64,000 nucleotides of DNA from an uncultured bacterium (GTDB taxonomy: Bacteria; Patescibacteriota; Minisyncoccia; Phycocordibacterales; UBA6065): the NCBI GenBank assembly GCA_966243015.1, contig CBIMES010000002.1, positions 48,518-112,517 on the forward strand, read 5' to 3'. Under the pieces are notes generated by a model that did no database searches, had not been told where the DNA came from, and saw only the letters and a list, made by a program, of their open reading frames with translations. Numbering within the stretch: position 1 is the first letter of the stretch; every line of letters begins with the position of its first letter. Shown here one piece after another: positions 1 to 64,000 of the stretch. The position numbers and the translations under genes were made by a program.

Positions 1-705
1 GCGACTCGCGAGGCCATGTACGAGAAGATGCGCCGCGAACTCGGCGACGGGCGGCAGGCCTACGTCATATGCGCCCGCATCGACGAGCCGGACCCAACCA
101 AGGAGAACACGGTCCTCGCAAAGTCAGTGATCGAGGAGGCCAAGCGCCTCAAGAAGAGCGTATTCCCCGACTACGAGGTCGGCGTGCTGCACGGCAAGAT
201 GAAGGATGCGGACAAGGACCGCGTCATGCGCGAGTTCAAGGCGGGCAAGATTCACATCCTCGTCGCCACGTCGGTGGTCGAGGTCGGCGTGAACGTGCCG
301 AACGCAACCGTCATCCTCATCGAGGGCGCCGAGCGATTCGGACTGTCGCAGCTGCACCAGCTCCGCGGCCGCGTCGTGAGGTCTAATCACCAGGCGCACT
401 GCTTCCTCTTCTCCGAGAGCCAGGGCGAGAAGACCCTCGAGCGCCTCAAGGCCCTCACCACCGCCAAGAACGGCTTCGAGCTCGCCGAGTTTGACCTCAA
501 GTTCCGCGGCACCGGCGAGCTGTACGGCCGCAAGCAGTGGGGCGTGTCAGACGTGGCCATGGAGGCGATCCAAAATCTCAAGATGGTCGAGGCGGCGCGA
601 GCCGAGGCAATCAGACTCGTCGACGAGGATGACACTTTCGCCACCCTCCCCCTTGTGCGCGACGAGCTCAAGAAAAGGGAGAAACAGAGGATACATTTCG
701 AGTAA
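1..705 (+). CDS. recG: ATP-dependent DNA helicase RecG, C-terminal part (5' end lies outside the window)
   Basis: The reading frame is open from nt 1. Helicase C-terminal motifs are present: ILVATSVVEVGVNVPNATV ... LHQLRGRVVR. Stop codon at 703-705. Confidence 0.8.
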   Translation, partial: ATREAMYEKMRRELGDGRQAYVICARIDEPDPTKENTVLAKSVIEEAKRLKKSVFPDYEVGVLHGKMKDADKDRVMREFKAGKIHILVATSVVEVGVNVPNATVILIEGAERFGLSQLHQLRGRVVRSNHQAHCFLFSESQGEKTLERLKALTTAKNGFELAEFDLKFRGTGELYGRKQWGVSDVAMEAIQNLKMVEAARAEAIRLVDEDDTFATLPLVRDELKKREKQRIHFE

Positions 706-738
706 ACGAAAAATCCCGCATATCACGCGGGATTTTTC

Positions 739-1542
739 CTATCGATACGGAGCGCCGAAAATCATGGGGTTAAAGAGTTGGCCTGTGTACATGTATGTGC
801 CAGATCCCCCAAGACGGAACGATCCCATATTATACGACTTCAACGTCTTTGTGTATGTCGCCGAACCGACCTCCTTGCCGTCGAGATACAACGAGAAGCG
901 CTTGGCCGAGTCATTAACCGACATGGCGGCATGATGCCACTTGCCATCATTCACGTTGACGCCGCTATTGATTGAGATAGACGTGTTGTCAGTGAACCAA
1001 ATGGCACCCGTGAAAACTCCAGAATCCTTGGTCATATAAAGCCCCGAGTGATATCCAGGCCTCAGAATCATATAACCGTCGTACGTCGAACCAGGCAGGC
1101 CAGTCGCCTTGAACCACGTTGCCATAGTGTAACCATCACCAGGATCAGTAATCTGGGCCGCTCCGGGACTCGATGTGACGGGCATATCGACATAACCCGA
1201 CGTTCCGTTAAAAACGAGAGAGTACCCACTGCCCGTAGGAGTATTGCCCACCGCCGACCACGTAGCGCCAGAGGCGATGTTTCCCGTCAAACCGTTTCCC
1301 GATGCGTCAGCGATTGTTGATCCGGCCCCTTCGCTCAAACGCCAGAAACCGCCTGCGCTTGCGCCAACAGCGCGATACAGGGAGCCCTCAAACTGTGTTC
1401 CAGCTGCGATGCGTGCCTTCTCACGAGCAGCGTTAAGACTTGCGAGGACAACGCCTGAAAGCAAAGAGATGATCGAGATGACAACCAAGAGCTCAATGAG
1501 GGTGAATGCGCGGGAAAACTTTAGAAGCGACATTGTCTTCAC
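739..1542 (-). CDS. Type IV pilin-like (prepilin N-terminal) protein fused to a LamG/concanavalin-A-like domain
   Basis: N-terminus KFSRAFTLIELLVVISIISLL is a class III (prepilin) signal with cleavage/methylation motif. The C-terminal half contains a GKWHHAAMSV...LYLDGKEVG LamG-like signature. Confidence 0.75.
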   Translation of the reverse strand: MKTMSLLKFSRAFTLIELLVVISIISLLSGVVLASLNAAREKARIAAGTQFEGSLYRAVGASAGGFWRLSEGAGSTIADASGNGLTGNIASGATWSAVGNTPTGSGYSLVFNGTSGYVDMPVTSSPGAAQITDPGDGYTMATWFKATGLPGSTYDGYMILRPGYHSGLYMTKDSGVFTGAIWFTDNTSISINSGVNVNDGKWHHAAMSVNDSAKRFSLYLDGKEVGSATYTKTLKSYNMGSFRLGGSGTYMYTGQLFNPMIFGAPYR

Positions 1543-1595
1543 ATAATCTTACAAAGCAATTGCCATGTCAACGATTCTGCGCACAGGTAAAAGAA

Positions 1596-1632
1596 AAGCC
1601 GCCTCATCGATTGTGGTCGATAGGCGGCTCGG
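1596..1632 (-). terminator. GC hairpin (gccgcct...aggcggc) followed by a T-tract on the minus strand, downstream of the PEP-CTERM gene
   Basis: An inverted repeat flanked by an A-tract and a T-tract sits immediately after the stop codon of the 1641..2246 gene. Confidence 0.5.
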
Positions 1633-1640
1633 CGGGTCGC

Positions 1641-2246
1641 TCACGCATGTCCCTTTCTGCGGCGAACCGCGACAAGGAGCGCGAGGGCGACGAGGCCGGC
1701 GAACAATCCGAACGAGGCTGGCTCAGGGACAGATGCCGACGGCGCAGATTGTCCCCACGCCATATTCGGATCAAGAGACGAGGTATACCACAGACCCACC
1801 TCCTGGACCCAAAGGCCCGAAGAGAAGTAGGACGGCACATAACCATCGCCGAGAGTAAACGAATACGGGGCATCCGGAACCGGGAGATGGGCAAAATACA
1901 GCTCATCGAATTGCCCATTTTCATCAACCGATTTGAAGGCGACATACAAATCAGGCCCGTAGAATGTGGCGTCCTTGTAGAACACAAGACTCGTCGTCCC
2001 TACCATCAGACTCCCCCCGACAAACGTCGGAACAAGGGGCGTGAGCTCACCATGCTCCTGGAAACCAGGAACGGCGAGATCGAAGTCCACGATGAAGGTC
2101 CCCGAATAGTCGGTGCCGACGGCGACCATGGGAAGATTGCTCTCCGTAACCTTGCCCGAGAACGAAAACGTCACAGGAGCCGCGAGGCTCGTGGACGGAA
2201 GGGCGCCCAGGAAGAACGCCATGACAAGTGCGATGATGTGTTTCAT
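1641..2246 (-). CDS. Secreted protein with a C-terminal PEP-CTERM sorting signal
   Basis: N-terminal signal peptide MKHIIALVMAFFLGALPSTSLA. C-terminus VPEPASFGLFAGLVALALLVAVRRRKGHA has the PEP motif, a TM helix and an Arg-rich tail. Paralogue of 12194..12820. Confidence 0.75.
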   Translation of the reverse strand: MKHIIALVMAFFLGALPSTSLAAPVTFSFSGKVTESNLPMVAVGTDYSGTFIVDFDLAVPGFQEHGELTPLVPTFVGGSLMVGTTSLVFYKDATFYGPDLYVAFKSVDENGQFDELYFAHLPVPDAPYSFTLGDGYVPSYFSSGLWVQEVGLWYTSSLDPNMAWGQSAPSASVPEPASFGLFAGLVALALLVAVRRRKGHA

Positions 2247-2351
2247 CGTGCTTTCCTTTGGTTGAGGTTAGGAATCCCCTGCCGGAATGGCAAAGAGCTT
2301 CACGTCTTCTTAATACCACATGAAAGGAAAATTGTAAATAAAGAAAAGATA

Positions 2352-2384
2352 AAAGAAAAACAGGCGCATCATGCGCCCGTTTTC
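2352..2384 (-). terminator. Rho-independent terminator hairpin for the 2405..2941 gene
   Basis: The minus strand reads gggcgcatgatgcgcc followed by tgtttttctttt. Confidence 0.55.
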
Positions 2385-2404
2385 CGACCCACGGAGAGCC
2401 CCTC

Positions 2405-2941
2405 CTAGTTGTCCCCACGCGATCCGCCGAAGAATGACCTGAACATCCCCCAGATGCGGCCGAAGACGCCCTTTGAGCCGACGTTCGCCGAGAGTTTCGC
2501 GTCAACGGCGCGGACGCTGTCGCCGACCTCGAGGTCAGCCGATGCAACGGTGCTCGTGCCAGAGGCGGCATAGAACACGGTCGTAGACGCGGTAAGAGTA
2601 TGGGCGACGCCGTCCTCGTCAGTGACGACAACAGTGCTCGTGCCAACGGAGGCGACGGTACCGACAATCATCTTGCCGCGAGCCTTCCCCTCCCAACCCT
2701 CTCTCGGACCGTCCCTGCGACCGTTGTCAGGTCGCGACGACGTGCCCATCTCCAAACGGGAGCTCGTGGCGCGGACCTCGCCGCGGAATTCGCCCTTTAC
2801 GGACGGAACTTTGGCGTCAATGTCAGCGCGAACGTTCACGCCGACACCTGCACCAACCTGAGCAGAAACGCCTTGCGCCGCGAGAAGGCAGAGGGCGACG
2901 AGAAATACAGGAGCCGCAAGCTTCAAATGTGTTTTGTTCAT
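2405..2941 (-). CDS. Secreted hypothetical protein (Thr/Ser-rich, DUF5666-like C-terminus)
   Basis: Start placed at the internal Met MNKTHLKLAAPVFLVALCLLAAQG, which begins a signal peptide. The ORF track's upstream extension has no signal peptide or ribosome-binding site. Confidence 0.6.
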   Translation of the reverse strand: MNKTHLKLAAPVFLVALCLLAAQGVSAQVGAGVGVNVRADIDAKVPSVKGEFRGEVRATSSRLEMGTSSRPDNGRRDGPREGWEGKARGKMIVGTVASVGTSTVVVTDEDGVAHTLTASTTVFYAASGTSTVASADLEVGDSVRAVDAKLSANVGSKGVFGRIWGMFRSFFGGSRGDN

Positions 2942-3077
2942 ATGTGAGCGAGGGATTACCCATGAGCGAGTGACCCTCACTCCTTATTCTACGACACAAA
3001 TACGCCGGGCGGTGCACGAAATCAACAGTTCGTCCCGAGATTGTGCTCTCGGCCACGCTGGTTTAGTATAGCCATAC

Positions 3078-3151
3078 GCGCCCATAGCTCAGTTGGTTAG
3101 AGCACAGAGCTTATACCTCTGCGGTCCATGGTTCGAATCCATGTGGGCGCA
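3078..3151 (+). tRNA. tRNA-Ile with anticodon UAU (CCA not encoded)
   Basis: Cloverleaf: acceptor GCGCCCA/TGGGCGC, D-arm GCTC..GAGC, anticodon stem CAGAG/CTCTG with loop CTTATAC (positions 34-36 = TAT), T-arm CATGG-TTCGAAT-CCATG, discriminator A. Confidence 0.85.
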
Positions 3152-3330
3152 CACCAGACAGTCACGCCACGAAACAAAAAGACCCCGTGGTCGCACACGA
3201 GGCCTTGTAGAGGGTTACCGCAACCAAGAGAGTTATGCGTGGCACTTCTCTCTGAACATTAGTACGTTCGCCTTGGGCAAAACGCTTCACCGAAACAATA
3301 TTAGCAGAGGGAAATTTCGAACTGTCGATA

Positions 3331-3360
3331 GAAGCGGCCCGCATTACGCGGGCCGCTTTC
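3331..3360 (-). terminator. GC hairpin (agcggcccgc-atta-gcgggccgct) immediately after the ftsH stop codon
   Basis: Perfect 11-bp inverted repeat abutting the stop codon at 3361. Confidence 0.5.
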
Positions 3361-5295
3361 CTATGCCTGATGCTCGATGTCCTTCTTTTTCTTCGGGACG
3401 ATACCGTGAGCGACGAGGAGCTTCTCGAAGTCCTCGCGCTCGATAGTCTCGACCTCCATAAGGGTCTCCGCAATGGCGGTAAATGCCTTCTTGTTCTCGG
3501 AAATCGCCTTCTCGGCTCGGGCCATGCTCTCGGACATGATCTTTGAGACCTCGGCGTCGACGTCGGCGGCGACACGCTCAGAGTACGCGCCCTCCTCTAC
3601 CCCGCGGCCGAAAAGCACGCGACCGCCGGCCCCCTCAAGGGCAACAGGCCCCATCTTCTCCGACATGCCGTACTTGGTGACCATGTCGCGGGCGAGCGAG
3701 GTGGACACCTGAAGGTCATTCGACGGGCCCGTGGTAAGGTCGCCGAATATCATGCGCTCGGCGACATAGCCCCCGAGGGACACGGTGATGTCATCGAGGA
3801 ACTCCTTCTTTGACTGAAGCTTGCGATCCTCGAGCGGAAGGTGCAGGACGTATCCCGCGGCGCGGCCTCGGGAGATGATAGAAATCTTGTGGACAGGGTC
3901 AGCATACTCAAGCACGGAGGAGATGATGGCGTGACCCGCCTCGTGGTAAGCCGTGATCTTCTTCTCAGCCTTCGAGAGGAGGTGGCTCTTGCGCTCGGGC
4001 CCGAGCATGACCTTCTCGATGGCACGGATAAGGTCGAACTGGGCGACCTTGGTGCGATTCTCGCGGGCAGCGAGAATGGCACCCTCGTTCATAAGCGAGT
4101 AGAGGTCGGCGCCCGAGAAGCCCGGCGTTCGCTCGGCGACAACCTTGAGGTTCACGTCCTCGGCGAACGGCTTCTTCTTCGAGTGGATCTTAAGAATCTC
4201 CTCGCGATCGTTTCGGTCAGGGTTATCGATGGTTACGCGACGGTCAAATCGGCCCGGTCGCAGAAGCGCGGGGTCGAGCACGTCGGGCCTGTTGGTCGCG
4301 GCCATGACGATGACCTTCTCGTTCGGCTCGAAGCCATCCATCTCCACGAGGATCTGATTGAGGGTCTGCTCCCTCTCGTCGTTGCCCCCGCCCGTGCCCA
4401 CGCCTCGACTGCGGCCCACGGCGTCGATCTCGTCGACGAAGATGATGGCTGGGGCGTTTTGCTTTGCCATCTTGAAGAGGTCGCGCACGCGCGAAGCACC
4501 CACGCCGACGAACATCTCGACGAACTCGGAACCCGATATGGAAAAGAACGCCACGCCCGCCTCACCTGCTACCGCACGCGCCAGAAGGGTCTTTCCCGTT
4601 CCCGGCGCGCCCATGAGAAGAATGCCCTTTGGGATGACGGCACCCACGTCGAGGAACTTCTTTGGGTTCCTGAGGAAGTCGACAATTTCCATAAGCTCCT
4701 GCTTTGCCTCCTTGGCGCCGGCGACGTCCTTGAAGGTGACGCGTTGCTTCTTGTCGTCTGGGAAGATGACGCGAGCCTTCGACTGGCCGAAGGTCATGGC
4801 CTGGACCCCCGCTCCCTTCACCTGTCGGGTCATGATCCAGACAAGGAAGCCGATGAAGATGAGCGGCACGATAAACGGCGCGAGGTTCGCGAACCAATAG
4901 CCAAAGCCCGACGGCTGCTTCACGTCAATCTTCACGGCCGTGATCTGCTGCGGAGTCACGCCATAGTTGGTGAGTGTCTCGGTGAGGGCGGTCGAGCCCT
5001 CCTTGTTTGACTCCTTCTTGGTGCCGTCGGCGTACGAGGCCACGAGCGTGTCGCCGTCGATCTCTATGGACGCCACGGCCCCCTTCGACACGTCAGACGA
5101 GAGCTCGGAGAGAGATATTCGCGCCACCTCCTGCTTCCGCTCGGACAGAGACGAGTACGCGAAAACGACGAGGAAGAGAATAATCAATCCCGTGCCAAAA
5201 TTGCCCAGAAAGCCCATGCCAGCCGGCATGCGAGGACCGTTTCCCTTCTTCTGATGCTGTGAATTATGGTCGTTGTGATGAGGTGTTTTAGGCAT
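3361..5295 (-). CDS. ftsH: ATP-dependent zinc metalloprotease FtsH
   Basis: Two N-terminal TM helices, AAA+ motifs ([16 protein letters not shown] Walker A; [11 protein letters not shown] Walker B; SRF), and the HEAGHAI zinc motif. Start placed at ATG 5295 (MPKTPHH); the ORF track's TTG at 5319 is 24 nt upstream. Confidence 0.9.
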
Positions 5296-5338
5296 ATTCC
5301 CAGTATAGCAGAAACGCAAGATGTGCTAGCATACGCGC

Positions 5339-5788
5339 ATGGCGTTCGCCGAGAACAGGAAAATCAACTTCGATTACGAGACCCTCGAGAGCTTCGAGGC
5401 CGGCATCGAGCTGACCGGGCTCGAGGTCAAGTCGCTCCGCACCCACACCTCTTCCCTCGAGGGCGCCTACGTCACGGTCCGCGGCGGAGAGGCGTTTCTC
5501 GTGAACATGAACGTGCCCCCCTACCAAGTTTCGAACACCCCGAAGGAATACGACCCCCTTCGCGTCCGCAGGCTCCTCCTCGCCAAGAAGGAGATACGAA
5601 AGCTCGCGGATATTGAGGCCGGTAAGGGCTTGACAATAGTACCTGTCAAGGTGTATAATAAAGGAAGGGTGATTAAGGTACAGGTGTCCGTCGTACGAGG
5701 CAAGAAGCAGTTCGACAAGCGACAGACCATCCTGAAGCGCGAGACCAACAGGGACGCGCGAAGGACATTGAAATACGGACAGGAATAG
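5339..5788 (+). CDS. smpB: SsrA-binding protein SmpB
   Basis: 149 aa with a typical SmpB sequence (FDYETLESFEAGIELTGLEVKSLR...KKEIRKL...VKVYNKGRVIKV), directly upstream of a tmRNA-like element. Confidence 0.9.
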   Translation: MAFAENRKINFDYETLESFEAGIELTGLEVKSLRTHTSSLEGAYVTVRGGEAFLVNMNVPPYQVSNTPKEYDPLRVRRLLLAKKEIRKLADIEAGKGLTIVPVKVYNKGRVIKVQVSVVRGKKQFDKRQTILKRETNRDARRTLKYGQE

Positions 5789-5824
5789 CGCGGACGGGCC
5801 ACGGCCCTCCGGCACACCACACAT

Positions 5825-6220
5825 GGGGATGACGGGCTTCGACACACGATTCCCTTCCCTCTGCGCGCGATAGAGCTTGAGTACCTCTGCAAACTGCTCA
5901 AACCATCAAATGCAAAATCTTCCGTTTCGCCGTATTTCGCGGCACGAGATTTCTCATTCGCTTACGCAATAGCCTAAGCGACATCGTCCTTCTGCGCGTC
6001 CGGCGCGGGAGACCGCGGTGTTATATACCCGGACTAGCTAACTCCCAGTTCCAGGGCGTCTAGCGAGACTCGCCGAAAGGCGGGATGGAAATCGGACGAG
6101 GCGCGTTTTGTCTCTTTTACAGCGCCCCGCCCTAAAGCCCTTACGGGCGAAAACTGACTACATCGCGTAGAACCATTGGGAAAGATCATGTGCACGCGCG
6201 TTCAACTCGCGCCATCTCCA
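5825..6220 (+). ncRNA. ssrA: tmRNA (ssrA), one-piece
   Basis: The 5' end GGGGATGACGGGCTTCGACA matches the tmRNA 5' consensus (GGGG.UG...GG.UUCGAC). The 3' end GCGCG-TTCAACT-CGCGC-CATCTCC-A forms a T-arm and a 7-bp acceptor stem with the 5' end, including the G3:U70 pair needed for alanylation. In-frame tag candidate ...(A)ARDFSFAYAIA-TAA at 5939-5977. Adjacent to smpB. Confidence 0.7.
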
Positions 6221-6226
6221 CAACAA

Positions 6227-6260
6227 GCAAAAGACTGCCCCTTCGGCAGTCTTTTGCTTT
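6227..6260. terminator. Bidirectional rho-independent terminator between ssrA (+) and the DUF3761 gene (-)
   Basis: 13-bp stem gcaaaagactgcc / ggcagtcttttgc, loop ccttc, with T-runs on both strands. Confidence 0.7.
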
Positions 6261-6262
6261 GT

Positions 6263-6646
6263 CTAAAGCCACTCAGCGACACCACCGTGATGAGAGCACG
6301 TGCCGCGACGATTCTGGCTAAAGCTAAACGTACCGTCCTTACATTTTGCGGTTGCGCCCGAAGGCACCGAATTATCCGCCGAATAAGCTGGAGAATGAAC
6401 CCTTTGCCCATCCACATTGGTGTAATAGTTATTATTCGACAACGCGCCGCCACTAACTTCTGACGGTTGGTCCCCAGGAGAAACGATACGCGGTGTAGCG
6501 GCAGATTCTACAGCATATATCGGAACAGCACTATTCTGAACAGGCGAAGGCTGAGAAGGAGCAGAACCATCAAACGTAGTGGTAAGCACAATTAAGATGC
6601 CCAGAAGCCAATACCTTTTCTTCGCGAACCAAGGTTTCGTGTTCAT
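6263..6646 (-). CDS. DUF3761-family small secreted protein
   Basis: N-terminal TM/signal segment. The C-terminal CKDGTFSFSQNRRGTCSHHGGV matches the DUF3761 signature. Confidence 0.7.
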   Translation of the reverse strand: MNTKPWFAKKRYWLLGILIVLTTTFDGSAPSQPSPVQNSAVPIYAVESAATPRIVSPGDQPSEVSGGALSNNNYYTNVDGQRVHSPAYSADNSVPSGATAKCKDGTFSFSQNRRGTCSHHGGVAEWL

Positions 6647-6827
6647 GCTGTAATTATATGCTTGTGTGGTAAAGAATAATCAAAGAGATCACATTGACAC
6701 GACAATAAAGATACCGTACTCTTCAAAACCAGTCCGACATCCAGCAGCCAGTCGATATACCCAACCAGCCACGGAACCCGTTCCCCGCTGGAGGGGAATA
6801 CTGTTCTTTGGAAACTCACAGCATCAC

Positions 6828-7220
6828 ATGCGAAAACCCAGCACACCGCCACGAAACGTCCTCGTCTTGCGCAAAGGAGACAAGGGTGTCAAACCCCTCT
6901 GTAACGCCCTCCTCGTCGCCGGCCTCAGTCACGGCAAACACTTCTCGGCCAGCACGGACGAGAGCATCATCACCAACTGGGTCCACAACACCGGGAAGAG
7001 CCAACTCCTCATTATCGACCCCAGCGAGGACACGGAGCTCACGACCCTAATTGCCAAGCTGAAGAAAAAGAACGCCTTTCTTTCGGTGACCGTCATAGGC
7101 ATCCCCCGGAGCAGCAGTGCAGGCATTGACCGTTTCATCGACGTCGATGTGCGCGACGCGCAGTCGCTCAAGCCGATTGTCGAGCTCGTTCGCGAGTTTA
7201 ACGGGACGCCGAAGGTTTAG
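6828..7220 (+). CDS. Hypothetical protein (130 aa)
   Basis: Start placed at the internal ATG (MRKPSTPP...). The upstream part of the ORF-track ORF is low-complexity and lies in an AT-rich presumed promoter region. A terminator follows the gene. Confidence 0.45.
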   Translation: MRKPSTPPRNVLVLRKGDKGVKPLCNALLVAGLSHGKHFSASTDESIITNWVHNTGKSQLLIIDPSEDTELTTLIAKLKKKNAFLSVTVIGIPRSSSAGIDRFIDVDVRDAQSLKPIVELVREFNGTPKV

Positions 7221-7255
7221 CGGCCCTCACATGCCAACCAGAACACCGACACCTC

Positions 7256-7283
7256 AAGCCCCGCAGTGATGCGGGGCTTTTTA
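7256..7283. terminator. Bidirectional terminator hairpin (aagccccgca-gtga-tgcggggctt followed by a T-tract)
   Basis: 10-bp perfect stem followed by ttttatt, located between convergent genes. Confidence 0.7.
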
Positions 7284-7571
7284 TTATTTATGTGCCTCTA
7301 GCTTGTCCTCGTCCTTCGCAGCCTTCTTCTCCCCTCCCCACTGCCACCTCGGCGTCTCTCCCTTTATATATGAGAGTGTAACCAAGGCCACGGACAGCAC
7401 CGCGAGCATGATGCCAAGCCTAAGCGTCTGACCTTCCCAGAGAAACGCGCCAACGAGTACCAGCGCAAGATACACGGCAATGACCGTCCACCCCTGCCAC
7501 CCCGCCGGATACCAGCCCCAGCCGTATCGCTTCCTCCTAAACCACAGCTTATTTTCAGTTTGAGTATTCAT
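7284..7571 (-). CDS. Small membrane protein (95 aa, Trp-rich, 2 TM)
   Basis: Intact ORF with two hydrophobic helices. No assignable family. Confidence 0.5.
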   Translation of the reverse strand: MNTQTENKLWFRRKRYGWGWYPAGWQGWTVIAVYLALVLVGAFLWEGQTLRLGIMLAVLSVALVTLSYIKGETPRWQWGGEKKAAKDEDKLEAHK

Positions 7572-7577
7572 ATTATG

Positions 7578-7738
7578 TAGGCACTATGTCTTTTCAGCAT
7601 ACCATGTGAATAACACACCCTCTGAAAAGACCTTGCGCAGGCCGACGGGCCGAGCAGAGCAAAAGCCCACCAGGGCTTTATGCGTGTCTTGGCAGAGGGT
7701 GTGTTATTCACATGGTACCTTGCATCACATAGTACCTA
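7578..7738 (+). repeat. Structured inverted-repeat element, copy 1 (perfect 22-bp stem 7603-7624 / 7693-7714 around a conserved ~56-nt core at 7631-7686)
   Basis: Outer arms taggcactatgt / acatagtaccta, then catgtgaataacacaccctctg / cagagggtgtgttattcacatg. The core is ~90% identical to the reverse complement of 27682-27738. Confidence 0.7.
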
Positions 7739-7739
7739 A

Positions 7740-8174
7740 ATGTATACTACGCTCATGAACACCCAGGAAAAATTCACGTATCTGTTTTCTCGCTTCGCGC
7801 TCTGTATCGTCTACGTATGGTTCGGCGCCCTCAAGCTCATCAACGCGAGCCCGGCGAACCCGCTCGTCGACGCCCTTCTCCAGAAGACCCTCCCCTTCCT
7901 CAGCTTCGGGGAGTTCATCGTCATCCTCGGCGTCTTCGAAATCCTCATCGGCGTGCTCTTTGTCATTCCCCGCATGGAACGATTCGCCCTGGTCCTGCTC
8001 GTGCCGCATATGATCACGACCGTCGCGCCGCTCTTCCTCCTCGCGCCAATGACCTGGACCGGCTTCCTCTCCCCTACCCTCGAGGGACAGTACATCATCA
8101 AGAACATCCTTATCGTCGCCCTCGCCGTCGACATCTTCATAGAGAACAAGAAAGTCCGCGCGCTCCGCGCCTAA
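7740..8174 (+). CDS. DoxX-like small integral membrane protein
   Basis: 144 aa with four predicted TM helices, an architecture consistent with the DoxX/DUF417 class. First gene of the PadR-PspC cluster. Confidence 0.5.
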   Translation: MYTTLMNTQEKFTYLFSRFALCIVYVWFGALKLINASPANPLVDALLQKTLPFLSFGEFIVILGVFEILIGVLFVIPRMERFALVLLVPHMITTVAPLFLLAPMTWTGFLSPTLEGQYIIKNILIVALAVDIFIENKKVRALRA

Positions 8175-8195
8175 TCGCCTAACCCATTACAAGCC

Positions 8196-8528
8196 ATGAA
8201 CGTCCTCAACATAGAGAAGAACAAGGCGGACATGAGAAAGGGGGTGCTCGAGTACTGCATTCTCCTCATCATCTCCCGCGGCAAGATATACGCGACCGAC
8301 ATCCTCAAGAAGCTCAAGGAGGCTGACCTCATCGTGGTCGAGGGAACGCTCTATCCCCTCCTCAACCGCCTGCGCACCGAGGGTCTCCTCAATTATTCCT
8401 GGGAGGAGTCAAAGTCAGGACCTCCGCGCAAGTACTACACCCTGACAACTGAGGGAAAGGAGCATCTCGCGCAACTCAAAGCAACCTGGAAGTCACTCGT
8501 CGAATCGCTCAGCGCGCTCATGAATTAG
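8196..8528 (+). CDS. PadR-family transcriptional regulator
   Basis: Winged-helix PadR signature: GVLEYCILLIISRGKIYATDILKKL...EGTLYPLLNRLRTEGLL...YYTLTTEGKEHL. Confidence 0.85.
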   Translation: MNVLNIEKNKADMRKGVLEYCILLIISRGKIYATDILKKLKEADLIVVEGTLYPLLNRLRTEGLLNYSWEESKSGPPRKYYTLTTEGKEHLAQLKATWKSLVESLSALMN

Positions 8529-8548
8529 AAACAACACTTACAACCATT

Positions 8549-10096
8549 ATGAAAAAAGCACTACAGATCAGCATCGGAGGGGCCGTCTTCACCATCGAGG
8601 ACGACGCATACACGCGACTCGACGACTATATATCGTCAATCAAGAAGCATTTCGAGGGAACCTCGGGGAGCGACGAGATCATCCGCGACATCGAGAGCCG
8701 CATCGCCGAGCAGCTCGCGGAGACGGGGCGCGCGGCCATTACAGCCGCGGACGTCGAAAGCGTCATCACTTCCATGGGCAGCATCAAGGACTTTGGCGGC
8801 GAGGAGAGCGACGCAGCCGAGGCAAGGACAGAAACCAGGCCAAAGAAGCTCTACCGCAGCTCTGAAGACGTCGTTATCGCGGGCGTTTGCTCGGGACTCG
8901 CGGCGTACTTCGGCATCGACGCGCTCTGGGTCCGCATCGCCTTCATCATCCTCGCCTTCAGCACGGGACTGACCATCATCGCCTACATCGTTCTCTGGAT
9001 CATCATGCCCGAGGCAAAAACACCCGCCCAGAAGCTCGAGATGTCGGGAAGCCCCGTCACCATCGAGACCCTGAGCGAGTCTGTGAAGGAGAAGGTCGAG
9101 GAGGTGCGCGAGAAGCACGGGTCGAGGGTAAAGGATATCCTGCGCGCGCCCTTCGTTTTTGCTGGCCACGTCGTTCGCTTCATCAGGCGACGCATTTTTC
9201 CCCTCATCAGGGTTATCGTCGGAGTAATCCTCGCGGCGACAAGTCTTATCGGCATACTAGCTCTCTCGTTTGTCGCTCCCCTGCTCCTCATCGATGCCGA
9301 CAAGTACGCGGGCCTGCCGCTCTCTGAAATCACGTCGAACTCTCTTATAGCCGTCACGGTCGTCGGCGCCTACTTTGCCCTCGTTATCCCGCTCGCGACG
9401 CTCTTTATTCTCTCGATAGACATCATGAGGAGAAAGACCGTCATGACCGCGGGCATCGCCCTTGCCCTGCTCTTCCTCTGGTGCGCGGCCCTCGTGAGCG
9501 GATCGGTGTCGGGATTCATGTCAGCCGAGCGGATTGACTCGTACACCCGAACGCACGAGCTGTACGAGAAAAGCGTCAAAGAGATGCCTGTGAGCGCCGC
9601 GACAAAAAACGTCCGAGTCGAGAACGGCATGCGCCTCACTTTCGTTCAGGGCGCAGACGCGGCGCTCACGGTGTCCGGTCAAACAAAGTCACTGGAAAGC
9701 GCTCGAATTTTGGAGGAGGGAGACGCCATCGTCATCCGCAGGGACCGACCGAGCTCGTTCTGCATCTTCTGCCCCTCGGCGCCAATCGAGGCAACCCTCA
9801 CCCTTCCCTCCCTCGAATCCCTCTCCGCGGGCAACGGGTCGCGCGCCGACGTTCGATCGCTCACAAGCTCGTCGAAGGTATCATTCTCGTTCGACAACGG
9901 GTCACGGGGAATCCTGTCAGTGACGGCACCAGAAATCACGATCGAGGCGCGCAACGGATCGCGGGTTGATGCGAGCGGCGCGGCCGCGACAGGAACCATC
10001 GTCGCGTCGTACGGAAGCTCCGTTGACGCAACCAGCCTCTCCCTCACCCAGATGGTCACCGACGCCACCTACGGTTCAAGCATAGAGCTCCCATAG
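8549..10096 (+). CDS. PspC-domain membrane protein with a long C-terminal extracytoplasmic extension
   Basis: PspC domain VIAGVCSGLAAYFGIDALWVRIAFIILAFSTGLTIIAYIVLWIIMPE, additional TM helices, and a Ser/Thr-rich C-terminal region. A PadR-PspC gene pair is a common arrangement. Confidence 0.75.
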   Translation: MKKALQISIGGAVFTIEDDAYTRLDDYISSIKKHFEGTSGSDEIIRDIESRIAEQLAETGRAAITAADVESVITSMGSIKDFGGEESDAAEARTETRPKKLYRSSEDVVIAGVCSGLAAYFGIDALWVRIAFIILAFSTGLTIIAYIVLWIIMPEAKTPAQKLEMSGSPVTIETLSESVKEKVEEVREKHGSRVKDILRAPFVFAGHVVRFIRRRIFPLIRVIVGVILAATSLIGILALSFVAPLLLIDADKYAGLPLSEITSNSLIAVTVVGAYFALVIPLATLFILSIDIMRRKTVMTAGIALALLFLWCAALVSGSVSGFMSAERIDSYTRTHELYEKSVKEMPVSAATKNVRVENGMRLTFVQGADAALTVSGQTKSLESARILEEGDAIVIRRDRPSSFCIFCPSAPIEATLTLPSLESLSAGNGSRADVRSLTSSSKVSFSFDNGSRGILSVTAPEITIEARNGSRVDASGAAATGTIVASYGSSVDATSLSLTQMVTDATYGSSIELP

Positions 10097-10116
10097 ACCG
10101 TGGTATAATCGTCCGC

Positions 10117-10584
10117 ATGAAGAAAAAAATAGCAATAGCTGCCGCCGCATTTGCGGCAATCGCCGGAATCACGGCCTACGTCGTCTGGTTCGTCCAGGAC
10201 AAGGACGACGTCCAGGTGGCAAACGTTAACCCCTGCTCGGTCGACGTGAGCGCGCTTATCGTCAAAGACCCCGAGATGCTTCTCAAGACCGACGAGGACA
10301 TCACGCGAGCCGTATTCACCAACTATTTCGACAAGTACAAGAGCGTCCCCGAGTGCCCTCAGGCCGGGATCAAGAACCACAACCTCGCCTCGATCGCGAC
10401 CACCACGCGCGACGGCAATCACATTCTCGCGGAAATAACCTTCGATCTCGAGCCGATCGATCTCGAGAAGACCGAATGGAAGACGCCGGAGGCGACCATC
10501 GACGGCACCTGGGTCAAAGGAAAGAAGGGCACGCTCAGCATTCAGAAGTACGAGGAGGAAAACTCATACTTCCTGGTTCTCTAG
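10117..10584 (+). CDS. Hypothetical membrane-anchored protein
   Basis: N-terminal TM anchor MKKKIAIAAAAFAAIAGITAYVVWFV. No recognisable domain. A terminator hairpin follows. Confidence 0.5.
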   Translation: MKKKIAIAAAAFAAIAGITAYVVWFVQDKDDVQVANVNPCSVDVSALIVKDPEMLLKTDEDITRAVFTNYFDKYKSVPECPQAGIKNHNLASIATTTRDGNHILAEITFDLEPIDLEKTEWKTPEATIDGTWVKGKKGTLSIQKYEEENSYFLVL

Positions 10585-10657
10585 GAACAGTCACTCAGTT
10601 CAGGAAGCCGCCGCCAGGCGGTTTTCTTGTCGTTGTCCCGCACTTCAGACCTCGGGC

Positions 10658-10683
10658 TATAATGCAAATGAGTTGCATATAAT
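10658..10683. promoter_or_regulatory. Palindromic operator candidate TGCAA-N5-TTGCA overlapping a TATAAT -10 box upstream of the ZIP transporter gene
   Basis: tataATGCAAatgagTTGCATataat. The same half-sites recur upstream of the Fur-family gene at 54908-54922. Confidence 0.5.
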
Positions 10684-10724
10684 TCTGCGTCGCGCTATAC
10701 TCGTCATCACAACAACGAACAACT

Positions 10725-11537
10725 ATGATACCCGTACTCATCGCCGCCTTCGTCATCATGCTCGCGTCCCTCTCGGGAATCCTCTTTGTGTGGAAGAGGC
10801 TCGGCAGATGGACGGAGAGCAACATCCGCTATCTCGCCACCTGCTCTATCGGAGTTTTCACGGTCATCATCGTCGGGCTCTTCGGCGAGGCCCTCGAGCA
10901 CCAGAGCGCGTGGAACGTCGCCCTCTACGCCCTCGCGGGGCTTGCGGCCATCAGCATCACCGTCAAGCTCATCCCCAACGCCCACCACCATCACGAGGGC
11001 GGCGACCACGATCACTCCCCCATCGACGCCCGACGCATGCTCCTCGGCGACGCGGTGCACAACATAGGGGACGGCCTGCTCCTCGTACCCGCCTTTGCCG
11101 CCGACCTTCACGCGGGCATCGCCGCCTCCATCGCCATCTTCTTCCACGAGTTCGTGCAGGAAACCTCAGAGTTCTTTGTACTCAAGCAGGCAGGGTACTC
11201 AACCGGGCAGGCGCTCGCCAAGAACTTCCTCGTATCGTCAACCATTCTCGTCGGAGTCGCCCTTTCGCTGGCCCTCTCTTCTGTAGACGGCCTTGCCGAC
11301 GCGCTCGTGCCGTTTGCCGCGGGCGGCTTCCTCTACGTCGTCCTTCGAGACCTCGTGCCGCACACCGTTGGCTCCATACAAAGGCACGGCAAACCGCACC
11401 TCCACCTCGGCAGCCTTATCCTGGGAGCGGCCATTATGATCCTCGTAACCCTCCTCGCACCCCACTCCCACGAGGAAGGAGACACTCACGCCGACGAATT
11501 GCCGAAGGCCGGGGAACGTGCTTTAATGGGGTCCTAG
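10725..11537 (+). CDS. zupT: ZIP-family divalent metal (zinc) transporter
   Basis: Eight TM helices, a His-rich loop HHHHEGGDHDHSP, and the ZIP signatures HNIGDGLLL and HEFVQE. Confidence 0.8.
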   Translation: MIPVLIAAFVIMLASLSGILFVWKRLGRWTESNIRYLATCSIGVFTVIIVGLFGEALEHQSAWNVALYALAGLAAISITVKLIPNAHHHHEGGDHDHSPIDARRMLLGDAVHNIGDGLLLVPAFAADLHAGIAASIAIFFHEFVQETSEFFVLKQAGYSTGQALAKNFLVSSTILVGVALSLALSSVDGLADALVPFAAGGFLYVVLRDLVPHTVGSIQRHGKPHLHLGSLILGAAIMILVTLLAPHSHEEGDTHADELPKAGERALMGS

Positions 11538-11558
11538 CCATTTAAGCATTCACTCAAT

Positions 11559-12071
11559 TTGATTAAAGACAGAATTCGCGTCAATCACCAGATTAAGGCA
11601 CCTCAGGTCCGCGTCATCGGCGCCGAGGGCGAGAACGTTGGCGTAATTTCTATCAGCGAGGCCCTCTCCATGGCCCACGCAGCGGGTCTCGACCTCATCG
11701 AGATCTCGCCTAACGCCCAGCCACCCGTAGCCAAGATCATGGACTACGGCAAGTTCCAGTACGAGGAGAGCAAGAAGCAGAAGGCCGCAAAGGCAAAGTC
11801 CCACACCGTCGAGATCAAGAGCCTCCAGGTTAAGATCGGCACCGGAGACCACGACCTCGCCCTCAAGGCAAAAAAAGCCTCAGAGTGGCTCAAGGAGGGT
11901 CAGAGAATCAAAATCGACCTCTTCCTCCCTGGTAGGTCAAAGTATATGGACCCCAAGTTCCTCGAGGAGCGCCTTCAGCGCATCTTGACCCTCATCAGCG
12001 AGGAGTACAAGATCGCCGAGAAGCCCCAGAAGAGCCCGAAAGGCCTCACCACCATCATCGAGCGAGCCTAG
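11559..12071 (+). CDS. infC: Translation initiation factor IF-3
   Basis: IF-3 N- and C-terminal domains (INHQIKAPQVRVIGAEGENVGVI...; VKIGTGDHDLALKAKKASEWLKEGQRIKIDLFLPGR). Non-ATG start (TTG at 11559, or ATT at 11562), as is typical for infC. Confidence 0.9.
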   Translation: MIKDRIRVNHQIKAPQVRVIGAEGENVGVISISEALSMAHAAGLDLIEISPNAQPPVAKIMDYGKFQYEESKKQKAAKAKSHTVEIKSLQVKIGTGDHDLALKAKKASEWLKEGQRIKIDLFLPGRSKYMDPKFLEERLQRILTLISEEYKIAEKPQKSPKGLTTIIERA

Positions 12072-12090
12072 GCCTCCAAGGTTCGCAAAA

Positions 12091-12127
12091 ATACAACACT
12101 CTTGCATAATGTGCAAGAGTGTTGTAT
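12091..12127 (+). terminator. Perfect 16-bp hairpin after infC (atacaacactcttgca-taatg-tgcaagagtgttgtat)
   Basis: Seen directly in the sequence. There is no long T-tract, so it may be a terminator or an RNA processing/regulatory hairpin. Confidence 0.45.
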
Positions 12128-12193
12128 TAATAAGGCAAAAGATCTTCGCCATTCCGGCCAAGACCTCTCAACCCACAAAAACGAAAGGTTTGG

Positions 12194-12820
12194 ATGAAAC
12201 GCGTAATCGCTCTTATCGTGGCGTTCGTCGCCACTGCCCTGCCCCTCATATCGGCGCAGGCATACCGCTATGACTTTTCGGGGACTATCGAGGAATCGAG
12301 CTACCCGACAAGCCTCCCGACGGGCACCTTATTCTCCGGGCACATCACCGTTGACTGGGACCTCCTCACGGAAATAACCTTCTTCAATGATGCGGCTTCG
12401 TCGATACAGGCAACCATAACCGGGGGAGATCTTACGGTCGGCGGCTACGATTACGACTTTATCGTCGCCTCCGCGGGGTTTAGCTTCCAGATATACTTCG
12501 GACCGGCTGACCCTGATCTCCGGTTTGACGGGTTCAGGGATACCGGAGACTCGGGGCTCACCCTCCCCGGTGCAACCGAGCCGTTCTCCTACGTATCGGG
12601 AGGAGAGATTCCCCAAAGCCTCGTCCTTGGCGAATTTCTCGCCGGCGGAACCCTGGTGATCGCGGCAGTAGACCAGGACACCTGGGAAAGCGCCTCGGCG
12701 ACAGGTTCGATAGCCCTCACGTCGGCAACCGCCATACCCGAGCCCTCAGCGGCGGGCGCCTTGGCAGGGATCCTGGCCGCCATGATTGCCGTAGGCGTCA
12801 GGGACAGAAGAAGGGCCTAA
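12194..12820 (+). CDS. Secreted protein with a C-terminal PEP-CTERM sorting signal (paralogue of 1641..2246)
   Basis: Signal peptide MKRVIALIVAFVATALPLISAQA. C-terminus IPEPSAAGALAGILAAMIAVGVRDRRRA. The N-terminal region aligns with the 1641..2246 protein (FSG..ES..P....G...SG.I.VD.DL). Confidence 0.75.
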   Translation: MKRVIALIVAFVATALPLISAQAYRYDFSGTIEESSYPTSLPTGTLFSGHITVDWDLLTEITFFNDAASSIQATITGGDLTVGGYDYDFIVASAGFSFQIYFGPADPDLRFDGFRDTGDSGLTLPGATEPFSYVSGGEIPQSLVLGEFLAGGTLVIAAVDQDTWESASATGSIALTSATAIPEPSAAGALAGILAAMIAVGVRDRRRA

Positions 12821-12977
12821 AACCCCCTCACACAGGGCCGCTGGAACAAAAACCGGCGGCCTTTTACTTTCATCCGGAAAAAAGCTGATGAATACTGGAC
12901 AAAAAGCCATAATCTGGTAGACTGTCCCCTAACAGCCTTCGGGCTTTTAATTTTTCCCAGAACACGGGAAGCAAGCT

Positions 12978-13166
12978 ATGAAAACCAACAAATCATTCGC
13001 AAAGAGGCTCAAGGTAACCAGGAACGGCAAGATTCTTGGCCGAAAGACTGGTCAGAACCACTTCAACGCTAAAGAGAGCGGCCGAAAGCAGCTCAAGAAG
13101 AGCGGCACCGTCCCTTTCCACATGACCCCAAAGGAGAAGGCTCGCTTCCTCTCGAACCTTATCTAG
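12978..13166 (+). CDS. rpmI: 50S ribosomal protein L35
   Basis: 62 aa, basic, with an L35-like sequence (KTNKSFAKRLKVTRNGKILGRK...). Positioned in the infC-rpmI-rplT arrangement. Confidence 0.8.
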   Translation: MKTNKSFAKRLKVTRNGKILGRKTGQNHFNAKESGRKQLKKSGTVPFHMTPKEKARFLSNLI

Positions 13167-13197
13167 TCCCCTTTTATAATCCCCTTACACCAACACC

Positions 13198-13545
13198 ATG
13201 GCACGAGTAAAGAAAGCAGTTAACGCCCTCAAGACCCGACGAAACGTCCTTCGAGCGGCAAAGGGCTACCGATTCCAGCGATCGAAGACCGAGCGAGCGG
13301 CAAACGACGCCCTCTCACACGCAGGCGCATACGCCTTCGCTCACCGACGAGACAAGAAGGGCGATCGACGAAGCTTCAACATCATCAAGATCAACGCCGC
13401 CCTCGACGCACAGGGCCTCTCGTACAGCAAGTTCATGGGCATGGTCAAGAAGCAGAACATCATCGTTGACCGAAAGATCCTCGCGATTCTCGCAGAGCAC
13501 AACCCAGAGACCTTCGACCGCATCGTAAAGAAGGTAACGGCGTAA
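13198..13545 (+). CDS. rplT: 50S ribosomal protein L20
   Basis: MARVKKAVNALKTRRNVLRAAKGYRFQRSK...INAALDAQGLSYSKFM...VDRKILAILA, a canonical L20. Confidence 0.9.
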   Translation: MARVKKAVNALKTRRNVLRAAKGYRFQRSKTERAANDALSHAGAYAFAHRRDKKGDRRSFNIIKINAALDAQGLSYSKFMGMVKKQNIIVDRKILAILAEHNPETFDRIVKKVTA

Positions 13546-13552
13546 GCCACAG

Positions 13553-13580
13553 AAAAACCGCCCCATGGGGCGGTTTTTCT
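13553..13580. terminator. Bidirectional terminator (aaaaccgcccca / tggggcggtttt followed by a T-tract)
   Basis: Palindromic GC stem with an A-tract on the 5' side and a T-tract on the 3' side, between convergent genes. Confidence 0.7.
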
Positions 13581-13593
13581 TTTGCCTTTTGAC

Positions 13594-13818
13594 CTATATT
13601 CCCATCTCCCTGAGAATACGGGCTCGGTCCTCAGGGGTCGTGGTCGGACGGGCCGCCTCGAGCTCGCCCACCACGCGCTGCCTCTCAGGTGACTGAGGAA
13701 GCTTGTCCGGGGCAAACGACTCGGACGCCACCTCCACCCTCTTGGTCATGGACCAGGAATAGGCCCAGATACCTGCCGCCACAAGACCGAGAACTATAAG
13801 TATAATTACTTTCCTCAT
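13594..13818 (-). CDS. Small membrane protein (74 aa)
   Basis: N-terminal TM helix. Immediately downstream of, and co-oriented with, 13831..14772. Confidence 0.4.
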   Translation of the reverse strand: MRKVIILIVLGLVAAGIWAYSWSMTKRVEVASESFAPDKLPQSPERQRVVGELEAARPTTTPEDRARILREMGI

Positions 13819-13830
13819 GAAAGAGTCGTA

Positions 13831-14772
13831 TTACGGCTTGTAGCAGAACAGGAACGAGTGGTCGACGAGAGAACTTCCGTTTCCGCTGTAATAGACTCTT
13901 TTCTGAAGAACCCCGTTAACCGCATCACAACCCGAATCACCGTTATTTCCGGTCACAGGATTGCTATAAGGGTTGTAACCTCCGCCCCACATGCCATAAA
14001 ACTGCTGTTGCACTGGTATAGAGAGATTCGTCGTATAGCAATACCAGAGTGGGTAATCCACGTCGGTCTTTCCCGCAACCTGCTTTGCGGTATACCCCGT
14101 CGGGCAGGCCTTGGTGTTGCCCGCGAGCGGGTTGGTGTACGTTGACGAGTTGTATGTGTTTCCACTAGTCCAACCGTATCCGTACATACCACCAAATTCA
14201 GCGACCTTTGAGACGTTGGCCGAAGATCCTACACAAACCCAGACGCTGTAGTCGTAATCAGTCCTTCCGAGAACCTTATAGGGGGCATATCCCGTCGGGC
14301 AGGCCTTGGTGTTGCCCGCGAGCGGGTTGGTGTAGTTTGAAGATCCGCCACCGTACATGCCTCCGAAGTAGTACTCGATTTCGGTCGTAGGGTCCTCGCA
14401 GACAGCCTGACCATTCGCGTCAATTCCTCGAAGGAACTCGCCTGGAGGGCACGTTATGGAAGTGGAAACTGGCCACGCATCGAGGCAGACCTCGTTAAGG
14501 CATATGTCGCCCGCAATAGCGAGAGTCGACGGCATCGACGAGGAACCCACTTTCACAGGACCATCAAAGAACGCATCGAGCATTGATCGGAAGCCGTTAG
14601 TCACAAGGCCGCCCGACTTGGTCTGTGTGATCGAGCTCACGTTGATGGGCGCCGGTGCGTCACCCGCCGGAGGAGTTGACGAGGGTGCCGTCCATGCCTG
14701 AATCGAGATTGCGCTTCCCAGAAGAAGCGAGAGGCAGAACATTGCGTAGAATATCGAGCTCTTTGTTTTCAT
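13831..14772 (-). CDS. Secreted Cys-rich protein with internal repeats (YTNPLAGNTKACPTGY repeated twice)
   Basis: Signal peptide MKTKSSIFYAMFCLSLLLGSAISIQA, paired cysteines, and a 44-bp perfect direct repeat inside the CDS. Confidence 0.6.
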   Translation of the reverse strand: MKTKSSIFYAMFCLSLLLGSAISIQAWTAPSSTPPAGDAPAPINVSSITQTKSGGLVTNGFRSMLDAFFDGPVKVGSSSMPSTLAIAGDICLNEVCLDAWPVSTSITCPPGEFLRGIDANGQAVCEDPTTEIEYYFGGMYGGGSSNYTNPLAGNTKACPTGYAPYKVLGRTDYDYSVWVCVGSSANVSKVAEFGGMYGYGWTSGNTYNSSTYTNPLAGNTKACPTGYTAKQVAGKTDVDYPLWYCYTTNLSIPVQQQFYGMWGGGYNPYSNPVTGNNGDSGCDAVNGVLQKRVYYSGNGSSLVDHSFLFCYKP

Positions 14773-14821
14773 CTTTATTTCCTTAAATTTGCTTGTATCA
14801 ATAATAACACCGATCGGGATT

Positions 14822-16057
14822 CTATATCTCCTCGAATCGAGCGCTGACTGGCGACTGCTTTATCCTGTACACCTTCGTCCTCGACGGCACCCCGTCCCCT
14901 GTCGCGTTCAAGGTTACGTAATACCACGTGCAGTTGATAGGGACATTCTCCGCCGAGCATGCGTTCACGATCTTCCTGTTAACCCTGAGCTTGAAAGTGG
15001 TTACCCCGTTGTACGGAAGGGTTATCGAACCCGGCGTCTCGGTGAACCCAGAGGTTCCGAGGGCGTACTCTATCGTCGTGCTCGCCGGAAGTGCCGAGGA
15101 AAGACCTCCGAACGAGATATCAACATCGCCCGTGTATCCGCCGTAGGAAACCACGGTGATTTTCTTGGTCTCGGAATCAGAGCCCGCGTCGCCAATCGTC
15201 TGAAGCTTGATGTCCTCGGGACCTCCGATGCTGAAGCCTGGCTGCTGGATGAGGACCGTGAATGAGGCGGTCTGCGTATTTGAATAGCCCGAGCCGTTCT
15301 GGCAGCTGAACTGATACGTGTAGGAACCGTTCGTGAGAGGACCCGTCATCGCGGACGAGCTGGTCGCGATGCCCGTGACCGTGGTAAAGGCGGTTCCGCC
15401 CGAAGAGGTCTTTGAAAGCGTACATGACGTGCCCACAGGCAGGTCAGACACCGTCCAGGCAAGGGAGACGTTTGATCCGTACTCGATGTCGGTCCTATCC
15501 TTTATGCTGAGTCCGCCCAGAAGCGCGTCAAACGAGACACCGGGGAATCCCGTGGCTATCTGCACGCCGCCGACGCCGGCAAAGTTCACCCAGCCCACGA
15601 CGTCACTGCCCCACGCAAAACCGACGAGACTTGGACCAGACTGGCTTATGCCGTATCCTGTACCAGCCATGCTGATCCAGCCGTCCCAGCCATAGCCGTT
15701 CGCGGACGTCGCCTTTGCCCAACCAACGATGTCAGAGCCGACCAACTTGGCATTGACGGCCTGGGTTCCGTCACCCGTCGGGAAGCCGGAGAGGCCGCCG
15801 AACTGAATCCAGCCGATATTCGGGGACCAGGCGTATCCAGAGAGATCGCCCGTGCTCGGGTTTATATTAACGCCGTAATTAACCGGCGACGCCTGCACGC
15901 CCGCAGCAGACTCGTCATGGTCGTTCGTCGAGTTGAAACTGATCCAGCCGATATTAGAAGACCACGCAAAACCCGAGAGGTTATGCTCACTGCCCGCACT
16001 CGCAAGAAAAGGGGAGAAAAGAAGGGCGAGGGCGAAGAACAAAATACTTTTTCTCAT
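14822..16057 (-). CDS. Secreted repeat protein (GFAWSSNIGWISF-type repeats repeated four times)
   Basis: Signal peptide MRKSILFFALALLFSPFLASA. Tandem aromatic repeats ([FY]AWS.NIGWI.F), followed by a Ser/Thr/Gly-rich region. Confidence 0.6.
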   Translation of the reverse strand: MRKSILFFALALLFSPFLASAGSEHNLSGFAWSSNIGWISFNSTNDHDESAAGVQASPVNYGVNINPSTGDLSGYAWSPNIGWIQFGGLSGFPTGDGTQAVNAKLVGSDIVGWAKATSANGYGWDGWISMAGTGYGISQSGPSLVGFAWGSDVVGWVNFAGVGGVQIATGFPGVSFDALLGGLSIKDRTDIEYGSNVSLAWTVSDLPVGTSCTLSKTSSGGTAFTTVTGIATSSSAMTGPLTNGSYTYQFSCQNGSGYSNTQTASFTVLIQQPGFSIGGPEDIKLQTIGDAGSDSETKKITVVSYGGYTGDVDISFGGLSSALPASTTIEYALGTSGFTETPGSITLPYNGVTTFKLRVNRKIVNACSAENVPINCTWYYVTLNATGDGVPSRTKVYRIKQSPVSARFEEI

Positions 16058-16070
16058 GGCCTAAATTGTA

Positions 16071-17441
16071 TCAGAGAAAATACTCGATGTCCCTCTCGGG
16101 AACCACGGCATTCGCACCGAGCTCGCTGCGAAGCCTCTGCGCGAGGAAAGCCGAGGACTTATTCTCCCCCATCGCCACGAACACCTTCCTGATCTTGGGA
16201 AGGGCGTGGCCTACGAAATCGACGAGATTATCAGAGTCCTTGTGAGACGAGTAACCACTGATTTTCTCGATGCGGGCGCGAACGCGCACCTTTGCGCCGT
16301 CGATTGTGACGCTGGGGCGCTTATCCTCAATCTGTCTTCCAATAGAACCGGCAACCTGATATCCCACGAGAAGGATTGTCGATTTCGGGTCATCGAGGAA
16401 CGAAGTCTCGGGATGAAGTACCCTGCCGCCGACCGACATGCCCGAACCGGCGATAATAATCTTTGGCCCCTTCATGCGATCAATCGTCTGAGACTCCTGA
16501 TGGTCCCGCACGATTCTGAGTCCAGGAAAATTGAAGATGTCGTCCCCTGCCCTGATAACGCCCTGAGTCTTATCGTTGAACTCCTCGATATGGGCGCGAT
16601 ACACGTCAGTGACCTTGATGGCGAGCGGCGAGTCAAGGAACACCGGCACACGCGGCAGGACGTTCGACTCAATGAGATTGTTGATTTCGTAGAGAATAAT
16701 CTGAGTTCTCTCGATGGAAAAGGCCGGAATCACCACCGTGCCGCCCTTCTGAAGGGTCTCGAGGACGATCGACTTGAGGCGAGCGCTGCGCACATCCTTC
16801 GGCTCGTGGTTCCTGTCGCCATAGACACTCTCCATGACCATGTAATCGGCGTCCGTCACGAACTCCGTGTCACGGAGGAGCGGCGTCGGCGAGTTCCCAA
16901 GGTCGCCCGTAAAGGCAATTTTTGTCTTCTTATCCCCCTCCCCGAGGGTTACCTCGATGATGGCTGAGCCGAGAATGTGCCCCGCGTCCTTCCAGTACAG
17001 AGACACCTCTGGGGCGAGCTGGAACGTCTCGTGATACTCAATCGTCTTCCAGAGCGAGAGGGCGCGCGCAACATCCTCCTTCTCGTACATAGGATCAAGA
17101 CCAGACTGACGAGCCTCGCGGGCAATAAGGGCCTGGGCGTCCTCAAGCATGAGGGCAGCGAGCTCCTTGGTCTCGACGGTCGAGTAGATGACGCCCGCAA
17201 AGCCAGCGCGGACGAGCTTGGGTATGCGGCCAATGTGATCCATGTGCGCATGGGTCACGAGCAGGTAATCAATCTTCGCCGGATCATAGGCAAACTCGGC
17301 ACGATTCTCCTCCATGGCGTAACGAGAGCCCTGAATAAGGCCGCAGTCCACGAGAATCAAGAGTTTCGGGGTCTTGAGCAGGAAGTTGGCGCCCGTGGCG
17401 TTACCCACCCCACTACAACATGTCAGGCTATAGTTACTCAT
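16071..17441 (-). CDS. MBL-fold metallo-hydrolase, beta-CASP RNA-metabolising family (RNase J / CPSF-like)
   Basis: HAHMDHIG (HxHxDH) motif, beta-CASP region, and a C-terminal RMMBL-like segment. Confidence 0.75.
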   Translation of the reverse strand: MSNYSLTCCSGVGNATGANFLLKTPKLLILVDCGLIQGSRYAMEENRAEFAYDPAKIDYLLVTHAHMDHIGRIPKLVRAGFAGVIYSTVETKELAALMLEDAQALIAREARQSGLDPMYEKEDVARALSLWKTIEYHETFQLAPEVSLYWKDAGHILGSAIIEVTLGEGDKKTKIAFTGDLGNSPTPLLRDTEFVTDADYMVMESVYGDRNHEPKDVRSARLKSIVLETLQKGGTVVIPAFSIERTQIILYEINNLIESNVLPRVPVFLDSPLAIKVTDVYRAHIEEFNDKTQGVIRAGDDIFNFPGLRIVRDHQESQTIDRMKGPKIIIAGSGMSVGGRVLHPETSFLDDPKSTILLVGYQVAGSIGRQIEDKRPSVTIDGAKVRVRARIEKISGYSSHKDSDNLVDFVGHALPKIRKVFVAMGENKSSAFLAQRLRSELGANAVVPERDIEYFL

Positions 17442-17853
17442 TGATTTTTTCTGATTCAGACGCCTTCATAAGCCGACCGAAAACGCCCACCGTCGCCACG
17501 GCTCCGAGGGTATCCATAACGAGATCGAGAAGAGTGTCGGCCGCGTACCCCGCCATCGCCGGATCAGAGAAGCGGAAAATAATTTCATACACCTCCCACA
17601 GCACGCCCACGACGATGGTGAGAAGCACGACTGACACAAGGGACATGCGAGCCTTGAAGAAGCGGGAGAACGGCATCTCGAGAAGCCACAGCGCCGCCAA
17701 GGCGACCCACGCACCACCGAGGAAATGCATCATGATGTCAAACCACGGCACGGTCCAGTAATAAAAGAGGTCAGAGGCGATCCAGTGCAGGGCGGCCACC
17801 ACGACCAGAAGCACGAAAGACGGAAAGAAGTATCTGTTCCAAAGCATGAGCAA
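17434..17853 (-). CDS. Hypothetical integral membrane protein (139 aa, 4 TM)
   Basis: Hydrophobic helices. Its start overlaps the stop of the upstream gene by 8 nt. A promoter-like TATACT lies just upstream. Confidence 0.5.
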   Translation of the reverse strand: MLMLWNRYFFPSFVLLVVVAALHWIASDLFYYWTVPWFDIMMHFLGGAWVALAALWLLEMPFSRFFKARMSLVSVVLLTIVVGVLWEVYEIIFRFSDPAMAGYAADTLLDLVMDTLGAVATVGVFGRLMKASESEKINE

Positions 17854-17881
17854 AGTATATCACGCACAGACAAAACCCCAC

Positions 17882-17912
17882 CGCGGCGATGCGGTGGGGT
17901 TCTCTATGGGGT
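17882..17912 (-). terminator. Terminator hairpin (ccccaccgc...gcggtgggg) downstream of ndk on the minus strand
   Basis: 9-bp GC stem followed by ttttgtctg on the minus strand. Confidence 0.55.
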
Positions 17913-18106
17913 CATCCGAATATTGTCCCTAGTGTGAACTAGGTGGGTGACCGCAGCGGCATGCCAGAGCATGAGGCAATATAGGTCTCCCTAAAAAAAT
18001 GTTATAGAGTTAATATTCGAATAACCCTGTAACCATTATAGACCTGCCCCCTTCCCGCGCAATTGGGGACATTCAGAGCGAAACAGAAAAAGAGAACGGT
18101 CTAATC

Positions 18107-18715
18107 CTATTCCAAAATACCGTCCAGGTTAGCGTCGTACAGGATTGCCTCCTGAACGTGTCGGTAATCCACGATTTCATCCGGTGAGAACCAGTGAGGG
18201 ATTTCCTGCTCCGCCTCGGCCACCGAGCCAGACGCGTGAACAAGGTTCCTGACCGAGCGGTCATCCTGGTGGCTCATTTCATACGAGTCGAGGACAAAAT
18301 CGCCGCGGATAGTTCCCACATCTGAGGTCAGCGGTTCTGTTCCCCCTGTAAGCTTACGCACAATGGCCACGGCATGGGCCCCCTCAAGGACCATAGCGAT
18401 GACAGGCCCGCTTGTAATGTACTTCTTGAGCTTGCGGAGAATGACGTTGGTGACGTCAATCGGATTGTCACCGTGAGGATGCTTGAGACCCCTGTCCGTA
18501 TAGGCCTTAATGGACTTCTCGCCCGTCTTCACGCGCCACTCTGGATCAAGCGTGTAGTGCTTCTCGACATGCTCCTCGGACACCACGAGCATTTTTATGG
18601 CGGCGATCTTAAGGCCAATGCGCTCGTAGCGCTGGATAATCTCCCCCACCAAGGTCCTCTGCACTCCGTCAGGCTTGATAACGACTAGCGTTCGCTCGTT
18701 CTTTGGGTGCTTCAT
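18107..18715 (-). CDS. ndk: Nucleoside diphosphate kinase (long form)
   Basis: VIKPDGVQRTLVGEIIQRYE...; 202 aa. Confidence 0.85.
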   Translation of the reverse strand: MKHPKNERTLVVIKPDGVQRTLVGEIIQRYERIGLKIAAIKMLVVSEEHVEKHYTLDPEWRVKTGEKSIKAYTDRGLKHPHGDNPIDVTNVILRKLKKYITSGPVIAMVLEGAHAVAIVRKLTGGTEPLTSDVGTIRGDFVLDSYEMSHQDDRSVRNLVHASGSVAEAEQEIPHWFSPDEIVDYRHVQEAILYDANLDGILE

Positions 18716-18727
18716 GATGGAATGTGA

Positions 18728-19504
18728 TTACAATTTAGTAAGTATCTGCGGACCCCGCTTGGTAATAGCGACCGTGTGCTCGAAATGGGCCGAAAGCGAG
18801 CCGTCAGCGGTTCGATATGTGTATCCGTCGCTTTTGTCGAGGCGCACCTTCGGCGAACCGACATTGATGATAGGCTCGATGGCAATAACCATGCCCGGCA
18901 CCAGAAGCTCTCCGTCACCCGGGTCGCCGTAGTTTGGCACATACGGATCCTCGTGGACGCTGTAACCAACGCCGTGACCCGCGAGTTCTTCAACGATGCC
19001 GAAGCCAAGGGGTCTTATGACCGCCTCGACGGCATGACCTATATGTCCCGTAGTATTGCCCGGCTTCGCCTCTTTGATGGCTGCCTCAAGGGCCTGCTTG
19101 GTCGCCTTCAAAAGAAGCTTGGCCTCCTTGCTCACCCTGCCCACCGGCACCGTGACCGCGCCATCGACAATCATACCCTTGTGCACGAGGCCGAGATCGA
19201 GCGAGACAATGTCGCCCTCCTTGAACACAATTTCCTTCTCATTCGGGATGCCGTGAACGACGGCATCGTTCACGGACACGATAAGGCTCGCCGGATACGG
19301 CCTCTTTGCGCCGTACGGCGTGTAGTTGAGAAAGGCCGCGGTATCACCACCCTCGGCGATGAGACGCGCCGCAAGATCATCAAGCGACTTCGCCGTAACT
19401 CCTGGCGCGACGGCGCGAGACACCTCCCTCAGAATGAAGGCGTGCCTCTTCCCTCCCTCGCGGAGAATCTTTATGTCTGCTGCTGTTTTAATCTGTACGG
19501 CCAT
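18728..19504 (-). CDS. map: Methionine aminopeptidase type I
   Basis: Pita-bread fold motifs (DIVSLDLGLVHKGMIVD...HGVGYSVHEDP...IAIEPII). Confidence 0.9.
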   Translation of the reverse strand: MAVQIKTAADIKILREGGKRHAFILREVSRAVAPGVTAKSLDDLAARLIAEGGDTAAFLNYTPYGAKRPYPASLIVSVNDAVVHGIPNEKEIVFKEGDIVSLDLGLVHKGMIVDGAVTVPVGRVSKEAKLLLKATKQALEAAIKEAKPGNTTGHIGHAVEAVIRPLGFGIVEELAGHGVGYSVHEDPYVPNYGDPGDGELLVPGMVIAIEPIINVGSPKVRLDKSDGYTYRTADGSLSAHFEHTVAITKRGPQILTKL

Positions 19505-19522
19505 AGGTAAATGCGATGGGTG

Positions 19523-20122
19523 CTACCCCTGAATGCCCAGAACCTTGAGAATGTCCTTGTGCACGTTCTCGATGGTCTGGTCTCCGTCAATATTCACGAA
19601 ATTGTAATAGGGATTCGTCTCGAAGTAGTGAACGGCCTTCATGACGTCTGTCTCGAACCAGCGCAGACGCTCGGCGATCTTCTCCTCCTTGTCGTCGTGT
19701 CTGCCGCGCTTGAGCAAGCGGGTGGTAACTTCGGCGACAGGCACGTCGAGGAAGAGAATGGTCGGCTTCTCGCGACCGTAGAACTGAAGCGCGGAATCGA
19801 GGATCGGAGCCTCGTCAGGCCTTCGGGAGACGCCGTCAAACACGAGGTGCTCTGGGCCGGTAAACTCCTCGACAAGGAGGCTTGTCCAAGTCCAGATCGG
19901 GATAAAGGCGGGCATGAGGCCTCCCGCGCCCATAACCTCCCTGGTCCGCTGGGCAGAGTAGGTTCCGCTGTCGTTCACGAACCTCCTGAATCGATCGCCC
20001 GTCTCGACGTAGATAGTCTTAACGCCCGCGTCCAGGGTCTTCAGCTTCTCAATAAGAAGCGCGGCCTGTGTACCCTTGCCAGATCCCGACCTCCCGAAGA
20101 AGACGCATGTGATTGGTTTCAT
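19523..20122 (-). CDS. adk: Adenylate kinase
   Basis: P-loop FFGRSGSGKGTQA; 199 aa. Positioned after secY as in the canonical spc cluster. Confidence 0.9.
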   Translation of the reverse strand: MKPITCVFFGRSGSGKGTQAALLIEKLKTLDAGVKTIYVETGDRFRRFVNDSGTYSAQRTREVMGAGGLMPAFIPIWTWTSLLVEEFTGPEHLVFDGVSRRPDEAPILDSALQFYGREKPTILFLDVPVAEVTTRLLKRGRHDDKEEKIAERLRWFETDVMKAVHYFETNPYYNFVNIDGDQTIENVHKDILKVLGIQG

Positions 20123-20183
20123 GGCATCAGTCTATCCTAACGGGCCCCAAAAGCAAAAGCCGCCCTTTCGGGCGGCCTTGCGA

Positions 20184-21455
20184 CTAGTATTCCCTCATCG
20201 ATACCTGCGCATCGAGTTTCTTCACGACGTCGAGTACCACTGAGACCACGATGAGAAGTCCGGTACCGCCGATGGCAAGGGTGGTGATACCCGTATAGCT
20301 TCGGAGGATGAGCGGAAGCACGGCGATGACACCGAGGAAGAGGGCTCCCACGAGAGTGATTCGAGTGACAATCTTCGAGAGGTGCTCTGCGGTCGACTGT
20401 CCCGGTCGAACGCCTGGGATAAAGGCGCCTGACTTCTGGAGGTTCTCAGAGATGGTCTGAGGGTCGAAGGTGACCGCCGTGTAGAAGTAGGTGAAGACGA
20501 AGACGAGGAGGAAGTAGGCGATGTTGTAGAGGAGGTGGTTGTTGATGAACGAGAGGCCCACGCTCGAGATGTTGGCAAGCACCGCGTTAGACGAGGTGGC
20601 AAGGAAGTTGAAGATCATCTGAGGGAAGAGGAGGATCGAGAGGGCGAAAATGATCGGAATCACACCGGCCTGGTTAAGACGAAGCGGAAGGTAGGTCGAG
20701 GTTCCGCCATAGACCCTCGCCCCCCTCACCTGCTTTGCGTAAGTGACTGGAATCGATCGCTCTGCCTCGGTCACGAAGATAACGGCGTAGATAACGGCAA
20801 GAGCGAGAACGCCGAGACCGATATACATAGGGAGCATCGAAGGATCGTACGCCGCGAACGCGCCGACGAGGTGCTGAGGAAACGCCGCGACGATACCGGC
20901 AAAGATAATAAGAGAGGTTCCGTTGCCGAGGCCGAACTCAGTGATGAGCTCGCCGAGCCACATGAGGAACATGGAGCCAGCGGCTATGACGAGGACGTTG
21001 AGAATGAGTCCAAAGGCGCTGAGGTCGGGGATAATCGCCTGTCGCTGGAGAATTACGATAAAGCTGAACGCCTGGATGAGGGCAAGAGGAAGGGCGATGC
21101 GCCTTGAGTACTGGGCAAATCGAACGCGACCCGCCTCACCCTCCTCTTGGTAGAGAGCCTTGAGGCGAGGAGACATTATAGTGAGAAGCTGCATGATGAT
21201 CGACGCCGTGATGTACGGACCGACTCCGAGCATGACAATCGAGAGATTCGAAAGACCGCCTCCCGAGAAGAGGTTAAGAAGGCCGAAGAACTGGCTGTTC
21301 TCGAAGAGAGACGCCAGTCGAACGGTGTCGATTCCCGGAATAGGAATCGCCGTGAGAAGCCTGAAGGCTACGAGGATGAACGCAACGAAGAGGATTCTCT
21401 TTCTAAGGCCCTTGTCTCTGAAAACGTGAGAAATCTTGTCTATGAATGCATTCAT
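20184..21455 (-). CDS. secY: Preprotein translocase subunit SecY
   Basis: 423 aa with 10 TM helices and a canonical SecY sequence. Confidence 0.95.
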   Translation of the reverse strand: MNAFIDKISHVFRDKGLRKRILFVAFILVAFRLLTAIPIPGIDTVRLASLFENSQFFGLLNLFSGGGLSNLSIVMLGVGPYITASIIMQLLTIMSPRLKALYQEEGEAGRVRFAQYSRRIALPLALIQAFSFIVILQRQAIIPDLSAFGLILNVLVIAAGSMFLMWLGELITEFGLGNGTSLIIFAGIVAAFPQHLVGAFAAYDPSMLPMYIGLGVLALAVIYAVIFVTEAERSIPVTYAKQVRGARVYGGTSTYLPLRLNQAGVIPIIFALSILLFPQMIFNFLATSSNAVLANISSVGLSFINNHLLYNIAYFLLVFVFTYFYTAVTFDPQTISENLQKSGAFIPGVRPGQSTAEHLSKIVTRITLVGALFLGVIAVLPLILRSYTGITTLAIGGTGLLIVVSVVLDVVKKLDAQVSMREY

Positions 21456-21473
21456 GGTTGTTCTGTAGTGTGT

Positions 21474-21908
21474 TTAAGCGTGAACCGTACCGCCCGCCTT
21501 CTCGAATACTGCCTTTGCCGATGCTGAGATCTCTACGCCTGAGACGATGAGCTTCTTGGTGATTTCGCCGCTCGTGAGAATCTTGATTCGAGGGTAGTTT
21601 CCGTCGATCTTTGAGATGATTCCCTTTGAGGCGAGAGTCCTTGGCTCCACTCGATCCCCTGCCTTGAAGTTCTTCTCGATGGCGCTCAGGGTGACGGTTA
21701 CTGGCTTTGCCACGATTGACTTGAAGGCGTATCCGCGGAGCTTAGGGAGTCGCTTGATGAAGTCTCGGAGCTCCGGTCGCTTCTTGGCGCCGGCTCGAGA
21801 GTCCTGACCCTTCTGGCCGCGTCCCGAGGTCTTGCCGCGCTTTCCGCCTCGGCCAATCTGGGCCATCTTCATATTAGGGGTCTTTCGCTTGATGTTGTGA
21901 AGCTGCAT
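21474..21908 (-). CDS. rplO: 50S ribosomal protein L15
   Basis: GRGGKRGKTSGRGQKGQ motif. Confidence 0.9.
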   Translation of the reverse strand: MQLHNIKRKTPNMKMAQIGRGGKRGKTSGRGQKGQDSRAGAKKRPELRDFIKRLPKLRGYAFKSIVAKPVTVTLSAIEKNFKAGDRVEPRTLASKGIISKIDGNYPRIKILTSGEITKKLIVSGVEISASAKAVFEKAGGTVHA

Positions 21909-21922
21909 GGTGATTGTGTTAA

Positions 21923-22531
21923 TTACGCCTTCTTCGAAGAAGCAGGTCGAGAGAGCTTGAGGCCCTGGAGTGCCGCGATAGTGGCGCGAGCGATGTTGAG
22001 CTTGTTCTTTGAAGGAGAGACAACCTTCGCCGCAACGTTGCTGATGCCTGCGAGCTCGAGAACGGTTCGAGCGGACGAACCAGCGACGAGGCCGCGGTCC
22101 TTCACAGGTCGAATCGAGACGCGAGCCGAAGCGTACTTCTCGAATACCTCGTGAGGGATAGACATGTCCTTGGTGACGTTCACCTTGACCATGTTCTTCT
22201 TTGCGTCACGGAACGCCTTGTCGATGGCGAGAGCGGTGTCTCCGGCCTTGCCGAGACCAACGCCGACCATTCCCTTCCTGTTACCCGCAACCATGGCGAC
22301 AGAGAACGCGAAGCGTCGTCCGCCAGACACGGTTCGAGACACGCGTCGGATGTTGAGCATAGTGCTGTCGTACTCAGGCTTTGCGCGAGGGGCGCGAGAG
22401 TCAGGTCGTCGTGGACCCGGTCGGCGAGGGCCGCCCTGGAATGAGCCTCGAGGACCGCGAGGAGCGATTCCCTGAGCTGCTGCAGGTGCAGCGGTCGTAG
22501 CCTTATTCTCTGTTGTGTTTTCTGGATTCAT
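21923..22531 (-). CDS. rpsE: 30S ribosomal protein S5 (with an Ala/Pro/Arg-rich N-terminal extension)
   Basis: NIRRVSRTVSGGRRFAFSVAMVAGN...VSIRPVKDRGLVAGSSARTVLELAGI. Only 14 nt separate it from rplO, so no L30 gene is present. Confidence 0.9.
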   Translation of the reverse strand: MNPENTTENKATTAAPAAAQGIAPRGPRGSFQGGPRRPGPRRPDSRAPRAKPEYDSTMLNIRRVSRTVSGGRRFAFSVAMVAGNRKGMVGVGLGKAGDTALAIDKAFRDAKKNMVKVNVTKDMSIPHEVFEKYASARVSIRPVKDRGLVAGSSARTVLELAGISNVAAKVVSPSKNKLNIARATIAALQGLKLSRPASSKKA

Positions 22532-22536
22532 ACGTA

Positions 22537-22887
22537 TTAGAATTTAAGTCCGCCCTCTCGTGCGCCGTCGGCGAGTGCCTTGACGCGACCCTTATATCCG
22601 AAACCGCCTCGGTCAAAGACGACGGCCTCAACCTTGAGAGCCACAGCCTTCTTTGCGAGCTCCTTTCCTACCGAGAAGGCAACATCAACCTTCTTGCCCT
22701 TGGTCGTCTCGAGAGACGACGCCGAGGCGAGCGTCTTCGCAGCCTCATCGTCGATGAGCTGAGCGTAGACGTATCGGTTCGATCGGAATACGGCGAGACG
22801 AGGAAGCTCCTTCGTGCCGAAAATCCTCGAGCGGATCTTCGCGTGCCTTCGTACCCTCTTCTGCTTTTTGATGTTTGGATTTGCCAT
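22537..22887 (-). CDS. rplR: 50S ribosomal protein L18
   Basis: RLAVFRSNRYVYAQLIDD...GGFGYKGRVKALADGAREGGLKF. Confidence 0.9.
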   Translation of the reverse strand: MANPNIKKQKRVRRHAKIRSRIFGTKELPRLAVFRSNRYVYAQLIDDEAAKTLASASSLETTKGKKVDVAFSVGKELAKKAVALKVEAVVFDRGGFGYKGRVKALADGAREGGLKF

Positions 22888-22912
22888 AAATGTGTTCTAT
22901 GCGTAGATGTTA

Positions 22913-23440
22913 TTACGCTGCCTTCTTACCCTGCTTTCGGCGGATAACCTCGGTCTCGTATCGGATTCCCTTACCCTTGTACGGCTCAGGCTTCTTGAGA
23001 GATCGGACCTTCGCCGCGAAGCTGCCGACGAGCTCGCTGTCGATTCCGGTGACGGTGATGAGGTTCTTGTCCGCGGTAACCTTGAGGCCGGCTGGTATAG
23101 CCACGCTTACCGGATGAGAGAAGCCGAGGGAGAGAGCGAGCTCGGTTCCCTTTACGTCAGACTTGAAGCCGATTCCCTCGACGATGAGCTTCTTGGTGAA
23201 TCCCTTAGTCACGCCCTCGATCATGTTCTTGATGTGAGATGCGTAGGTTCCCGTGAGCATGTAGTCCTCGTTTCGCTTGAGGGCCACGGTTACAGCGCCG
23301 TTCTCGGCCTTGATCTCGATGCCCGGCTTGAAATCGCGAGCGATCTCGCCCAAAGGTCCCTTGACCGCTACGGTAAGACCATTGACCTTTACCTCGGTCT
23401 TCTCAGGGATAACGATTGGTTTTTTTGCTACTCGTGACAT
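22913..23440 (-). CDS. rplF: 50S ribosomal protein L6
   Basis: SRVAKKPIVIPEKTEVKVNG...; 175 aa. Confidence 0.9.
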   Translation of the reverse strand: MSRVAKKPIVIPEKTEVKVNGLTVAVKGPLGEIARDFKPGIEIKAENGAVTVALKRNEDYMLTGTYASHIKNMIEGVTKGFTKKLIVEGIGFKSDVKGTELALSLGFSHPVSVAIPAGLKVTADKNLITVTGIDSELVGSFAAKVRSLKKPEPYKGKGIRYETEVIRRKQGKKAA

Positions 23441-23461
23441 GGGATTTTTAATAATATGAAA

Positions 23462-23854
23462 TTACCAGATGTTGAAGAGAACCTCTCCGCCGACCTTCTC
23501 CTTTCGAGCCTCGTCATCGCTGAGGATGCCCTTTGAGGTTGAGTAGAAGGTTGAGCCGTGGCCCTGCTTGATGCCGAAGATCTCTGCGTATCCCTTGTAG
23601 ACGCGCTTTGAAGGCTTCGATACGCGAACGGCGTCGCTGATGCGAGGGGTTCCGTCTGGGTTGTAGATGAGTCCGATCTCGAGGAGCTTCTGGACCTTCT
23701 TTCCCTTCTTGACGCCCGGCTTCACGTATCCCTTGCGAGCAAGAGCCTCGGCGACGTCAGCGACGAAGTTCGAGAGCGGAACGACTACGACGTCCTTCTT
23801 GACGGCGCTTCCGTTCTTGAGCTGGGTTACGAGGTTTGAAATTGAATCTCTCAT
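23462..23854 (-). CDS. rpsH: 30S ribosomal protein S8
   Basis: Start placed at MRDSISNLVTQLKNG, which matches the M.DPIADMLTRIRN consensus. The ORF-track start 30 nt upstream would overlap rpsZ. Confidence 0.9.
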   Translation of the reverse strand: MRDSISNLVTQLKNGSAVKKDVVVVPLSNFVADVAEALARKGYVKPGVKKGKKVQKLLEIGLIYNPDGTPRISDAVRVSKPSKRVYKGYAEIFGIKQGHGSTFYSTSKGILSDDEARKEKVGGEVLFNIW

Positions 23855-23877
23855 GGGATGTGTGAATGGGTATCTAA

Positions 23878-24063
23878 TTACCAAGATGACTTCTTGATGC
23901 CTGGGATGAGGCCGTCGTTAGCGAGCTCACGGAAGCAGATTCGGCAGACGCCGAAGTCTCGCATGAATCCGTTCTTTCGTCCGCAGCGGAAACATCGCCT
24001 CACGACTCGAGTCGAGAACTTTGGTTTCTTCTGTGATCGCGCTATGACTGATGTTTTCGCCAT
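23878..24063 (-). CDS. rpsZ: 30S ribosomal protein S14 type Z (zinc-binding)
   Basis: 61 aa with CFRCGRK...CRIC. Confidence 0.9.
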
Positions 24064-24167
24064 TTGAATTTTTTAGATAAAGAAAAAAGCTCTGTTGAAG
24101 CTTTCCGCCATACTATCATCATGATCCTGCTTAGTCAACGATGATATTTGGCGGAAAGACCGTTAAT

Positions 24168-24704
24168 TTAATCCTTTTTAATCGGGAAACCGAGAAGCTG
24201 GAGGAATCGCTTGGTCTCGGCCTTGTTCTTAATGTTAGTGCAAATCGTCACGCCGAGGCCGAAGACGTCCTTGAGCTCCTCCTCGGAAGCCTCAGGGAAG
24301 ATCGAGTGCTCGCGGATACCGAGGGTGTAGTTACCCATGTTATCGACGGAAGTCGACGGGAGGCCTCGGAAGTCCTTGGTTCGAGGGAGGGCGATGTGAA
24401 CGAGTTTCTCGAAGAAGTTCCACATCTTGTCGCCTCGGAGGGTAATCTGGTAACCCATTGGGTCGCCCTCTCGGGACTTATAAGAAGCAATTGACTTCTT
24501 GGCGCCGCGGAGCACCGGCTTCTGGCCGGTGATCTTGGCGAGGCGGTCAGCCGCAAGCTCAACCTTCTTCTTGTCCTTGAATGAGCCCACGCCGGCAGAG
24601 ACCACGATCTTGAGGATGCGAGGCGCCTGCATGACGTTGGTGTATCCGAACTCTGACTTCAGAGCCGCGAATGCATCATTCTGCTTTGCTTTAAGGGTTT
24701 TCAT
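24168..24704 (-). CDS. rplE: 50S ribosomal protein L5
   Basis: Canonical L5 sequence; 178 aa. Confidence 0.95.
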   Translation of the reverse strand: MKTLKAKQNDAFAALKSEFGYTNVMQAPRILKIVVSAGVGSFKDKKKVELAADRLAKITGQKPVLRGAKKSIASYKSREGDPMGYQITLRGDKMWNFFEKLVHIALPRTKDFRGLPSTSVDNMGNYTLGIREHSIFPEASEEELKDVFGLGVTICTNIKNKAETKRFLQLLGFPIKKD

Positions 24705-24710
24705 GGTGTT

Positions 24711-24935
24711 TTATTTCTTGCTTGCGAGCTTAACGTTCGATACGTCGAGTGGCATCTCCTTCTCTACGATCTGTCCCTTCTGGTTCGATCGGGTTGCGCG
24801 GAGGTGCTTCTTGACCTTGTTGACGCCTGAGACGACAACCTTGCCGAGCTTAGGGAGAGAGCGAACGACCTCGCCGGTCACGCCCTTGTCCTTGCCTGCG
24901 AGTACTATGACTTTGTCTCCTTTCTTTACGTGCAT
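24711..24935 (-). CDS. rplX: 50S ribosomal protein L24
   Basis: MHVKKGDKVIVLAGKDKGVTGEV, a KOW domain. Confidence 0.9.
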   Translation of the reverse strand: MHVKKGDKVIVLAGKDKGVTGEVVRSLPKLGKVVVSGVNKVKKHLRATRSNQKGQIVEKEMPLDVSNVKLASKK

Positions 24936-24958
24936 GGTAGTAATGTTAGTTATGCGTA

Positions 24959-25330
24959 TTAGACGATCTCAGGGGCTCGCGAAGCGATGGTCTTGAAACC
25001 CTTCTCGAGGACCTCTCGCGGAATAGGGCCGAAAACTCGACCTGCGAGAGGCTCCTTCTTCCCCTTCTCGAGAACGACGACTGCGTTCTCGTCGAAGCGG
25101 ATGTACGATCCGTCCTTTCGTCGGGTCGCGTTGACCGATCGGACGACGACGGCGTGGAGCACGTCCTTCTTCTTTACTGACTTTCGAGGCTCGGCCTTCT
25201 GGACAGAGAGCACTACGATGTCCCCCACCATTGCGTATCGCTTGGCGGCAGAGCCGAGCACCTTGAAGATGCGGCCGACCTTGGCACCTGAGTTGTCCGC
25301 GATATTTACGATTGAGCGTGGCTGTATCAT
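24959..25330 (-). CDS. rplN: 50S ribosomal protein L14
   Basis: MIQPRSIVNIADNSGAK. Confidence 0.95.
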   Translation of the reverse strand: MIQPRSIVNIADNSGAKVGRIFKVLGSAAKRYAMVGDIVVLSVQKAEPRKSVKKKDVLHAVVVRSVNATRRKDGSYIRFDENAVVVLEKGKKEPLAGRVFGPIPREVLEKGFKTIASRAPEIV

Positions 25331-25340
25331 GGTAGTTGTG

Positions 25341-25622
25341 TTATGCGGTTACGACCTTGAAGTGCTTGTCCTTCGAGATAGGTGCGCACTCGACGATGGT
25401 GACGGTCTCACCCTCCTTTCGGGTGTTGCCCGCGTCATGCGCCTTGAACTTCTTTGACACCTTCATGTATCGCTCGTACTTAGGGACCTTCACGAATCGG
25501 TCAACCTTTACGACGACCGTGTCCTTCATCTTGGTCGAGACGACGACGCCGGTGAGCTCTCGGGCCTTTGATGGGGCCTTGGTCTCGGCGACTGCTGCTT
25601 TTGTGGTTTTCTTTGTAAACAT
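25341..25622 (-). CDS. rpsQ: 30S ribosomal protein S17 (N-terminally extended)
   Basis: LTGVVVSTKMKDTVVVKVDRFVKVPKYERYMK. Only 13 nt separate it from rplP, leaving no room for L29. Confidence 0.9.
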   Translation of the reverse strand: MFTKKTTKAAVAETKAPSKARELTGVVVSTKMKDTVVVKVDRFVKVPKYERYMKVSKKFKAHDAGNTRKEGETVTIVECAPISKDKHFKVVTA

Positions 25623-25635
25623 ATAAGTAGTGGTA

Positions 25636-26064
25636 TTACGCGGTGAGCTCTCGTGAGATTACGACAGACTTTACCGGGAGCTTGGTTCCCGCCTTTCGGA
25701 AGGCCTCGCGCGCGACCGCCTCGGTAACGCCGTCAACCTCGAAGAGGACGCGACCCGGCTTAACAGGAGCGCAGTAGCCCTCGAGATCACCCTTACCCTT
25801 TCCGAGCTTAACCTCGGCAGGCTTCTTGGTGTATGGCATGTCCGGGAAGATGCGGATCCAGATCTTTCCGTTCTTTCCGATCTCTCGGGAGAGAACCTTT
25901 CGGGCAGACTCAATCTGCTGCGAGGTGATGCGGTACGCAGAGAGGGCTTTGATGCCGTATGAACCGAACGAGAGGGTCGTTCCGCGAGTCTCAAATCCCA
26001 TCTTCTTGGGATTCTTTCGCATCACGTGCCACTTTCGGTACTTAACTTTTTTTGGAAGCAACAT
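25636..26064 (-). CDS. rplP: 50S ribosomal protein L16
   Basis: MLLPKKVKYRKWH... Confidence 0.95.
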   Translation of the reverse strand: MLLPKKVKYRKWHVMRKNPKKMGFETRGTTLSFGSYGIKALSAYRITSQQIESARKVLSREIGKNGKIWIRIFPDMPYTKKPAEVKLGKGKGDLEGYCAPVKPGRVLFEVDGVTEAVAREAFRKAGTKLPVKSVVISRELTA

Positions 26065-26076
26065 ACAGGTGTTTTA

Positions 26077-26748
26077 TTAATTCTTTGACTTATTGAATAC
26101 CTCGCCCTTGTAGATCCAGACCTTGATGCCGATGTCACCATAGGTCATGTGGGCCTTCTCTCGAGCGTAGTCGATATCTGCTCGAAGGGTCTGAAGAGGG
26201 ATCTGGCCCTTCTTCATGTCCTCGACGCGGGCCATCTCGGCGCCGCCGAGTCGTCCGCCAAGGCAGATTCGAACTCCCTTCACGTCGCGGTTAGCCATGA
26301 CCTTCTCGATCATCTGCTTCATGACGCGTCGGAATGGGAGGCGCTTCTCGAGACCCTCGGCAACCATGTCAGCGACGATGGCAGCGTCAGACTCAGGAGA
26401 TCGAACCTCCTCGATGTCGATCTTGAGCTCCTGATTCTTGGCGAGCTTTGAACCGGTCTTGTTGAGGAACGCGAGAACATCCGCGCGGAGCTTCTGAGCA
26501 CCCTCACCCTGTCGGCCAATGATGATGCCTGGTCGAGAGGTCTTGATGATAAGGCGCATAGCCTTCTCGCTTCGCTCGATCTGCACGTCGCTTACGTAAG
26601 CGCCGCGGAATCGCTTGTCGAGGAACTCGCGGAGAAGAACGTCGGCCTTGAGGAAGGCCTGGTACTTGCCGTTCGGGGCGAACCACCTGGACTTCCAGTC
26701 CCTGATGATGCCGAGTCGGTGAGAATATGGGTGTACGGTGTGTGACAT
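26077..26748 (-). CDS. rpsC: 30S ribosomal protein S3
   Basis: KH domain and S3 C-terminal domain; 223 aa. Confidence 0.95.
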   Translation of the reverse strand: MSHTVHPYSHRLGIIRDWKSRWFAPNGKYQAFLKADVLLREFLDKRFRGAYVSDVQIERSEKAMRLIIKTSRPGIIIGRQGEGAQKLRADVLAFLNKTGSKLAKNQELKIDIEEVRSPESDAAIVADMVAEGLEKRLPFRRVMKQMIEKVMANRDVKGVRICLGGRLGGAEMARVEDMKKGQIPLQTLRADIDYAREKAHMTYGDIGIKVWIYKGEVFNKSKN

Positions 26749-26753
26749 ATGGT

Positions 26754-27134
26754 TTACTTGGTTGCAGCTACCTTCTTAGTCTTGGCCGGCGCCTTGATCG
26801 CCTTGGTTGCCTTTGGGGCAAGGACAAGGTGAACGTGGCTCGTCTTCTTCTTGATCGGGAAAGCCGTTCCTCGAGCGCCTGGCATGTGTCGCTTCATGGT
26901 AAGGCCGAGGTCTACGCGGCACTCCTTAACGACGAGGCCCTCAAGTGGGATGTTGAGGTTTTTTGCGTTTGCGACAGCTGAGGCAAGGAGCTTCGCGAGA
27001 GGGTCGGAAGCGCGCTTAGTGGTCACGCCAAGCATGTCCATGGCGGCGGTGACTGACTTGCCCTTGATGAGGTTCGCGACGAGGCGGACCTTTCGTGGGG
27101 ACTGTCGATAGTTTGTGAGGGATGCGGTTACCAT
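26754..27134 (-). CDS. rplV: 50S ribosomal protein L22
   Basis: SPRKVRLVANLIKGKSV..AMDML. Confidence 0.9.
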   Translation of the reverse strand: MVTASLTNYRQSPRKVRLVANLIKGKSVTAAMDMLGVTTKRASDPLAKLLASAVANAKNLNIPLEGLVVKECRVDLGLTMKRHMPGARGTAFPIKKKTSHVHLVLAPKATKAIKAPAKTKKVAATK

Positions 27135-27158
27135 AACGTTTTAGTTATAAGAAGACGA

Positions 27159-27500
27159 TTATTTCTTGTCGGTGGCAGCACCCTTGGCGGCCTGGGCAGC
27201 GGCGATCTCACCCTCCTTTTTCTTCTGCTCGAGGTCCTTCTGCATCTTACCGCCGTGCTTGTTGAACTTGCGGGTCAAAGAAAATTCGCCGAGTCGGTGG
27301 CCCACCATGTCCTCTGCCACCAGTACCTCGACGAAGTCCTTACCGTTATGAACGCCAAACTTGAAGCCCACCATCTCCGGGGAGATGACGCAGGCTCGTG
27401 ACCAAGTCTTAATAACCCCAGTCTCCTGTGGTTTCTTGCCGGCGATCTTGCTCAGAACTCGCTCGTCAACGTATGGGCCTTTTGAAAGTGATCGTGTCAT
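27159..27500 (-). CDS. rpsS: 30S ribosomal protein S19 (with a Lys/Ala-rich C-terminal tail)
   Basis: [13 protein letters not shown]...[18 protein letters not shown]. Confidence 0.9.
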
Positions 27501-27654
27501 GTATAGACGATAAATTACAGCTCGGGCGTTTGGACTATAGTCGCTAACACGACTTATTAAATGAAAAAACTAGGCTTAAACCTAGATTCCTTTACTTAGT
27601 GTCCATTCCGAAGCTAGTAAGGGCTATCCTAGCAGAAAACAAAACTAAGTCAAT

Positions 27655-27764
27655 GGGCTCGCTCTCGCCTCCCCGGAAAAGCACGCATAAAGCCCTGCTG
27701 GGCTTTTGCTCTGCTCGGCCCGGTCGGCCTGCGCAAGGCTTTTCCGGATAGGGAGAGACGAGCC
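27655..27764 (-). repeat. Structured inverted-repeat element, copy 2 (core at 27682-27738 is the reverse complement of the copy-1 core)
   Basis: Imperfect outer stem ggctcgctctcgcctccccgg / ccggatagggagagacgagcc around a core roughly 90% identical to the reverse complement of 7631-7686. Lies 150 nt upstream of rpsS on the minus strand. Confidence 0.65.
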
Positions 27765-27818
27765 TGATGCTTGAAAAATAGCGCTTTGTGAGGTATTTTC
27801 AAGGAGCAATCGATCTTT

Positions 27819-28010
27819 ATGAGTCCATCGACCCTCGAACAGGAGCTTGCGGCCCTTGGCCCGAGACCCCTGACCCAATGGGAAGACAAAATCGTGTTAC
27901 CTGACGGATCAACCAGAACATGCATATGCCACATGATTAGCGGCGTCAAAGCCCTGGCACACTGGCATTTCGCCCGACAGGAGATCCTTCAAAGACACGG
28001 CCAAGCCTGA
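27819..28010 (+). CDS. Small hypothetical protein (63 aa, contains a CICH motif)
   Basis: AAGGAG Shine-Dalgarno 12 nt upstream of the ATG; a terminator follows. No homology is assignable. Confidence 0.4.
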   Translation: MSPSTLEQELAALGPRPLTQWEDKIVLPDGSTRTCICHMISGVKALAHWHFARQEILQRHGQA

Positions 28011-28018
28011 CCCTGGCA

Positions 28019-28042
28019 GCCGCCCCTCAAGGGCGGCTTTTC
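28019..28042 (+). terminator. Terminator hairpin gccgccc-ctcaa-gggcggc followed by ttttc
   Basis: 7-bp GC stem with a T-tract after the 27819..28010 ORF. Confidence 0.55.
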
Positions 28043-28054
28043 ATGCGCGGCCAA

Positions 28055-28080
28055 GAAAAAGCCCCGTTTCTGGGGCTTTG
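28055..28080 (-). terminator. Terminator hairpin (aaagcccc / ggggcttt) for the 28094..28618 gene
   Basis: The minus strand reads aaagccccagaaacggggcttttt. Confidence 0.6.
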
Positions 28081-28093
28081 ATGGCCAAAGGGC

Positions 28094-28618
28094 CTAATTA
28101 TTAAAGACAATCTCCTGTCGGAAGGACATCAGGGGCGCCAAAGCGATCTTGCCTGAAGGCAGAACGACCTCGATTCCCTCGGAGGGCATAATGAAAATGA
28201 ACCCTCCCCTTTCATTCGAGTCCCGGTCGGCATCCGCGAGCAGCGTGAGAATCACAGCCTCGTCTTTCGATATCGAGAGGCCAAGTTCCTTGAATACGAG
28301 GAAGCTGTCCCCGTCTTTCTCGACGATGCCGTCAGGGATTGAGATTCGGGCCAGAGCCTTGCCGTCCTTATCCGCCAAGGAAAACCTCGACATGTTCTTG
28401 AGAACCTCGGGCTTTTTGTCTAGCCGGAACATGATCGAACTTACCGTCACACCCGATTCGAACGCACGAAGCGACAGACAGAACACGGGATTGGACCTTG
28501 TCCCCACGGAAATGCTGGTCCTCGACAATTCACCCTTGCGAACGGACAGATGTTCTTCAGGAAGCGCGTAACAAAAGGCTCCGAAAAAGAGCCCGATAAG
28601 GCAGAGTAGTTGTTTCAT
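28094..28618 (-). CDS. Secreted hypothetical protein (174 aa) with weak similarity to the 33175..33813 lipoprotein
   Basis: Signal peptide MKQLLCLIGLFFGAFCYA. LRAFESGV...LADKDG...IPDG segments loosely align with LRAFHSVSLVDADG... of the 33175..33813 protein. Confidence 0.55.
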   Translation of the reverse strand: MKQLLCLIGLFFGAFCYALPEEHLSVRKGELSRTSISVGTRSNPVFCLSLRAFESGVTVSSIMFRLDKKPEVLKNMSRFSLADKDGKALARISIPDGIVEKDGDSFLVFKELGLSISKDEAVILTLLADADRDSNERGGFIFIMPSEGIEVVLPSGKIALAPLMSFRQEIVFNN

Positions 28619-28715
28619 GGTGAAAGAGCGGATGTTTGCATGGTTTATAACACAAAACCGTTGCTACGGCAATTTTAGTAGCGACGGTTCCTTTATTTTA
28701 AGGCGTTTAATTGTC

Positions 28716-29132
28716 CTACCCCCTCTTTCTCCTGTAGCTCGCCTTTGACTCGCGGGTGATAGCGAGAATCGAGATGACGGCAATATACGAGGCGCTTACC
28801 TCTGGCGGCATCTTGTATTCGATATCGGTGAGGGCCTGTGCCGTGATCATGCCCATAATGAGAACCGTCCAGAGGATCGCATAGAGCTCGCCCGGGTGAA
28901 AGCCCTCGTGAACCCTGTGCCATCGACGAAACTCCTTTTCGGCACTGTAAATCGCCAAAGAGGCGCAATAGATACCCGCGATTGTCAGGATTACGTGATT
29001 CTCGTCGAGAATGTTGTGATTGAGAAAATCATAGATAATTGCAGCAAAGAAAGCGACCGTCCAGAAGTTGACCAAACCGCGCCAGAAGCCGAACTTGCCG
29101 ACCCTTTCTGACAGATTGAGGATGAATGCCAT
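28716..29132 (-). CDS. Small integral membrane protein (138 aa, 4 TM)
   Basis: Four hydrophobic helices and a basic C-terminus; no family assigned. Confidence 0.5.
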   Translation of the reverse strand: MAFILNLSERVGKFGFWRGLVNFWTVAFFAAIIYDFLNHNILDENHVILTIAGIYCASLAIYSAEKEFRRWHRVHEGFHPGELYAILWTVLIMGMITAQALTDIEYKMPPEVSASYIAVISILAITRESKASYRRKRG

Positions 29133-29162
29133 GCCTTCATGATATCACGGGCAACGAAAAAC

Positions 29163-29190
29163 CCGCCTTTCGGCGGGTTTCTCTCTTGGT
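29163..29190 (-). terminator. Rho-independent terminator directly after rplB (aaacccgcc-gaaa-ggcgggttt followed by ttttcg on the minus strand)
   Basis: 9-bp GC stem with a T-run, sitting between rplB and the inserted genes. Confidence 0.65.
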
Positions 29191-29207
29191 TGAATGAGTC
29201 GAGAAGA

Positions 29208-30059
29208 CTAGTTCTGCCCCTTTGCCTTTCCGACCTTTCGGCGGGAGACAATGAAGACGTTCGAGTACTTCTTTGGAGTTCGGGTCTTCTGGCCCTTTCC
29301 TGCTGGCTTACCCCATCGGGTCTTGAGCCTTCGGAGACCTCGTCCCTGTCGTCCTTCACCTCCACCGTATGGATGGTCTACTGGGTTCTGTGCAGTACCT
29401 CGGACGGTCGGTCGAATGCCGAGCCATCGTGATCGTCCTGCCTTACCCGAGTTGACGAGCCAGTGCTCATCGTTCGATACCTGTCCGATAGTCGCGAAGC
29501 ACTCCTCGTGCACCTTTCGTACCTCTGAAGACGGCATCTTGATCTGGGTATATCCAGCGTCGTTACCGATGATCTGGGCGAAGATTCCAGCCGCTCGGCC
29601 GATCTTTGCTCCGCCCTGAGGCTTGACCTCGATGTTGTAAACGAAGGTTCCTACAGGAATCTTCTTGAGAGGGAGCGCGTTTCCTGCCGCTACCGCTGCC
29701 GCTGCACCTGCGACGAGGGTCGTGCCGACCTTAACTCCCTTAGGGAGAAGGACGTAGCGTCGCTCGCCGTCTCGGTATGCCGCGAGTCCGATGAAGCCCG
29801 ATCGGTTTGGATCGTACTCGACAGACTTGATGGTAAATGGGATGTCTCGCTTGTCGTACGAGAAGGAGACGTCTCGGAAGAGCCTCTTGTGTCCGCCTCC
29901 CTTGTGGCGAACAGTGATGCGACCGTGGTGGTTTCGTCCTACCTTTCGGGTGCCGCCGTGAGTGAGGGCCTTAACAGGATCCTTCGAGGTGATGTACTCC
30001 TTGAAGTTAATCGTCTGCATGTGCCTTCGGCTCGGGCTCGTTGGTTTATATGTTTTCAT
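29208..30059 (-). CDS. rplB: 50S ribosomal protein L2
   Basis: 283 aa with a canonical L2 sequence (GRNHHGRITVRHKGGGHKR). Confidence 0.95.
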   Translation of the reverse strand: MKTYKPTSPSRRHMQTINFKEYITSKDPVKALTHGGTRKVGRNHHGRITVRHKGGGHKRLFRDVSFSYDKRDIPFTIKSVEYDPNRSGFIGLAAYRDGERRYVLLPKGVKVGTTLVAGAAAAVAAGNALPLKKIPVGTFVYNIEVKPQGGAKIGRAAGIFAQIIGNDAGYTQIKMPSSEVRKVHEECFATIGQVSNDEHWLVNSGKAGRSRWLGIRPTVRGTAQNPVDHPYGGGEGRQGRGLRRLKTRWGKPAGKGQKTRTPKKYSNVFIVSRRKVGKAKGQN

Positions 30060-30084
30060 GGCCTTGTTGTTAATTTATGAGGGA

Positions 30085-30546
30085 TTACGCGAACTCGATG
30101 ACATCTCCCTTCTTGAGGTAGACGTACGCCTTCTTGGCAGAAGTGGTCTTGCCGGTCCTACCGCGAGCCCACATGGTCTTTGCAGGGATCGATACGACAG
30201 ACACCTTTACCGGGGTCACCTTGTAAGTGTCCTTGATTGCCTGAGCAATCTGCTGGGCATTCGCCGATACGGCGACGTTGAAGGTGTAGACGTTGTTGTT
30301 CTCAGAGAGAATCGCGGCCTTCTCGGTAACGCGAGGACCCTTAAGCACGGCACCCTTCGATGCAACAGTGGTCTTTGCGTCGGCTTTCTTCTCGGCCTGA
30401 GCAACGGCCTTTGGAGCCTTCTCGATAGCCCTCTCCTTTGCAGGAACCTTCTTGTTGACGGCCTTCTTGAGAGGCTTGTCGGTCTTAACCTCTGCCTTTG
30501 CCTTTACCTCCTGATCCTTCTTCTCCTTTCGTGAAAATAGTGCCAT
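30085..30546 (-). CDS. rplW: 50S ribosomal protein L23 (with a Lys-rich N-terminal extension)
   Basis: C-terminal L23 domain YKVTPVKVSVVSIPAKTMW... Confidence 0.85.
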   Translation of the reverse strand: MALFSRKEKKDQEVKAKAEVKTDKPLKKAVNKKVPAKERAIEKAPKAVAQAEKKADAKTTVASKGAVLKGPRVTEKAAILSENNNVYTFNVAVSANAQQIAQAIKDTYKVTPVKVSVVSIPAKTMWARGRTGKTTSAKKAYVYLKKGDVIEFA

Positions 30547-30552
30547 AGAAGT

Positions 30553-31215
30553 TTAGTTAAGCTTAGCCTCGATAACCTTGAGAGCCTCGGCTGGGTTCTC
30601 GAAGACAACGAATTTGCTGTTAAGGAGGTCGAGGAGATTGAGGTTTCGAGCCTCGTCAACTACGACCGAGCCGATGTTCTGGAAGCTCTTCTCGGTGTTC
30701 ACGTCCTTCTTCGCGAGAGCGATGAAAGCAGCGTTCTTTCGCTTGGTAGCGAGAGTCTCGAAGCCCTTTGCCTTTGAGAGGCCAACGAGAGCCGCCTTTG
30801 CGTCCTTCGTCTTTGGAGCGTCGAATGAGAGAGAGTCGACGAAGAGAACCTCGCCGTCCTTCCACTTCTTCGAGAGAAGGGTAAGGAACGCCTTCGCCTT
30901 TACGGCCTTGTTGACCTTTCGGGCGTAGTTCTTGTCGTTTCGAGGACCGTGTGCGACACCTCCACCAACCCAGATAGGAGATCGGGTCGATCCGTGTCGC
31001 GCGCGACCGGTTCCCTTCTGCCTCCATGGCTTCTTGCCTCCTCCGCTTACCTCACCTCGGGTCTTGGTGTGAGCGATAGGCTGTCGAGCGTTCGACATCA
31101 TCGATACCATTACCTGGTGAACGAGGTCGGCGTTCCACGAGAGACCGAATGCCTCTGCCGAGAGCGCGATCTTTCCTGCCGACTTACCCTCCTTGTTGTA
31201 GATTGTTGCGTCCAT
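30553..31215 (-). CDS. rplD: 50S ribosomal protein L4
   Basis: 220 aa with an L4 sequence. Confidence 0.9.
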   Translation of the reverse strand: MDATIYNKEGKSAGKIALSAEAFGLSWNADLVHQVMVSMMSNARQPIAHTKTRGEVSGGGKKPWRQKGTGRARHGSTRSPIWVGGGVAHGPRNDKNYARKVNKAVKAKAFLTLLSKKWKDGEVLFVDSLSFDAPKTKDAKAALVGLSKAKGFETLATKRKNAAFIALAKKDVNTEKSFQNIGSVVVDEARNLNLLDLLNSKFVVFENPAEALKVIEAKLN

Positions 31216-31229
31216 ATATTTGAAATTAT

Positions 31230-31838
31230 TTATGCAACGATAGATACGAGAGTTCCCCTTCGACCAGGAAGAGAACCGTGAATAACAATCTCGTTGGTCT
31301 CAGGGCGAACCTGGAGAACCTTAAGATTCTTGACGGTGACCATGTCGCCACCCATGCGGCCGGCCATGCGCATGCCCTTGGCAACGCGTCCGCCCGCTCG
31401 TGCGCCTCCGCCGATAGAACCCGCCTCTCGCTCAGAGTGCTTCTGACCGTGGGTTCGGGAACCTCCCTTGAAGTGATGGCGCTTAACCACACCCTGGAAG
31501 CCCTTACCCTTTGACTCTGATCGCACAGAGATAACATCTCCCTCCGCAAAGGTTGAGAGATCTACCTTGTCGCCCTTCTTGAACTTAGCGGCCTCTTCTG
31601 CGGATACGCAGAACTCGCTGAGGTGAAGGAAATTGCCGAGACCCTTCTGGGCCTTGTTGATGCGAGCCTCCTTCTGCTCGCCGTAGCCTACCTGGAGGGC
31701 GTTGTAGCCGTCGGTAGACTCGGTTTTGACCTGCGTGATGACAACAGGGCCTGCCGAGAGGATAGTCGCGGGAAAAGCGCGACCGTCCGCATCGAAGACC
31801 TGAGTCATATTCTTCTTAGTGCCGAGTATGAACTTCAT
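31230..31838 (-). CDS. rplC: 50S ribosomal protein L3
   Basis: Start placed at MKFILGTKKNMTQVF, matching the MKGILG.K.GMTQ.F consensus. The ORF-track N-terminal extension is not supported. Confidence 0.9.
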   Translation of the reverse strand: MKFILGTKKNMTQVFDADGRAFPATILSAGPVVITQVKTESTDGYNALQVGYGEQKEARINKAQKGLGNFLHLSEFCVSAEEAAKFKKGDKVDLSTFAEGDVISVRSESKGKGFQGVVKRHHFKGGSRTHGQKHSEREAGSIGGGARAGGRVAKGMRMAGRMGGDMVTVKNLKVLQVRPETNEIVIHGSLPGRRGTLVSIVA

Positions 31839-31984
31839 GTTATGCGCGAGCATGGGTCTGGGGGACCCAGAGGCTCTCTTAACCAACCTATTAAATTAAA
31901 AAGAAGCCCTTGCTTCTCGTGGGCATGATACTACCTTAAAAGGTCGATTTATGCAAATTGGGCCGCCTGAAGCGCGTCCACCAA

Positions 31985-32016
31985 AGAAAAGGGCCGCTAG
32001 CGCAAGCTAGCGGCCC
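31985..32016 (-). terminator. Terminator for 32031..33020 (gggccgctagc-loop-gctagcggccc followed by a T-tract on the minus strand)
   Basis: 11-bp perfect stem. The stem sequence is nearly identical to the hairpin at 33137-33159. Confidence 0.65.
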
Positions 32017-32030
32017 GAACCCTTGGTGCG

Positions 32031-33020
32031 TTATCTGACGGGAATGCCATCCTTTAAAAGGGTGAAAAGGAAGGTCTTCTTGTAGTCGTAATGCGGAGCG
32101 AATACCGCGTCCGTGCCGACGGCCTCAAGCTTGAGCAGATAGGTCACGGTAACCCGGTATTTGGGTTCTGACGCCGTCCCGATTGATTCGACTCGCGTTG
32201 TGGGTGAGCCCAGAATCGTCGTTTCGACATTAACATTCCGAACAGCTAGGTCCTTTGACTTTACCAACCCTGCAGCCCGACCGCCATTTACCGTGGTCAC
32301 CCCCTCCCCTTGCAGGCTGGCGGATATGACCGTCGATGAGCTTTTCGCGTTACGAACATCAACCTTGACGACAAAATCGCGCTTGGAACGGGCGGGGATT
32401 TCCCAGTCCACGTCCTCAAATACGATTTCGTCATTCATCACGTCTGCCATGGCAATGAAATCATTACCCTGGTAGAGATAAGCCCTGGTTACCATCGCGG
32501 AACCGCCCGAAGTCTTAACCAGAATCCGAACATCATCGACAGTCCTCTTTTTAAGGGAAGAAAGCGTGAAGTTCAGAATCGGAACCAGGTCAACCTCATC
32601 ATCCTCTGCGCCGTAAGAGGCCACGGCAAAACTGGGACCAGTCTGCTGCGAGGCGTAAAGACAGAGATCGACGGGCACAGGCTTCTTCCAGAACTTGGAC
32701 GGAAGCCGGACGGCTGAACTGATTCGATTGACCCCAGTCGCGTGACGGCTTTCCAGAAACGGATCGGGCAGCTGCCAGGTCGGAGACCAGACAGCGCCTT
32801 CAAACGAAACCCGATAAACCTCCCTGCCGGGATTGACGACCTCATACGACACCGAGACGGGGAGCGTGATTTCATTGTTCTCCTGAAGCTTGAAATAGCC
32901 CGCAGGATAACCACCTACGACCACGCCCGAAGACGGGACGCTGTAAGAGACCTTGAGCTGGGCAAAAGCGTTCGTGACGCTGATAACAATGGCAAAGAAC
33001 AGGACGGGCAGTAGTTTCAT
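32031..33020 (-). CDS. Secreted hypothetical protein (329 aa), paralogue B of the inserted family
   Basis: Signal peptide MKLLPVLFFAIVISVTNAFA. The N-terminal domain SVPSSGVVVGGYPAGYFKLQENNEITLPV...PG aligns with residues ~325-380 of the 35862..37175 protein. Confidence 0.6.
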   Translation of the reverse strand: MKLLPVLFFAIVISVTNAFAQLKVSYSVPSSGVVVGGYPAGYFKLQENNEITLPVSVSYEVVNPGREVYRVSFEGAVWSPTWQLPDPFLESRHATGVNRISSAVRLPSKFWKKPVPVDLCLYASQQTGPSFAVASYGAEDDEVDLVPILNFTLSSLKKRTVDDVRILVKTSGGSAMVTRAYLYQGNDFIAMADVMNDEIVFEDVDWEIPARSKRDFVVKVDVRNAKSSSTVISASLQGEGVTTVNGGRAAGLVKSKDLAVRNVNVETTILGSPTTRVESIGTASEPKYRVTVTYLLKLEAVGTDAVFAPHYDYKKTFLFTLLKDGIPVR

Positions 33021-33131
33021 GTAGATATTCGGCCATCAGAGCGGAAGTGCTCTGGTGCGGCTTTCCTGTCTTTAATTATAGCATAAATCTATTAAAAGTC
33101 AATAATGACATAATCACCCCACCCGCCAAAT

Positions 33132-33159
33132 AAAAAGCCGCCAGCTTGAAGCTAGCGGC
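33132..33159 (-). terminator. Terminator for the 33175..33813 gene (gccgc[t/c]agc stem, tttttattt on the minus strand)
   Basis: Stem gccgccagc / gctagcggc with one mismatch, followed by a T-tract. Confidence 0.6.
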
Positions 33160-33174
33160 CGAGGACCACAGTCC

Positions 33175-33813
33175 TTATTTCTTGACCTTTTCGGAGATGA
33201 TAGTAACCACCTGCTTGAAGGGCAGCCCAGGGCCAGACACCTCCTTACCCTGACTGTCGATACAGACGACGCCCTCGGGACACATTTCAAAGACGTAACT
33301 GGCGCCATCGGGATTCGAGATGAAGGAATAACGCGGGCTCGCCTGGATACTGAGCCATCGCTTCGCATCCTTGGGAATCATGTATTTGAGACCCTTAAAG
33401 TCGAGCAGGAGCCTGTCCCCTTCCGTCCGGAACGACGTGTCGTCGACAGGCGTCTCGGACACGAATCGACCGTCGGCATCAACCAGCGAGACGGAGTGGA
33501 ATGCCCTGAGGAATCGCCACATGTCCTGGCCAACATCTATCCTGACGCTCGTGAGCACCATGTCCAGACCATGAGCCTCCACGCTAAACGACAACACCGG
33601 CGACGACTCGCCTTTCGGCGAAATGGCGGAACGCGCGAGCGACCCCTTCTCAACCGCAACCGACGTCGGGACCCGCAACTGGACCTCATAATCCCGCTTC
33701 GACTCGGGACGGCTCGCGCATGCGGTGAAAAACACGGACGCCGGGACAAGAAGGAGCACGAGCGAAGGAATCCCATCACACTTCCAGTGGAACTTTTTTA
33801 TAACCGATTTCAT
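33175..33813 (-). CDS. Putative lipoprotein (212 aa)
   Basis: Signal peptide with a lipobox-like LVPASVFFTAC. No assignable domain. Confidence 0.55.
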   Translation of the reverse strand: MKSVIKKFHWKCDGIPSLVLLLVPASVFFTACASRPESKRDYEVQLRVPTSVAVEKGSLARSAISPKGESSPVLSFSVEAHGLDMVLTSVRIDVGQDMWRFLRAFHSVSLVDADGRFVSETPVDDTSFRTEGDRLLLDFKGLKYMIPKDAKRWLSIQASPRYSFISNPDGASYVFEMCPEGVVCIDSQGKEVSGPGLPFKQVVTIISEKVKK

Positions 33814-33986
33814 GAGGTTCTAAACACCCAGGGCATATGCCACCCTCGACGCACCCGCGCCAAGAGCTTTGGGAATGATTCTGGAATCGAATTTGCCACA
33901 AACCAGCACAAAGTCAATTCGCGCAAGAAAAAAACCGCCTTTCGGTGGTTCTTTCTGTCTTTCGAATAAGTTCAGAGACACGAGAA

Positions 33987-34022
33987 AATAAGGACCACCG
34001 CCGAAGCGGTGGTCCTTATTTT
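33987..34022 (-). terminator. Rho-independent terminator immediately after rpsJ (12-bp stem aaggaccaccgc / gcggtggtcctt, then uuauuuuc)
   Basis: Perfect 12-bp inverted repeat abutting the rpsJ stop codon at 34023. Confidence 0.65.
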
Positions 34023-34388
34023 CTAAATCATCTTCACGTCGATGTTCACGCCTGAAGGCAATGACATGTTGGTGAGGGCCTCGATGATCTTCTGGTTAGG
34101 ATTCAAGATATCGATGAGTCGCTTGTGAACTCGCATCTCAAACTGCTCTCGCGCATTTTTGTAGACGAACGACGAGCGGTTCACCGTGTACTTCTTGATC
34201 TCCGTTGGGAGTGGCACCGGACCGAGCACCTCTACGTCGTAGCGGAGAGCGGTGTCGATGATCTGCTTTACCGACGCATCGAGAATCTTGCTCTCGTACG
34301 CTCGGACGCGGATTCGGAGTCGCGGAGTTGCGTCCGCTTTTGCCACCGCCTTCTTCTTAGTTGTTTTCTTTGTTTCTGCTACTGCCAT
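34023..34388 (-). CDS. rpsJ: 30S ribosomal protein S10 (with a Lys-rich N-terminal extension)
   Basis: LRIRVRAYESKILDASVKQIIDTA... Confidence 0.9.
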   Translation of the reverse strand: MAVAETKKTTKKKAVAKADATPRLRIRVRAYESKILDASVKQIIDTALRYDVEVLGPVPLPTEIKKYTVNRSSFVYKNAREQFEMRVHKRLIDILNPNQKIIEALTNMSLPSGVNIDVKMI

Positions 34389-34428
34389 ATAAGTGCTAGT
34401 CTACGTATTTCCTGCTTTTTAGCAAGTA

Positions 34429-35625
34429 TTACGCGATGATCTTGGTTACGACGCCTGCACCGACGGTCTTTCCACCCTCTCGGATGGTGAAGCGCTGCTT
34501 GTCCTCGAGAACGATCGGAGCGTGGAGCTTTACCTTGAAGGTAACGGTGTCTCCAGGCATAACCATCTCTACGCCAGGGGCGAGGGTAACCTCACCGGTA
34601 ACGTCAGTGGTTCGAACGTAGAACTGAGGCTTGTATCCGTTGAAGAATGGGGTGTGTCGTCCGCCCTCCTCCTTCTTGAGGATGAGAACCTCAGCCTCGA
34701 ACTCGGTGTGTGGAGTTACTGAGCCTGGCTTAGCGAGAACCTGACCTCGGTGTACGGCGTCCTTTGCGGTACCTCGGAGGAGAACTCCCGCGTTGTCACC
34801 TGCCATACCAGACTGGAGCTGCTTGTTGAACATCTCGATTCCGGTGATGGTGGTCTTGGTGGTGTCCTTGATACCAACGATCTCGACTTCCTCGCCAACC
34901 TTGATGGTACCGCGCTCGATTCGGCCGGTAACCACGGTTCCTCGACCCTCGATCGAGAAGATGTCCTCGATAGGCATGAGGAATGGCTTGTCGGTCTCTC
35001 GCTCTGGAAGAGGGATGTAGGTGTCGAGAGTAGACATGAGCTCCTTGATCTTCTTTGACCACTCGTCAGTGTTGTCGGCAGCCTCAAGAGCCTTGAGAGC
35101 TGAGCCGCGGATGACAGGAGTGTTTGCTCCGTCGAAGCCGTACTTGGTGAGGAGGTCTCGAACCTCGCCCTCGACGAGATCAATGAGATCCTTGTCCTCT
35201 ACTGCGTCGCACTTGTTAAGGAAGACGACCATTCGAGGTACTCCAACCTGCTTTGCGAGGAGGATGTGCTCTCGAGTCTGAGGCATAGGGCCGTCGATAG
35301 CGGATACCACGAGGATAGAGCCGTCCATCTGAGCGGCACCCGTGATCATGTTCTTGATGTAGTCAGCGTGACCTGGGGCGTCGATGTGAGCGTAATGTCG
35401 GGTATCTGACTCGTACTCAACGTGGGCGAGAGAGATGGTAACGACCTTCGATGCGTCTCGAACAGTACCGCCCTTCGCGATATCTGCGTACGCCTTGTTC
35501 TTTGCGAGACCGTCTCGAGCCTGTACCGCGAGGATCGCGGTGGTAAGGGTCGTCTTGCCGTGGTCAACGTGGCCGATAGTACCTACGTTAACGTGAGGCT
35601 TAGTTCGTGTGAATTCACCTGCCAT
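34429..35625 (-). CDS. tuf: Elongation factor Tu
   Basis: 398 aa with [18 protein letters not shown] and NKCD motifs. Confidence 0.97.
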
Positions 35626-35810
35626 AGTATTTTTGGTAAGTAATGAAGATGTACGCGCGAGATTGGCACATCCTCATGACCTACAAATTAATGTTCTAAG
35701 CTGTTAAATAATGCTTTTCCAACTGAAACCAATTGAAAAAGCGCGCAAAATGCGTACCCCGTATCATAGCAAAGTGAGAGAGGAAGTCAAACATTACCCT
35801 TCCCGACGAC

Positions 35811-35844
35811 AAGCCAAAAGCCGCCCGAGGCGGCTTTTGGCTTG
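35811..35844 (-). terminator. Terminator for 35862..37175 (15-bp stem aagccaaaagccgcc / ggcggcttttggctt)
   Basis: Perfect long inverted repeat after the stop codon. Confidence 0.65.
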
Positions 35845-35861
35845 AATGTGGTCAACGTGAG

Positions 35862-37175
35862 CTATCTGAGAGCGTTAACCAGCCTTACCAGATCCTCAAT
35901 GGCGAACGCAACCGAGGCGAGGCTGGAATGTGATTCGACGCTTGATGTCACCGGCAGGGTCTTCCAGACGGTGTTTGGGGAAGACGATGCAAGAACCGTC
36001 GCCTGGGCCCTGCCGTCAGAATCCATGTAGTTTATCTTCTCAAGCTCAACCTGATAGATACCGCTCGCGCCCGGAGACAGGAAAAACGTGTGATACACAG
36101 GAACCTTCACCTGATTGTTTTCCTGCACCTTAAAGGCGACGCCGCTTGGCAAACCTGACGTCACGACACCGACTGACGGCACCGAGAAATACGAGAGCGC
36201 GCCATCAACGGGGGTTTTTACGCCATTCCTATAGACCGAGAACACGAACGAGCCCGGCTGCGAGAACGAATAATCATCTTCCCTGGCAAGAATCGATACG
36301 TTAAAGGTTGCCCTTACCGTCGTGGTAGCGCCGAACTGTGTAGACATACCGACGTGTTTTTCAATCGACGGGGTGCCGACAAGAGAGAACTCCGGTCCCG
36401 CGCCAACGCTGTTCGGCACGGGAGCCACGGCAGACCTCGCAGCAGGCGCCTTGTCCGCAGATACAATACCCATGTATATATAGAGCTCGACAAGGTTAAA
36501 CAAACTCATGTTTGCGGGCGCGCCCAGGGCTATCTCCCGCGCCTGCTGAGCCTTGGCGGGGGTAATGATGCCTACGCCTATAAAAGTCTCCGCAAGATCA
36601 GTGGCTGCCTTGTTCTGGGCTTGCGGAGGGGTAGATGTTGCGACTGGGGCGCTTTCGACAATCGAGAAAGACCCGCTCTGCTTATATCCCGTGGCAGTGC
36701 TCAGATACACGATGTAGTCACTCGCCACAGGAGTCGACGTCGCGATCTTCCAAGAAAACGATCCCGCGCTTGAGACCTTGCCGCTCGCCACTGGATTGCC
36801 CACAGTCTTGGACAGGACATTTTTGGTTGGGCCCGTTGATTTTCGATACACCGCGAGGCCAAGGCTGTTATTCGAAGTCGTGAGACCAGAAACCTCCCAC
36901 GAGATAGTCACCGTGTCGCCAACTTTGTAAGCCTCTCCTCCTGCGGGAGCCAGCGAATTAATGACCGGCTTTGCGCTCAAGGACGGCGCAGGAGCAGGCT
37001 TGGCCACCGTACTGTTAAGCACGGGCTTCGCCACCACGGTCGCCTTAGCGGGTGTAGACACCTTGGTTGGCAGCACATTGCCCCGGATCATTGTCTGAGC
37101 AGAGGTTGCCGAGACCGAGAGACCACACACGAGAAGCACCGCCGAGACCGACGCGACCGCAATAACGTTCTTCAT
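35862..37175 (-). CDS. Secreted hypothetical protein (437 aa), paralogue A of the inserted family
   Basis: Signal peptide MKNVIAVASVSAVLLVCGLSVSATSA, Ser/Thr/Ala-rich. Its C-terminal domain SVPSVGVVTSGLPSGVAFKVQENNQVKVPV...PG is shared with the 32031..33020 protein. Confidence 0.6.
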   Translation of the reverse strand: MKNVIAVASVSAVLLVCGLSVSATSAQTMIRGNVLPTKVSTPAKATVVAKPVLNSTVAKPAPAPSLSAKPVINSLAPAGGEAYKVGDTVTISWEVSGLTTSNNSLGLAVYRKSTGPTKNVLSKTVGNPVASGKVSSAGSFSWKIATSTPVASDYIVYLSTATGYKQSGSFSIVESAPVATSTPPQAQNKAATDLAETFIGVGIITPAKAQQAREIALGAPANMSLFNLVELYIYMGIVSADKAPAARSAVAPVPNSVGAGPEFSLVGTPSIEKHVGMSTQFGATTTVRATFNVSILAREDDYSFSQPGSFVFSVYRNGVKTPVDGALSYFSVPSVGVVTSGLPSGVAFKVQENNQVKVPVYHTFFLSPGASGIYQVELEKINYMDSDGRAQATVLASSSPNTVWKTLPVTSSVESHSSLASVAFAIEDLVRLVNALR

Positions 37176-37204
37176 GAAAAGATAAAAAGAGCTGATAAAT
37201 AAAA

Positions 37205-37252
37205 AACTCGCCCAACTACTCTTGATTCGTAAAGTGTTTGGGCGAGTTCTCT
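37205..37252 (-). promoter_or_regulatory. 5'-leader hairpin (11-bp stem aactcgcccaa / ttgggcgagtt, 25-nt loop) followed by a U-tract, ~25 nt upstream of the 35862..37175 start; candidate attenuator
   Basis: It sits between the promoter at 37267-37294 and the ATG at 37175 on the minus strand. Confidence 0.45.
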
Positions 37253-37266
37253 AAACTCACTCCATA

Positions 37267-37294
37267 AGTATAGTCGAAATTTTGAAAAAGTCAA
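37267..37294 (-). promoter_or_regulatory. Sigma70-like promoter TTGACT-N16-TATACT for the inserted secreted-protein gene
   Basis: The minus strand reads ttgact ttttcaaaatttcgac tatact. It lies downstream of the fusA terminator. Confidence 0.5.
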
Positions 37295-37308
37295 GATGTC
37301 GCAGACAG

Positions 37309-37336
37309 CAAAAGCCACCCTTTCGGGTGGCTTTTG
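37309..37336 (-). terminator. Rho-independent terminator after fusA (caaaagccaccc-gaaa-gggtggcttttg)
   Basis: 12-bp stem with a T-run. Confidence 0.65.
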
Positions 37337-37354
37337 TGTAAGTCGTGGTCAAAA

Positions 37355-39499
37355 TTACTTTCGAGCGGCAACGATCTCCTTCTCGACGTTTGGCGGAACA
37401 ACCTCGTAGTGGTCGAACTCCATGGTCGATGATCCCTGACCAGAGGTCATAGATCGGAGGGCGGTCGTGTATCCGAACATCTCTGAGAGAGGAACCTTTG
37501 CGGTGATGACCTGGGCCTGTCCTCGCATAGTGGTTCCCTCGATGAGTCCTCGCTTCGAAGCAATCGATCCAGTGATGTCTCCCATGAACTTCTCAGGGGC
37601 GATGATCTCGACCTTCATGATTGGCTCGAGGATAACTGGCTTAGCTCGCTTTGCCGCGTCCTGGAACGCCATCGATCCCGCGATCTTGTAGGCGATTTCA
37701 GACGAGTCAACGTCGTGGTACGAACCGAAAGTAAGCTCACACGATATGTTGACCATCCTGAATCCTGCGACAACGCCACGATCCATAGCCTCCTTAACAC
37801 CCTTCTCGACCGCTGGGATGAACTCGTTTGGAATAACTCCTCCCTTGATCGAATTGATGAACTCGAACTCCTCGTATCGAGACACGTTCTTCGGAACCTT
37901 CTCGCCCTCTGGCAATGGCTCCATGGGCTTGAGGGTGATTCGGGCGTGACCGTACTGACCCTTACCTCCAGACTGCTTAACATGCTTATAGTCAGCCTCG
38001 GCAGTGCCCTGAATGGTCTCTCGGTATGCCACCTGAGGCTTACCGACGTTTGCCTCGACGCCGAACTCTCGCTTCATTCGGTCGACCATGATCTCGAGGT
38101 GGAGCTCACCCATTCCCGCGATGAGGGTCTCGCCGGTCTCTGGGTTAGCAGTGATCCTAAAGGTTGGATCCTCGTTCGCAAGCTTGCGGAGAGCGCTACC
38201 CATCTTCTCCTGGTCACCCTTGGTCTTTGGCTCAATGCGCATCGAGATAACTGGCTCAACGAACTTGATGGCCTCGAGAACAATCGGGTTGTTCTCGTCG
38301 CAGAGGGTGTGTGAGGTGAGGGCCTCCTTGAGACCTACCGCAGCGGCAATCTCTCCAGCGAACACGCGCTGAACCTCCTCCTTCTTGTCCGCCTGAAGTC
38401 GGACGATTCGCGAGAGTCGCTCCTTCTTGCCGGTGGTTGAGTTGTAGATGTACGAACCTGCCTCCACGCTACCCGAGTAGACACGGAAGAAGGTGAGCTG
38501 ACCGACGAATGGATCGTTCTGAAGCTTGAAGGCAAGCGCGGAGAACGGCTCCTTGTCGTCAGCGTGTCGGAGAATCTCCTCACCGGTGTTAGGATTAATA
38601 CCCTTAACCGCCGGGATGTCGAGCGGTGACGGGAGGTAATCAACGACAGCGTCGAGAACGAGCTGAACGCCCTTGTTCTTGAGCGCGGTACCGGTCATGA
38701 CCGGGAAGATCTTGCAGGCGAGAACCGCCTTTCGAAGCATCTTCTTGAGGGTTGGGACATCGAACTCCTTGCCCTCGAGGTACTCGGTCATCATCGCATC
38801 GTCTGTCTCGGCAATCTTCTCGACGAGCTCTGATCGGTACTTCTTTGCCTCGTCTACCATGTCGGCAGGAATCTCGTTCTCGATGACGTTCATGCCCATC
38901 TCGCCCTCGAAGGTGTAAAACTTCATCTTGAGGAGGTCGATGACTCCCTTGAAGTTCTCCTCTGCTCCCACAGGGATCTGGATTCGAACGCCGTTCTTGT
39001 TGAGTCGGTCGAGGATAGACTTGTACGACTTCTCGAACGAAGCTCCCATTCGGTCGAGCTTGTTGATGAAGCAGATTCGAGGAACGTTAGACTCGTCCGC
39101 GTATCGCCAGTTTGTCTCTGACTGTGGCTCCACTCCCGCAACGCCGTCGAACACGACGACTGCACCGTCGAGCACTCGAAGCGATCGCTTTACCTCTACG
39201 GTGAAGTCGATGTGGCCCGGGGTGTCGATAACGTTGAAGCGGTGCTTCATGCTGTTGTCGCCCTTTGGCATATAGGTAGGGTTCCAGAAGCAGGTGATGG
39301 CAGCAGCCGTGATAGTGATGCCTCGCTCTCGCTCCTGCTCCATCCAGTCGGTGACGGTCTCACCCTCGTGAACCTCACCGATCTTGTGGGTCATACCGGT
39401 GTAGTAGAGGATTCGCTCCGAGGTGGTCGTCTTTCCCGCGTCGATATGGGCGATGACTCCGAAGTTACGTACTTTGTCGAGTGGATAATCTCTATTCAT
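37355..39499 (-). CDS. fusA: Elongation factor G
   Basis: 714 aa with AHIDAGKTT and DTPGHIDF motifs. Confidence 0.97.
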   Translation of the reverse strand: MNRDYPLDKVRNFGVIAHIDAGKTTTSERILYYTGMTHKIGEVHEGETVTDWMEQERERGITITAAAITCFWNPTYMPKGDNSMKHRFNVIDTPGHIDFTVEVKRSLRVLDGAVVVFDGVAGVEPQSETNWRYADESNVPRICFINKLDRMGASFEKSYKSILDRLNKNGVRIQIPVGAEENFKGVIDLLKMKFYTFEGEMGMNVIENEIPADMVDEAKKYRSELVEKIAETDDAMMTEYLEGKEFDVPTLKKMLRKAVLACKIFPVMTGTALKNKGVQLVLDAVVDYLPSPLDIPAVKGINPNTGEEILRHADDKEPFSALAFKLQNDPFVGQLTFFRVYSGSVEAGSYIYNSTTGKKERLSRIVRLQADKKEEVQRVFAGEIAAAVGLKEALTSHTLCDENNPIVLEAIKFVEPVISMRIEPKTKGDQEKMGSALRKLANEDPTFRITANPETGETLIAGMGELHLEIMVDRMKREFGVEANVGKPQVAYRETIQGTAEADYKHVKQSGGKGQYGHARITLKPMEPLPEGEKVPKNVSRYEEFEFINSIKGGVIPNEFIPAVEKGVKEAMDRGVVAGFRMVNISCELTFGSYHDVDSSEIAYKIAGSMAFQDAAKRAKPVILEPIMKVEIIAPEKFMGDITGSIASKRGLIEGTTMRGQAQVITAKVPLSEMFGYTTALRSMTSGQGSSTMEFDHYEVVPPNVEKEIVAARK

Positions 39500-39623
39500 A
39501 AATTAGTGGCTAACGATGTTGGAACCCCCATTCCTTAAATAAAAAGCCAAGAGGAGACTCTTGCTAGGTAGGGATAGAGTATAGTAAAAGACGCCGAAAA
39601 TCAAGAAAGAACCTTTATGTCAG

Positions 39624-40229
39624 CTATTTGTAGAGCTTGGCACACTGTCGACATGATCCTATCTCGCACGCAGCCCCGTCACCTGTTGTGTTGATAGGGT
39701 CAGCCCAGTAGAATTTACCCCAATAACCTCCCAGTACTGCGCACTGCGCGAACGTCGGTTGGCCTGCGGCTTCTTCAGGGATATATCCGATCTGGAAGCT
39801 GTCTGTGCCGTACGAACTCACATCAACCACGTTCCCATTCTTATCTGTGACGAGACCTGCGATGAGCGCCACGGGCGATGCGTAAATGTAAGCGTTTGCC
39901 TCGCGCGTAGGCACAGGATCAATTGGAACCTTAGCCATATAAGGCGCGAGCGCGGTGTTCAAAGCATCATTACCTTTGTGATTGACGGCACACGTCTGAC
40001 TCGACGTCATACCGAGACAGGCCCCTTTTGTAACAGGATACGATCCCCCATGATCCAAGGCATAGAGATAAAGGGCCTTCGATATCTGGTCCATATCGGC
40101 AACGCGTTTTGCGTTCCTCGCCTTAAGTCGCGCCGCGTTCAGGCTCGAGAGCACGACGCTCGACAGCAAAGCGATGATCGAAATGACAACAAGAAGTTCA
40201 ATGAGTGTGAAGCCCTCTCTGCGATTCAT
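39624..40229 (-). CDS. Type IV pilin-like (prepilin N-terminal methylation domain) protein
   Basis: Start placed at MNRREGFTLIELLVVISIIALLSSVVL. The upstream ATG lies inside the rpsG terminator hairpin. Cys-containing C-terminal domain. Confidence 0.7.
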   Translation of the reverse strand: MNRREGFTLIELLVVISIIALLSSVVLSSLNAARLKARNAKRVADMDQISKALYLYALDHGGSYPVTKGACLGMTSSQTCAVNHKGNDALNTALAPYMAKVPIDPVPTREANAYIYASPVALIAGLVTDKNGNVVDVSSYGTDSFQIGYIPEEAAGQPTFAQCAVLGGYWGKFYWADPINTTGDGAACEIGSCRQCAKLYK

Positions 40230-40255
40230 ATGAATCGATGATACCACCGTTGAAA

Positions 40256-40287
40256 CAGCAAAAGCCACCATGTGGTGGCTTTTGCTG
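40256..40287 (-). terminator. Perfect 15-bp palindromic hairpin after rpsG (cagcaaaagccacca / tggtggcttttgctg)
   Basis: Seen directly in the sequence. The T-run is short (ttt), so it may be only a partial terminator. Confidence 0.5.
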
Positions 40288-40313
40288 TTTAAAACAATTC
40301 AGTAATTACCAAA

Positions 40314-40784
40314 TTACCAAGCAAAGTGAGCGAAGGCCTTGTTTGCCTCTGCCATCTTGTGCACGTTCTCGCGCTTCTTGACCGCCTCGCCCTCGTTCTT
40401 CGAAGCGGCGATAATCTCCTCGGCGAGCTTAACGGCGATAGGCTGCCCCTTCTTCGCTCGAGCCGCGGTAACGATCCACTTCATAGAGAGAGCCTGGCGT
40501 CGCTCAGGTCGAACCTCGACAGGGACCTGGTAGTTTGCGCCTCCGACTCGTCGCGACCTGACCTCAACCTGAGGGGCAGTGTTCTTGAGAGCGGCCTCGA
40601 GAACCTCGATAGGGTTCTCGACCTTTGCCTTGTCCTTGATAACCTCGAGGCAGTCGTACACGGCGGTTCGCGCGGTGTTCTTCTTGCCGTCGTACATGAC
40701 GTAGTTGATGAGCTTGTTTACTCGATCGTTGTCGAACTTGATGTCGCCGCCAATCGGCTTCCTTGCCTTAATTTTTCGTCGCAT
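40314..40784 (-). CDS. rpsG: 30S ribosomal protein S7
   Basis: 156 aa with a canonical S7 sequence. Confidence 0.95.
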   Translation of the reverse strand: MRRKIKARKPIGGDIKFDNDRVNKLINYVMYDGKKNTARTAVYDCLEVIKDKAKVENPIEVLEAALKNTAPQVEVRSRRVGGANYQVPVEVRPERRQALSMKWIVTAARAKKGQPIAVKLAEEIIAASKNEGEAVKKRENVHKMAEANKAFAHFAW

Positions 40785-40816
40785 AGATAGTTGTTGTTAG
40801 ATGAGAAAAAATGGCC

Positions 40817-41233
40817 TTACTTAGCCGCCTTTGGCTTCTTGGTGCCGTACTGGCTTCGACCCTTTCGTCGGGTCTCAACGCCCGCTGCGTCGAGCACTCC
40901 TCGAACCACTGAATAGCGGAGACCGACGTCCTTGACTCGTCCACCTCGAAGGAGAACCACTGAGTGCTCCTGAAGGTTGTGGCCCATGCCTGGAACGTAG
41001 GCGGTAACCTCCATGCCGTTAGAGAGTCGAACTCGCGCGATCTTTCGGATTGCTGAGTTTGGCTTCTTTGGGGTCTTGGTGGTCACCTTGATGCACACGC
41101 CTCGCTTGAACGGCGAGAAGAAGTATCGTGGCTTGTTCTTGAGAACGTTGAAGCTCTTGGTGAGAGCGACCGACTTGGACTTGCGCTTGATTGAGCTGCG
41201 CTTCCTCTTTACCAGCTGGTGAATGGTTGGCAT
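40817..41233 (-). CDS. rpsL: 30S ribosomal protein S12
   Basis: [11 protein letters not shown]...KKPNSAIRK... Confidence 0.95.
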
Positions 41234-41462
41234 TCGTAATTATATGGCTAACTATATAAATATTTCCCGTGAGACAGAGTGTTCGCTTCGCAGGCTCGGG
41301 GCTTGAGATGGCCTATGGCCGCGCCACCGTCCTGTTACTCACCTGTCCCTCAATAAATAGCGTCTGGGACGCAGGTCAGAGATTACTACAAAAGAAGGTT
41401 TTCGGCAAATTTCCAGACTGTTTTTGCTTTACGGAGGGAAAAACCCTAGTATAGGGAAATCT

Positions 41463-42386
41463 ATGGCATCCAACGAAGAAAACCTCCCTCTCAAGCTCAT
41501 CCAGCGAAACGCGGACGAGCTTAACCTCAAGAACCCCCTCATGGTCGAGGGTGAGGCAGCCTTGTTCGCGGAATACCCTTCCCCTGTAGAGAGCGCCGTT
41601 GTCTTCCTACCCAAGAGCAAAGCCCTCATTAATATGACCCTCGCCCTGGTTTCGGGAATCGTCAAAGAGGACGGCATCATCGTCCTTGCAGGGACGAACA
41701 ATGCGGGCATTCGCTCGGCGAACAACGCCTACGAGACGCAGGTGGGCCCTGTCGAGAAGAAATTCGTGGGCAATCACTCGGCCCTCTATGTGGGCAAGAA
41801 CAAGAAGCTCGGCGCAGGCAAGAAAATCGCTGATTTCCTCTCATTCTCGAAGCTCTCGTATAAAGACACCGATCTAGACGTCGCCAGCCTCCCCGGCGTA
41901 TTCAGCGCAGACGGACTCGACGAGGGAACCAGACTCCTCCTCGACACCATCCCTTACGAGAAAAGGGCGAAGCGCGTGCTTGATATTGCCTGCGGCGCGG
42001 GAATTATCGGCGCAATATACAAAAAGAAATCACCTGAAAGCGACCTCACGCTCTCTGACGTGAGCCCCCTTGCTGTTGCCGCCGCCAAAGAGACCCTTAC
42101 AAAAAACACGATCGATGGATCTGTCGTACTCTCGGACGGGTTCTCGCGCATAAGCGGCACGTTCGACCTCATGGTGGCAAATCCCCCATTCCACACGGGA
42201 GTAAAAACCGATTATTCGTTTATTGAGAACTTCGCGGCAAATGCGCGCAGGCACTTGAATAAGAGCGGGGAAATATACCTCGTCGCAAACGCATTCCTCC
42301 CCTACAAGGAAAAGCTCGAACGCATCGGGCCAACCGAAATGGTCGCGGAGACCCCGAAATTTATCGTGTGGCGAACGGTCGCGTAG
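41463..42386 (+). CDS. Class I SAM-dependent methyltransferase, RsmC/RlmG-like (rRNA m2G type)
   Basis: VLDIACGAGIIG (SAM-binding motif) and ANPPFH (N2-guanine/N6-adenine catalytic motif). Start placed at MASNEEN (ATG 41463). Confidence 0.65.
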   Translation: MASNEENLPLKLIQRNADELNLKNPLMVEGEAALFAEYPSPVESAVVFLPKSKALINMTLALVSGIVKEDGIIVLAGTNNAGIRSANNAYETQVGPVEKKFVGNHSALYVGKNKKLGAGKKIADFLSFSKLSYKDTDLDVASLPGVFSADGLDEGTRLLLDTIPYEKRAKRVLDIACGAGIIGAIYKKKSPESDLTLSDVSPLAVAAAKETLTKNTIDGSVVLSDGFSRISGTFDLMVANPPFHTGVKTDYSFIENFAANARRHLNKSGEIYLVANAFLPYKEKLERIGPTEMVAETPKFIVWRTVA

Positions 42387-43182
42387 AAATCGCCTGAGCA
42401 TAGACACTCTCTATCTCAGCGGCGACAAGAGACTTGGCGAAAACGTAGACCGAATCGATGAGAAGGTTTCGCCCACACCCATTGGTACACGCGGCCAGGG
42501 CACCAAGCGTGGCGTTAAATGACGCGGGCACACCTGAGTTGGTTGAAGACAGGGTTGTGCCATCAAGCTTTCCGTCGACATACACCTTAAGAGTGGAGCC
42601 ATCATAGGTCCCCGCCAGGTGATACCAGCGTCCAGACTGTATTGCAGTAGAACCAGTCACCGACACTGCCGATCCATTCCAGATCCTAAAGGACGCCCTT
42701 CCCCCGCCAGTCACCTGGAGACTGTAGCCATTGTAGGCGCCGCAACAGTCTCGGTCGTTCGAGAAAATGTAGTTATATCCCGACGTCGTGTACTTGACCC
42801 AACCCATGACGGTAATGCTCCCGGCCATTGAGGAAAGAGAGACGTTCGACCCTGCGTTTACGTAAGGGGTGGTCCCAGACGAGGAGACGGAACAGCCCTT
42901 ACCAGTAGGCGTATCGGTCGAAAACGCCGCGCCGCCAGTCAAGGTGCCCGTATTGCCGTTGCCAGAGAGGTCGTTGGCGACAGTGCCGCTGCACTCGTCG
43001 AACTCCCATATACCCATAGCCTCGTCACCCGCGGCGTGATACACATTTGCGGCAAACTGCCGAGAGGCAGCAAGAGCGGCCTTCGATCGAGAAGCATTCA
43101 CGCTCGATATAACAACGCTCGAAAGAAGCGCGACAATGGCAATGACGACAAGAAGCTCGATGAGGGTGAATCCCCTTTTCAT
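42361..43182 (-). CDS. Type IV pilin-like protein fused to a LamG/concanavalin-A-like domain (second copy)
   Basis: Start placed at MKRGFTLIELLVVIAIVALLSSV. LamG-like region GRWYHLAGTYDGSTLKVYVDGKLDG. The ORF-track 73-aa N-terminal extension is rejected. Confidence 0.75.
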   Translation of the reverse strand: MKRGFTLIELLVVIAIVALLSSVVISSVNASRSKAALAASRQFAANVYHAAGDEAMGIWEFDECSGTVANDLSGNGNTGTLTGGAAFSTDTPTGKGCSVSSSGTTPYVNAGSNVSLSSMAGSITVMGWVKYTTSGYNYIFSNDRDCCGAYNGYSLQVTGGGRASFRIWNGSAVSVTGSTAIQSGRWYHLAGTYDGSTLKVYVDGKLDGTTLSSTNSGVPASFNATLGALAACTNGCGRNLLIDSVYVFAKSLVAAEIESVYAQAISTRPFATR

Positions 43183-43201
43183 ACAGTACAGTGTACCCAA
43201 C

Positions 43202-43819
43202 TTAAAGCCCTGTGAACACCCTGAAGAGGAGGGGCACGAGCGGCGAGAAGAACTGCCAGAAGAAGACGAGGAAGATGATGACGCCGAGGAAACCAAGCCT
43301 TTCAACCCTCTCGCGGAACGCCACGAAGCGCTGAGGCAGAAGAGTCGTGAGCACCTTCGATCCGTCGAGAGGAGGAATGGGGACGAGATTAAAAACGGCA
43401 AGCGTCAGGTTGATGATGACGATAATCTGAGACAACACCCCGAGAGGGCTCTCGAGAAGACCCTGTGGCCACACATAAAGGCGAATAAACGTGCCGAAGA
43501 TGAGGGCAATGATGATATTGGACAGAGGCCCCGCGGCGGCAACAAGCCCCTCTCCCCATCGCCTGTTACGGAGATTGTAGGGATTATACGGAACAGGCTT
43601 CGCCCAACCGAAGACAATACCCCCTGGCAAAAGAAGGGTTATGACGGGAAACACGATTGTTCCCATTATGTCTATGTGCCTGAGCGGATTCAGGGTGAGC
43701 CTGCCTTCGTAGGCGGCAGTCTTGTCGCCGAGAGCCAGGGCTGCGTATCCATGGGCTATCTCATGGATAATGACCGAAAACAGGAGGATGACGAGGGAGA
43801 AAATGAGTTGTAGATCCAT
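43202..43819 (-). CDS. Site-2 protease family (peptidase M50) membrane metalloprotease
   Basis: HEIAHG (HExxH) and the FNLVPIPPLDG motif; multiple TM helices. Confidence 0.8.
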   Translation of the reverse strand: MDLQLIFSLVILLFSVIIHEIAHGYAALALGDKTAAYEGRLTLNPLRHIDIMGTIVFPVITLLLPGGIVFGWAKPVPYNPYNLRNRRWGEGLVAAAGPLSNIIIALIFGTFIRLYVWPQGLLESPLGVLSQIIVIINLTLAVFNLVPIPPLDGSKVLTTLLPQRFVAFRERVERLGFLGVIIFLVFFWQFFSPLVPLLFRVFTGL

Positions 43820-43881
43820 AAAGTCTTGCTAAAGCAATAATCTCATGATAGCATGGCCAGCACTTCCTAGACATCATATTT

Positions 43882-44124
43882 ATGGCAAAGATTTGTCCAA
43901 TCACTAAGCGAACCTCACTCGTCGGCGGCGGATACTCAAACGCCACCCGAGCAACCCAGTACAATCCTACGGGCAAGGTTCGACGATACCTCAACCTTCA
44001 GTCAAAGAAGGTCTACATCCCTGAGCTCAAGAAGAGCATCCGACTCACCCTCTCTACCCGAGCGATCAAGACCATCAACAAGAACGGCGCGTTCGCAACC
44101 CTCAAGAAGGCAGGCCTCATCTAA
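43882..44124 (+). CDS. rpmB: 50S ribosomal protein L28
   Basis: MAKICPITKRTSLVGGGYSNATRAT...RRYLNLQ; 80 aa. Confidence 0.85.
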   Translation: MAKICPITKRTSLVGGGYSNATRATQYNPTGKVRRYLNLQSKKVYIPELKKSIRLTLSTRAIKTINKNGAFATLKKAGLI

Positions 44125-44126
44125 AA

Positions 44127-44156
44127 CGAAAACCGCCGCAAGGCGGTTTTTTCTTT
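44127..44156 (+). terminator. Terminator (aaaaccgcc-gcaa-ggcggtttttt)
   Basis: 9-bp stem with a T-tract after rpmB. Confidence 0.7.
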
Positions 44157-44197
44157 GACTTGCCGTTTGATCGAAGGAGGGGTAAGGTGAAAAAAGA

Positions 44198-44716
44198 ATG
44201 AGCTCCCAAACAAAACCCATCGTAGCGACCCTGTGCTACCTCATAGAAATCAGGGGCGGCAAGCAGAAAATCCTGCTCGCCCGGAAAGCTCGAACGCCAA
44301 AGGCCGTTAAATACGGCATTGCCAATCGCCTCAATGGCTATGGAGGGCACAAGGAAGACGGCGAGACGGTTCGCAGGTGCTGCATCCGCGAGCTTCGCGC
44401 AGAATCCGGAATCGCGGTGGAAAGCCGAAACCTCAAAGAGGTCGCCCGCATCACCTACGACAACAATGGTGACACCCAAGTGCTCGTCCACGTCTTTAAG
44501 GCTACCAAGCACAAGGGGGAACCAAGGAACTCGAACGAGATGACGGACCCTCGCTGGTATTCGACCGAGAACATCCCCTACGACCAGATGCCGTCTGGGG
44601 ACAAGCTCGTGCTCCCCCACATCATAAAAGGCGAGAAAGTGGAGGGGTTGATACGATACGACGAGAACAGGAACATCACCGATTACGAGATACACCTTGT
44701 CGACGATTTCTCCTGA
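44198..44716 (+). CDS. NUDIX hydrolase
   Basis: Nudix box GGHKEDGETVRRCCIRELRAESGI (G.{5}E.{7}REUxEExGU). Confidence 0.75.
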   Translation: MSSQTKPIVATLCYLIEIRGGKQKILLARKARTPKAVKYGIANRLNGYGGHKEDGETVRRCCIRELRAESGIAVESRNLKEVARITYDNNGDTQVLVHVFKATKHKGEPRNSNEMTDPRWYSTENIPYDQMPSGDKLVLPHIIKGEKVEGLIRYDENRNITDYEIHLVDDFS

Positions 44717-44752
44717 CGTCGACCCAAGGCGGGAGTCTGAAACTCCCGCCTT

Positions 44753-45640
44753 TTATTTTATTCTGAACGACTCCCCATAAGACTCAAATCCTATGGTCCC
44801 CACTTCATCCGTTCGAAGCGCCTTTACGTCCAAGCGATCAAAAAGCGACACGACCTCGTCATTCGGATGGTGATACGAGTTGTCCTTACCCACCGAGAAA
44901 ATAACCCAGCGTGGATCAACCCCACGCACGAAAGATTCCGCAGAAGATGTGCGGGAGCCATGATGACCTGCCTTCAAGATATCGCTCCGGATGAGCGTAC
45001 CACCCAAAGAAAGAACAGAGCCCTCGGCAGCTTTGGGCGCATCGCCGGTAAGCATGACAGACGAACCCCCATAGACAAGACGGCCCATGATCGATGCGTC
45101 ATTCGGATCCTTGAGATCAGATACGTCCGCTATCGGAAACAGAATCTCAAATACCACACCGTCGCCAAAATCAACACGCATGCCGCGTCGGGCAATGACA
45201 GACCGAACCCCCTTCCCAGCGCGAATGCGACGAATCTCGTCATCGATAGCATTGGACGATTCAATACCCGGCTCCATAAAAACACCGACCGAATAGCGAT
45301 TGAGAACGGGAGGAAAGCCACCGATATGATCAGCATCAGGATGGGTCTCTACCAATATATCGATATGACGATCGTCCCACGGCATGACCTCAGATAACCT
45401 GCGCAGCACGCCGACCGACCTGCCGCCGTCGACAAGCATATCGCGGCCGGACGGGGTGCGAACGTATATTGCGTCACCCTGACCAACATCGAGAAAGAAG
45501 ACATCAAGCGGACGAGGTGAAACGGCGGCGTGAAACGCAATGAATGAGACAGTACACACCATGCATGAAACGATAAGAGTGAAACGTCGAAACCGTTGCA
45601 TCAGGCCATGATTGCATGCGGGTGATAAAGAGCCCATCAA
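44753..45640 (-). CDS. ComEC/Rec2-type metallo-beta-lactamase domain protein (stand-alone)
   Basis: FFLDVGQGDA...THPDADHIGG...GHHGS motifs typical of the ComEC C-terminal MBL domain. N-terminal TM anchor. Confidence 0.75.
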   Translation of the reverse strand: MMGSLSPACNHGLMQRFRRFTLIVSCMVCTVSFIAFHAAVSPRPLDVFFLDVGQGDAIYVRTPSGRDMLVDGGRSVGVLRRLSEVMPWDDRHIDILVETHPDADHIGGFPPVLNRYSVGVFMEPGIESSNAIDDEIRRIRAGKGVRSVIARRGMRVDFGDGVVFEILFPIADVSDLKDPNDASIMGRLVYGGSSVMLTGDAPKAAEGSVLSLGGTLIRSDILKAGHHGSRTSSAESFVRGVDPRWVIFSVGKDNSYHHPNDEVVSLFDRLDVKALRTDEVGTIGFESYGESFRIK

Positions 45641-45643
45641 TGT

Positions 45644-45659
45644 ATAATGAAATCATTAT
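45644..45659. promoter_or_regulatory. Fur-box-like palindrome ATAATGA-AA-TCATTAT overlapping the TGTATAAT -10 element of the sod promoter
   Basis: 7-2-7 inverted repeat 25 nt upstream of the sod ATG; it resembles Fur/PerR/Zur boxes. Confidence 0.5.
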
Positions 45660-45683
45660 CAAATCACTCACAGAAACACATAT

Positions 45684-46292
45684 ATGAAGAAGTTTGAAGA
45701 AAAGACATTCAACATACCCTCACTCAAAGGAATATCCGCGGGAAACATCGAGGAGCACCTCAAGCTCTACTCGGGCTACGTAAAGCACGCGAATCTCATC
45801 ATCGAGAAAATCGCGGAACTCACCGCCACCGCCGAAAGCGCCGACAAGAATGCTTACGCAATTAACGAGATGCAGCGACGGTTCGGCTTCGAGTTCGACG
45901 GCATGCGCAACCACGAGTACTATTTTGCGCACCTCGAGGGTGGGGCCCAGACACTTGCCGACGGAAGCTCGCTCAAGGCGGCTATCGAGTCTGAATGGGG
46001 CTCGTTCGACGGATGGCTCGCCCGCTTCAAGGCCCTCGCCCTCACCCGAGGAATCGGCTGGGCAATCCTCTACTACGACGCACACAGCGATCGCCTTGTG
46101 AACGCCTGGATCGACGAGCAGCATCTTGGCCACCTCACGGGCCTCAAACCCGTTCTCGCTCTCGACGTCTGGGAACACTCGTTCGTGGCCGACTATAAGC
46201 CATCGGGCAAGAAGGCATACGTCGAGGACTTCTTCGCGAACCTTAACTGGTCAACTGCCGAGAAGAATTTCTCCGACGCCAGCGGACGATAA
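45684..46292 (+). CDS. sodA: Fe/Mn-family superoxide dismutase
   Basis: C-terminal DVWEHSF..DY motif and overall SodA/SodB-like sequence; 202 aa. Confidence 0.75.
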   Translation: MKKFEEKTFNIPSLKGISAGNIEEHLKLYSGYVKHANLIIEKIAELTATAESADKNAYAINEMQRRFGFEFDGMRNHEYYFAHLEGGAQTLADGSSLKAAIESEWGSFDGWLARFKALALTRGIGWAILYYDAHSDRLVNAWIDEQHLGHLTGLKPVLALDVWEHSFVADYKPSGKKAYVEDFFANLNWSTAEKNFSDASGR

Positions 46293-47727
46293 AATAGACA
46301 TAGGACGCATAAGCGAGTACAAGCAGAGGCTCTCCGATGGAGAGCCTTATTGCTGCAAACGGCAGTGGGCCAAAATACGCGACGACCTCGAGCATATAGG
46401 AGATAAGCAAGCTCGTCGCCATGACGAACGGCATCGCCAGGGACGCGCTCGCGAAACCCATCATACCGACAAGGAAACCGCCGAGCATGACCCAGGGCAC
46501 ACACGGTAGTACGAGGACATTCGTGACGAGCGAGATGATAGATATCTCGCCCATGGCATACAGAATAAAAGGCAGGGTAAATATCTGCGTCGCGACAGTC
46601 GTCACAAGAATCTCGCGTAGGCCAAATCTCTCGGGAACCCATGTCATCCACTCGGCCACGATAGGTGACACATAGATAAGCGCGAGCGTCGCGAGAAAGC
46701 TCAACTGGAATCCAATGTCGAACGCAAGAATGCGCGGATTCTGTAACACCATGATGAAGGCGGCGCAGGTAAGCGCTCGAACCACGTCGTATCTCCTGCC
46801 CACGCCACGCACCAAAATAACAACGAGCGTCATGACCGACGCACGAATCGTCGTCGAAGAAGCGCCTGTCATGAGGGCAAAGAGCACGATCGAGACAGCG
46901 CCCGCACCGAGACCAAGAGAGCGTGGAAGAAACGAGAAAGCCCTCACCAGACTCTCGGCGACAACGGACACATTCGACCCCGAAAGCACGAGAATATGCG
47001 TGAGACCCGACCTGCGAAAGTCATCACTCACATCCTGGGGCAGAGACCCTTTCTCGCCCAAGAGAATGCCCGCGACAAGAGACGCATGCGGCTCGGGCAT
47101 GGTCACCTCGATGTTTTCCATGAACGCTGACTTGAGGGTAATGAGGGCACTGACAAGCGTGTTGCCTTGGGAACGAGCAAGGATCTCGACCCTCGCCCTC
47201 TTCATCACGTACCTCACGTCGTCTTTGGCGAGATATGACACGTAATCAAACTCGGGCCCTCCTTCGTAGGTGAAGAAATTCTCGGGAAGCTCGAGTGTCG
47301 CCTCGACGCGCAGGCGATCTCCATACGCATATTCGGGATACCTGTCAGTCGACACGGACACCCGATCAATACTGCCATCAGGCTGGAAGCAGAATCTCTG
47401 CGTCACCTCCTTCATTTCCGGTTCGGCGCAGACAACTCCCTCGAGCACGACCGTGAAGCCAAGAGAAGGGTCGAGAACATGGTCGTGGATACCGGCCGCA
47501 GAGATTCTCTCCATGCCAAACGCGCAGATAAAAATCGAGCACACAATCGTGAACACCGCAGGAGGGGCCGATCGACAACCAACACGTACCCATCGTGCGT
47601 ACGCATACAAGAAAGCACAAACTGACATAAACCCCATGCAAACAGAACGGGGCACAGGCACGTGTGACGCGAAAAGCGTGCCCATGAAAAACGAGAGGGT
47701 TAGGGAATAGAATAAGGGACCTTTCAT
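46243..47727 (-). CDS. comEC: ComEC/Rec2 competence membrane protein (DUF4131 plus competence core, lacking the MBL domain)
   Basis: Polytopic membrane protein with a ComEC core. The MBL domain is encoded separately at 44753..45640. Confidence 0.7.
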   Translation of the reverse strand: MKGPLFYSLTLSFFMGTLFASHVPVPRSVCMGFMSVCAFLYAYARWVRVGCRSAPPAVFTIVCSIFICAFGMERISAAGIHDHVLDPSLGFTVVLEGVVCAEPEMKEVTQRFCFQPDGSIDRVSVSTDRYPEYAYGDRLRVEATLELPENFFTYEGGPEFDYVSYLAKDDVRYVMKRARVEILARSQGNTLVSALITLKSAFMENIEVTMPEPHASLVAGILLGEKGSLPQDVSDDFRRSGLTHILVLSGSNVSVVAESLVRAFSFLPRSLGLGAGAVSIVLFALMTGASSTTIRASVMTLVVILVRGVGRRYDVVRALTCAAFIMVLQNPRILAFDIGFQLSFLATLALIYVSPIVAEWMTWVPERFGLREILVTTVATQIFTLPFILYAMGEISIISLVTNVLVLPCVPWVMLGGFLVGMMGFASASLAMPFVMATSLLISYMLEVVAYFGPLPFAAIRLSIGEPLLVLAYASYVYFIVRWRRRNSSRQLTS

Positions 47728-47774
47728 AGCCCCTTACGCTACCCGACAGAGAGTGAAACCAAGCTCAAGATTAT

Positions 47775-48482
47775 TTAAAATCCCCATGAACGAGCGATCT
47801 CGCGCTCATCCTCGGCGCTCACCGACTTCTTGAAGCGGGCGCCCCGCACGCCCTTCACCCGCGCCTCACACTCGGCCCAGGTCGCGTGCCGCTGGAACTT
47901 GCCGTCGACGACAGAGAGGTACGAGTATGCCTTCACCGACGACGATGACGACTTCTTTTTCTTCTGGGCTAAACCCGCGGCAGACGCGCGGACAGAGAGA
48001 TCGATTGTGTATGAAGAAGCATCGCCCACATAGAGGGCGGGCGGGTCCTGATCGGCAAAACCAGTCGCAATCTCGTCGCAGCGCTCGTTCCCAGGCACTC
48101 CGGCATGACCGTCGACATGATCCCAGGTAACCTTCAAACCCCTCGTGGCAGCGAGAAGACCCTCCCAAAGATCCTTATTGCCGACCTCCTGCTTGCCTGC
48201 GGTAATCCAGCCGTTACGTTGCCAACCCTTAACCCACGAGGTGATGCCTTGGATGACGTATTTGGAGTCGCAACGCACCGTGATGTCATCGGAGCTGTCG
48301 GCATACGCCCTCACCCAATCAAGGGCGCTGATGGCGGCCATCAGCTCCATCCTGTTGTTGGTCGTGCTTGCCTCCCGCCCGCCGAGCTCGACGACGCGAG
48401 AACCCGTCTGAATAACCGTGCCCCAGCCGCCCGGGCCGGGATTTCCTCGAGAAGAACCGTCGGTATAGATAAGCGTAGACAT
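47775..48482 (-). CDS. rnhA: Ribonuclease HI with a C-terminal RNA/DNA hybrid-binding (HBD, Cauli_VI-like) domain
   Basis: RNase H motifs DGSSRGNPGPGGWG, TNNRMEL, DSKYV, GHAGVPGNERCD. The C-terminal region YSYLSVVDGKFQRHATWAECEARVKGVRGARFKKSVSAEDE matches the HBD signature. Confidence 0.8.
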   Translation of the reverse strand: MSTLIYTDGSSRGNPGPGGWGTVIQTGSRVVELGGREASTTNNRMELMAAISALDWVRAYADSSDDITVRCDSKYVIQGITSWVKGWQRNGWITAGKQEVGNKDLWEGLLAATRGLKVTWDHVDGHAGVPGNERCDEIATGFADQDPPALYVGDASSYTIDLSVRASAAGLAQKKKKSSSSSVKAYSYLSVVDGKFQRHATWAECEARVKGVRGARFKKSVSAEDEREIARSWGF

Positions 48483-48485
48483 GAC

Positions 48486-50165
48486 CTAGAGTATATCAAC
48501 AATTCTCAATCTGAGTTCGGGATAGCTCTTGAACATTGATTTCTCGAGATGAACGGCGACGTCGATAATCGCCTGTGGCACGACGTGCTTCGGCAGCATA
48601 TCCTTCGTCAGAAAGAACTGGATGGCGGTGAGCTTTCGGCCTTTCCTGTCGAGGAAGGTGATCTCCGTGTGATTACCCTCCTTGCCGAACTGCTTCACCC
48701 CGTCGACCGTCGCTCCCTTGATGAGAAATACGGGGCGCTCGTTGCCTGTGCCGAACGGCGAGAGCCTCTCTATGTCCTTATACAGATCCCAGACCACCTC
48801 GTCGACGGATATAAGGGCGTCTGCGTACTTGATAATCTCTTTGTTCGTGTGGTCGAGGGACGCCCACGCCTTCTCGAGCGCATCCTCGAGATAATGCACC
48901 GCGTCCTCCTTCACCTCGAACCCGCCCGAGGCCGCGTGGCCGCCGTAACCAATAAATGAGTCAGCGGCTTTCTCCATGATCGAGAACACGCTCGCGTTCC
49001 CCGCATTGCCCGAGCGACACGATCCCTTGATGACGCCCTCGCCGTCCCTGCCCCAGAGAAACGCGGGCATACCGTACTCCTCGGCAAGCGTGTTGGCAAC
49101 GAGACCCATGAGCGACGGTCTCCACGTCGGATTGCCGAGCACAATAACGTGACGGTTTTCCATATCGCGCTCTGACAGAATCTTTCTCGCCTCCTTCACA
49201 AGAGCAGCCACGGTTCCCTTTCGTTCGGCATTCACCGCCTCAAGCTTGTCGGCGCACTTCGCGCCCACTTCACGATCATCAGTCGAGAGCAGAAGAAAGG
49301 CATGCTCAGGCTCGCCCATACGCGACGCGGCATTGATGCGGGGCGAGATGGTGAAGCCGATGTCATCCTCAGTGAGATGCTCTGGCTTAACGCGCAGCCT
49401 AAAGAAAAGTTCGAGTAGACCAGGGCGTTTGGTCATGCGCAAAACCTTCAAACCATAATGAGCGAAAATGCGGTTCTCGCCCGTGAGCGGCACCATGTCA
49501 GAAAGCGTGGCGATACCCACCATGTCGAGCCACCACTTCTCCCAGCCAACGGGAACCCTGAACTCCTCGCCATGCCTCTTGAGAAACGCTTGGGCGAACT
49601 TGAAAATCACGCCCGAACCGCAAAGCATCTTCTCGGGATAGGCGCAGCCCTCCATCTTTGGGTTGAGAATGGCGTAGGCATCGGGAACCGTGCCGTGCGG
49701 CATATGATGATCAGTAATGATGAGATCCATGCCAAGCTCCTTGGCGCGGGCCGCCTCCTCGATATCGGCGATGCCGCAATCAATAGTGATGATGAGTGAC
49801 GCGCCCTTTTCCTTGAAACCATCAATCGCCTTCATGTTGAGGCCGAAGCCCTCGTCGTGACGATGCGGTATATAGTTCTCGAAATTGGTGTAGCCGATTT
49901 TCTTGAGAAGATCGTGAAGGACAACTGCCCCCGGAATGCCGTCAGCGTCATAGTCGCTGAAGACGACGATTTTCTCCCCCGCCTTCACGGCCCGATAGAC
50001 GCGATCGACGGCCCTGTCCATGTCCTTCATGAGGAACGGGTCGTGAATTTGCGCGTCGTAATTAGGCGAGAGGAAGGACTCAATGGCCTTCTCGTCCTGA
50101 ATGCCGCGATGGTAGAGGAGACCCGAGACAATGTCCCCCTTTTTCTCTCGGACGGTGTAATGCAT
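48486..50165 (-). CDS. recJ: Single-stranded-DNA-specific exonuclease RecJ
   Basis: DHH (VVFSDYDADGI; ITDHH) and DHHA1 domains. Start placed at the internal Met (MHYTV) to avoid a 51-nt divergent overlap with the HIT gene. Confidence 0.8.
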   Translation of the reverse strand: MHYTVREKKGDIVSGLLYHRGIQDEKAIESFLSPNYDAQIHDPFLMKDMDRAVDRVYRAVKAGEKIVVFSDYDADGIPGAVVLHDLLKKIGYTNFENYIPHRHDEGFGLNMKAIDGFKEKGASLIITIDCGIADIEEAARAKELGMDLIITDHHMPHGTVPDAYAILNPKMEGCAYPEKMLCGSGVIFKFAQAFLKRHGEEFRVPVGWEKWWLDMVGIATLSDMVPLTGENRIFAHYGLKVLRMTKRPGLLELFFRLRVKPEHLTEDDIGFTISPRINAASRMGEPEHAFLLLSTDDREVGAKCADKLEAVNAERKGTVAALVKEARKILSERDMENRHVIVLGNPTWRPSLMGLVANTLAEEYGMPAFLWGRDGEGVIKGSCRSGNAGNASVFSIMEKAADSFIGYGGHAASGGFEVKEDAVHYLEDALEKAWASLDHTNKEIIKYADALISVDEVVWDLYKDIERLSPFGTGNERPVFLIKGATVDGVKQFGKEGNHTEITFLDRKGRKLTAIQFFLTKDMLPKHVVPQAIIDVAVHLEKSMFKSYPELRLRIVDIL

Positions 50166-50216
50166 GGCAGGTATTTTATCATGCGCCCGCCCTTGATTTC
50201 GTGATATTCTTTCCGT

Positions 50217-50582
50217 ATGGAAAACTGCATATTCTGCAAGATAGTGGTCGGAGAAATCCCCTGCCACAAGATATACGAGGACGGCGATTTCCTCGCCTTT
50301 CTCGATATCAGGCCGCTTTCAGCGGGTCATACCCTCGTCATACCAAAAACCCATCATCGCTGGGTGTGGGACGTGCCAAATGCAGGCGCATATTTCGAGA
50401 TAGCCAAGAAGATCGCGCTCGCCCAGAAGAAGGCCTTCGGCACCGACGAAGTGTTCTCGAAGGTATTCGGCGAGGAGGTTCCCCACGCGCATATCTGGGT
50501 GTATCAGAATCCGGCGATATCGAAGCTCGATGCGAAGGATTTTGAGGCTCATGCAGAAGCAATCAAAGCAGCACTTGTGTAG
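50217..50582 (+). CDS. HIT-family (histidine triad) hydrolase
   Basis: CIFCKI and the HAHIWV (HxHxHxx) motif. Confidence 0.8.
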   Translation: MENCIFCKIVVGEIPCHKIYEDGDFLAFLDIRPLSAGHTLVIPKTHHRWVWDVPNAGAYFEIAKKIALAQKKAFGTDEVFSKVFGEEVPHAHIWVYQNPAISKLDAKDFEAHAEAIKAALV

Positions 50583-50681
50583 ACAAGTGACTCGGCTCAC
50601 ATTCACACAGTCGACATCAATAAATATTAAACGGCTCACCGTAGTGAGCCGTTTAATATGGCCTTGTTAAGGCTTTATATC

Positions 50682-51413
50682 CTAGGAGCAAGCGCAGTAG
50701 TCATTGCCCGATCCAGAGCACACAGACACGGCGGCGGGATTCGGGATGCAGCTGATGAAACCCGGCTCGACAAAACAAGGACCGCTCGGACCCGTAAACT
50801 TCCAAGGGCACACGCTTCCGTACATGCCGTTTCCTCCGCCGCACTCTGGCCTTCCGTACGTTGTGCAGAAACTAACCGTACCCATCGGATAGGAGAAATA
50901 GACAGCATTCGGATCAGTGTAAGGAGTTGAGGTGGTATATGAAGATATGCAGGTGGTATACGGCTGTTGAACAGGCATAATCGCACAGCTGTTCTTCGAG
51001 GCCTGGGCCTGACCCGTGACGAGAGAGGCTCCGAACGCGGACTGATCGGCGGACGAGTCGGCGTAGTACACGTAGGAATCATCCTTGCTGTCAGGGATAG
51101 CGGAGATGTATCCCCCGCTCACGAGCTCCTGCATGCTCGCATTGAAAGCCTGGGTACCCTCAAGTGCGATTGAGTCTCCCGTGCCACCCGCACAATAATT
51201 GCCGCCACAGTTGTAATTGCGTGGCACCTTTCCCGTGGCGCTCTTCTTGATACTGATCGCCGTCTCGACCTGGTGAACCTGTGACTTCTTGTTTGCGTCG
51301 CTGGCCTTGGCACGCGCCGAGGCGGTCGAGTACATGGTAACGCTCGAAACAAGGGACACGATCGATACTACGACCAAGAGCTCAATAAGAGTGAAGCCGC
51401 GCCTGAGAAACAT
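50682..51413 (-). CDS. Type IV pilin-like protein, Cys-rich C-terminal domain
   Basis: N-terminus MFLRRGFTLIELLVVVSIVSLVSSV, with many paired cysteines. Co-oriented with, and immediately downstream of, pgk. Confidence 0.7.
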   Translation of the reverse strand: MFLRRGFTLIELLVVVSIVSLVSSVTMYSTASARAKASDANKKSQVHQVETAISIKKSATGKVPRNYNCGGNYCAGGTGDSIALEGTQAFNASMQELVSGGYISAIPDSKDDSYVYYADSSADQSAFGASLVTGQAQASKNSCAIMPVQQPYTTCISSYTTSTPYTDPNAVYFSYPMGTVSFCTTYGRPECGGGNGMYGSVCPWKFTGPSGPCFVEPGFISCIPNPAAVSVCSGSGNDYCACS

Positions 51414-51423
51414 GTATGTGAAA

Positions 51424-52551
51424 TTATCGCTTTAATACCTCAATGCCAGGGAGCGTGCCGTCCGCAAGAAACTGAAGCATGGCGCCGCCGCCCGTCGAGA
51501 CGAAGGAGAACTTGTCGAGAAGGTCTGCCTTCGAGACAACGGCGATGGTGTCTCCACCACCGATAATGGTCTTTACGCCACTTTCGACAAGGGCCTTGGC
51601 GAGACCCTCGGTTCCCTCGGAGAAACCGTGCTCGTAATCGCCGAGAGGGCCGTTCCAGAGAACGAACTGCGCGTCAGTGAGGATGTCAGAGAGTTCGCCA
51701 ATGGTCTTTGGGCCAGCGTCCATGATCTTGTCATCAGGACTAATACCCTCGGCACCCTTCACCTCGCGTGCGGACACGCTTGCCGCAACGACGTCAGTCG
51801 GAACAATGAGGCGAGGATTCGCCTCGATATGCTTGAGGTTCACGTGAACCTTGGAAACCATGGACTGACCGATCTCGTAGCCCTTCTCCTTGAAAATGTC
51901 GTTCGAGAGCGCCCCTCCGACGAACACATAGTCGGCGATGCCAAGGAACTTCTCGATGAGAGGAAGCTTGGTATCGAACTTCGCGCCGCCGAGCACAAAG
52001 AGAAACGGATGCGGAGGGTTGAACGCCTGCGAAAGCTGCTCAATCTCCTGCGCCATGAGGAATCCGGCAAAGGCCGGGAGGAGCTTTGGCACAGACACGA
52101 CCGAAGCGTGGGCTCGATGCGACACGGCAAAGGCATCGTTCACGTAGATATCGGCAAGGCTCGCGAGCTTCGAGGCGAACACGGGATTATTCTCTTTCTC
52201 GCCCGGATTGAGACGCAGATTCTCGAGCATGACAATCTCCCCTTCTGCCAGAGAGGAAACCACGCTTGGAGCGTCATCGAGATTCGAGATGAACGCCTTA
52301 ACAGGGACGAACTGCTGCAAATACGTGGCGACACGAGCAAGGGTCTTCACCGACTCGCTTTCGAGGTGGCTCATAATGATGACTCTCGCACCAGCCTCCC
52401 TGAGGAAGCGAAGCGTCTGAAGAGATCGCTGAATGCGGAAATCGTCGCGAACCTCACCCTCGACGATCGGAACATTGAAATCGAGGCGAAGCAGCACGCG
52501 CTTGCCGCGAAGGTCCTTCTCGTCAGCGATTTTCTTAATTTCCGTTGGCAT
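51424..52551 (-). CDS. pgk: Phosphoglycerate kinase
   Basis: 375 aa with a canonical PGK sequence (RLDFNVP...; GGGA...). Confidence 0.95.
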   Translation of the reverse strand: MPTEIKKIADEKDLRGKRVLLRLDFNVPIVEGEVRDDFRIQRSLQTLRFLREAGARVIIMSHLESESVKTLARVATYLQQFVPVKAFISNLDDAPSVVSSLAEGEIVMLENLRLNPGEKENNPVFASKLASLADIYVNDAFAVSHRAHASVVSVPKLLPAFAGFLMAQEIEQLSQAFNPPHPFLFVLGGAKFDTKLPLIEKFLGIADYVFVGGALSNDIFKEKGYEIGQSMVSKVHVNLKHIEANPRLIVPTDVVAASVSAREVKGAEGISPDDKIMDAGPKTIGELSDILTDAQFVLWNGPLGDYEHGFSEGTEGLAKALVESGVKTIIGGGDTIAVVSKADLLDKFSFVSTGGGAMLQFLADGTLPGIEVLKR

Positions 52552-53308
52552 AGGTGATGATGTTACCGAACCCCTCGATGTCGAGGCTCTGTCGGCCGAT
52601 AAGAAGGCCGCTCACCTCCCCATCCGAGAGAATCTTCTGGGCATTCTCGAAATTGACCGAACCGCCGTAGAGCACAGGAGTCCTCAGACCCTCCTGCTTG
52701 CCCGCCGCCTCGGCGACGATTTTCTTTATATAGATGCACATCTCGTGAATATCGACCGGCGAGAGAGCCGTGTCATAGCTTTTGCCGATCGCCCAGACGG
52801 GCTCGTAGGCAATGGTTATCGATCGGAGGTGCTTCTTGTCGATGAGGGCGATGGCGGCCAGCACCTGCTCTCGCACCGTACGGAGGTAATGCGCGTGATT
52901 GTCGCGCTCCTTCTCGCCGACGCAGAGAATGACGCCGAGGCCGGCGGCGACGGCCATCTTCACCTTCTCGGCAATAACAGCGTCCGTGTCCCCTGCCGCC
53001 CGTCGCTCGCTGTGGCCGATGATCGCCCACTCAGCGCCGGCGCTCGCTACCTGAGAGGCGCTGACTGCGCCCGTGAACGAGCCTCGATCGCGATGATCTA
53101 CGTCCTGGGCGCCGAACGAAATGGCCTTTTCCCTGCCACGAGAGACGCCCTCGATGAACGGGGCCGGAGGACAGACGATAACCGAGACTTTCGGCGACTT
53201 CTGGGCGACACGCTCGACCGCCGAAGCAAGCTTTTTAGCATCTTCCAGGGTATCAGGATTCATCTTCCAGTTTCCGACAATGGTGAACTTCTTCTTGGCT
53301 GATTTCAT
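52535..53308 (-). CDS. tpiA: Triosephosphate isomerase
   Basis: IVGNWKMN...; AYEPVWAIG; YGGSV. Confidence 0.95.
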   Translation of the reverse strand: MKSAKKKFTIVGNWKMNPDTLEDAKKLASAVERVAQKSPKVSVIVCPPAPFIEGVSRGREKAISFGAQDVDHRDRGSFTGAVSASQVASAGAEWAIIGHSERRAAGDTDAVIAEKVKMAVAAGLGVILCVGEKERDNHAHYLRTVREQVLAAIALIDKKHLRSITIAYEPVWAIGKSYDTALSPVDIHEMCIYIKKIVAEAAGKQEGLRTPVLYGGSVNFENAQKILSDGEVSGLLIGRQSLDIEGFGNIITYANGN

Positions 53309-53329
53309 GCAAGGAAGTATATCACCAAA

Positions 53330-54481
53330 TCAGTGGTGATGATGGTGGGAATGCGAGTGAGAGTGACCCTGGTGGGAAGAGGTCGATCCGGGCCTCACTA
53401 TAAGCAAAATCGAGATAATCGTGGTCACGGGAACCGCCAGAATGAGGCCAATAGAGCCCACAAGAGTTCGCATGATCTCGGTGGCCATTATCTCCCTGTT
53501 CAATATGGAAAGGATGTCGGCGCTTGATTGATAGAACAAGAGAAGAAGAGGCAGGGCTGCGCCCACATAGGCAATAGCAAGGGCGGTGACAAGGGCACCA
53601 ATGTGCTCACGGCCAATGCGCGTGGCCTTTTTGAAGATCTCCCGCCTGGTGAGATGGGGACCCGCGGCATGAAGCTCGTCGACGGCGACCGACTGACCGA
53701 TGGCACTGTCGTAGAGCACTCCCAGAAGGCCGATGATTATGGCGCCAAGAAGAAGGCCCGAGAGGTTAATCGCCCCGCCCGCATTGAGGTTGAGGTACAT
53801 GGCGTGCTCGTCTCCATAGCCCGTGAGCATTCCCCAGCGAACCGAGACATACGCCAGGACTCCCGTAATGATGACGGTAAAGATCATGCCGAGGACGGCA
53901 GAGGTGGTTGACCTGTTGATGCCGTGGGTAATGTACGAACCAACGAGAATGATAAGCGATGCCACCGCGATCGAGACGAAAATCGGCGAATATCCCGCAA
54001 GCACCGCCGGCAGGAGAACATAGATAATAAGGAGGACGCTTCCCGCAAGCGAGACGAGGCCGCGAATACCCTGCCATCCGCCAAAGGCAATAATCACGAG
54101 CAGGAACAGGGCCGTGAAGAAGATAAGTGACGGAGACCTGTCGGGTTCGCCAAACATATACAACTCCTGACCCTCTACCGTCTGAAGTCGATGGACGAAT
54201 ATCTTGTCACCCGCGTCGACGCGAACATAATCATTCTCGATCTCGACGCTCTTCCCCTTTGCCGCACCCTCGAGGATTTCGATGAGGAGTCTCTGATACG
54301 GAGCGGTGACCTTGGTGCCCGGAACGACACGATCCTCGTCCTCGCGCACGGACTCGACGCGAGCCCTCACGGTTTCCTGAACGTCCTGGTGAAGCTCCTG
54401 CGCTGACACGAAAGACGCGCCCCACATAACAAAGAGCGCGAGGATCGCCGCCGACGCCTTGATTATCGAGAGGTTACGCAT
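53330..54481 (-). CDS. YibE/F-family membrane protein with a His-rich C-terminal tail
   Basis: Signal/TM segment, periplasmic N-terminal domain, about seven TM helices, and a C-terminus HQGHSHSHSHHHHH. Overlaps the upstream Fur-family gene by 19 nt. Confidence 0.65.
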   Translation of the reverse strand: MRNLSIIKASAAILALFVMWGASFVSAQELHQDVQETVRARVESVREDEDRVVPGTKVTAPYQRLLIEILEGAAKGKSVEIENDYVRVDAGDKIFVHRLQTVEGQELYMFGEPDRSPSLIFFTALFLLVIIAFGGWQGIRGLVSLAGSVLLIIYVLLPAVLAGYSPIFVSIAVASLIILVGSYITHGINRSTTSAVLGMIFTVIITGVLAYVSVRWGMLTGYGDEHAMYLNLNAGGAINLSGLLLGAIIIGLLGVLYDSAIGQSVAVDELHAAGPHLTRREIFKKATRIGREHIGALVTALAIAYVGAALPLLLLFYQSSADILSILNREIMATEIMRTLVGSIGLILAVPVTTIISILLIVRPGSTSSHQGHSHSHSHHHHH

Positions 54482-54888
54482 GATGAGCAGGTTCCGAACA
54501 ACTCGAATGAGTGCTTCGAGATAGTCTTGAATTTCTTGGAGTTCTTGAGAATCTCATCGCCCAGGCGAGTGAACGCGCAGAGCTCAAATCCTTCGACGAG
54601 GCCGCAGCGGAGGCACACAATGTGATGATGGTGATCGTCGGCAAGCTCGTACGAAAGAGCGTCGGCGCCGAGGGAGAGAGACCTTACAATGTCGGCATCC
54701 TCAAATGACTTAAGCGTTCGGTACACCGTCACCGTATCAATGGACGAGTCCTTCTTGGAAAGCGCCTTGAGAAGGTCTTTGACGGTAAGAGGCTTGGGTG
54801 CCGAGCGCAAAGTCGATAGAACCAGCAGGCGCACAGGGGTGGCCTTGAGCTTTGCGTCATTGAGGAGCTTCTTGTCGTGAGTGTTCAT
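54463..54888 (-). CDS. Fur-family metalloregulator (Fur/Zur/PerR-like)
   Basis: Winged-helix N-terminus, HHHHIVCLRCG...C..C metal-binding motifs; 141 aa. Confidence 0.8.
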   Translation of the reverse strand: MNTHDKKLLNDAKLKATPVRLLVLSTLRSAPKPLTVKDLLKALSKKDSSIDTVTVYRTLKSFEDADIVRSLSLGADALSYELADDHHHHIVCLRCGLVEGFELCAFTRLGDEILKNSKKFKTISKHSFELFGTCSSCVTSR

Positions 54889-54907
54889 GCGTCCATGCTA
54901 TCCCAGA

Positions 54908-54922
54908 TGCAACATGTTTGCA
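54908..54922. promoter_or_regulatory. Palindromic operator candidate TGCAA-catgt-TTGCA 20-35 nt upstream of the Fur-family gene start
   Basis: Same half-sites as 10663-10677 upstream of the ZIP transporter gene. Confidence 0.5.
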
Positions 54923-54979
54923 ATGTAAAACGGACTCGCGCAAGGGCAAATCCGTTCCAGGCACATATTGATTAATTGT

Positions 54980-56707
54980 TTATGGCCGCGAAGCGACTGT
55001 CATGACCTCTTCGATGCTCGTCAGACCTTGGGCTGCGGCGAGAACACCGTCCTCTATAAGAGTGAGCATCCCCTCCTTCTTGGCGCGCTCCTCGAGAGCG
55101 TCAGCCTTGGCACCCTTCATGACGAGCTCCTTGAGCGCGGGCGACATTCTGAGGACCTCGAAGAGGCCGATGCGTCCGGCGTACCCGTCAGTGCCCGCAG
55201 CAGCCTTCGGCGTGCCGAAGAGAACCTTGTCCCAACCATCGCGAGAGCCGATGATCTTCTCCGAGCGAAGAAGTGAGAGCAGCCTGTCGAGATCGGCGAC
55301 CCGACCCAGCGCGGCAAGCTCCGCTTTGGTAAGGGGCCTGCGATTGCGAGCGTCAGCGAGCCTGCGCACGAGCCTCTGGCTCACCACCGTCGACAGCGTC
55401 GACGAAAGCATGAATGGGTCAAGCCCCGTCTCAAGCATCTGAACGACAGCGGCGGAAGCGGAGTGAGACCTCACCATAGAGAGGATGAGTCGGCCGGACA
55501 GGGCGGCATGAGCGGCGAGCGACGTAGTGTCGGCATCGCGCACCTCCCCCACCATGATCACGTCAGCGTCCTGCCTGACGGCAGAGCGAAGACCCGCGGC
55601 GAACGTGAGGCCGATATCTGGCCTAACCTGGGTCTGAGAGACGCGAGGCATCTGGTACTCAATAGGGTCCTCGACCGTCGAGACGCTCGTATCAGGAGAA
55701 TTGACAATATCAATCATCGTATACAAAGTGGTCGAAGTGCCAGAAGACGCCGGGCCAGAGACGAGAATCATGCCCGACCCCTTTTTGAGAGCACCATGCA
55801 CACGCTCGAGCGCCTCGCCACGAAGGCCCAGATGCTCGAGGGTGAATCCCGAGGCGCTCTCACGCATGAGGCGGATGACCGTCTTCTCGCCATGCGCGGT
55901 AGGAGCGATCGATACGCGCAGCGAAACCTTCTCGTGATTCATCTCAACCTTGAAGCGACCGTCCTGGGGCACATCCCTCTCCCCGACCCTCAGCTTGGCG
56001 AGCGACTTGATGCGCGCGGCAAGACCGATCTCGGTCTCTTTAGGCAAGACCATGGCATCGTGAAGCGAGCCGTTGATACGGTAGCGAACCAACAGATCCC
56101 TCTCGAGAGGCTCTATGTGTATATCGGAAGCGTTCTGAACAATCGCGTGCTTGAGAAGGGTGTCGAGAACACGGACCACCGACAAATCGTCGGCAAGCCT
56201 GAGAGAGCTAACGCCCGCCTGATTCCTGAGAATGCCCGTCTCCTTCCTTATAATGTCTCCAAACTCTGACTTGAGGCCTCTCTGATAGCGAAGAAGCGCC
56301 GATTTCATTGACTCAGCGTCCGTAAAGCGAGGCAAAACCTTGAGACCCACCTTCTTTGCCAAGAAATCAATGGACGAGAGAGCCCGAAGATCGAGCAGGG
56401 CAACCTCCAGAGCGACCTCTCCCTTCTTGTAGGCGATGACGTTGTGGTTTCGAGCAATAGGCTCAGGAATAAGAGAAAGCGTCTCAAAATCAATCTTCTT
56501 CGAAGAAAGGTCGACGAAGGGAATGCCGAGAATGTATGACTGAACGCGGCGGAAGTCATCTTCCGAAAGGTGACCCTCGCTTACGAGGACCTCACCGAGG
56601 CTCTTGCCCGTATCCTGGGCATCCCTCTGGTACTCGGAAATGTCCCTGCGGGACACGAGACCCGAGCTGATGATGAAGTCCCTGAGCTGTGCGTCGCCAA
56701 TGAGCAT
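54980..56707 (-). CDS. GspE/PilB-family secretion ATPase homologue with degenerate catalytic motifs (predicted non-catalytic paralogue)
   Basis: T2SE N-terminal domain and ATPase core are present. Walker A reads GPASSGTST (no Lys), the His box reads LSMVRSHS, and the tetracysteine motif is absent. Asp box VEDPIEY and Walker B DVIMVGEVRD are conserved. Confidence 0.7.
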   Translation of the reverse strand: MLIGDAQLRDFIISSGLVSRRDISEYQRDAQDTGKSLGEVLVSEGHLSEDDFRRVQSYILGIPFVDLSSKKIDFETLSLIPEPIARNHNVIAYKKGEVALEVALLDLRALSSIDFLAKKVGLKVLPRFTDAESMKSALLRYQRGLKSEFGDIIRKETGILRNQAGVSSLRLADDLSVVRVLDTLLKHAIVQNASDIHIEPLERDLLVRYRINGSLHDAMVLPKETEIGLAARIKSLAKLRVGERDVPQDGRFKVEMNHEKVSLRVSIAPTAHGEKTVIRLMRESASGFTLEHLGLRGEALERVHGALKKGSGMILVSGPASSGTSTTLYTMIDIVNSPDTSVSTVEDPIEYQMPRVSQTQVRPDIGLTFAAGLRSAVRQDADVIMVGEVRDADTTSLAAHAALSGRLILSMVRSHSASAAVVQMLETGLDPFMLSSTLSTVVSQRLVRRLADARNRRPLTKAELAALGRVADLDRLLSLLRSEKIIGSRDGWDKVLFGTPKAAAGTDGYAGRIGLFEVLRMSPALKELVMKGAKADALEERAKKEGMLTLIEDGVLAAAQGLTSIEEVMTVASRP

Positions 56708-56762
56708 ATATAGTGTGCCGAAGCATCATTATTCTACAGCACAAAGCGCAAGCGAGGAACCT

Positions 56763-56791
56763 TTGACGCTGACTTTGACATATGCTAGAAT
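56763..56791 (+). promoter_or_regulatory. Sigma70-like promoter TTGACG-N17-TAGAAT for nusA
   Basis: Consensus-like hexamers ~65 nt upstream of the nusA ATG. Confidence 0.5.
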
Positions 56792-56854
56792 TATGACATC
56801 ACTAAGTTCGCCTCCCGGCGGACTTTGTTGTTATAAGCCTGAAAAACCAAACCC

Positions 56855-58015
56855 ATGTTTGACCTTAAAGTAATACATTCGGTGCTCGGACAGCTCGAAG
56901 AGGAGCGCGGCATTCCGAAGCAGAAAATCATCGAGGCCATCGAGGCGGCACTCGCTACAGCCTACAAGAAGGAGTACGGCAAGCGCGGACAGATTGTCCG
57001 GGCGACCTTCGACCTCAATACCGGAGCAACCGAGTTCCTCCAGGTGAAAATCGCCGTCGACGACACCCTTGTCATCGACATTCCTGAGGGGGAGGAGATT
57101 CCTGAGATGTCGGCCGACGACGATCGCATGCGATTCAACCCAGAGCATCACATCTGGATTGAGGATGCGCGAAAGATCAAGAAGGACGTCCAGCTCGAGG
57201 AGGAGATGCTCTTCCCTCTCGAGCCAAAGGACGATTTCGGCCGCATCGCCGCACAGACCGCAAAGCAGGTTATCATCCAGAAGATCCGCGAAGCCGAGAA
57301 AACCTCTGTTCTCGGTGAGTACGGCAAGCGCGAGGGCGAGATTGTGTCAGGCACCGTCCAGCGTATCGAGCGAGGCACCATCTTCGTCGACATGGGACGA
57401 GCGGTGGGAATCCTGCCATTCGAGGAGCAGATCAGGAGCGAGCACTTCAAGCAGGGCGAGCGCATCCGCGCATACCTCTTCCGCGTCGAGGAATCCCCTC
57501 GAGGCGTCCTCCTCAAGCTCTCGAGGTCGCACCCTAAGTTCCTCGAGAAGCTCTTCGCTATCGAGGCTCCCGAGATTGCCAACGGCACCGTCGAGGTAAA
57601 GGCAATCGCCCGAGAGGCAGGCTCCCGCTCGAAGATTGCCGTGACCTCAAACGACGCGCATATCGACCCTATTGGCTCGCTCGTCGGACAGCGGGGAGTC
57701 CGAGTCAACACCGTCACCTCCGAGCTCGGAGGTGAGAAGGTGGACATCATCGAATGGTCATCAGACGCCAAGAAGTTCATCACCGACGCCCTCTCCCCTG
57801 CGGAGGTTTCCAATATCACCCTCGACGAGGAAACCAAGACCGCGGTAGTCGAGGTCAGCGAGGACCAGCAGTCTCTTGCCATCGGCAAGGGCGGACAGAA
57901 CGTCCGACTTGCCGCGAAGCTTGTCGGCTGGAAGATTGACATCAAGGCCGGCACCGCGCCCGCAAGCAAGAATTCCAACGAGTCCGCCGAGGAGTCGGAG
58001 GATGAGACCGCCTAA
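56855..58015 (+). CDS. nusA: Transcription termination/antitermination factor NusA
   Basis: N-terminal domain, S1 domain and two KH domains; acidic C-terminus. Confidence 0.9.
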   Translation: MFDLKVIHSVLGQLEEERGIPKQKIIEAIEAALATAYKKEYGKRGQIVRATFDLNTGATEFLQVKIAVDDTLVIDIPEGEEIPEMSADDDRMRFNPEHHIWIEDARKIKKDVQLEEEMLFPLEPKDDFGRIAAQTAKQVIIQKIREAEKTSVLGEYGKREGEIVSGTVQRIERGTIFVDMGRAVGILPFEEQIRSEHFKQGERIRAYLFRVEESPRGVLLKLSRSHPKFLEKLFAIEAPEIANGTVEVKAIAREAGSRSKIAVTSNDAHIDPIGSLVGQRGVRVNTVTSELGGEKVDIIEWSSDAKKFITDALSPAEVSNITLDEETKTAVVEVSEDQQSLAIGKGGQNVRLAAKLVGWKIDIKAGTAPASKNSNESAEESEDETA

Positions 58016-58036
58016 TAACCAATAACGCACACAACC

Positions 58037-58564
58037 ATGAGCATGAATCTTCTCCACGACATCTCCCGCGGCACCGCCGACGAGATCAATGTCATCATCG
58101 AGATTCCCAAGGGCTCGAAGAACAAGTACGAAATCGACAAGAGGACCGGCATCATCGCCCTCGACCGAGTGGCGCACACCGCCCAGGACTTCCCTTTCGA
58201 CTACGGCTTCGTTCCCCAGACTCTCTGGGACGACGGCGACGCGCTCGACGTAGTGGTCCTTACGACCTACCCGCTTCACCCAGGAATCCTCGTCCGCGTG
58301 CGACCAGTGGCAATCATGAGCATGATCGACGGAGGCGACTCTGACGACAAGGTCATTGCGGTTCCTTCTGATGACCCTCGATTCGACGACATCCGCGACC
58401 TCGGCGACGTAAACAAGCACACCCTCAAGGAAATCGAGCACTTCTACGCGACCTACAAGAAGATCCAGAACAAGGTAGTGGAGGTGAAGGGCTTCAGAGG
58501 CGCACAGGAGGCCAAGGAGGCGTTCGAGAGGTCGGCCAAGCTCTACGAGGAATCAAAGAAGTAA
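58037..58564 (+). CDS. ppa: Inorganic pyrophosphatase (family I)
   Basis: EIPKGSKNKYEID...DGDALDVVVL... Confidence 0.9.
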   Translation: MSMNLLHDISRGTADEINVIIEIPKGSKNKYEIDKRTGIIALDRVAHTAQDFPFDYGFVPQTLWDDGDALDVVVLTTYPLHPGILVRVRPVAIMSMIDGGDSDDKVIAVPSDDPRFDDIRDLGDVNKHTLKEIEHFYATYKKIQNKVVEVKGFRGAQEAKEAFERSAKLYEESKK

Positions 58565-58655
58565 AGGAAAGGTCAAGGGACCGAAAACAAAAAGGAGGCT
58601 TTACACAAGCCTCCTTTTTGCTATACTGGCTGACATATCAATTTAAGTTACCATA

Positions 58656-58895
58656 ATGGACCAGCAGAATCAGGCACCAGTACAGACCGCGGAGAAGAAG
58701 TCATTCGGACCCCTCATCGGCATCATTGTTATCGTTATCGCTCTCGCCGTAGGCGCATTCTACGTATGGGGCGGCAAGATCTCTTCGACCGAGGAGGCTC
58801 CTGCAAATGACTCGACCGCAACCAGCACCGCTACCACCACGGTCCAGGTTGTCGAGGTGAACGTTACGGCATCAACCGGAACCACCACCCGATAG
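58656..58895 (+). CDS. Small single-TM protein (79 aa), paralogue of 59845..60126
   Basis: KKSFGPLIGIIVIVIALAVGAFYVWGG in one protein aligns with KSFGALIGIVVVIALIVSGGVYFI in the other. Confidence 0.5.
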   Translation: MDQQNQAPVQTAEKKSFGPLIGIIVIVIALAVGAFYVWGGKISSTEEAPANDSTATSTATTTVQVVEVNVTASTGTTTR

Positions 58896-58992
58896 TCGCT
58901 CGCGCTCATCGCGCCTGAAAAAGGAACCCAAAAGGGTTCCTTTTTCGTTGTACAATACACAGGTACACATTAATCAAAGCACACGCACCAAC

Positions 58993-59817
58993 ATGAAGAA
59001 GACATTTGTCATCGCAGCAATTCTTGCCCTCGGGGCAAGCGTCGCGAGCGCGCAGGAGAACTCGGCATCGGGCCCAAGGCCCCAGCCGGCAAACGCAGGA
59101 ATAAGAGCCGACCTCAGGGCGAGCGCCACGGTCAACGGACCGGCACCGATGAAGGCTGAGGCCCGCATCATGGCAACGACAAGCAAGATGGTTCCGCGCG
59201 AGGCGATTGACGCCCGGATGTCGAACATCGAGACCCGCGTCGAGAAAGGCATGCAGAAACTCGAGGAGAAAAAGGATCGAATCGCCTCGACGACCGAGGC
59301 AAAGCTCCAAGACATGCGAGCGAAGCTCGAGACCAAGAGCGCCCAGATCGAGGGACGGGCGTCATCGACCAAGACCCGCGTAGAAGAGGCGAGGGAGAAG
59401 CTCGAGGGCCGCATCGAGAGAAGGGCATCTTCAACCGAAGCGCGACTCGAGGCCCGACAGGAGAAAATCGAGGTTCGCCTCGCTGCGTCGACGAAGAACG
59501 CGAGCGACAAAGCCGCGCAGGTGGTCGAGCGACTGACTGACATCAAGGGAAAGATAGAAGCTCGTATCGATAAAATCGAGGAGGCGGGAACGGATGTCGC
59601 GAACGCCCGCCAGGCGCTCGTGACCGCGACTGTGAAAATCGACGCCGCGGACGCTTCGGTAAAGGCACTCGCAGAGATTACCATAGACAACTCGAACCCC
59701 CAGGCGTCACTCGAAGCCTTTAAAACAGCACTCGCAACGACACACGCCACAATCCGAGACGCGCAGGCGAGTCTCAACGCCGTCGTGCAGATTCTCAAGT
59801 CGTCAGCCCAGGAATAG
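58993..59817 (+). CDS. Secreted coiled-coil repeat protein (apolipoprotein/LEA-like periodic repeats)
   Basis: Start placed at MKKTFVIAAILALGASVASAQE (signal peptide). Repeats of the form RASST..R.EEAREKLEG. Confidence 0.6.
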   Translation: MKKTFVIAAILALGASVASAQENSASGPRPQPANAGIRADLRASATVNGPAPMKAEARIMATTSKMVPREAIDARMSNIETRVEKGMQKLEEKKDRIASTTEAKLQDMRAKLETKSAQIEGRASSTKTRVEEAREKLEGRIERRASSTEARLEARQEKIEVRLAASTKNASDKAAQVVERLTDIKGKIEARIDKIEEAGTDVANARQALVTATVKIDAADASVKALAEITIDNSNPQASLEAFKTALATTHATIRDAQASLNAVVQILKSSAQE

Positions 59818-59844
59818 CAACCTTACACATATAATATAGAAAAC

Positions 59845-60126
59845 ATGGACCCACTTCAGACCACCACCCCGCCGGCAAGCGAGCCAAAGTCATTCGGAGC
59901 CCTTATCGGCATCGTCGTTGTCATCGCCCTCATTGTATCTGGCGGAGTCTACTTCATTACCCAGCGCTCGACGGACAACACCGACTCAAATGCCACGTCG
60001 ACACAAGGCGAGCTTCCGCCCCTCTCCCAAGAGGACGACGTCGACTCGATCGAGAGCGACCTCAACGCCACAGTTATCTCTGACGAGGATTTCTCGTCCT
60101 TTGACTCAGAATTCAACGCGCAGTAG
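59845..60126 (+). CDS. Small single-TM protein (93 aa) with an acidic C-terminus
   Basis: Paralogue of 58656..58895. Confidence 0.5.
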   Translation: MDPLQTTTPPASEPKSFGALIGIVVVIALIVSGGVYFITQRSTDNTDSNATSTQGELPPLSQEDDVDSIESDLNATVISDEDFSSFDSEFNAQ

Positions 60127-60221
60127 CGAGACGCGGAAGGCGCTCGCGGGGCATATGCCCCGCGAGCGCCTTTTTATGGACAAAAGATACCTTTGAGGCT
60201 AGACTGTCGACACACAAATAT

Positions 60222-61145
60222 ATGAAACATCATTCATACAAAGCAATCATTAAAAAGCTCCCTGAAACCTCTGAGGTGGAGATCAAGAGCTCGCTCAGCG
60301 CGGACGAGTTCGACGCCGCCATCCACGAGACCCTTCTCGACTTTAAGGACGGCGTTACCATCGACGGCTTCCGCAAGGGCGCGGCGCCAGATAAAATCGT
60401 ACGCCAGAAAATCGGAGAGGCGACCCTCCTCGCCGAGGCGGCAGAACGCGCGATCGGCCACGCGTACGGACACATCCTCGAGGACGAGAAGATCGACGCC
60501 ATCGGCTCGCCGAAGGTAACCATCTCGAAGATGGCTGAGGGCAACGAGCTCGAGTTCACCATCCTCACCGCAGTGCTCCCCGTCATCGAGAAATTCGACT
60601 ACAAGAAAATCTCAAAGACCGAGAACCAGAAGAAAGTCGACGCGGTCGAGGTCACGGATGAGGAGCTCGCCAAGGAGAAAGAGAAGGAGCCCGAGGTGAC
60701 CAAGGAGGCACTCCTCAAGGCAAAGGAATACCGAGCGAAGGAGAAGAGGCGCCTCGAGCTCGTCGACGCCCTCACCAAAGAGCTCGACACTGTCATCCCG
60801 CAGGTGCTCGTCGAGTCCGAGCTCAATCAGATGATCGCCCAGATGCGCGGGGACATCGAGCGCATGGGACTCAGCTTCGCCGACTACCTCAAGCACCTCA
60901 AGAAGACCGAGGAGGGACTCAGGAGCGAGTGGCGACCAGACGCAGAGAAGCGCGTGAAGCTCGACCTCATCATCGCCCACGTCGCCGAGAAGGAGAAGCT
61001 CTCGCCGGATGCGGAGAAAGTCGAGAAGGAGGTGAAGCACGCTCAGGAGCATTACAAGGACATCGACGCTGACCGAGCGAAAAGCTACTTCTCGAACATG
61101 TTCCTCAATCAGGCAGTGTTCGAGTTCCTCGAGAGCCAAAAATAA
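60222..61145 (+). CDS. tig: Trigger factor, short form (no recognisable PPIase domain)
   Basis: N-terminal ribosome-binding domain with DGFRKGAAP (GFRxGxxP signature), followed by clpP. 307 aa, against about 430 aa for a typical trigger factor. Confidence 0.7.
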   Translation: MKHHSYKAIIKKLPETSEVEIKSSLSADEFDAAIHETLLDFKDGVTIDGFRKGAAPDKIVRQKIGEATLLAEAAERAIGHAYGHILEDEKIDAIGSPKVTISKMAEGNELEFTILTAVLPVIEKFDYKKISKTENQKKVDAVEVTDEELAKEKEKEPEVTKEALLKAKEYRAKEKRRLELVDALTKELDTVIPQVLVESELNQMIAQMRGDIERMGLSFADYLKHLKKTEEGLRSEWRPDAEKRVKLDLIIAHVAEKEKLSPDAEKVEKEVKHAQEHYKDIDADRAKSYFSNMFLNQAVFEFLESQK

Positions 61146-61171
61146 AATTCTTCTCAAGAGAACCTCACTCA

Positions 61172-61210
61172 AAAATAAAATCCGCATCATACGATGCGGA
61201 TTTTATTTTT
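61172..61210. terminator. Bidirectional terminator (aaaatccgcatc-atac-gatgcggatttt, followed by tatttttcc)
   Basis: 12-bp stem with flanking A and T tracts, between tig and rsmE. Confidence 0.7.
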
Positions 61211-61246
61211 CCTTCAGGTTTGCTTGAGAAATTGTTTCGAAAAAAA

Positions 61247-61945
61247 TTATCTCGCGAGCACGAGCGTCGAGACGGCGACCGCCGCAGTCTCGGCACGGAG
61301 CACAGGCGTCGGCAAAGTGACGATCGTCGCTCCCTTCCCTTCGAACTCAGCCACCTCCCTCTCTGACCAACCACCCTCGGGACCAACGCACACGACGAGA
61401 TCACCCGAGGCATTCGAAAACGCATCCTTGGTCTCAACCCCTCCCGTGTGCAGCACGATCATCTCCCTCGACTCAGCGGCGAGAAACTCGTCGAGAGACT
61501 GGGGCTCACGAATGTCGGGAAGCTCGGCGCGACCAGACTGCTCGCATGCCTCGATGACAATCCTCCGTGCGCGATCCATATTGAACCCCTTCTTCTCGCT
61601 CCTCTCGGACACGAGCGGGATGAACTCTCGGACACCCAGCTCGGTCCCCTTCTGGATTACCCACTCAACATTGTCCTTTTTGATAAGAGAGAAAGCGAGG
61701 CTTAGGTTACACGTTGAATAACGTTTCACATCTGATGTTTCGAGTACCCGAAACACAAGCTCTTTGCGGGTAAGTGAAACGGCCTCACATATATAGTCGA
61801 CGGCCCCACCGTTGAATAAAATAAATTTTATCCCGTCATGAAACCGGAAAACCGACTTCATCTGATGCAGGAGCGCATCATTTGAGAGAGTATTTATTTT
61901 ATCTTTATCTATATTTGAATCGACAAAAAATCTGTGTAACCTCAT
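61247..61945 (-). CDS. rsmE: 16S rRNA (uracil1498-N3)-methyltransferase RsmE family
   Basis: SPOUT-class motifs (LVVCVGPEGGWSEREV; PTPVLRAETAAV). Start placed at MRLHRFFVD; the ORF-track extension upstream runs into an AT-rich promoter region. Confidence 0.75.
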   Translation of the reverse strand: MRLHRFFVDSNIDKDKINTLSNDALLHQMKSVFRFHDGIKFILFNGGAVDYICEAVSLTRKELVFRVLETSDVKRYSTCNLSLAFSLIKKDNVEWVIQKGTELGVREFIPLVSERSEKKGFNMDRARRIVIEACEQSGRAELPDIREPQSLDEFLAAESREMIVLHTGGVETKDAFSNASGDLVVCVGPEGGWSEREVAEFEGKGATIVTLPTPVLRAETAAVAVSTLVLAR

Positions 61946-62031
61946 GTGGAACAGTCTACACGGTTCAAGGCAATTTGCACTTCCCCGCCTTTTCTTATAT
62001 TGTTTCGCAGTATCACTAACAGACAAAAACC

Positions 62032-62619
62032 ATGTCCATACTCATCCCCACCGTCATCGAAAAGACAAACCTCGGCGAGCGAGCGTACGACATCTACTCG
62101 CGACTCCTCAAGGAGAACATCATCTTCATCTCGGGCCCCATCGACGACCACGTCGCCAACACCGTCATCGCGCAGCTCCTTTTCCTCCAGTCAGAGGACT
62201 CAAAGAAAGACATCTCGCTCTACGTGAACTCGCCGGGAGGATCGGTGACCGCGGGTCTCGCCATCATCGACACCATGAACCACATCAAGAACGACGTCTC
62301 GACTGTCTGCGTTGGCATGGCAGCCTCGATGGGTGCGGTCATCCTCTCCGCTGGAAAGAAGGGAAAGCGATACGCGCTCCCAAACGCGGAGGTCATGATT
62401 CACCAGCCGCTCGGAGGAGTCGAGGGTCAGGCAGCGGACATCGCAATCACCGCAAAGCACATTCTCAAGACCAGGGAGAAGCTCAACAAGATGCTTTCGG
62501 AGAACACGGGCAAGCCTCTCTCGCAAATTGAGAGGGACGTCGACCGAGACTTTTTCATGGATGCCGAGGAGGCGAAGAAGTACGGAATCATCGACAAGAT
62601 CGCGCCGAGCATGAAATAG
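62032..62619 (+). CDS. clpP: ATP-dependent Clp protease proteolytic subunit
   Basis: Catalytic triad context GMAASMG and a canonical ClpP sequence; 195 aa. Confidence 0.95.
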
Positions 62620-62640
62620 AAAAAGAAATTTCCCACCAAG

Positions 62641-62676
62641 AAAAACCACCGAGGCAGTCTCGGTGGTTTTTCTTGC
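62641..62676 (+). terminator. Terminator (aaaaaccaccgag-gcagt-ctcggtggttttt)
   Basis: 13-bp stem with a T-tract after clpP. Confidence 0.7.
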
Positions 62677-62831
62677 CATTTCAAATTTTGCGTTGTAGTA
62701 TAAAATCGTTATCATTTTTACATTACGGCTCGACTGCCCAAAGCTCTCTCCCGAGGACCTCTCGGAACTTCCCTCACCCACTCCCCGCACTCAACCTCGC
62801 GCGAACTGAAAGACAGGCAAGCCACACGAAC

Positions 62832-64000
62832 ATGTCATTTAACACAATCGTGCTCATCTCACTTGCGGTGGGCATCACGATCGGATACTGGGCGAGAATT
62901 CTCGTCTCGAGTCGCAAGCGAAACTCTCTCGAGATCGAGATCAAAGAGATGGAGCTAAAGGCGCAGGAGGCCGCGAAAAAAATTCTCCTCGAGGCAGAAC
63001 AGAACGCGGCCGACACCCTCAAGGAACTGAGGCGAGAGGCAAAGGAAAAAGAGGAGAAGCTGAAGGTCGCCGAGGAGCGCGTGGTAAAGAAGGAGGACTC
63101 TCTTGAAAAGCGGGAGGCTGATCTCGATGCCGAAATCGAGAGCCTCAAGGCGAAAGCGCAGGAGGTCCGCGACATCAAGGAGCGCGCCGACAAGCTGCTC
63201 GCCGAGCGAGAGTCCCTTCTTCAGAAGACCGCTCGCCTGAGCGAGGCCGAGGCCAAGGAGCAAATCATCAGGGCAGCTGAGACTAGATACCAAGAGGACC
63301 TCGTCGCGCGCATGCAGAAGCTCGAACTCAACAACCAGGAGACGCTCGAGGGTCGAGCACGGGACATTATCACGACTGCCATTCACCGACTCGGAAACTC
63401 GGTCGCCTCCGACGTGTTCTCCACCACGATCCACCTCCCGAACGAGGAGATCAAGGGAAAGATCATTGGCAAGGAAGGCAGAAACATCAAGAGCTTCGAG
63501 CGCGTGACCGGCGTCGAAGTCATCGTCGACGACACCCCGGGCACAATTGTCCTCTCGTCATTCGACCCCGTTCGCCGACAGGTGGCACGCATGACCCTCG
63601 AGGCCCTCATGGCCGATGGTCGCATCCAGCCAGCCAAGATCGAGAAACTCTACGAGGAGGCGCAGCAGAAGATCGGAAAGATCATGAAGGAGAAGGGCGA
63701 GCAGGCCGCCTTCGAATGTGGGGTGCTCAACCTCGACCCGCGCATCATAGCTATTCTCGGCCGACTGTATTTCCGAACCTCATATGGCCAGAACGTGCTT
63801 CAGCACTCCGTGGAAATGGCACATATTGCGGGAATGATTGCCGAGGAGCTCGGCGCAAACGTGCAGGTGGCCAAGGCAGGTGCCCTCGTCCACGACATCG
63901 GCAAGGCCCTCGACCACGAAGTCCAGGGTACCCACGTCGAAATTGGCCGCAGAATTCTGCAGAAATTCGGTGCCGACGAGGCGATCATCAAGGCAATGCA
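62832..64000 (+). CDS. rny: Ribonuclease Y (N-terminal ~389 aa; the gene runs off the window end)
   Basis: The ORF track missed it because there is no in-window stop. N-terminal TM helix, coiled-coil region, KH domain (KIIGKEGRNIKSFERVTGVEVIVDD), and the start of an HD domain (HSVEMAHIAGMIA...HDIGK). Confidence 0.85.
   Translation, partial: MSFNTIVLISLAVGITIGYWARILVSSRKRNSLEIEIKEMELKAQEAAKKILLEAEQNAADTLKELRREAKEKEEKLKVAEERVVKKEDSLEKREADLDAEIESLKAKAQEVRDIKERADKLLAERESLLQKTARLSEAEAKEQIIRAAETRYQEDLVARMQKLELNNQETLEGRARDIITTAIHRLGNSVASDVFSTTIHLPNEEIKGKIIGKEGRNIKSFERVTGVEVIVDDTPGTIVLSSFDPVRRQVARMTLEALMADGRIQPAKIEKLYEEAQQKIGKIMKEKGEQAAFECGVLNLDPRIIAILGRLYFRTSYGQNVLQHSVEMAHIAGMIAEELGANVQVAKAGALVHDIGKALDHEVQGTHVEIGRRILQKFGADEAIIKAM

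Follow-up and report, generated by a model that had tools for sequence, protein, structure and literature searches.

Repressors of the Fur family usually act by excluding RNA polymerase from the promoter, and one of their operators, the Zur box of Bacillus subtilis (TCGTAAT-N-ATTACGA), is a 7-1-7 inverted repeat. How transcription is regulated in Patescibacteria (Candidate Phyla Radiation) is a subject on which, to our knowledge, almost nothing is known. According to Rodionov et al. 2006 (PMC1698941), the boxes of the alpha-proteobacterial regulators Mur and Fur-alpha are 19-bp palindromes situated upstream of mntH and sitABCD. The Fur protein of Magnetospirillum gryphiswaldense has been crystallised on 5'-TTAATTGCAAATCATTTGCAATTGC-3', the symmetrised feoAB1 operator, with one dimer per site, and in this complex Arg57 contacts a G, Tyr56 contacts TT and Lys15 lies in the minor groove (Deng et al. 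2015, PMC4506495).

In this study, we analyse two copies of a palindrome in a 64-kb stretch of DNA from a Patescibacterium, called the window in the following. Matches to the proteins encoded in it are found in metagenome-assembled genomes (MAGs) that carry the label Candidatus Paceibacterota. One copy lies upstream of a gene for a Fur-family metalloregulator, and the other upstream of a gene for a ZIP-family metal importer. We will argue that the two palindromes are very probably operators of this regulator, which would act as a repressor of its own operon and of the importer gene. The binding by the Fur-family protein, the repression, the autoregulation and the identity of the metal are all predictions made from sequence. 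The features concerned are collected in Table 1.

Table 1. Operators, predicted promoter elements and genes of the proposed circuit (window coordinates unless a locus is named).
Feature	Position	Strand	Remark
Operator core, Fur-family gene	54908..54922	.	exact match; extended 23-bp site 54904-54926
Operator core, ZIP gene	10663..10677	.	exact match; extended 23-bp site 10659-10681
Predicted -35 hexamer TTGCAA, regulator promoter	54918..54923	-	would be the upstream operator half-site
Predicted -10 hexamer TAGCAT, regulator promoter	54895..54900	-	predicted; 17 nt after TTGCAA, 6 nt before ATG
Predicted -35 hexamer TTGCAT, ZIP promoter	10673..10678	+	would be the downstream operator half-site
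Predicted -10 hexamer TATACT, ZIP promoter	10696..10701	+	17 nt after TTGCAT
Terminator-like hairpin and T-run, end of gene upstream of ZIP	10610..10622	+	terminator scan
Fur-family metalloregulator gene, 141 aa	54463..54888	-	PF01475, E=9.6e-24; ATG at 54888
YibE/F membrane protein gene, 383 aa	53330..54481	-	PF07907, E=1.4e-66; tail HSHSHSHHHHH
tpiA	52535..53308	-	downstream of YibE/F
pgk	51424..52551	-	downstream of tpiA
Type IV pilin-like ORF (MFLRRGFTLIELL...)	50682..51413	-	downstream of pgk
ZIP-family metal importer gene, 270 aa	10725..11537	+	PF02535, E=2.9e-22
P-loop ATPase loci in related genomes	L075:8785-9750 region; L009, L024, L028, L037, L042, L046, L065, L074		

An exact-pattern search of the window for TGCAANNNNNTTGCA (TGCAA-N5-TTGCA) returns the two operator cores of Table 1 and nothing else. 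This bears out the preliminary description, which had reported two palindromes with identical half-sites and identical spacing 44 kb apart; the letters found there, aATGCAAatgagTTGCATa and gATGCAAcatgtTTGCAAt, are also the ones that it quoted. The site at the regulator gene was placed upstream of that gene in the same description, and from the ATG it is indeed 20-34 nt away, while the distance from the other operator to the ZIP ATG is 48-62 nt. Treated as a pre-specified pattern, the motif would be expected 0.01 times in the window, and none of 100 shuffled versions reaches two matches. When 5-N5-5 palindromes with any arms are counted, 15 different arms are present at least twice, compared to 2.4 in the shuffles. 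The arms of these recurring palindromes are mostly GC-rich, and the base composition of the window is about 55% G+C. Since 15 arms recur and the pattern was picked post hoc, the recurrence within the window is not significant by itself, and the case depends on other genomes.

We have therefore considered 80 loci from species-representative genomes that are labelled Patescibacteria, Paceibacteria or similar, in which the regulator is 36-74% identical to the window protein. The retrieval of these loci, 1.13 Mb in total, was based on an alignment of 23 regulator homologues; as the peptides used were specific to the regulator subfamily, the set is uninformative about other Fur paralogues. For the gene starts in the related loci we rely on estimates, based on alignments and on the longest ORFs.

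In the 1.13 Mb, the exact motif is present 74 times, while about 1.2 occurrences are expected from base composition, which corresponds to an enrichment of about 60-fold. For 59 other palindromes of the same composition, generated by permuting the half-sites, the median count in the same DNA is 1 and the maximum 5. Most of the sites (61 of 74) lie at most 250 nt upstream of the regulator gene, and nine more lie about 770 nt upstream of it, in front of a preceding 241-aa gene that encodes a second ZIP subfamily and forms a ZIP-regulator operon. Only 3-4 of the 74 do not adjoin a regulator, ZIP or YibE/F gene. Counted per locus (n=80), 51 have an exact site within 250 nt of the regulator, nine have one before the preceding ZIP gene and nine have a one-mismatch site only, such that 69 of the 80 carry an exact or one-mismatch site in promoter position; such a site is absent in the other 11 orthologue loci. 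The mismatches in the one-mismatch variants are never compensated on the opposite arm, which fits protein-DNA recognition better than a hairpin. One MAG (MFD01223.bin.2.9) contributes two regulator paralogues on different contigs (L009 and L036), with two exact copies of the motif before one of them and a one-mismatch copy before the other.

The upstream regions of the closest regulator orthologues (84%, 81% and 74% identical to the window protein; L083, L084 and L001) were also compared. Only ATTGCAAA, TTGCA and the -10 block are conserved there, the latter in the form GATAGCATG or GATACCATG, and the central five bases and the flanks differ. The gene order nusA / pilB-like ATPase / regulator / YibE/F / tpiA / pgk is kept in the 84% and 81% contigs, L083 and L084, so that the segment from the regulator to pgk is arranged there as in the window. 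A similar picture is obtained for the importer. The four contigs with orthologues of the ZIP gene (68-87% identity; L081 and L085-L087) have the same local gene order, two of them extending into infC, and all four carry TGCAA-N5-TTGCA upstream of the gene. Most of them keep GTATACT as well, the -10 block being GTATACT or GTATCAT in L085-L087 with a weaker match in L081; the hairpin GCCGCC...GGCGG TTTT upstream of ZIP is also kept in the orthologues, and the remaining intergenic sequence diverges. What is found is thus a conserved inverted repeat whose half-sites are invariant while the spacer is free and the flanks diverge, which is the pattern of a transcription-factor operator. The sites exist, they are conserved and they track the regulator, ZIP and YibE/F genes.

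The consensus of the 74 sites, TAaWTGCAAaTnAtTTGCAWtTA, is a 7-1-7 inverted repeat, TGCAAAT-N-ATTTGCA, and compared with the crystallised operator it is of the Mur/Fur-alpha type. We take the sequence of the Mur box itself to be the same as the present motif, judging from the Magnetospirillum operator and from the metagenome matches at Nramp and SitA-type genes. An unbiased scan of metagenome contigs for WTGCAAATNATTTGCAW gave at least 120 loci (L088-L207). Among the matches listed, the site stands just upstream of a metal-homeostasis gene in at least 34, including Fur-family, ZIP and YibE/F genes, and those of ZnuA-family binding proteins (at least 10), Nramp (at least 6), FeoB (at least 2), CbiM (at least 2) and NicO (at least 2). 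All of the Nramp genes with a site among the matches listed are on contigs with 61-64% G+C. In at least 25 metagenome loci the site falls inside a long ORF, and these are probably chance matches. The box is also seen before aconitase-like genes, and the matches listed come from unrelated lineages with 28-68% G+C. Judged by these comparisons, TGCAAAT-N-ATTTGCA is a widespread Fur-family operator type that is not peculiar to the source genome.

Within the window, a PWM built from the orthologous sites scores 25.8 bits at the ZIP site and 17.0 bits at the regulator site, and the next-best scores, 9.0 and 7.6, belong to the two arms of one unrelated hairpin. The segments 12092-12106 and 12112-12126 were considered as operators and rejected, as they are both arms of one strong hairpin. 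This hairpin (12090-12127) is located directly downstream of infC (11559-12071), and it has a perfect 18-bp stem, a folding energy of -26.1 kcal/mol (z = -9.4) and no U-tract after it. Each of its arms is operator-like with one mismatch. In relatives, infC is followed by rpmI and rplT, while a PEP-CTERM-like ORF (12194-12820) is found after it in the window.

We now come to the position of the sites relative to the promoters, for which the geometry was counted over 51 aligned regulator-proximal sites. A TANNNT hexamer starts 22 nt past the start of the site in 33 of the 51 loci, usually 6-8 nt before the ATG, and 33 nt past it in 12 of the 51. With a spacer of 17 nt, the 22-nt class would have its -35 element on the upstream half-site (WTGCAA), and the 33-nt class on the downstream half-site (TTGCAW). 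In the window, the regulator promoter belongs to the former class and the ZIP promoter to the latter. A generic promoter scan of the window reported neither of the two, since both fall below its threshold of 9/12 matches. The preliminary description had both sites overlapping promoter elements, and more specifically the ZIP site overlapping a -10 box. The overlap itself would hold for the predicted -35 hexamers and spacers, given the conserved -10-like hexamers at fixed offsets. The -10 box has to be given up, as it rested on the TATAAT hexamers at 10658-10663 and 10678-10683, which are not conserved in the orthologous promoters; we prefer TATACT instead (Table 1).

With its predicted -10 hexamer as close as 6 nt to the ATG, the regulator gene would give a leaderless or near-leaderless mRNA. 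Transcription is predicted to begin at about 54888 for this gene and near 10708 for the ZIP gene. No Shine-Dalgarno sequence was found before the regulator ATG, neither in the window (54886-54900) nor in many of the loci L001-L080, and the comparison suggests that the regulator mRNAs are leaderless across Paceibacteria. For the ZIP gene, the terminator-like hairpin at the end of the preceding gene implies a promoter of its own.

Regarding the genes themselves, the start of YibE/F and the end of the regulator gene overlap by 19 nt. This overlap, the HSHSHSHHHHH ending of YibE/F, and tpiA, pgk and a pilin gene following on the same strand were all described before and are confirmed here. From the regulator to pgk (51424-54888, minus strand), the four genes either overlap or are about 21 nt apart, without a visible terminator. 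Unless the segment has internal promoters, the two glycolytic genes may thus owe part of their transcription to the metal-regulated promoter. On the other side, the stop codon of a gene for a pilB/GspE-like ATPase (54980-56707, minus strand) is separated from the operator by 57 nt (54923-54979), in which the scan found no terminator, and read-through from this gene into the regulator operon is possible. YibE/F is a predicted co-transcribed target of the regulator, and ZIP a predicted repressed target.

The genes for the regulator, ZIP and YibE/F lie close together around the motif in most of the related genomes. Of the 80 loci, 49 have a ZIP gene and 40 a YibE/F gene at a distance of up to about 3 kb from the regulator. 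Forty-three of the 49 ZIP genes are linked to a site, 28 through an exact or one-mismatch site of their own upstream and 15 by being directly downstream of a site-bearing regulator gene; for YibE/F, 27 of 41 genes are site-linked in one of these two ways. Compared with these loci, the window represents a variant, with a ZIP gene that has relocated by 44 kb and retained its own operator. A ZnuA/ZnuB/ZnuC-type ABC transporter is encoded near the regulator in 7-8 loci. In addition, a ParA/MinD/ArsA-like P-loop ATPase (PF01656) is encoded in nine loci (Table 1), and in all nine it is divergent from the regulator and a site is present. This ATPase could be a metallochaperone; no homologue of it was found within the 64-kb window. 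The gene families that recur up to about 3 kb from the 80 Paceibacterial regulators include neither Nramp nor FeoB, and ribosomal-protein paralogues and COG0523 genes were not seen near the regulator.

Taken together, the comparison supports the reading given in the preliminary description, that of an autoregulated metalloregulator controlling a metal importer. What argues for it is the palindrome upstream of regulator orthologues across some 80 Patescibacterial genomes, the palindrome at the unlinked ZIP orthologues in close relatives, the clustering of the genes and the crystallised operator (PMC4506495). The following mechanism can then be proposed. The metal-loaded dimer of the regulator would bind the 7-1-7 repeat, of which one half-site would be the -35 hexamer in both promoters (TTGCAA-17 nt-TAGCAT for the regulator and TTGCAT-17 nt-TATACT for ZIP). 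With a dimer bound over the -35 hexamer and the spacer, RNA polymerase would be excluded. When the metal becomes scarce, the repressor would leave the DNA, which would de-repress its own operon with YibE/F, with possible read-through into tpiA-pgk, and also the ZIP importer 44 kb away.

It is necessary to weigh this proposal against other explanations of the palindromes. One is that the two copies are due to chance, or that they form a hairpin in RNA or DNA, for instance a terminator, or belong to a dispersed repeat. The 15 other palindromes that recur in the window and the selection of the pattern after inspection speak for chance, but the cross-genome enrichment described above, concentrated at orthologous promoters, speaks against it. 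As to a hairpin, the folding energies of the two sites in the window are like those of shuffled sequence (z = -0.8 and -0.2), and with the uncompensated mismatches in the related loci this led us to reject the sites as hairpins or terminators. Membership in a widespread repeat had been named beforehand as an outcome that would overturn the proposal, but the likeness between the two copies is confined to about 20 bp, and only two high-scoring copies are present in the 64 kb. We consider the probability of this explanation to be negligible. It is also very unlikely that another transcription factor binds the palindrome, or that the latter is a mere pair of -35-like TTGCAA sequences, with the proximity of the Fur-family gene being incidental. 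TTGCAA does resemble the -35 consensus TTGACA, and the half-sites coincide with the predicted -35 hexamers. However, a -35 element alone needs no second, inverted half-site at a fixed spacing of 5 nt, the motif tracks the Fur-family gene over protein identities of 36-84%, very few of the sites are away from regulator, ZIP and YibE/F genes, and a Fur protein has been crystallised on the same sequence (PMC4506495).

We turn next to the regulator and to the question of its metal. Over residues 13-123, which span the winged-helix and the dimerisation domain, the protein matches PF01475 with 84.3 bits against a cut-off of 23.1, and it is thus a member of the family; a comparison with solved Fur-family chains gives 22 matches. 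The residues P33, T54, Y56, R57, E81, H86-H89 (HHHH), C92/C95, E99, H126 and C134/C137 are invariant in 23 family members, and an extra Cys at position 104 is nearly so. The pairs C92/C95 and C134/C137 provide the two CxxC motifs of a structural Zn site, and H86-H89 the HHxH-type motif of the hinge. The invariant T54, Y56 and R57 correspond to the recognition-helix residues by which Magnetospirillum Fur reads the DNA (PMC4506495), and K15 is present in the window protein. An assignment to a subclass by curated models or by the nearest solved structures was attempted and abandoned. The regulator scores below the NCBIfam equivalog cut-offs for Fur, PerR, Zur and Irr (66 vs 146 bits for Fur and 70 vs 180 bits for PerR), and it is about equally distant from the solved Fur, Nur, PerR and Zur structures. 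With the Zur model NF008646 it reaches 27.1 bits against a cut-off of 167, but this model is enterobacterial and the failure is therefore weak evidence. The box does not identify the metal either, because the same operator type is used by Mn/Fe-responsive alpha-proteobacterial regulators (PMC4506495 and PMC1698941).

The linked genes are more informative in this respect. They comprise ZIP and the ZnuABC-type transporter, although neither ZIP nor the TroA-like binding proteins are strictly specific for zinc. Among the binding proteins of cluster A-I, those of the Zn type (ZnuA, AdcA, TroA) use His as their third metal ligand, and those of the Mn/Fe type (PsaA, MntC, SitA) use Glu. In five of the six full-length ZnuA-type binding proteins that are linked to Paceibacterial regulators this position is occupied by His, and in the sixth by the Mn-type Glu. 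Among the metagenome matches listed, the motif-linked binding proteins have Glu on high-GC contigs and His on low-GC contigs, the latter proteins often with long His/Asp/Glu-rich loops, and the Nramp genes with the motif are on contigs of the same GC range as the Glu-type binding proteins. Both ZIP and YibE/F contain His-rich segments. In view of the His-type binding proteins and the His-rich segments in ZIP, YibE/F and the regulator, we favour Zn(II) as the most likely co-repressor metal, with a Zur-like regulator. This is the least secure step of the proposal, and we put its chances at slightly better than even.

The main competitor leaves operator and repressor as proposed and has Mn(II) or Fe(II) as the metal, the regulator being Mur-/Fur-like and ZIP and YibE/F serving Mn/Fe acquisition. 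The importer is compatible with it, since ZIP proteins are able to transport Fe, Mn or Co as well as Zn, and mycobacterial Zur has a Cys at the position where the present regulator, like Fur, has Glu81. The best sequence matches among the solved structures are Fur proteins, and among the metagenome matches listed the box is found upstream of genes for Nramp, Glu-type SitA-like binding proteins and FeoB. An identical 7-1-7 box is moreover the operator type of alpha-proteobacterial Fur-alpha and Mur (PMC4506495, PMC1698941). On the other hand, what surrounds the Paceibacterial regulators is not a Mur/Fur-alpha regulon with Nramp, Glu-type SitA or feoAB, as Nramp and FeoB genes were not found beside them and the linked binding proteins are mostly of the His (Zn/TroA) type. 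The His-rich tracts in ZIP, YibE/F and the regulator point in the same direction. Furthermore, the DNA-binding domain lacks the His ligand that characterises the Fe- and Mn-sensing Fur and PerR, the invariant P33 aligning with H33 of V. cholerae Fur and H37 of PerR. We regard Mn or Fe as the less probable choice, though one that has to be taken seriously.

In addition to the circuit itself, two side results were obtained for YibE/F, which appears from the comparison to be a conserved member of the regulon. An AlphaFold2 model based on 41 sequences (mean pLDDT 84, pTM 0.72) has a single helix at the N-terminus and five or six more membrane helices, together with a beta-rich external domain and a His-rich tail that is disordered, and the predicted fold is RND-repeat-like. 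The invariant residues H186, D258, E292, H293, E330, E335 and R338 are all within helices. If YibE/F is co-repressed with the importer, it would be expected to act at metal scarcity, which is speculative. A literature search on YibE yielded no functional study and, for the most part, text on other subjects. As a tentative hypothesis, which we would sooner expect to fail than to hold, YibE/F (PF07907) might serve in metal (probably zinc) acquisition as a proton-driven membrane component with a single-repeat RND fold, co-repressed across Patescibacteria by one Fur-family regulator with ZIP and in some lineages with the divergent ParA/MinD-like ATPase, the whole being a compact scavenging module specific to ultra-small, host-dependent bacteria.

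Our literature search found no paper that combines Patescibacteria with Fur-family regulators. What appears to be new within the literature searched is the Patescibacterial regulon, the consistent inclusion of YibE/F and, in some lineages, the divergent P-loop ATPase. The proposal provides a concrete and testable regulon for Patescibacteria, with one regulator, a 7-1-7 operator, promoters with apparently leaderless transcripts and few targets. It also gives the widespread YibE/F family a first functional context, consisting of co-regulation with an importer, His/Asp/Glu residues in membrane helices, the His-rich tail and the RND-repeat-like fold. Finally, TGCAAAT-N-ATTTGCA seems to be used far outside the alpha-proteobacteria and with different metals, which calls for caution when regulons are transferred across phyla.

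It is instructive to compare the circuit with the known systems. With Fur-alpha, Mur and the Magnetospirillum Fur it has in common the protein family, a 19-bp palindrome of practically the same sequence, ATTGCAAAT-N-ATTTGCAAT, as the binding site of a single dimer, the conserved T54, Y56 and R57, and divalent-metal importers as targets. Those regulators sense Mn or Fe and control mntH, sitABCD and feoAB, whereas the predicted targets here are ZIP and YibE/F, and in relatives also the ZnuABC-type transporter and the P-loop ATPase. The similarity to the Mur and Magnetospirillum Fur chains is low (E ~1e-9 to 5fd5 and 4raz), the His ligand of their DNA-binding domain is missing here, and the present host is a Patescibacterium. 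In Zur regulons, such as those of Bacillus subtilis, actinobacteria and enterobacteria, a Zn-loaded dimer represses zinc importers via a promoter-overlapping 7-1-7 palindrome, and the same logic is predicted here; the HHHH motif and two CxxC pairs of the regulator, and the linked His-type ZnuA proteins in relatives, are further points of likeness, while the Bacillus subtilis box has TCGTAAT in place of TGCAAAT. The classical Fur box (GATAATGATAATCATTATC) and the PerR box (TTATAAT-N-ATTATAA) share the 7-1-7/19-bp layout and, within the heptamer, the outer T and the inner AAT. In the middle of the heptamer, however, GCA stands here where the Fur box has GAT and the PerR box TAT. The regulon content differs as well, and the ligand set of PerR (the equivalents of H37 and D104) is not conserved in the present regulator. 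In mechanistic terms, the proposed circuit would thus be a standard Fur-family repressor-operator system, with an operator of the alpha-proteobacterial Fur-alpha/Mur type, a physiology that is likely Zur-like, and a protein that belongs to neither of the curated subgroups.

Follow-up and report, generated by a model that had tools for sequence, protein, structure and literature searches.

The 64,000-nucleotide stretch of DNA analyzed here (the window), from an ultrasmall bacterium of the Patescibacteria, carries a full-length pilB-like ORF (54980..56707, minus strand; 575 aa plus stop) that starts with ATG and contains no internal stops, in line with the intact reading frame reported in a preliminary description of this sequence. 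The gene stands divergent from nusA (56855..58015, plus strand). It is followed, all on the minus strand, by genes for a Fur-family regulator (54463..54888) and a YibE/F-family (YibE_F) membrane protein (53330..54481), by tpiA (52535..53308) and pgk (51424..52551) and, as the last of this co-directional gene string, by a gene for a type IV pilin-like protein of 243 aa (50682..51413; N-terminus RGFTLIELLVV), after which comes a strong terminator-like hairpin (50659..50624). The order conserved in Paceibacteria is NusA, (surface proteins), PilB, PilC, minor pilins and TIM-PGK, with nusA as the left-hand synteny anchor and tpiA and pgk as the right-hand ones; NusA and TIM-PGK bracket the pilB-like gene here, in the sister species P0001, in P0008, P0057 and P0019, and at dozens more loci. 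Judged by this gene order, the pilB-like gene is the positional orthologue of the NusA-linked pilB of Paceibacteria, and the place that pilC and the minor pilins take at intact loci is occupied in the window by the Fur and YibE_F genes. Pilin-like genes whose prepilin motif is intact number at least four in the window (739..1542, 39624..40271, ~42361..43401 and 50682..51413), the one after pgk having an N-terminal half that is conserved in P0001. Pfam and gene tables revealed no T2SSE paralogue, T2SSF (PilC), PilM, PilT or PilD in the 64-kb window plus ~15 kb of flank, nor did any other type IV pilus (T4P) machinery gene turn up in the window or up to 8–10 kb past it; a phmmer search for paralogues among all ORFs of the window with 50 aa or more matched only the pilB-like protein itself.

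The product of this ORF belongs to the PilB/GspE family and keeps its three-domain fold. The T2SSE domain (PF00437) is matched at 1.4e-94 over residues 172–569, and the earlier recognition of a GspE N-terminal domain is borne out by a Pfam match to MshEN/N1D (PF05157, 7.5e-09), the N-terminal domain that sets extension ATPases apart from retraction ATPases, as well as by the MshE N-domain structure 5htl (9e-10). PDB structures of PilF, PilB and GspE match at 1e-77 to 1e-94, or at 1e-91 to 1e-94 with 32–34% identity for PilB, PilF and GspE over the full length, and an AlphaFold2 model (pLDDT 82.7) has PilF, GspE and PilB as its top Foldseek matches (E ~1e-35). The most constrained part of the protein is N1D (GSPII/MshEN-type; aa 1–150, 56258..56707, minus strand), and N2D (aa 182–300, 55808..56164, minus strand) holds R251 together with the arginine fingers R264 and R279, all of them kept. 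The strict c-di-GMP (MshEN) motif, searched as the tandem 24-residue RLGxx(L/V/I)(L/V/I)xxG(L/V/I)(L/V/I)xxxxLxxxLxxQ of MshE, is present neither in N1D of this protein nor in any of 120 homologues, and c-di-GMP binding by N1D was rejected because this motif is missing family-wide; the NF053729 model gives 26.8 bits against a required 38.

The catalytic motifs, all encoded on the minus strand, are in part lost and in part kept, much as the preliminary description had read them. Walker A (aa 318–326, 55730..55756) is GPASSGTST instead of the family consensus GPTGSGK(S/T)T, with Lys324 replaced by Thr, Thr320 by Ala and Gly321 by Ser, and the His box (aa 404–416, 55460..55498) is SGRLILSMVRSHS instead of TGHLVLSTLHTNS, with His406 and His413 both replaced by Arg and Thr404 by Ser. 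When residue roles are mapped onto G. metallireducens PilB after PMC5424180, His413 corresponds to H420, which contacts the gamma-phosphate (PMC5424180). The Asp box VEDPIEY (aa 345–351, 55655..55675) and the atypical Walker B with the catalytic Glu, DVIMVGEVRD (aa 382–391, 55535..55564), are both kept, E350 being equivalent to the Mg-coordinating E357 and E388 to E395. Also kept are E346, R448 and the three N2D arginines (R251, R264 and R279, equivalent to R257, R271 and R286), among which the two arginine fingers are family-invariant, so that the list of losses comprises K324T, H406R and H413R. In a set of 165 PilB-family sequences drawn from the retrieved loci, the Walker A Lys is found in 163 members and each of His406 and His413 in 162, and the loss of catalytic motifs in the pilB-like protein lies, on these counts, well beyond chance. 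Some nucleotide chemistry could survive, given that residues for phosphate binding (R279), catalysis (E388) and Mg binding (E350) are all in place.

The missing C-terminal tetracysteine zinc motif had been listed among the same losses. Its absence is real, with no CxxC pairs or cysteines found in aa 446–512 (55172..55372, minus strand, the region of the classical PilB/GspE motif), but it is not a specific loss: the motif is absent across the Paceibacteria orthologue family, including catalytically intact copies adjoining pilC, and therefore does not form part of the selective degeneration, of which it was rejected as a step. The TIGR02538 equivalog cutoff of 675.65 bits is likewise uninformative for this phylum, because intact orthologues (526 bits) fall below it together with the pilB-like protein (405 bits).

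An identical protein is encoded on 12 contigs of separate assemblies, and four of these, from four samples, show 0–2 mismatches to the window over 2–19 kb, which excludes sequencing error; the proviso that the Walker A lysine might reappear once such errors are considered has thus been overturned, with independent assemblies giving the same sequence. The three substitutions recur identically in P0001, a protein only 76% identical. That the changes are an artefact of sequencing or assembly, or arose by recent inactivation in a single strain, has next to no probability left and is refuted by the independent contigs along with the sharing between species. The assemblies are essentially clonal, and no population variants for pN/pS were present in the 90% cluster.

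Among the 120 best homologues, 114 have the canonical residues at the Walker A lysine and at the two histidines of the His box, full degeneration is confined to P0001, and four relatives are partly degenerate; the clade with full degeneration comprises two known species. Intact orthologues at the same locus, which the preliminary description had named as grounds for refutation, do exist, but the changes are too old and too reproducible for the recent inactivation or error that such orthologues were supposed to imply. A partial-to-full series can be arranged in Paceibacteria from intact proteins through those with K to R and pilC lost, and those with the His box lost, to those with all three lost, and TIGR02538 scores are graded as well (526 for intact, 511, 482, 463, 405 for the window protein and 385 bits). 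The degeneration is strongly associated with the loss of pilC, a link seen in three lineages: at loci for which 3.5 kb or more of downstream sequence is available, to which this count is limited, 73 intact copies have an adjacent pilC and one does not, vs. none with and five without in degenerate species (Fisher p = 2.7e-7). At the locus of the lone intact copy without pilC within 6 kb (L164), unrelated opposite-strand genes are inserted downstream. The best loci in genome and metagenome contig scans are ~55% identical to the pilB-like protein among the matches listed.

Compared with P0001, the pilB-like gene has a dN of 0.174, a dS of ~2.2 (saturated) and a dN/dS of ~0.08, within an overall range of ~0.08–0.17 in which all figures are rough due to the saturation of dS. 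This comparison with an orthologue, proposed as a check in the preliminary description, points to purifying selection and agrees with the view taken there that the gene is not a decaying pseudogene, as do the substitutions common to P0001 at saturated dS and the fate of neutral ORFs, 5000 of which were simulated with 1.4% remaining open at 0.1 substitutions per site and 0 at ≥0.25. Neither of the usual marks of a pseudogene, a disrupted frame or a dN/dS near 1, was found, and the ORF is full-length in three species with the deleted locus (the window organism, P0001 and P0008). Nevertheless, constraint is clearly weakened: the gene is under purifying selection despite a nonsynonymous rate ~3-fold that of its neighbours on terminal branches (dN of neighbouring genes vs. 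P0001, 0.03–0.13), and the difference between PilB and housekeeping identity, +16 ± 1.7 in 24 intact loci, is −8 at the window locus. The dN vs. P0001 is 0.088 in N1D, which is conserved at a housekeeping level, and 0.234 in the CTD core, where 37% of family-invariant columns are replaced vs. 18% in N1D and N2D. Out of 299 such columns, both species depart from the family residue in 70 (with the same replacement in 49), the window protein alone in 11 and P0001 alone in 19. By these measures, constraint has moved from the ATPase core toward the N-terminal domains. Codon usage is similar to that of neighbouring genes, and a foreign origin of the gene was rejected on account of GC3 and synonymous codon usage like those of neighbouring low-expression genes.

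Taken together with the gene order, these observations make it probable that the pilB-like protein is a PilB without catalytic activity, the remnant of a pilus operon since dismantled, and that it is retained by selection. It would descend from the ATPase that drives T4P assembly and is encoded in the conserved operon of Paceibacteria; in this lineage, the pilC and pilin genes would have been deleted from the locus, with the Fur/YibE_F module taking their place, and afterwards the CTD-side residues gripping the ATP beta- and gamma-phosphates (the lysine of Walker A and the two histidines of the His box) would have been replaced. Throughout, the protein kept its three-domain fold and N1D, the docking domain, as well as both arginine fingers and those acidic residues that make the inter-subunit salt bridges of PilB hexamers, and selection would have purged most amino-acid changes ever since. 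With the motor function presumably gone, the protein would most likely act as a non-hydrolysing scaffold or signalling protein via N1D/N2D, possibly still hexameric and ligand-binding, at a pilus machine whose genes lie in another part of the genome, or else in a pathway independent of pili. The original proposal of a pseudo-ATPase that may regulate or scaffold a pilus or secretion machine is upheld as regards a retained, non-decaying protein. The regulating or scaffolding role itself is conjectural: the cognate pilC and minor pilin genes are deleted from the locus, and no other T4P machinery gene was found in the window or within 8–10 kb of it. A more specific form of the preferred reading, in which a permanently nucleotide-free (locked-apo) or non-hydrolysing PilB turned into a stand-alone signalling or scaffold protein after the operon deletion, can be advanced only tentatively. 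If true, evolution would have produced in this protein what was engineered in the Walker A mutant of M. xanthus PilB, and the Paceibacteria series would show a secretion motor becoming a pseudoenzyme step by step.

Alternatively, the protein may assist, in a regulatory or structural capacity, an intact PilB paralogue and a second T4P system whose genes lie elsewhere, acting through mixed hexamers or through competition for PilM/PilC docking, an arrangement that we consider possible though rather doubtful. The pilin-like genes that remain in the window, including the one with the conserved N-terminal half, mean that some assembly machinery is probably still present, and the best conserved part of the protein is N1D, the presumed docking domain. 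Distant PilB-family genes (32–39% identity) adjoin pilC in other Patescibacteria (L027, L050, L056, L068, L070 and L080), and two complete T4P systems (PilB1/PilC1 and PilB2/PilC2) are possible in this phylum, as in Saccharibacteria TM7x, where PilB1 and PilB2 are both treated as extrusion ATPases and each has a PilC encoded alongside it (PMC11623550); TM7x is a member of Patescibacteria that has several ATPases for T4P assembly and whose pilin genes are spread over several loci. However, the search of the window and its flanks yielded neither a paralogue nor PilC, PilM, PilT or PilD, and no genome with both PilB types was seen among the matches listed.

The same deletion of cognate pilC and minor pilin genes, along with the lost catalytic residues, the raised substitution rate and an HMM score ~120 bits under that of the intact orthologue, might be expected of a functionless relic of the pilus operon in slow decay, i.e., an unrecognised pseudogene. 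This explanation is disfavoured and seems improbable in view of the low dN/dS at saturated dS, the frames kept open in three species over divergences at which neutral ORFs are lost, the housekeeping-level conservation of N1D and the neighbour-like codon usage. At the opposite end, the protein could still be active as an assembly ATPase whose P-loop departs from the canonical form, with the His-box arginines replacing the lysine and PilC encoded elsewhere. Strictly kept are the Glu residues for catalysis and for Mg coordination along with both arginine fingers, and H406R and H413R would put positive charge at the gamma-phosphate contacts of PilB:AMP-PNP. Even so, the near-universal Walker A Lys in the family, the replacement of more than a third of invariant CTD-core positions and the coincidence of the loss with a missing adjacent pilC at every degenerate locus make this reading very unlikely, all the more so as mutation of the Walker A Lys kills PilB function in characterized systems (PMC11656802).

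In terms of known systems, the protein shares the N1D-N2D-CTD architecture with the PilT-like ASCE ATPases PilB (type IVa) and GspE (type II secretion), as well as the Asp box, atypical Walker B, catalytic Glu and arginine fingers. Unlike them, it has no Walker A lysine, His-box histidines or adjacent PilC, its N-terminal domains evolve more slowly than its ATPase core, contrary to the normal pattern, and, as throughout the Paceibacteria subfamily, it is devoid of the tetracysteine Zn site of the classical members. Non-hydrolysing ATPase-fold parts of type IV filament machines are represented by the cytoplasmic domains of PilM/GspL and by TadZ/CpaE, with roles in scaffolding and localisation; these have other folds (actin-like and ParA/MinD-like, respectively) and, unlike the pilB-like protein, are not derived from a motor ATPase. 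A further likeness is offered by M. xanthus PilB K327A, also a PilB without the Walker A lysine, in which motility is abolished and pili cannot be powered, yet EPS signalling is still driven; this regulation of EPS has been ascribed to the conformation without nucleotide (PMC5544727; PMC11656802). That protein, however, is a laboratory mutant whose N1D binds c-di-GMP and whose host has the entire T4P machine, whereas in the window the change is natural and ancient, is accompanied by His-box loss and operon deletion, and affects a protein whose N1D is without the strict motif. In the literature, we found no account of a PilB pseudo-ATPase or of a degenerate Walker A in a type IV pilus.

To our knowledge, PilB/GspE motors are regarded as obligate ATPases, and non-motor roles are little evidenced beyond one engineered M. 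xanthus mutant. A natural PilB that appears to have been long without its Walker A lysine, His box and platform partner, and yet selected, would provide a testable case of the transition from motor to pseudoenzyme, to which graded intermediates in related genomes add, and would point to those parts of PilB (N1D, N2D and interface residues) that have a hydrolysis-independent function. The limitation of the effect to a small clade gives it a moderate general importance. For the annotation of Patescibacteria, where piliation or competence is inferred from a "PilB" label, such a label would mislead at the window locus. As a minor observation, homologues of the genes found upstream at intact loci are located at 13831..16057 of the window; a machinery role was rejected for them, and they encode secreted surface proteins.

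The gene at 54980..56707 (-) encodes, in an uninterrupted 575-aa frame with an ATG start, a protein that is by descent, fold and architecture a member of the PilB/GspE family. It carries a full-length T2SSE ATPase domain (Pfam, residues 172-569, 1.4e-94) and an N-terminal MshEN/GSPII domain (Pfam, 7.5e-09); its top NCBIfam models are PilB (405 bits) and GspE (392 bits), and the best solved structures (T. thermophilus PilF, M. xanthus PilB, Geobacter PilB and Vibrio GspE) align over the whole length at 1e-77 to 1e-94. An AlphaFold2 model (62 homologues; mean pLDDT 82.7, mostly >85 in the C-terminal ATPase domain, CTD) retrieved PilF, GspE and PilB as top Foldseek matches (E ~1e-35). Codon usage is ordinary for the region, and the source names of the closest homologues assign the window to Patescibacteria (class Paceibacteria).

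All of the motifs quoted in the preliminary description were found in the protein as exact matches: Walker A GPASSGTST (aa 318-326), the Asp box VEDPIEY (aa 345-351), Walker B with the catalytic glutamate DVIMVGEVRD (aa 382-391) and the His box SGRLILSMVRSHS (aa 404-416). Mapping by phmmer alignment to G. metallireducens PilB, with residue roles taken from PMC5424180, places Thr324 at the Walker A lysine, Ala320 at the nearby T327 and Ser404 at T411; arginines (406 and 413) stand at both His-box histidine positions. Retained are R251 (R257 in G. metallireducens), both arginine fingers (R264 = R271, R279 = R286), the Mg-coordinating Asp-box glutamate (E350 = E357), the catalytic glutamate (E388 = E395) and the interface arginine (R448 = R455). 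Residues that characterised family members need to bind and hydrolyse ATP are missing from the protein. In the ADP-bound and open states, E357 is salt-bridged to R271 or R257 of the adjacent packing unit (PMC5424180); the retained residues would therefore be compatible with a conserved hexamer interface.

These replacements are rare in the family. The best 120 homologues are full-length and 55-76% identical to the query, with the consensus GPTGSGK(S/T)T and TGH(L/V)VLSTLHTN; 118 have the Walker A lysine, and 114 combine the canonical lysine with both His-box histidines. Only the sister-species protein P0001 (76% identity) shares GPASSGTST and SGR...SMVRS with the query, and four more of the 120 are partly degenerate: P0057 (Walker A K to R), P0008 (second histidine to Pro, lysine kept), and P0029 and P0050 (both histidines lost in each). 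Among 165 PilB-family proteins from loci of many phyla, the lysine is present in 163, and each of the two His-box positions holds a histidine in 162; nearly all exceptions are the degenerate relatives of this study. The pattern of degeneration described earlier stands for the catalytic motifs, but not for the absent tetracysteine: the corresponding region (window 55172..55372, aa 446-512) indeed contains no cysteine pairs, and because none of the best 120 homologues has the motif either, its absence is a trait of the Paceibacteria PilB subfamily and not degeneration of the query. This subfamily-wide absence is notable in itself, as classical PilB/GspE are said to depend on the Zn site (PMC11656802). 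The orthologues without the motif (P0002-P0120; loci L008, L012-L171) otherwise look catalytically intact and adjoin pilC.

The most informative result came from locus context, the main new information being that deletion of a pilus operon left the gene an orphan and that relatives show graded intermediates. At the locus of the intact homologue P0019 (L008), NusA and five secreted or unknown proteins precede PilB, which is followed by a secreted protein, PilC (T2SSF), a pilin, three more pilin-like or unknown proteins, TIM and PGK, and further on by HIT and RecJ. The P0057 locus (L011) keeps the anchor and upstream genes of this arrangement, with PilC and the pilins gone. At the loci of the partly to fully degenerate P0008 (L010), P0001 (L005) and the window, the order is NusA, pilB-like, Fur, YibE_F, TIM and PGK; pilus-associated genes are gone from both sides of the pilB-like gene, and a Fur/YibE_F module is in their place. 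P0029 (L009), with both histidines lost, lies at a different genome position, also without PilC. All fetched loci were searched by tblastn with reference proteins, and the count took in those of the Paceibacteria family for which ≥3.5 kb of downstream sequence was available: pilC lies directly downstream at 73 loci with intact motifs and is missing at one (L164), as against none with and six without (five species) among degenerate loci (Fisher's exact p = 2.7e-7, the events not all being independent). L164 (11935..15726) is alone among intact PilB loci in having no pilC within 6 kb; unrelated opposite-strand genes (391 and 699 aa) follow downstream and may mark either an inserted island or a chimeric contig. 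In NusA/TIM/PGK identity, P0057 resembles the intact P0019 more than it does the query; therefore, its pilC loss is probably separate from the one that the query shares with P0001 and P0008. In P0008 the deleted form of the locus occurs together with a Walker A lysine, which suggests that the partner genes were lost first and the catalytic residues afterwards.

Two alternatives, sequencing or assembly error and decay of a pseudogene, were considered for these motifs. The former is ruled out by the occurrence of the exact same protein on 12 contigs from separate assemblies, four of these loci, from four samples, showing 0-2 differences to the window across 2-19 kb. As for the latter, dN/dS is ~0.08 against P0001 (dN 0.174, with synonymous sites saturated at dS ~2.2, NG86) and ~0.17 against P0008, and in a neutral simulation (substitutions only) the 575-codon frame survived without a stop in 1.4% of runs at 0.1 substitutions per site, falling to 0/5000 at ≥0.25. 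These values support the proposal of a pseudo-ATPase, not a pseudogene: purifying selection retained the gene long after loss of the lysine and histidines.

This constraint is, at the same time, weaker and differently distributed. For the flanking genes tig, ppa, nusA, fur, yibEF, tpiA and pgk, dN between the query and P0001 loci is 0.03-0.13. Relative to the intact reference L008, PilB identity exceeds that of NusA/TIM/PGK by 16 +/- 1.7 points (24 loci), vs. +7 for P0057, +2 for P0008, -8 for the query and -14 for P0001, a gradient that HMM scores follow. Replacements affect 37% of the CTD-core columns that reach ≥95% conservation among intact orthologues, vs. 18% of those in the N-terminal domains N1D and N2D; dN against P0001 rises from 0.088 (N1D) and 0.127 (N2D) to 0.234 (CTD core) and 0.272 (C-terminal part), and conservation between intact pairs is highest in the CTD core and N2D. 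Both the query and P0001 depart from the family at 70 of 299 family-invariant columns (49 with identical replacements), and just 11 and 19 are altered in a single one of the two. Most of the remodelling is older than their split and has been kept since.

Overall, the results show an orthologue of PilB whose cognate PilC is gone and on which purifying selection acts, most strongly on N1D and N2D. We infer that this protein has ceased to drive pilus assembly and is kept for a hydrolysis-independent function. As N1D is thought to dock extension ATPases on the PilM/stator ring and binds regulators such as PilZ (PMC11656802), and as the Glu/Arg pairs of inter-subunit contacts are retained, a role as a hexameric or docking scaffold, or as a signalling protein, would be the most economical mechanism. 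A direct, but engineered, precedent is the Walker A mutant K327A of M. xanthus PilB, which does not assemble pili and still drives EPS regulation, an output attributed to the nucleotide-free conformation (PMC5544727; PMC11656802); non-hydrolysing scaffold proteins are likewise near in kind, but have other folds. Sensing of c-di-GMP is not supported, the strict MshEN motif being absent from every member of the query's PilB family. Because the protein fails three of the family's defining functional features (Walker A lysine, His box, PilC partnership), annotating it as a working assembly ATPase is not warranted. The searchable literature yielded no description of natural PilB/GspE pseudo-ATPases kept by selection; the evolutionary case is clean and testable, though limited to a small clade.

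Several further features of the region were recorded. The membrane protein encoded by the YibE/F-family gene (53330..54481 (-)) ends in QGHSHSHSHHHHH, a His-rich tail, and the gene has a 19-bp overlap with the fur-family gene, which suggests a metal-related module; a near-palindrome, TGCAAACATGTTGCA, in the pilB-like/fur intergenic region just upstream of the fur-family gene (~54905..54935) may serve as a Fur/Zur box, in which case the inserted module would be autoregulated. Secreted proteins at 13831..14772 (-) and 14822..16057 (-) are 35-41% identical to two of the five nusA-pilB genes of L008; such surface-protein genes therefore sit elsewhere in the genome, though gone from the pilB locus. 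Two small secreted proteins (1641..2246 (-) and 12194..12820 (+)) end in PEP-CTERM-like sorting signals (...VPEPASFGLFAGLVALALLVAVRRRKGHA and ...IPEPSAAGALAGILAAMIAVGVRDRRRA), with no exosortase seen in the window; such signals are unexpected for a Patescibacteria genome.

Type IV filament machinery genes were absent from the window and ~15 kb beyond. Nevertheless, the window encodes at least four pilin-like proteins whose prepilin motifs are intact, and the N-terminal half of the pilin after pgk is conserved in P0001, so that some filament machinery is probably present elsewhere in the genome; Patescibacteria with two type IV pilus systems are known (PMC11623550). A type IV pilin gene (39624..40271 (-), 215 aa, GFTLIELLVV) lies inside the str operon between rpsG and fusA, and a 437-aa gene with a weak Kre9_KNH match (35862..37175 (-)) lies between fusA and tuf. 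The pilin-like proteins at 739..1542 (-) and ~42361..43401 (-) both carry a C-terminal Laminin_G_3 (concanavalin-like lectin) domain and are possible adhesive tip or minor pilins.
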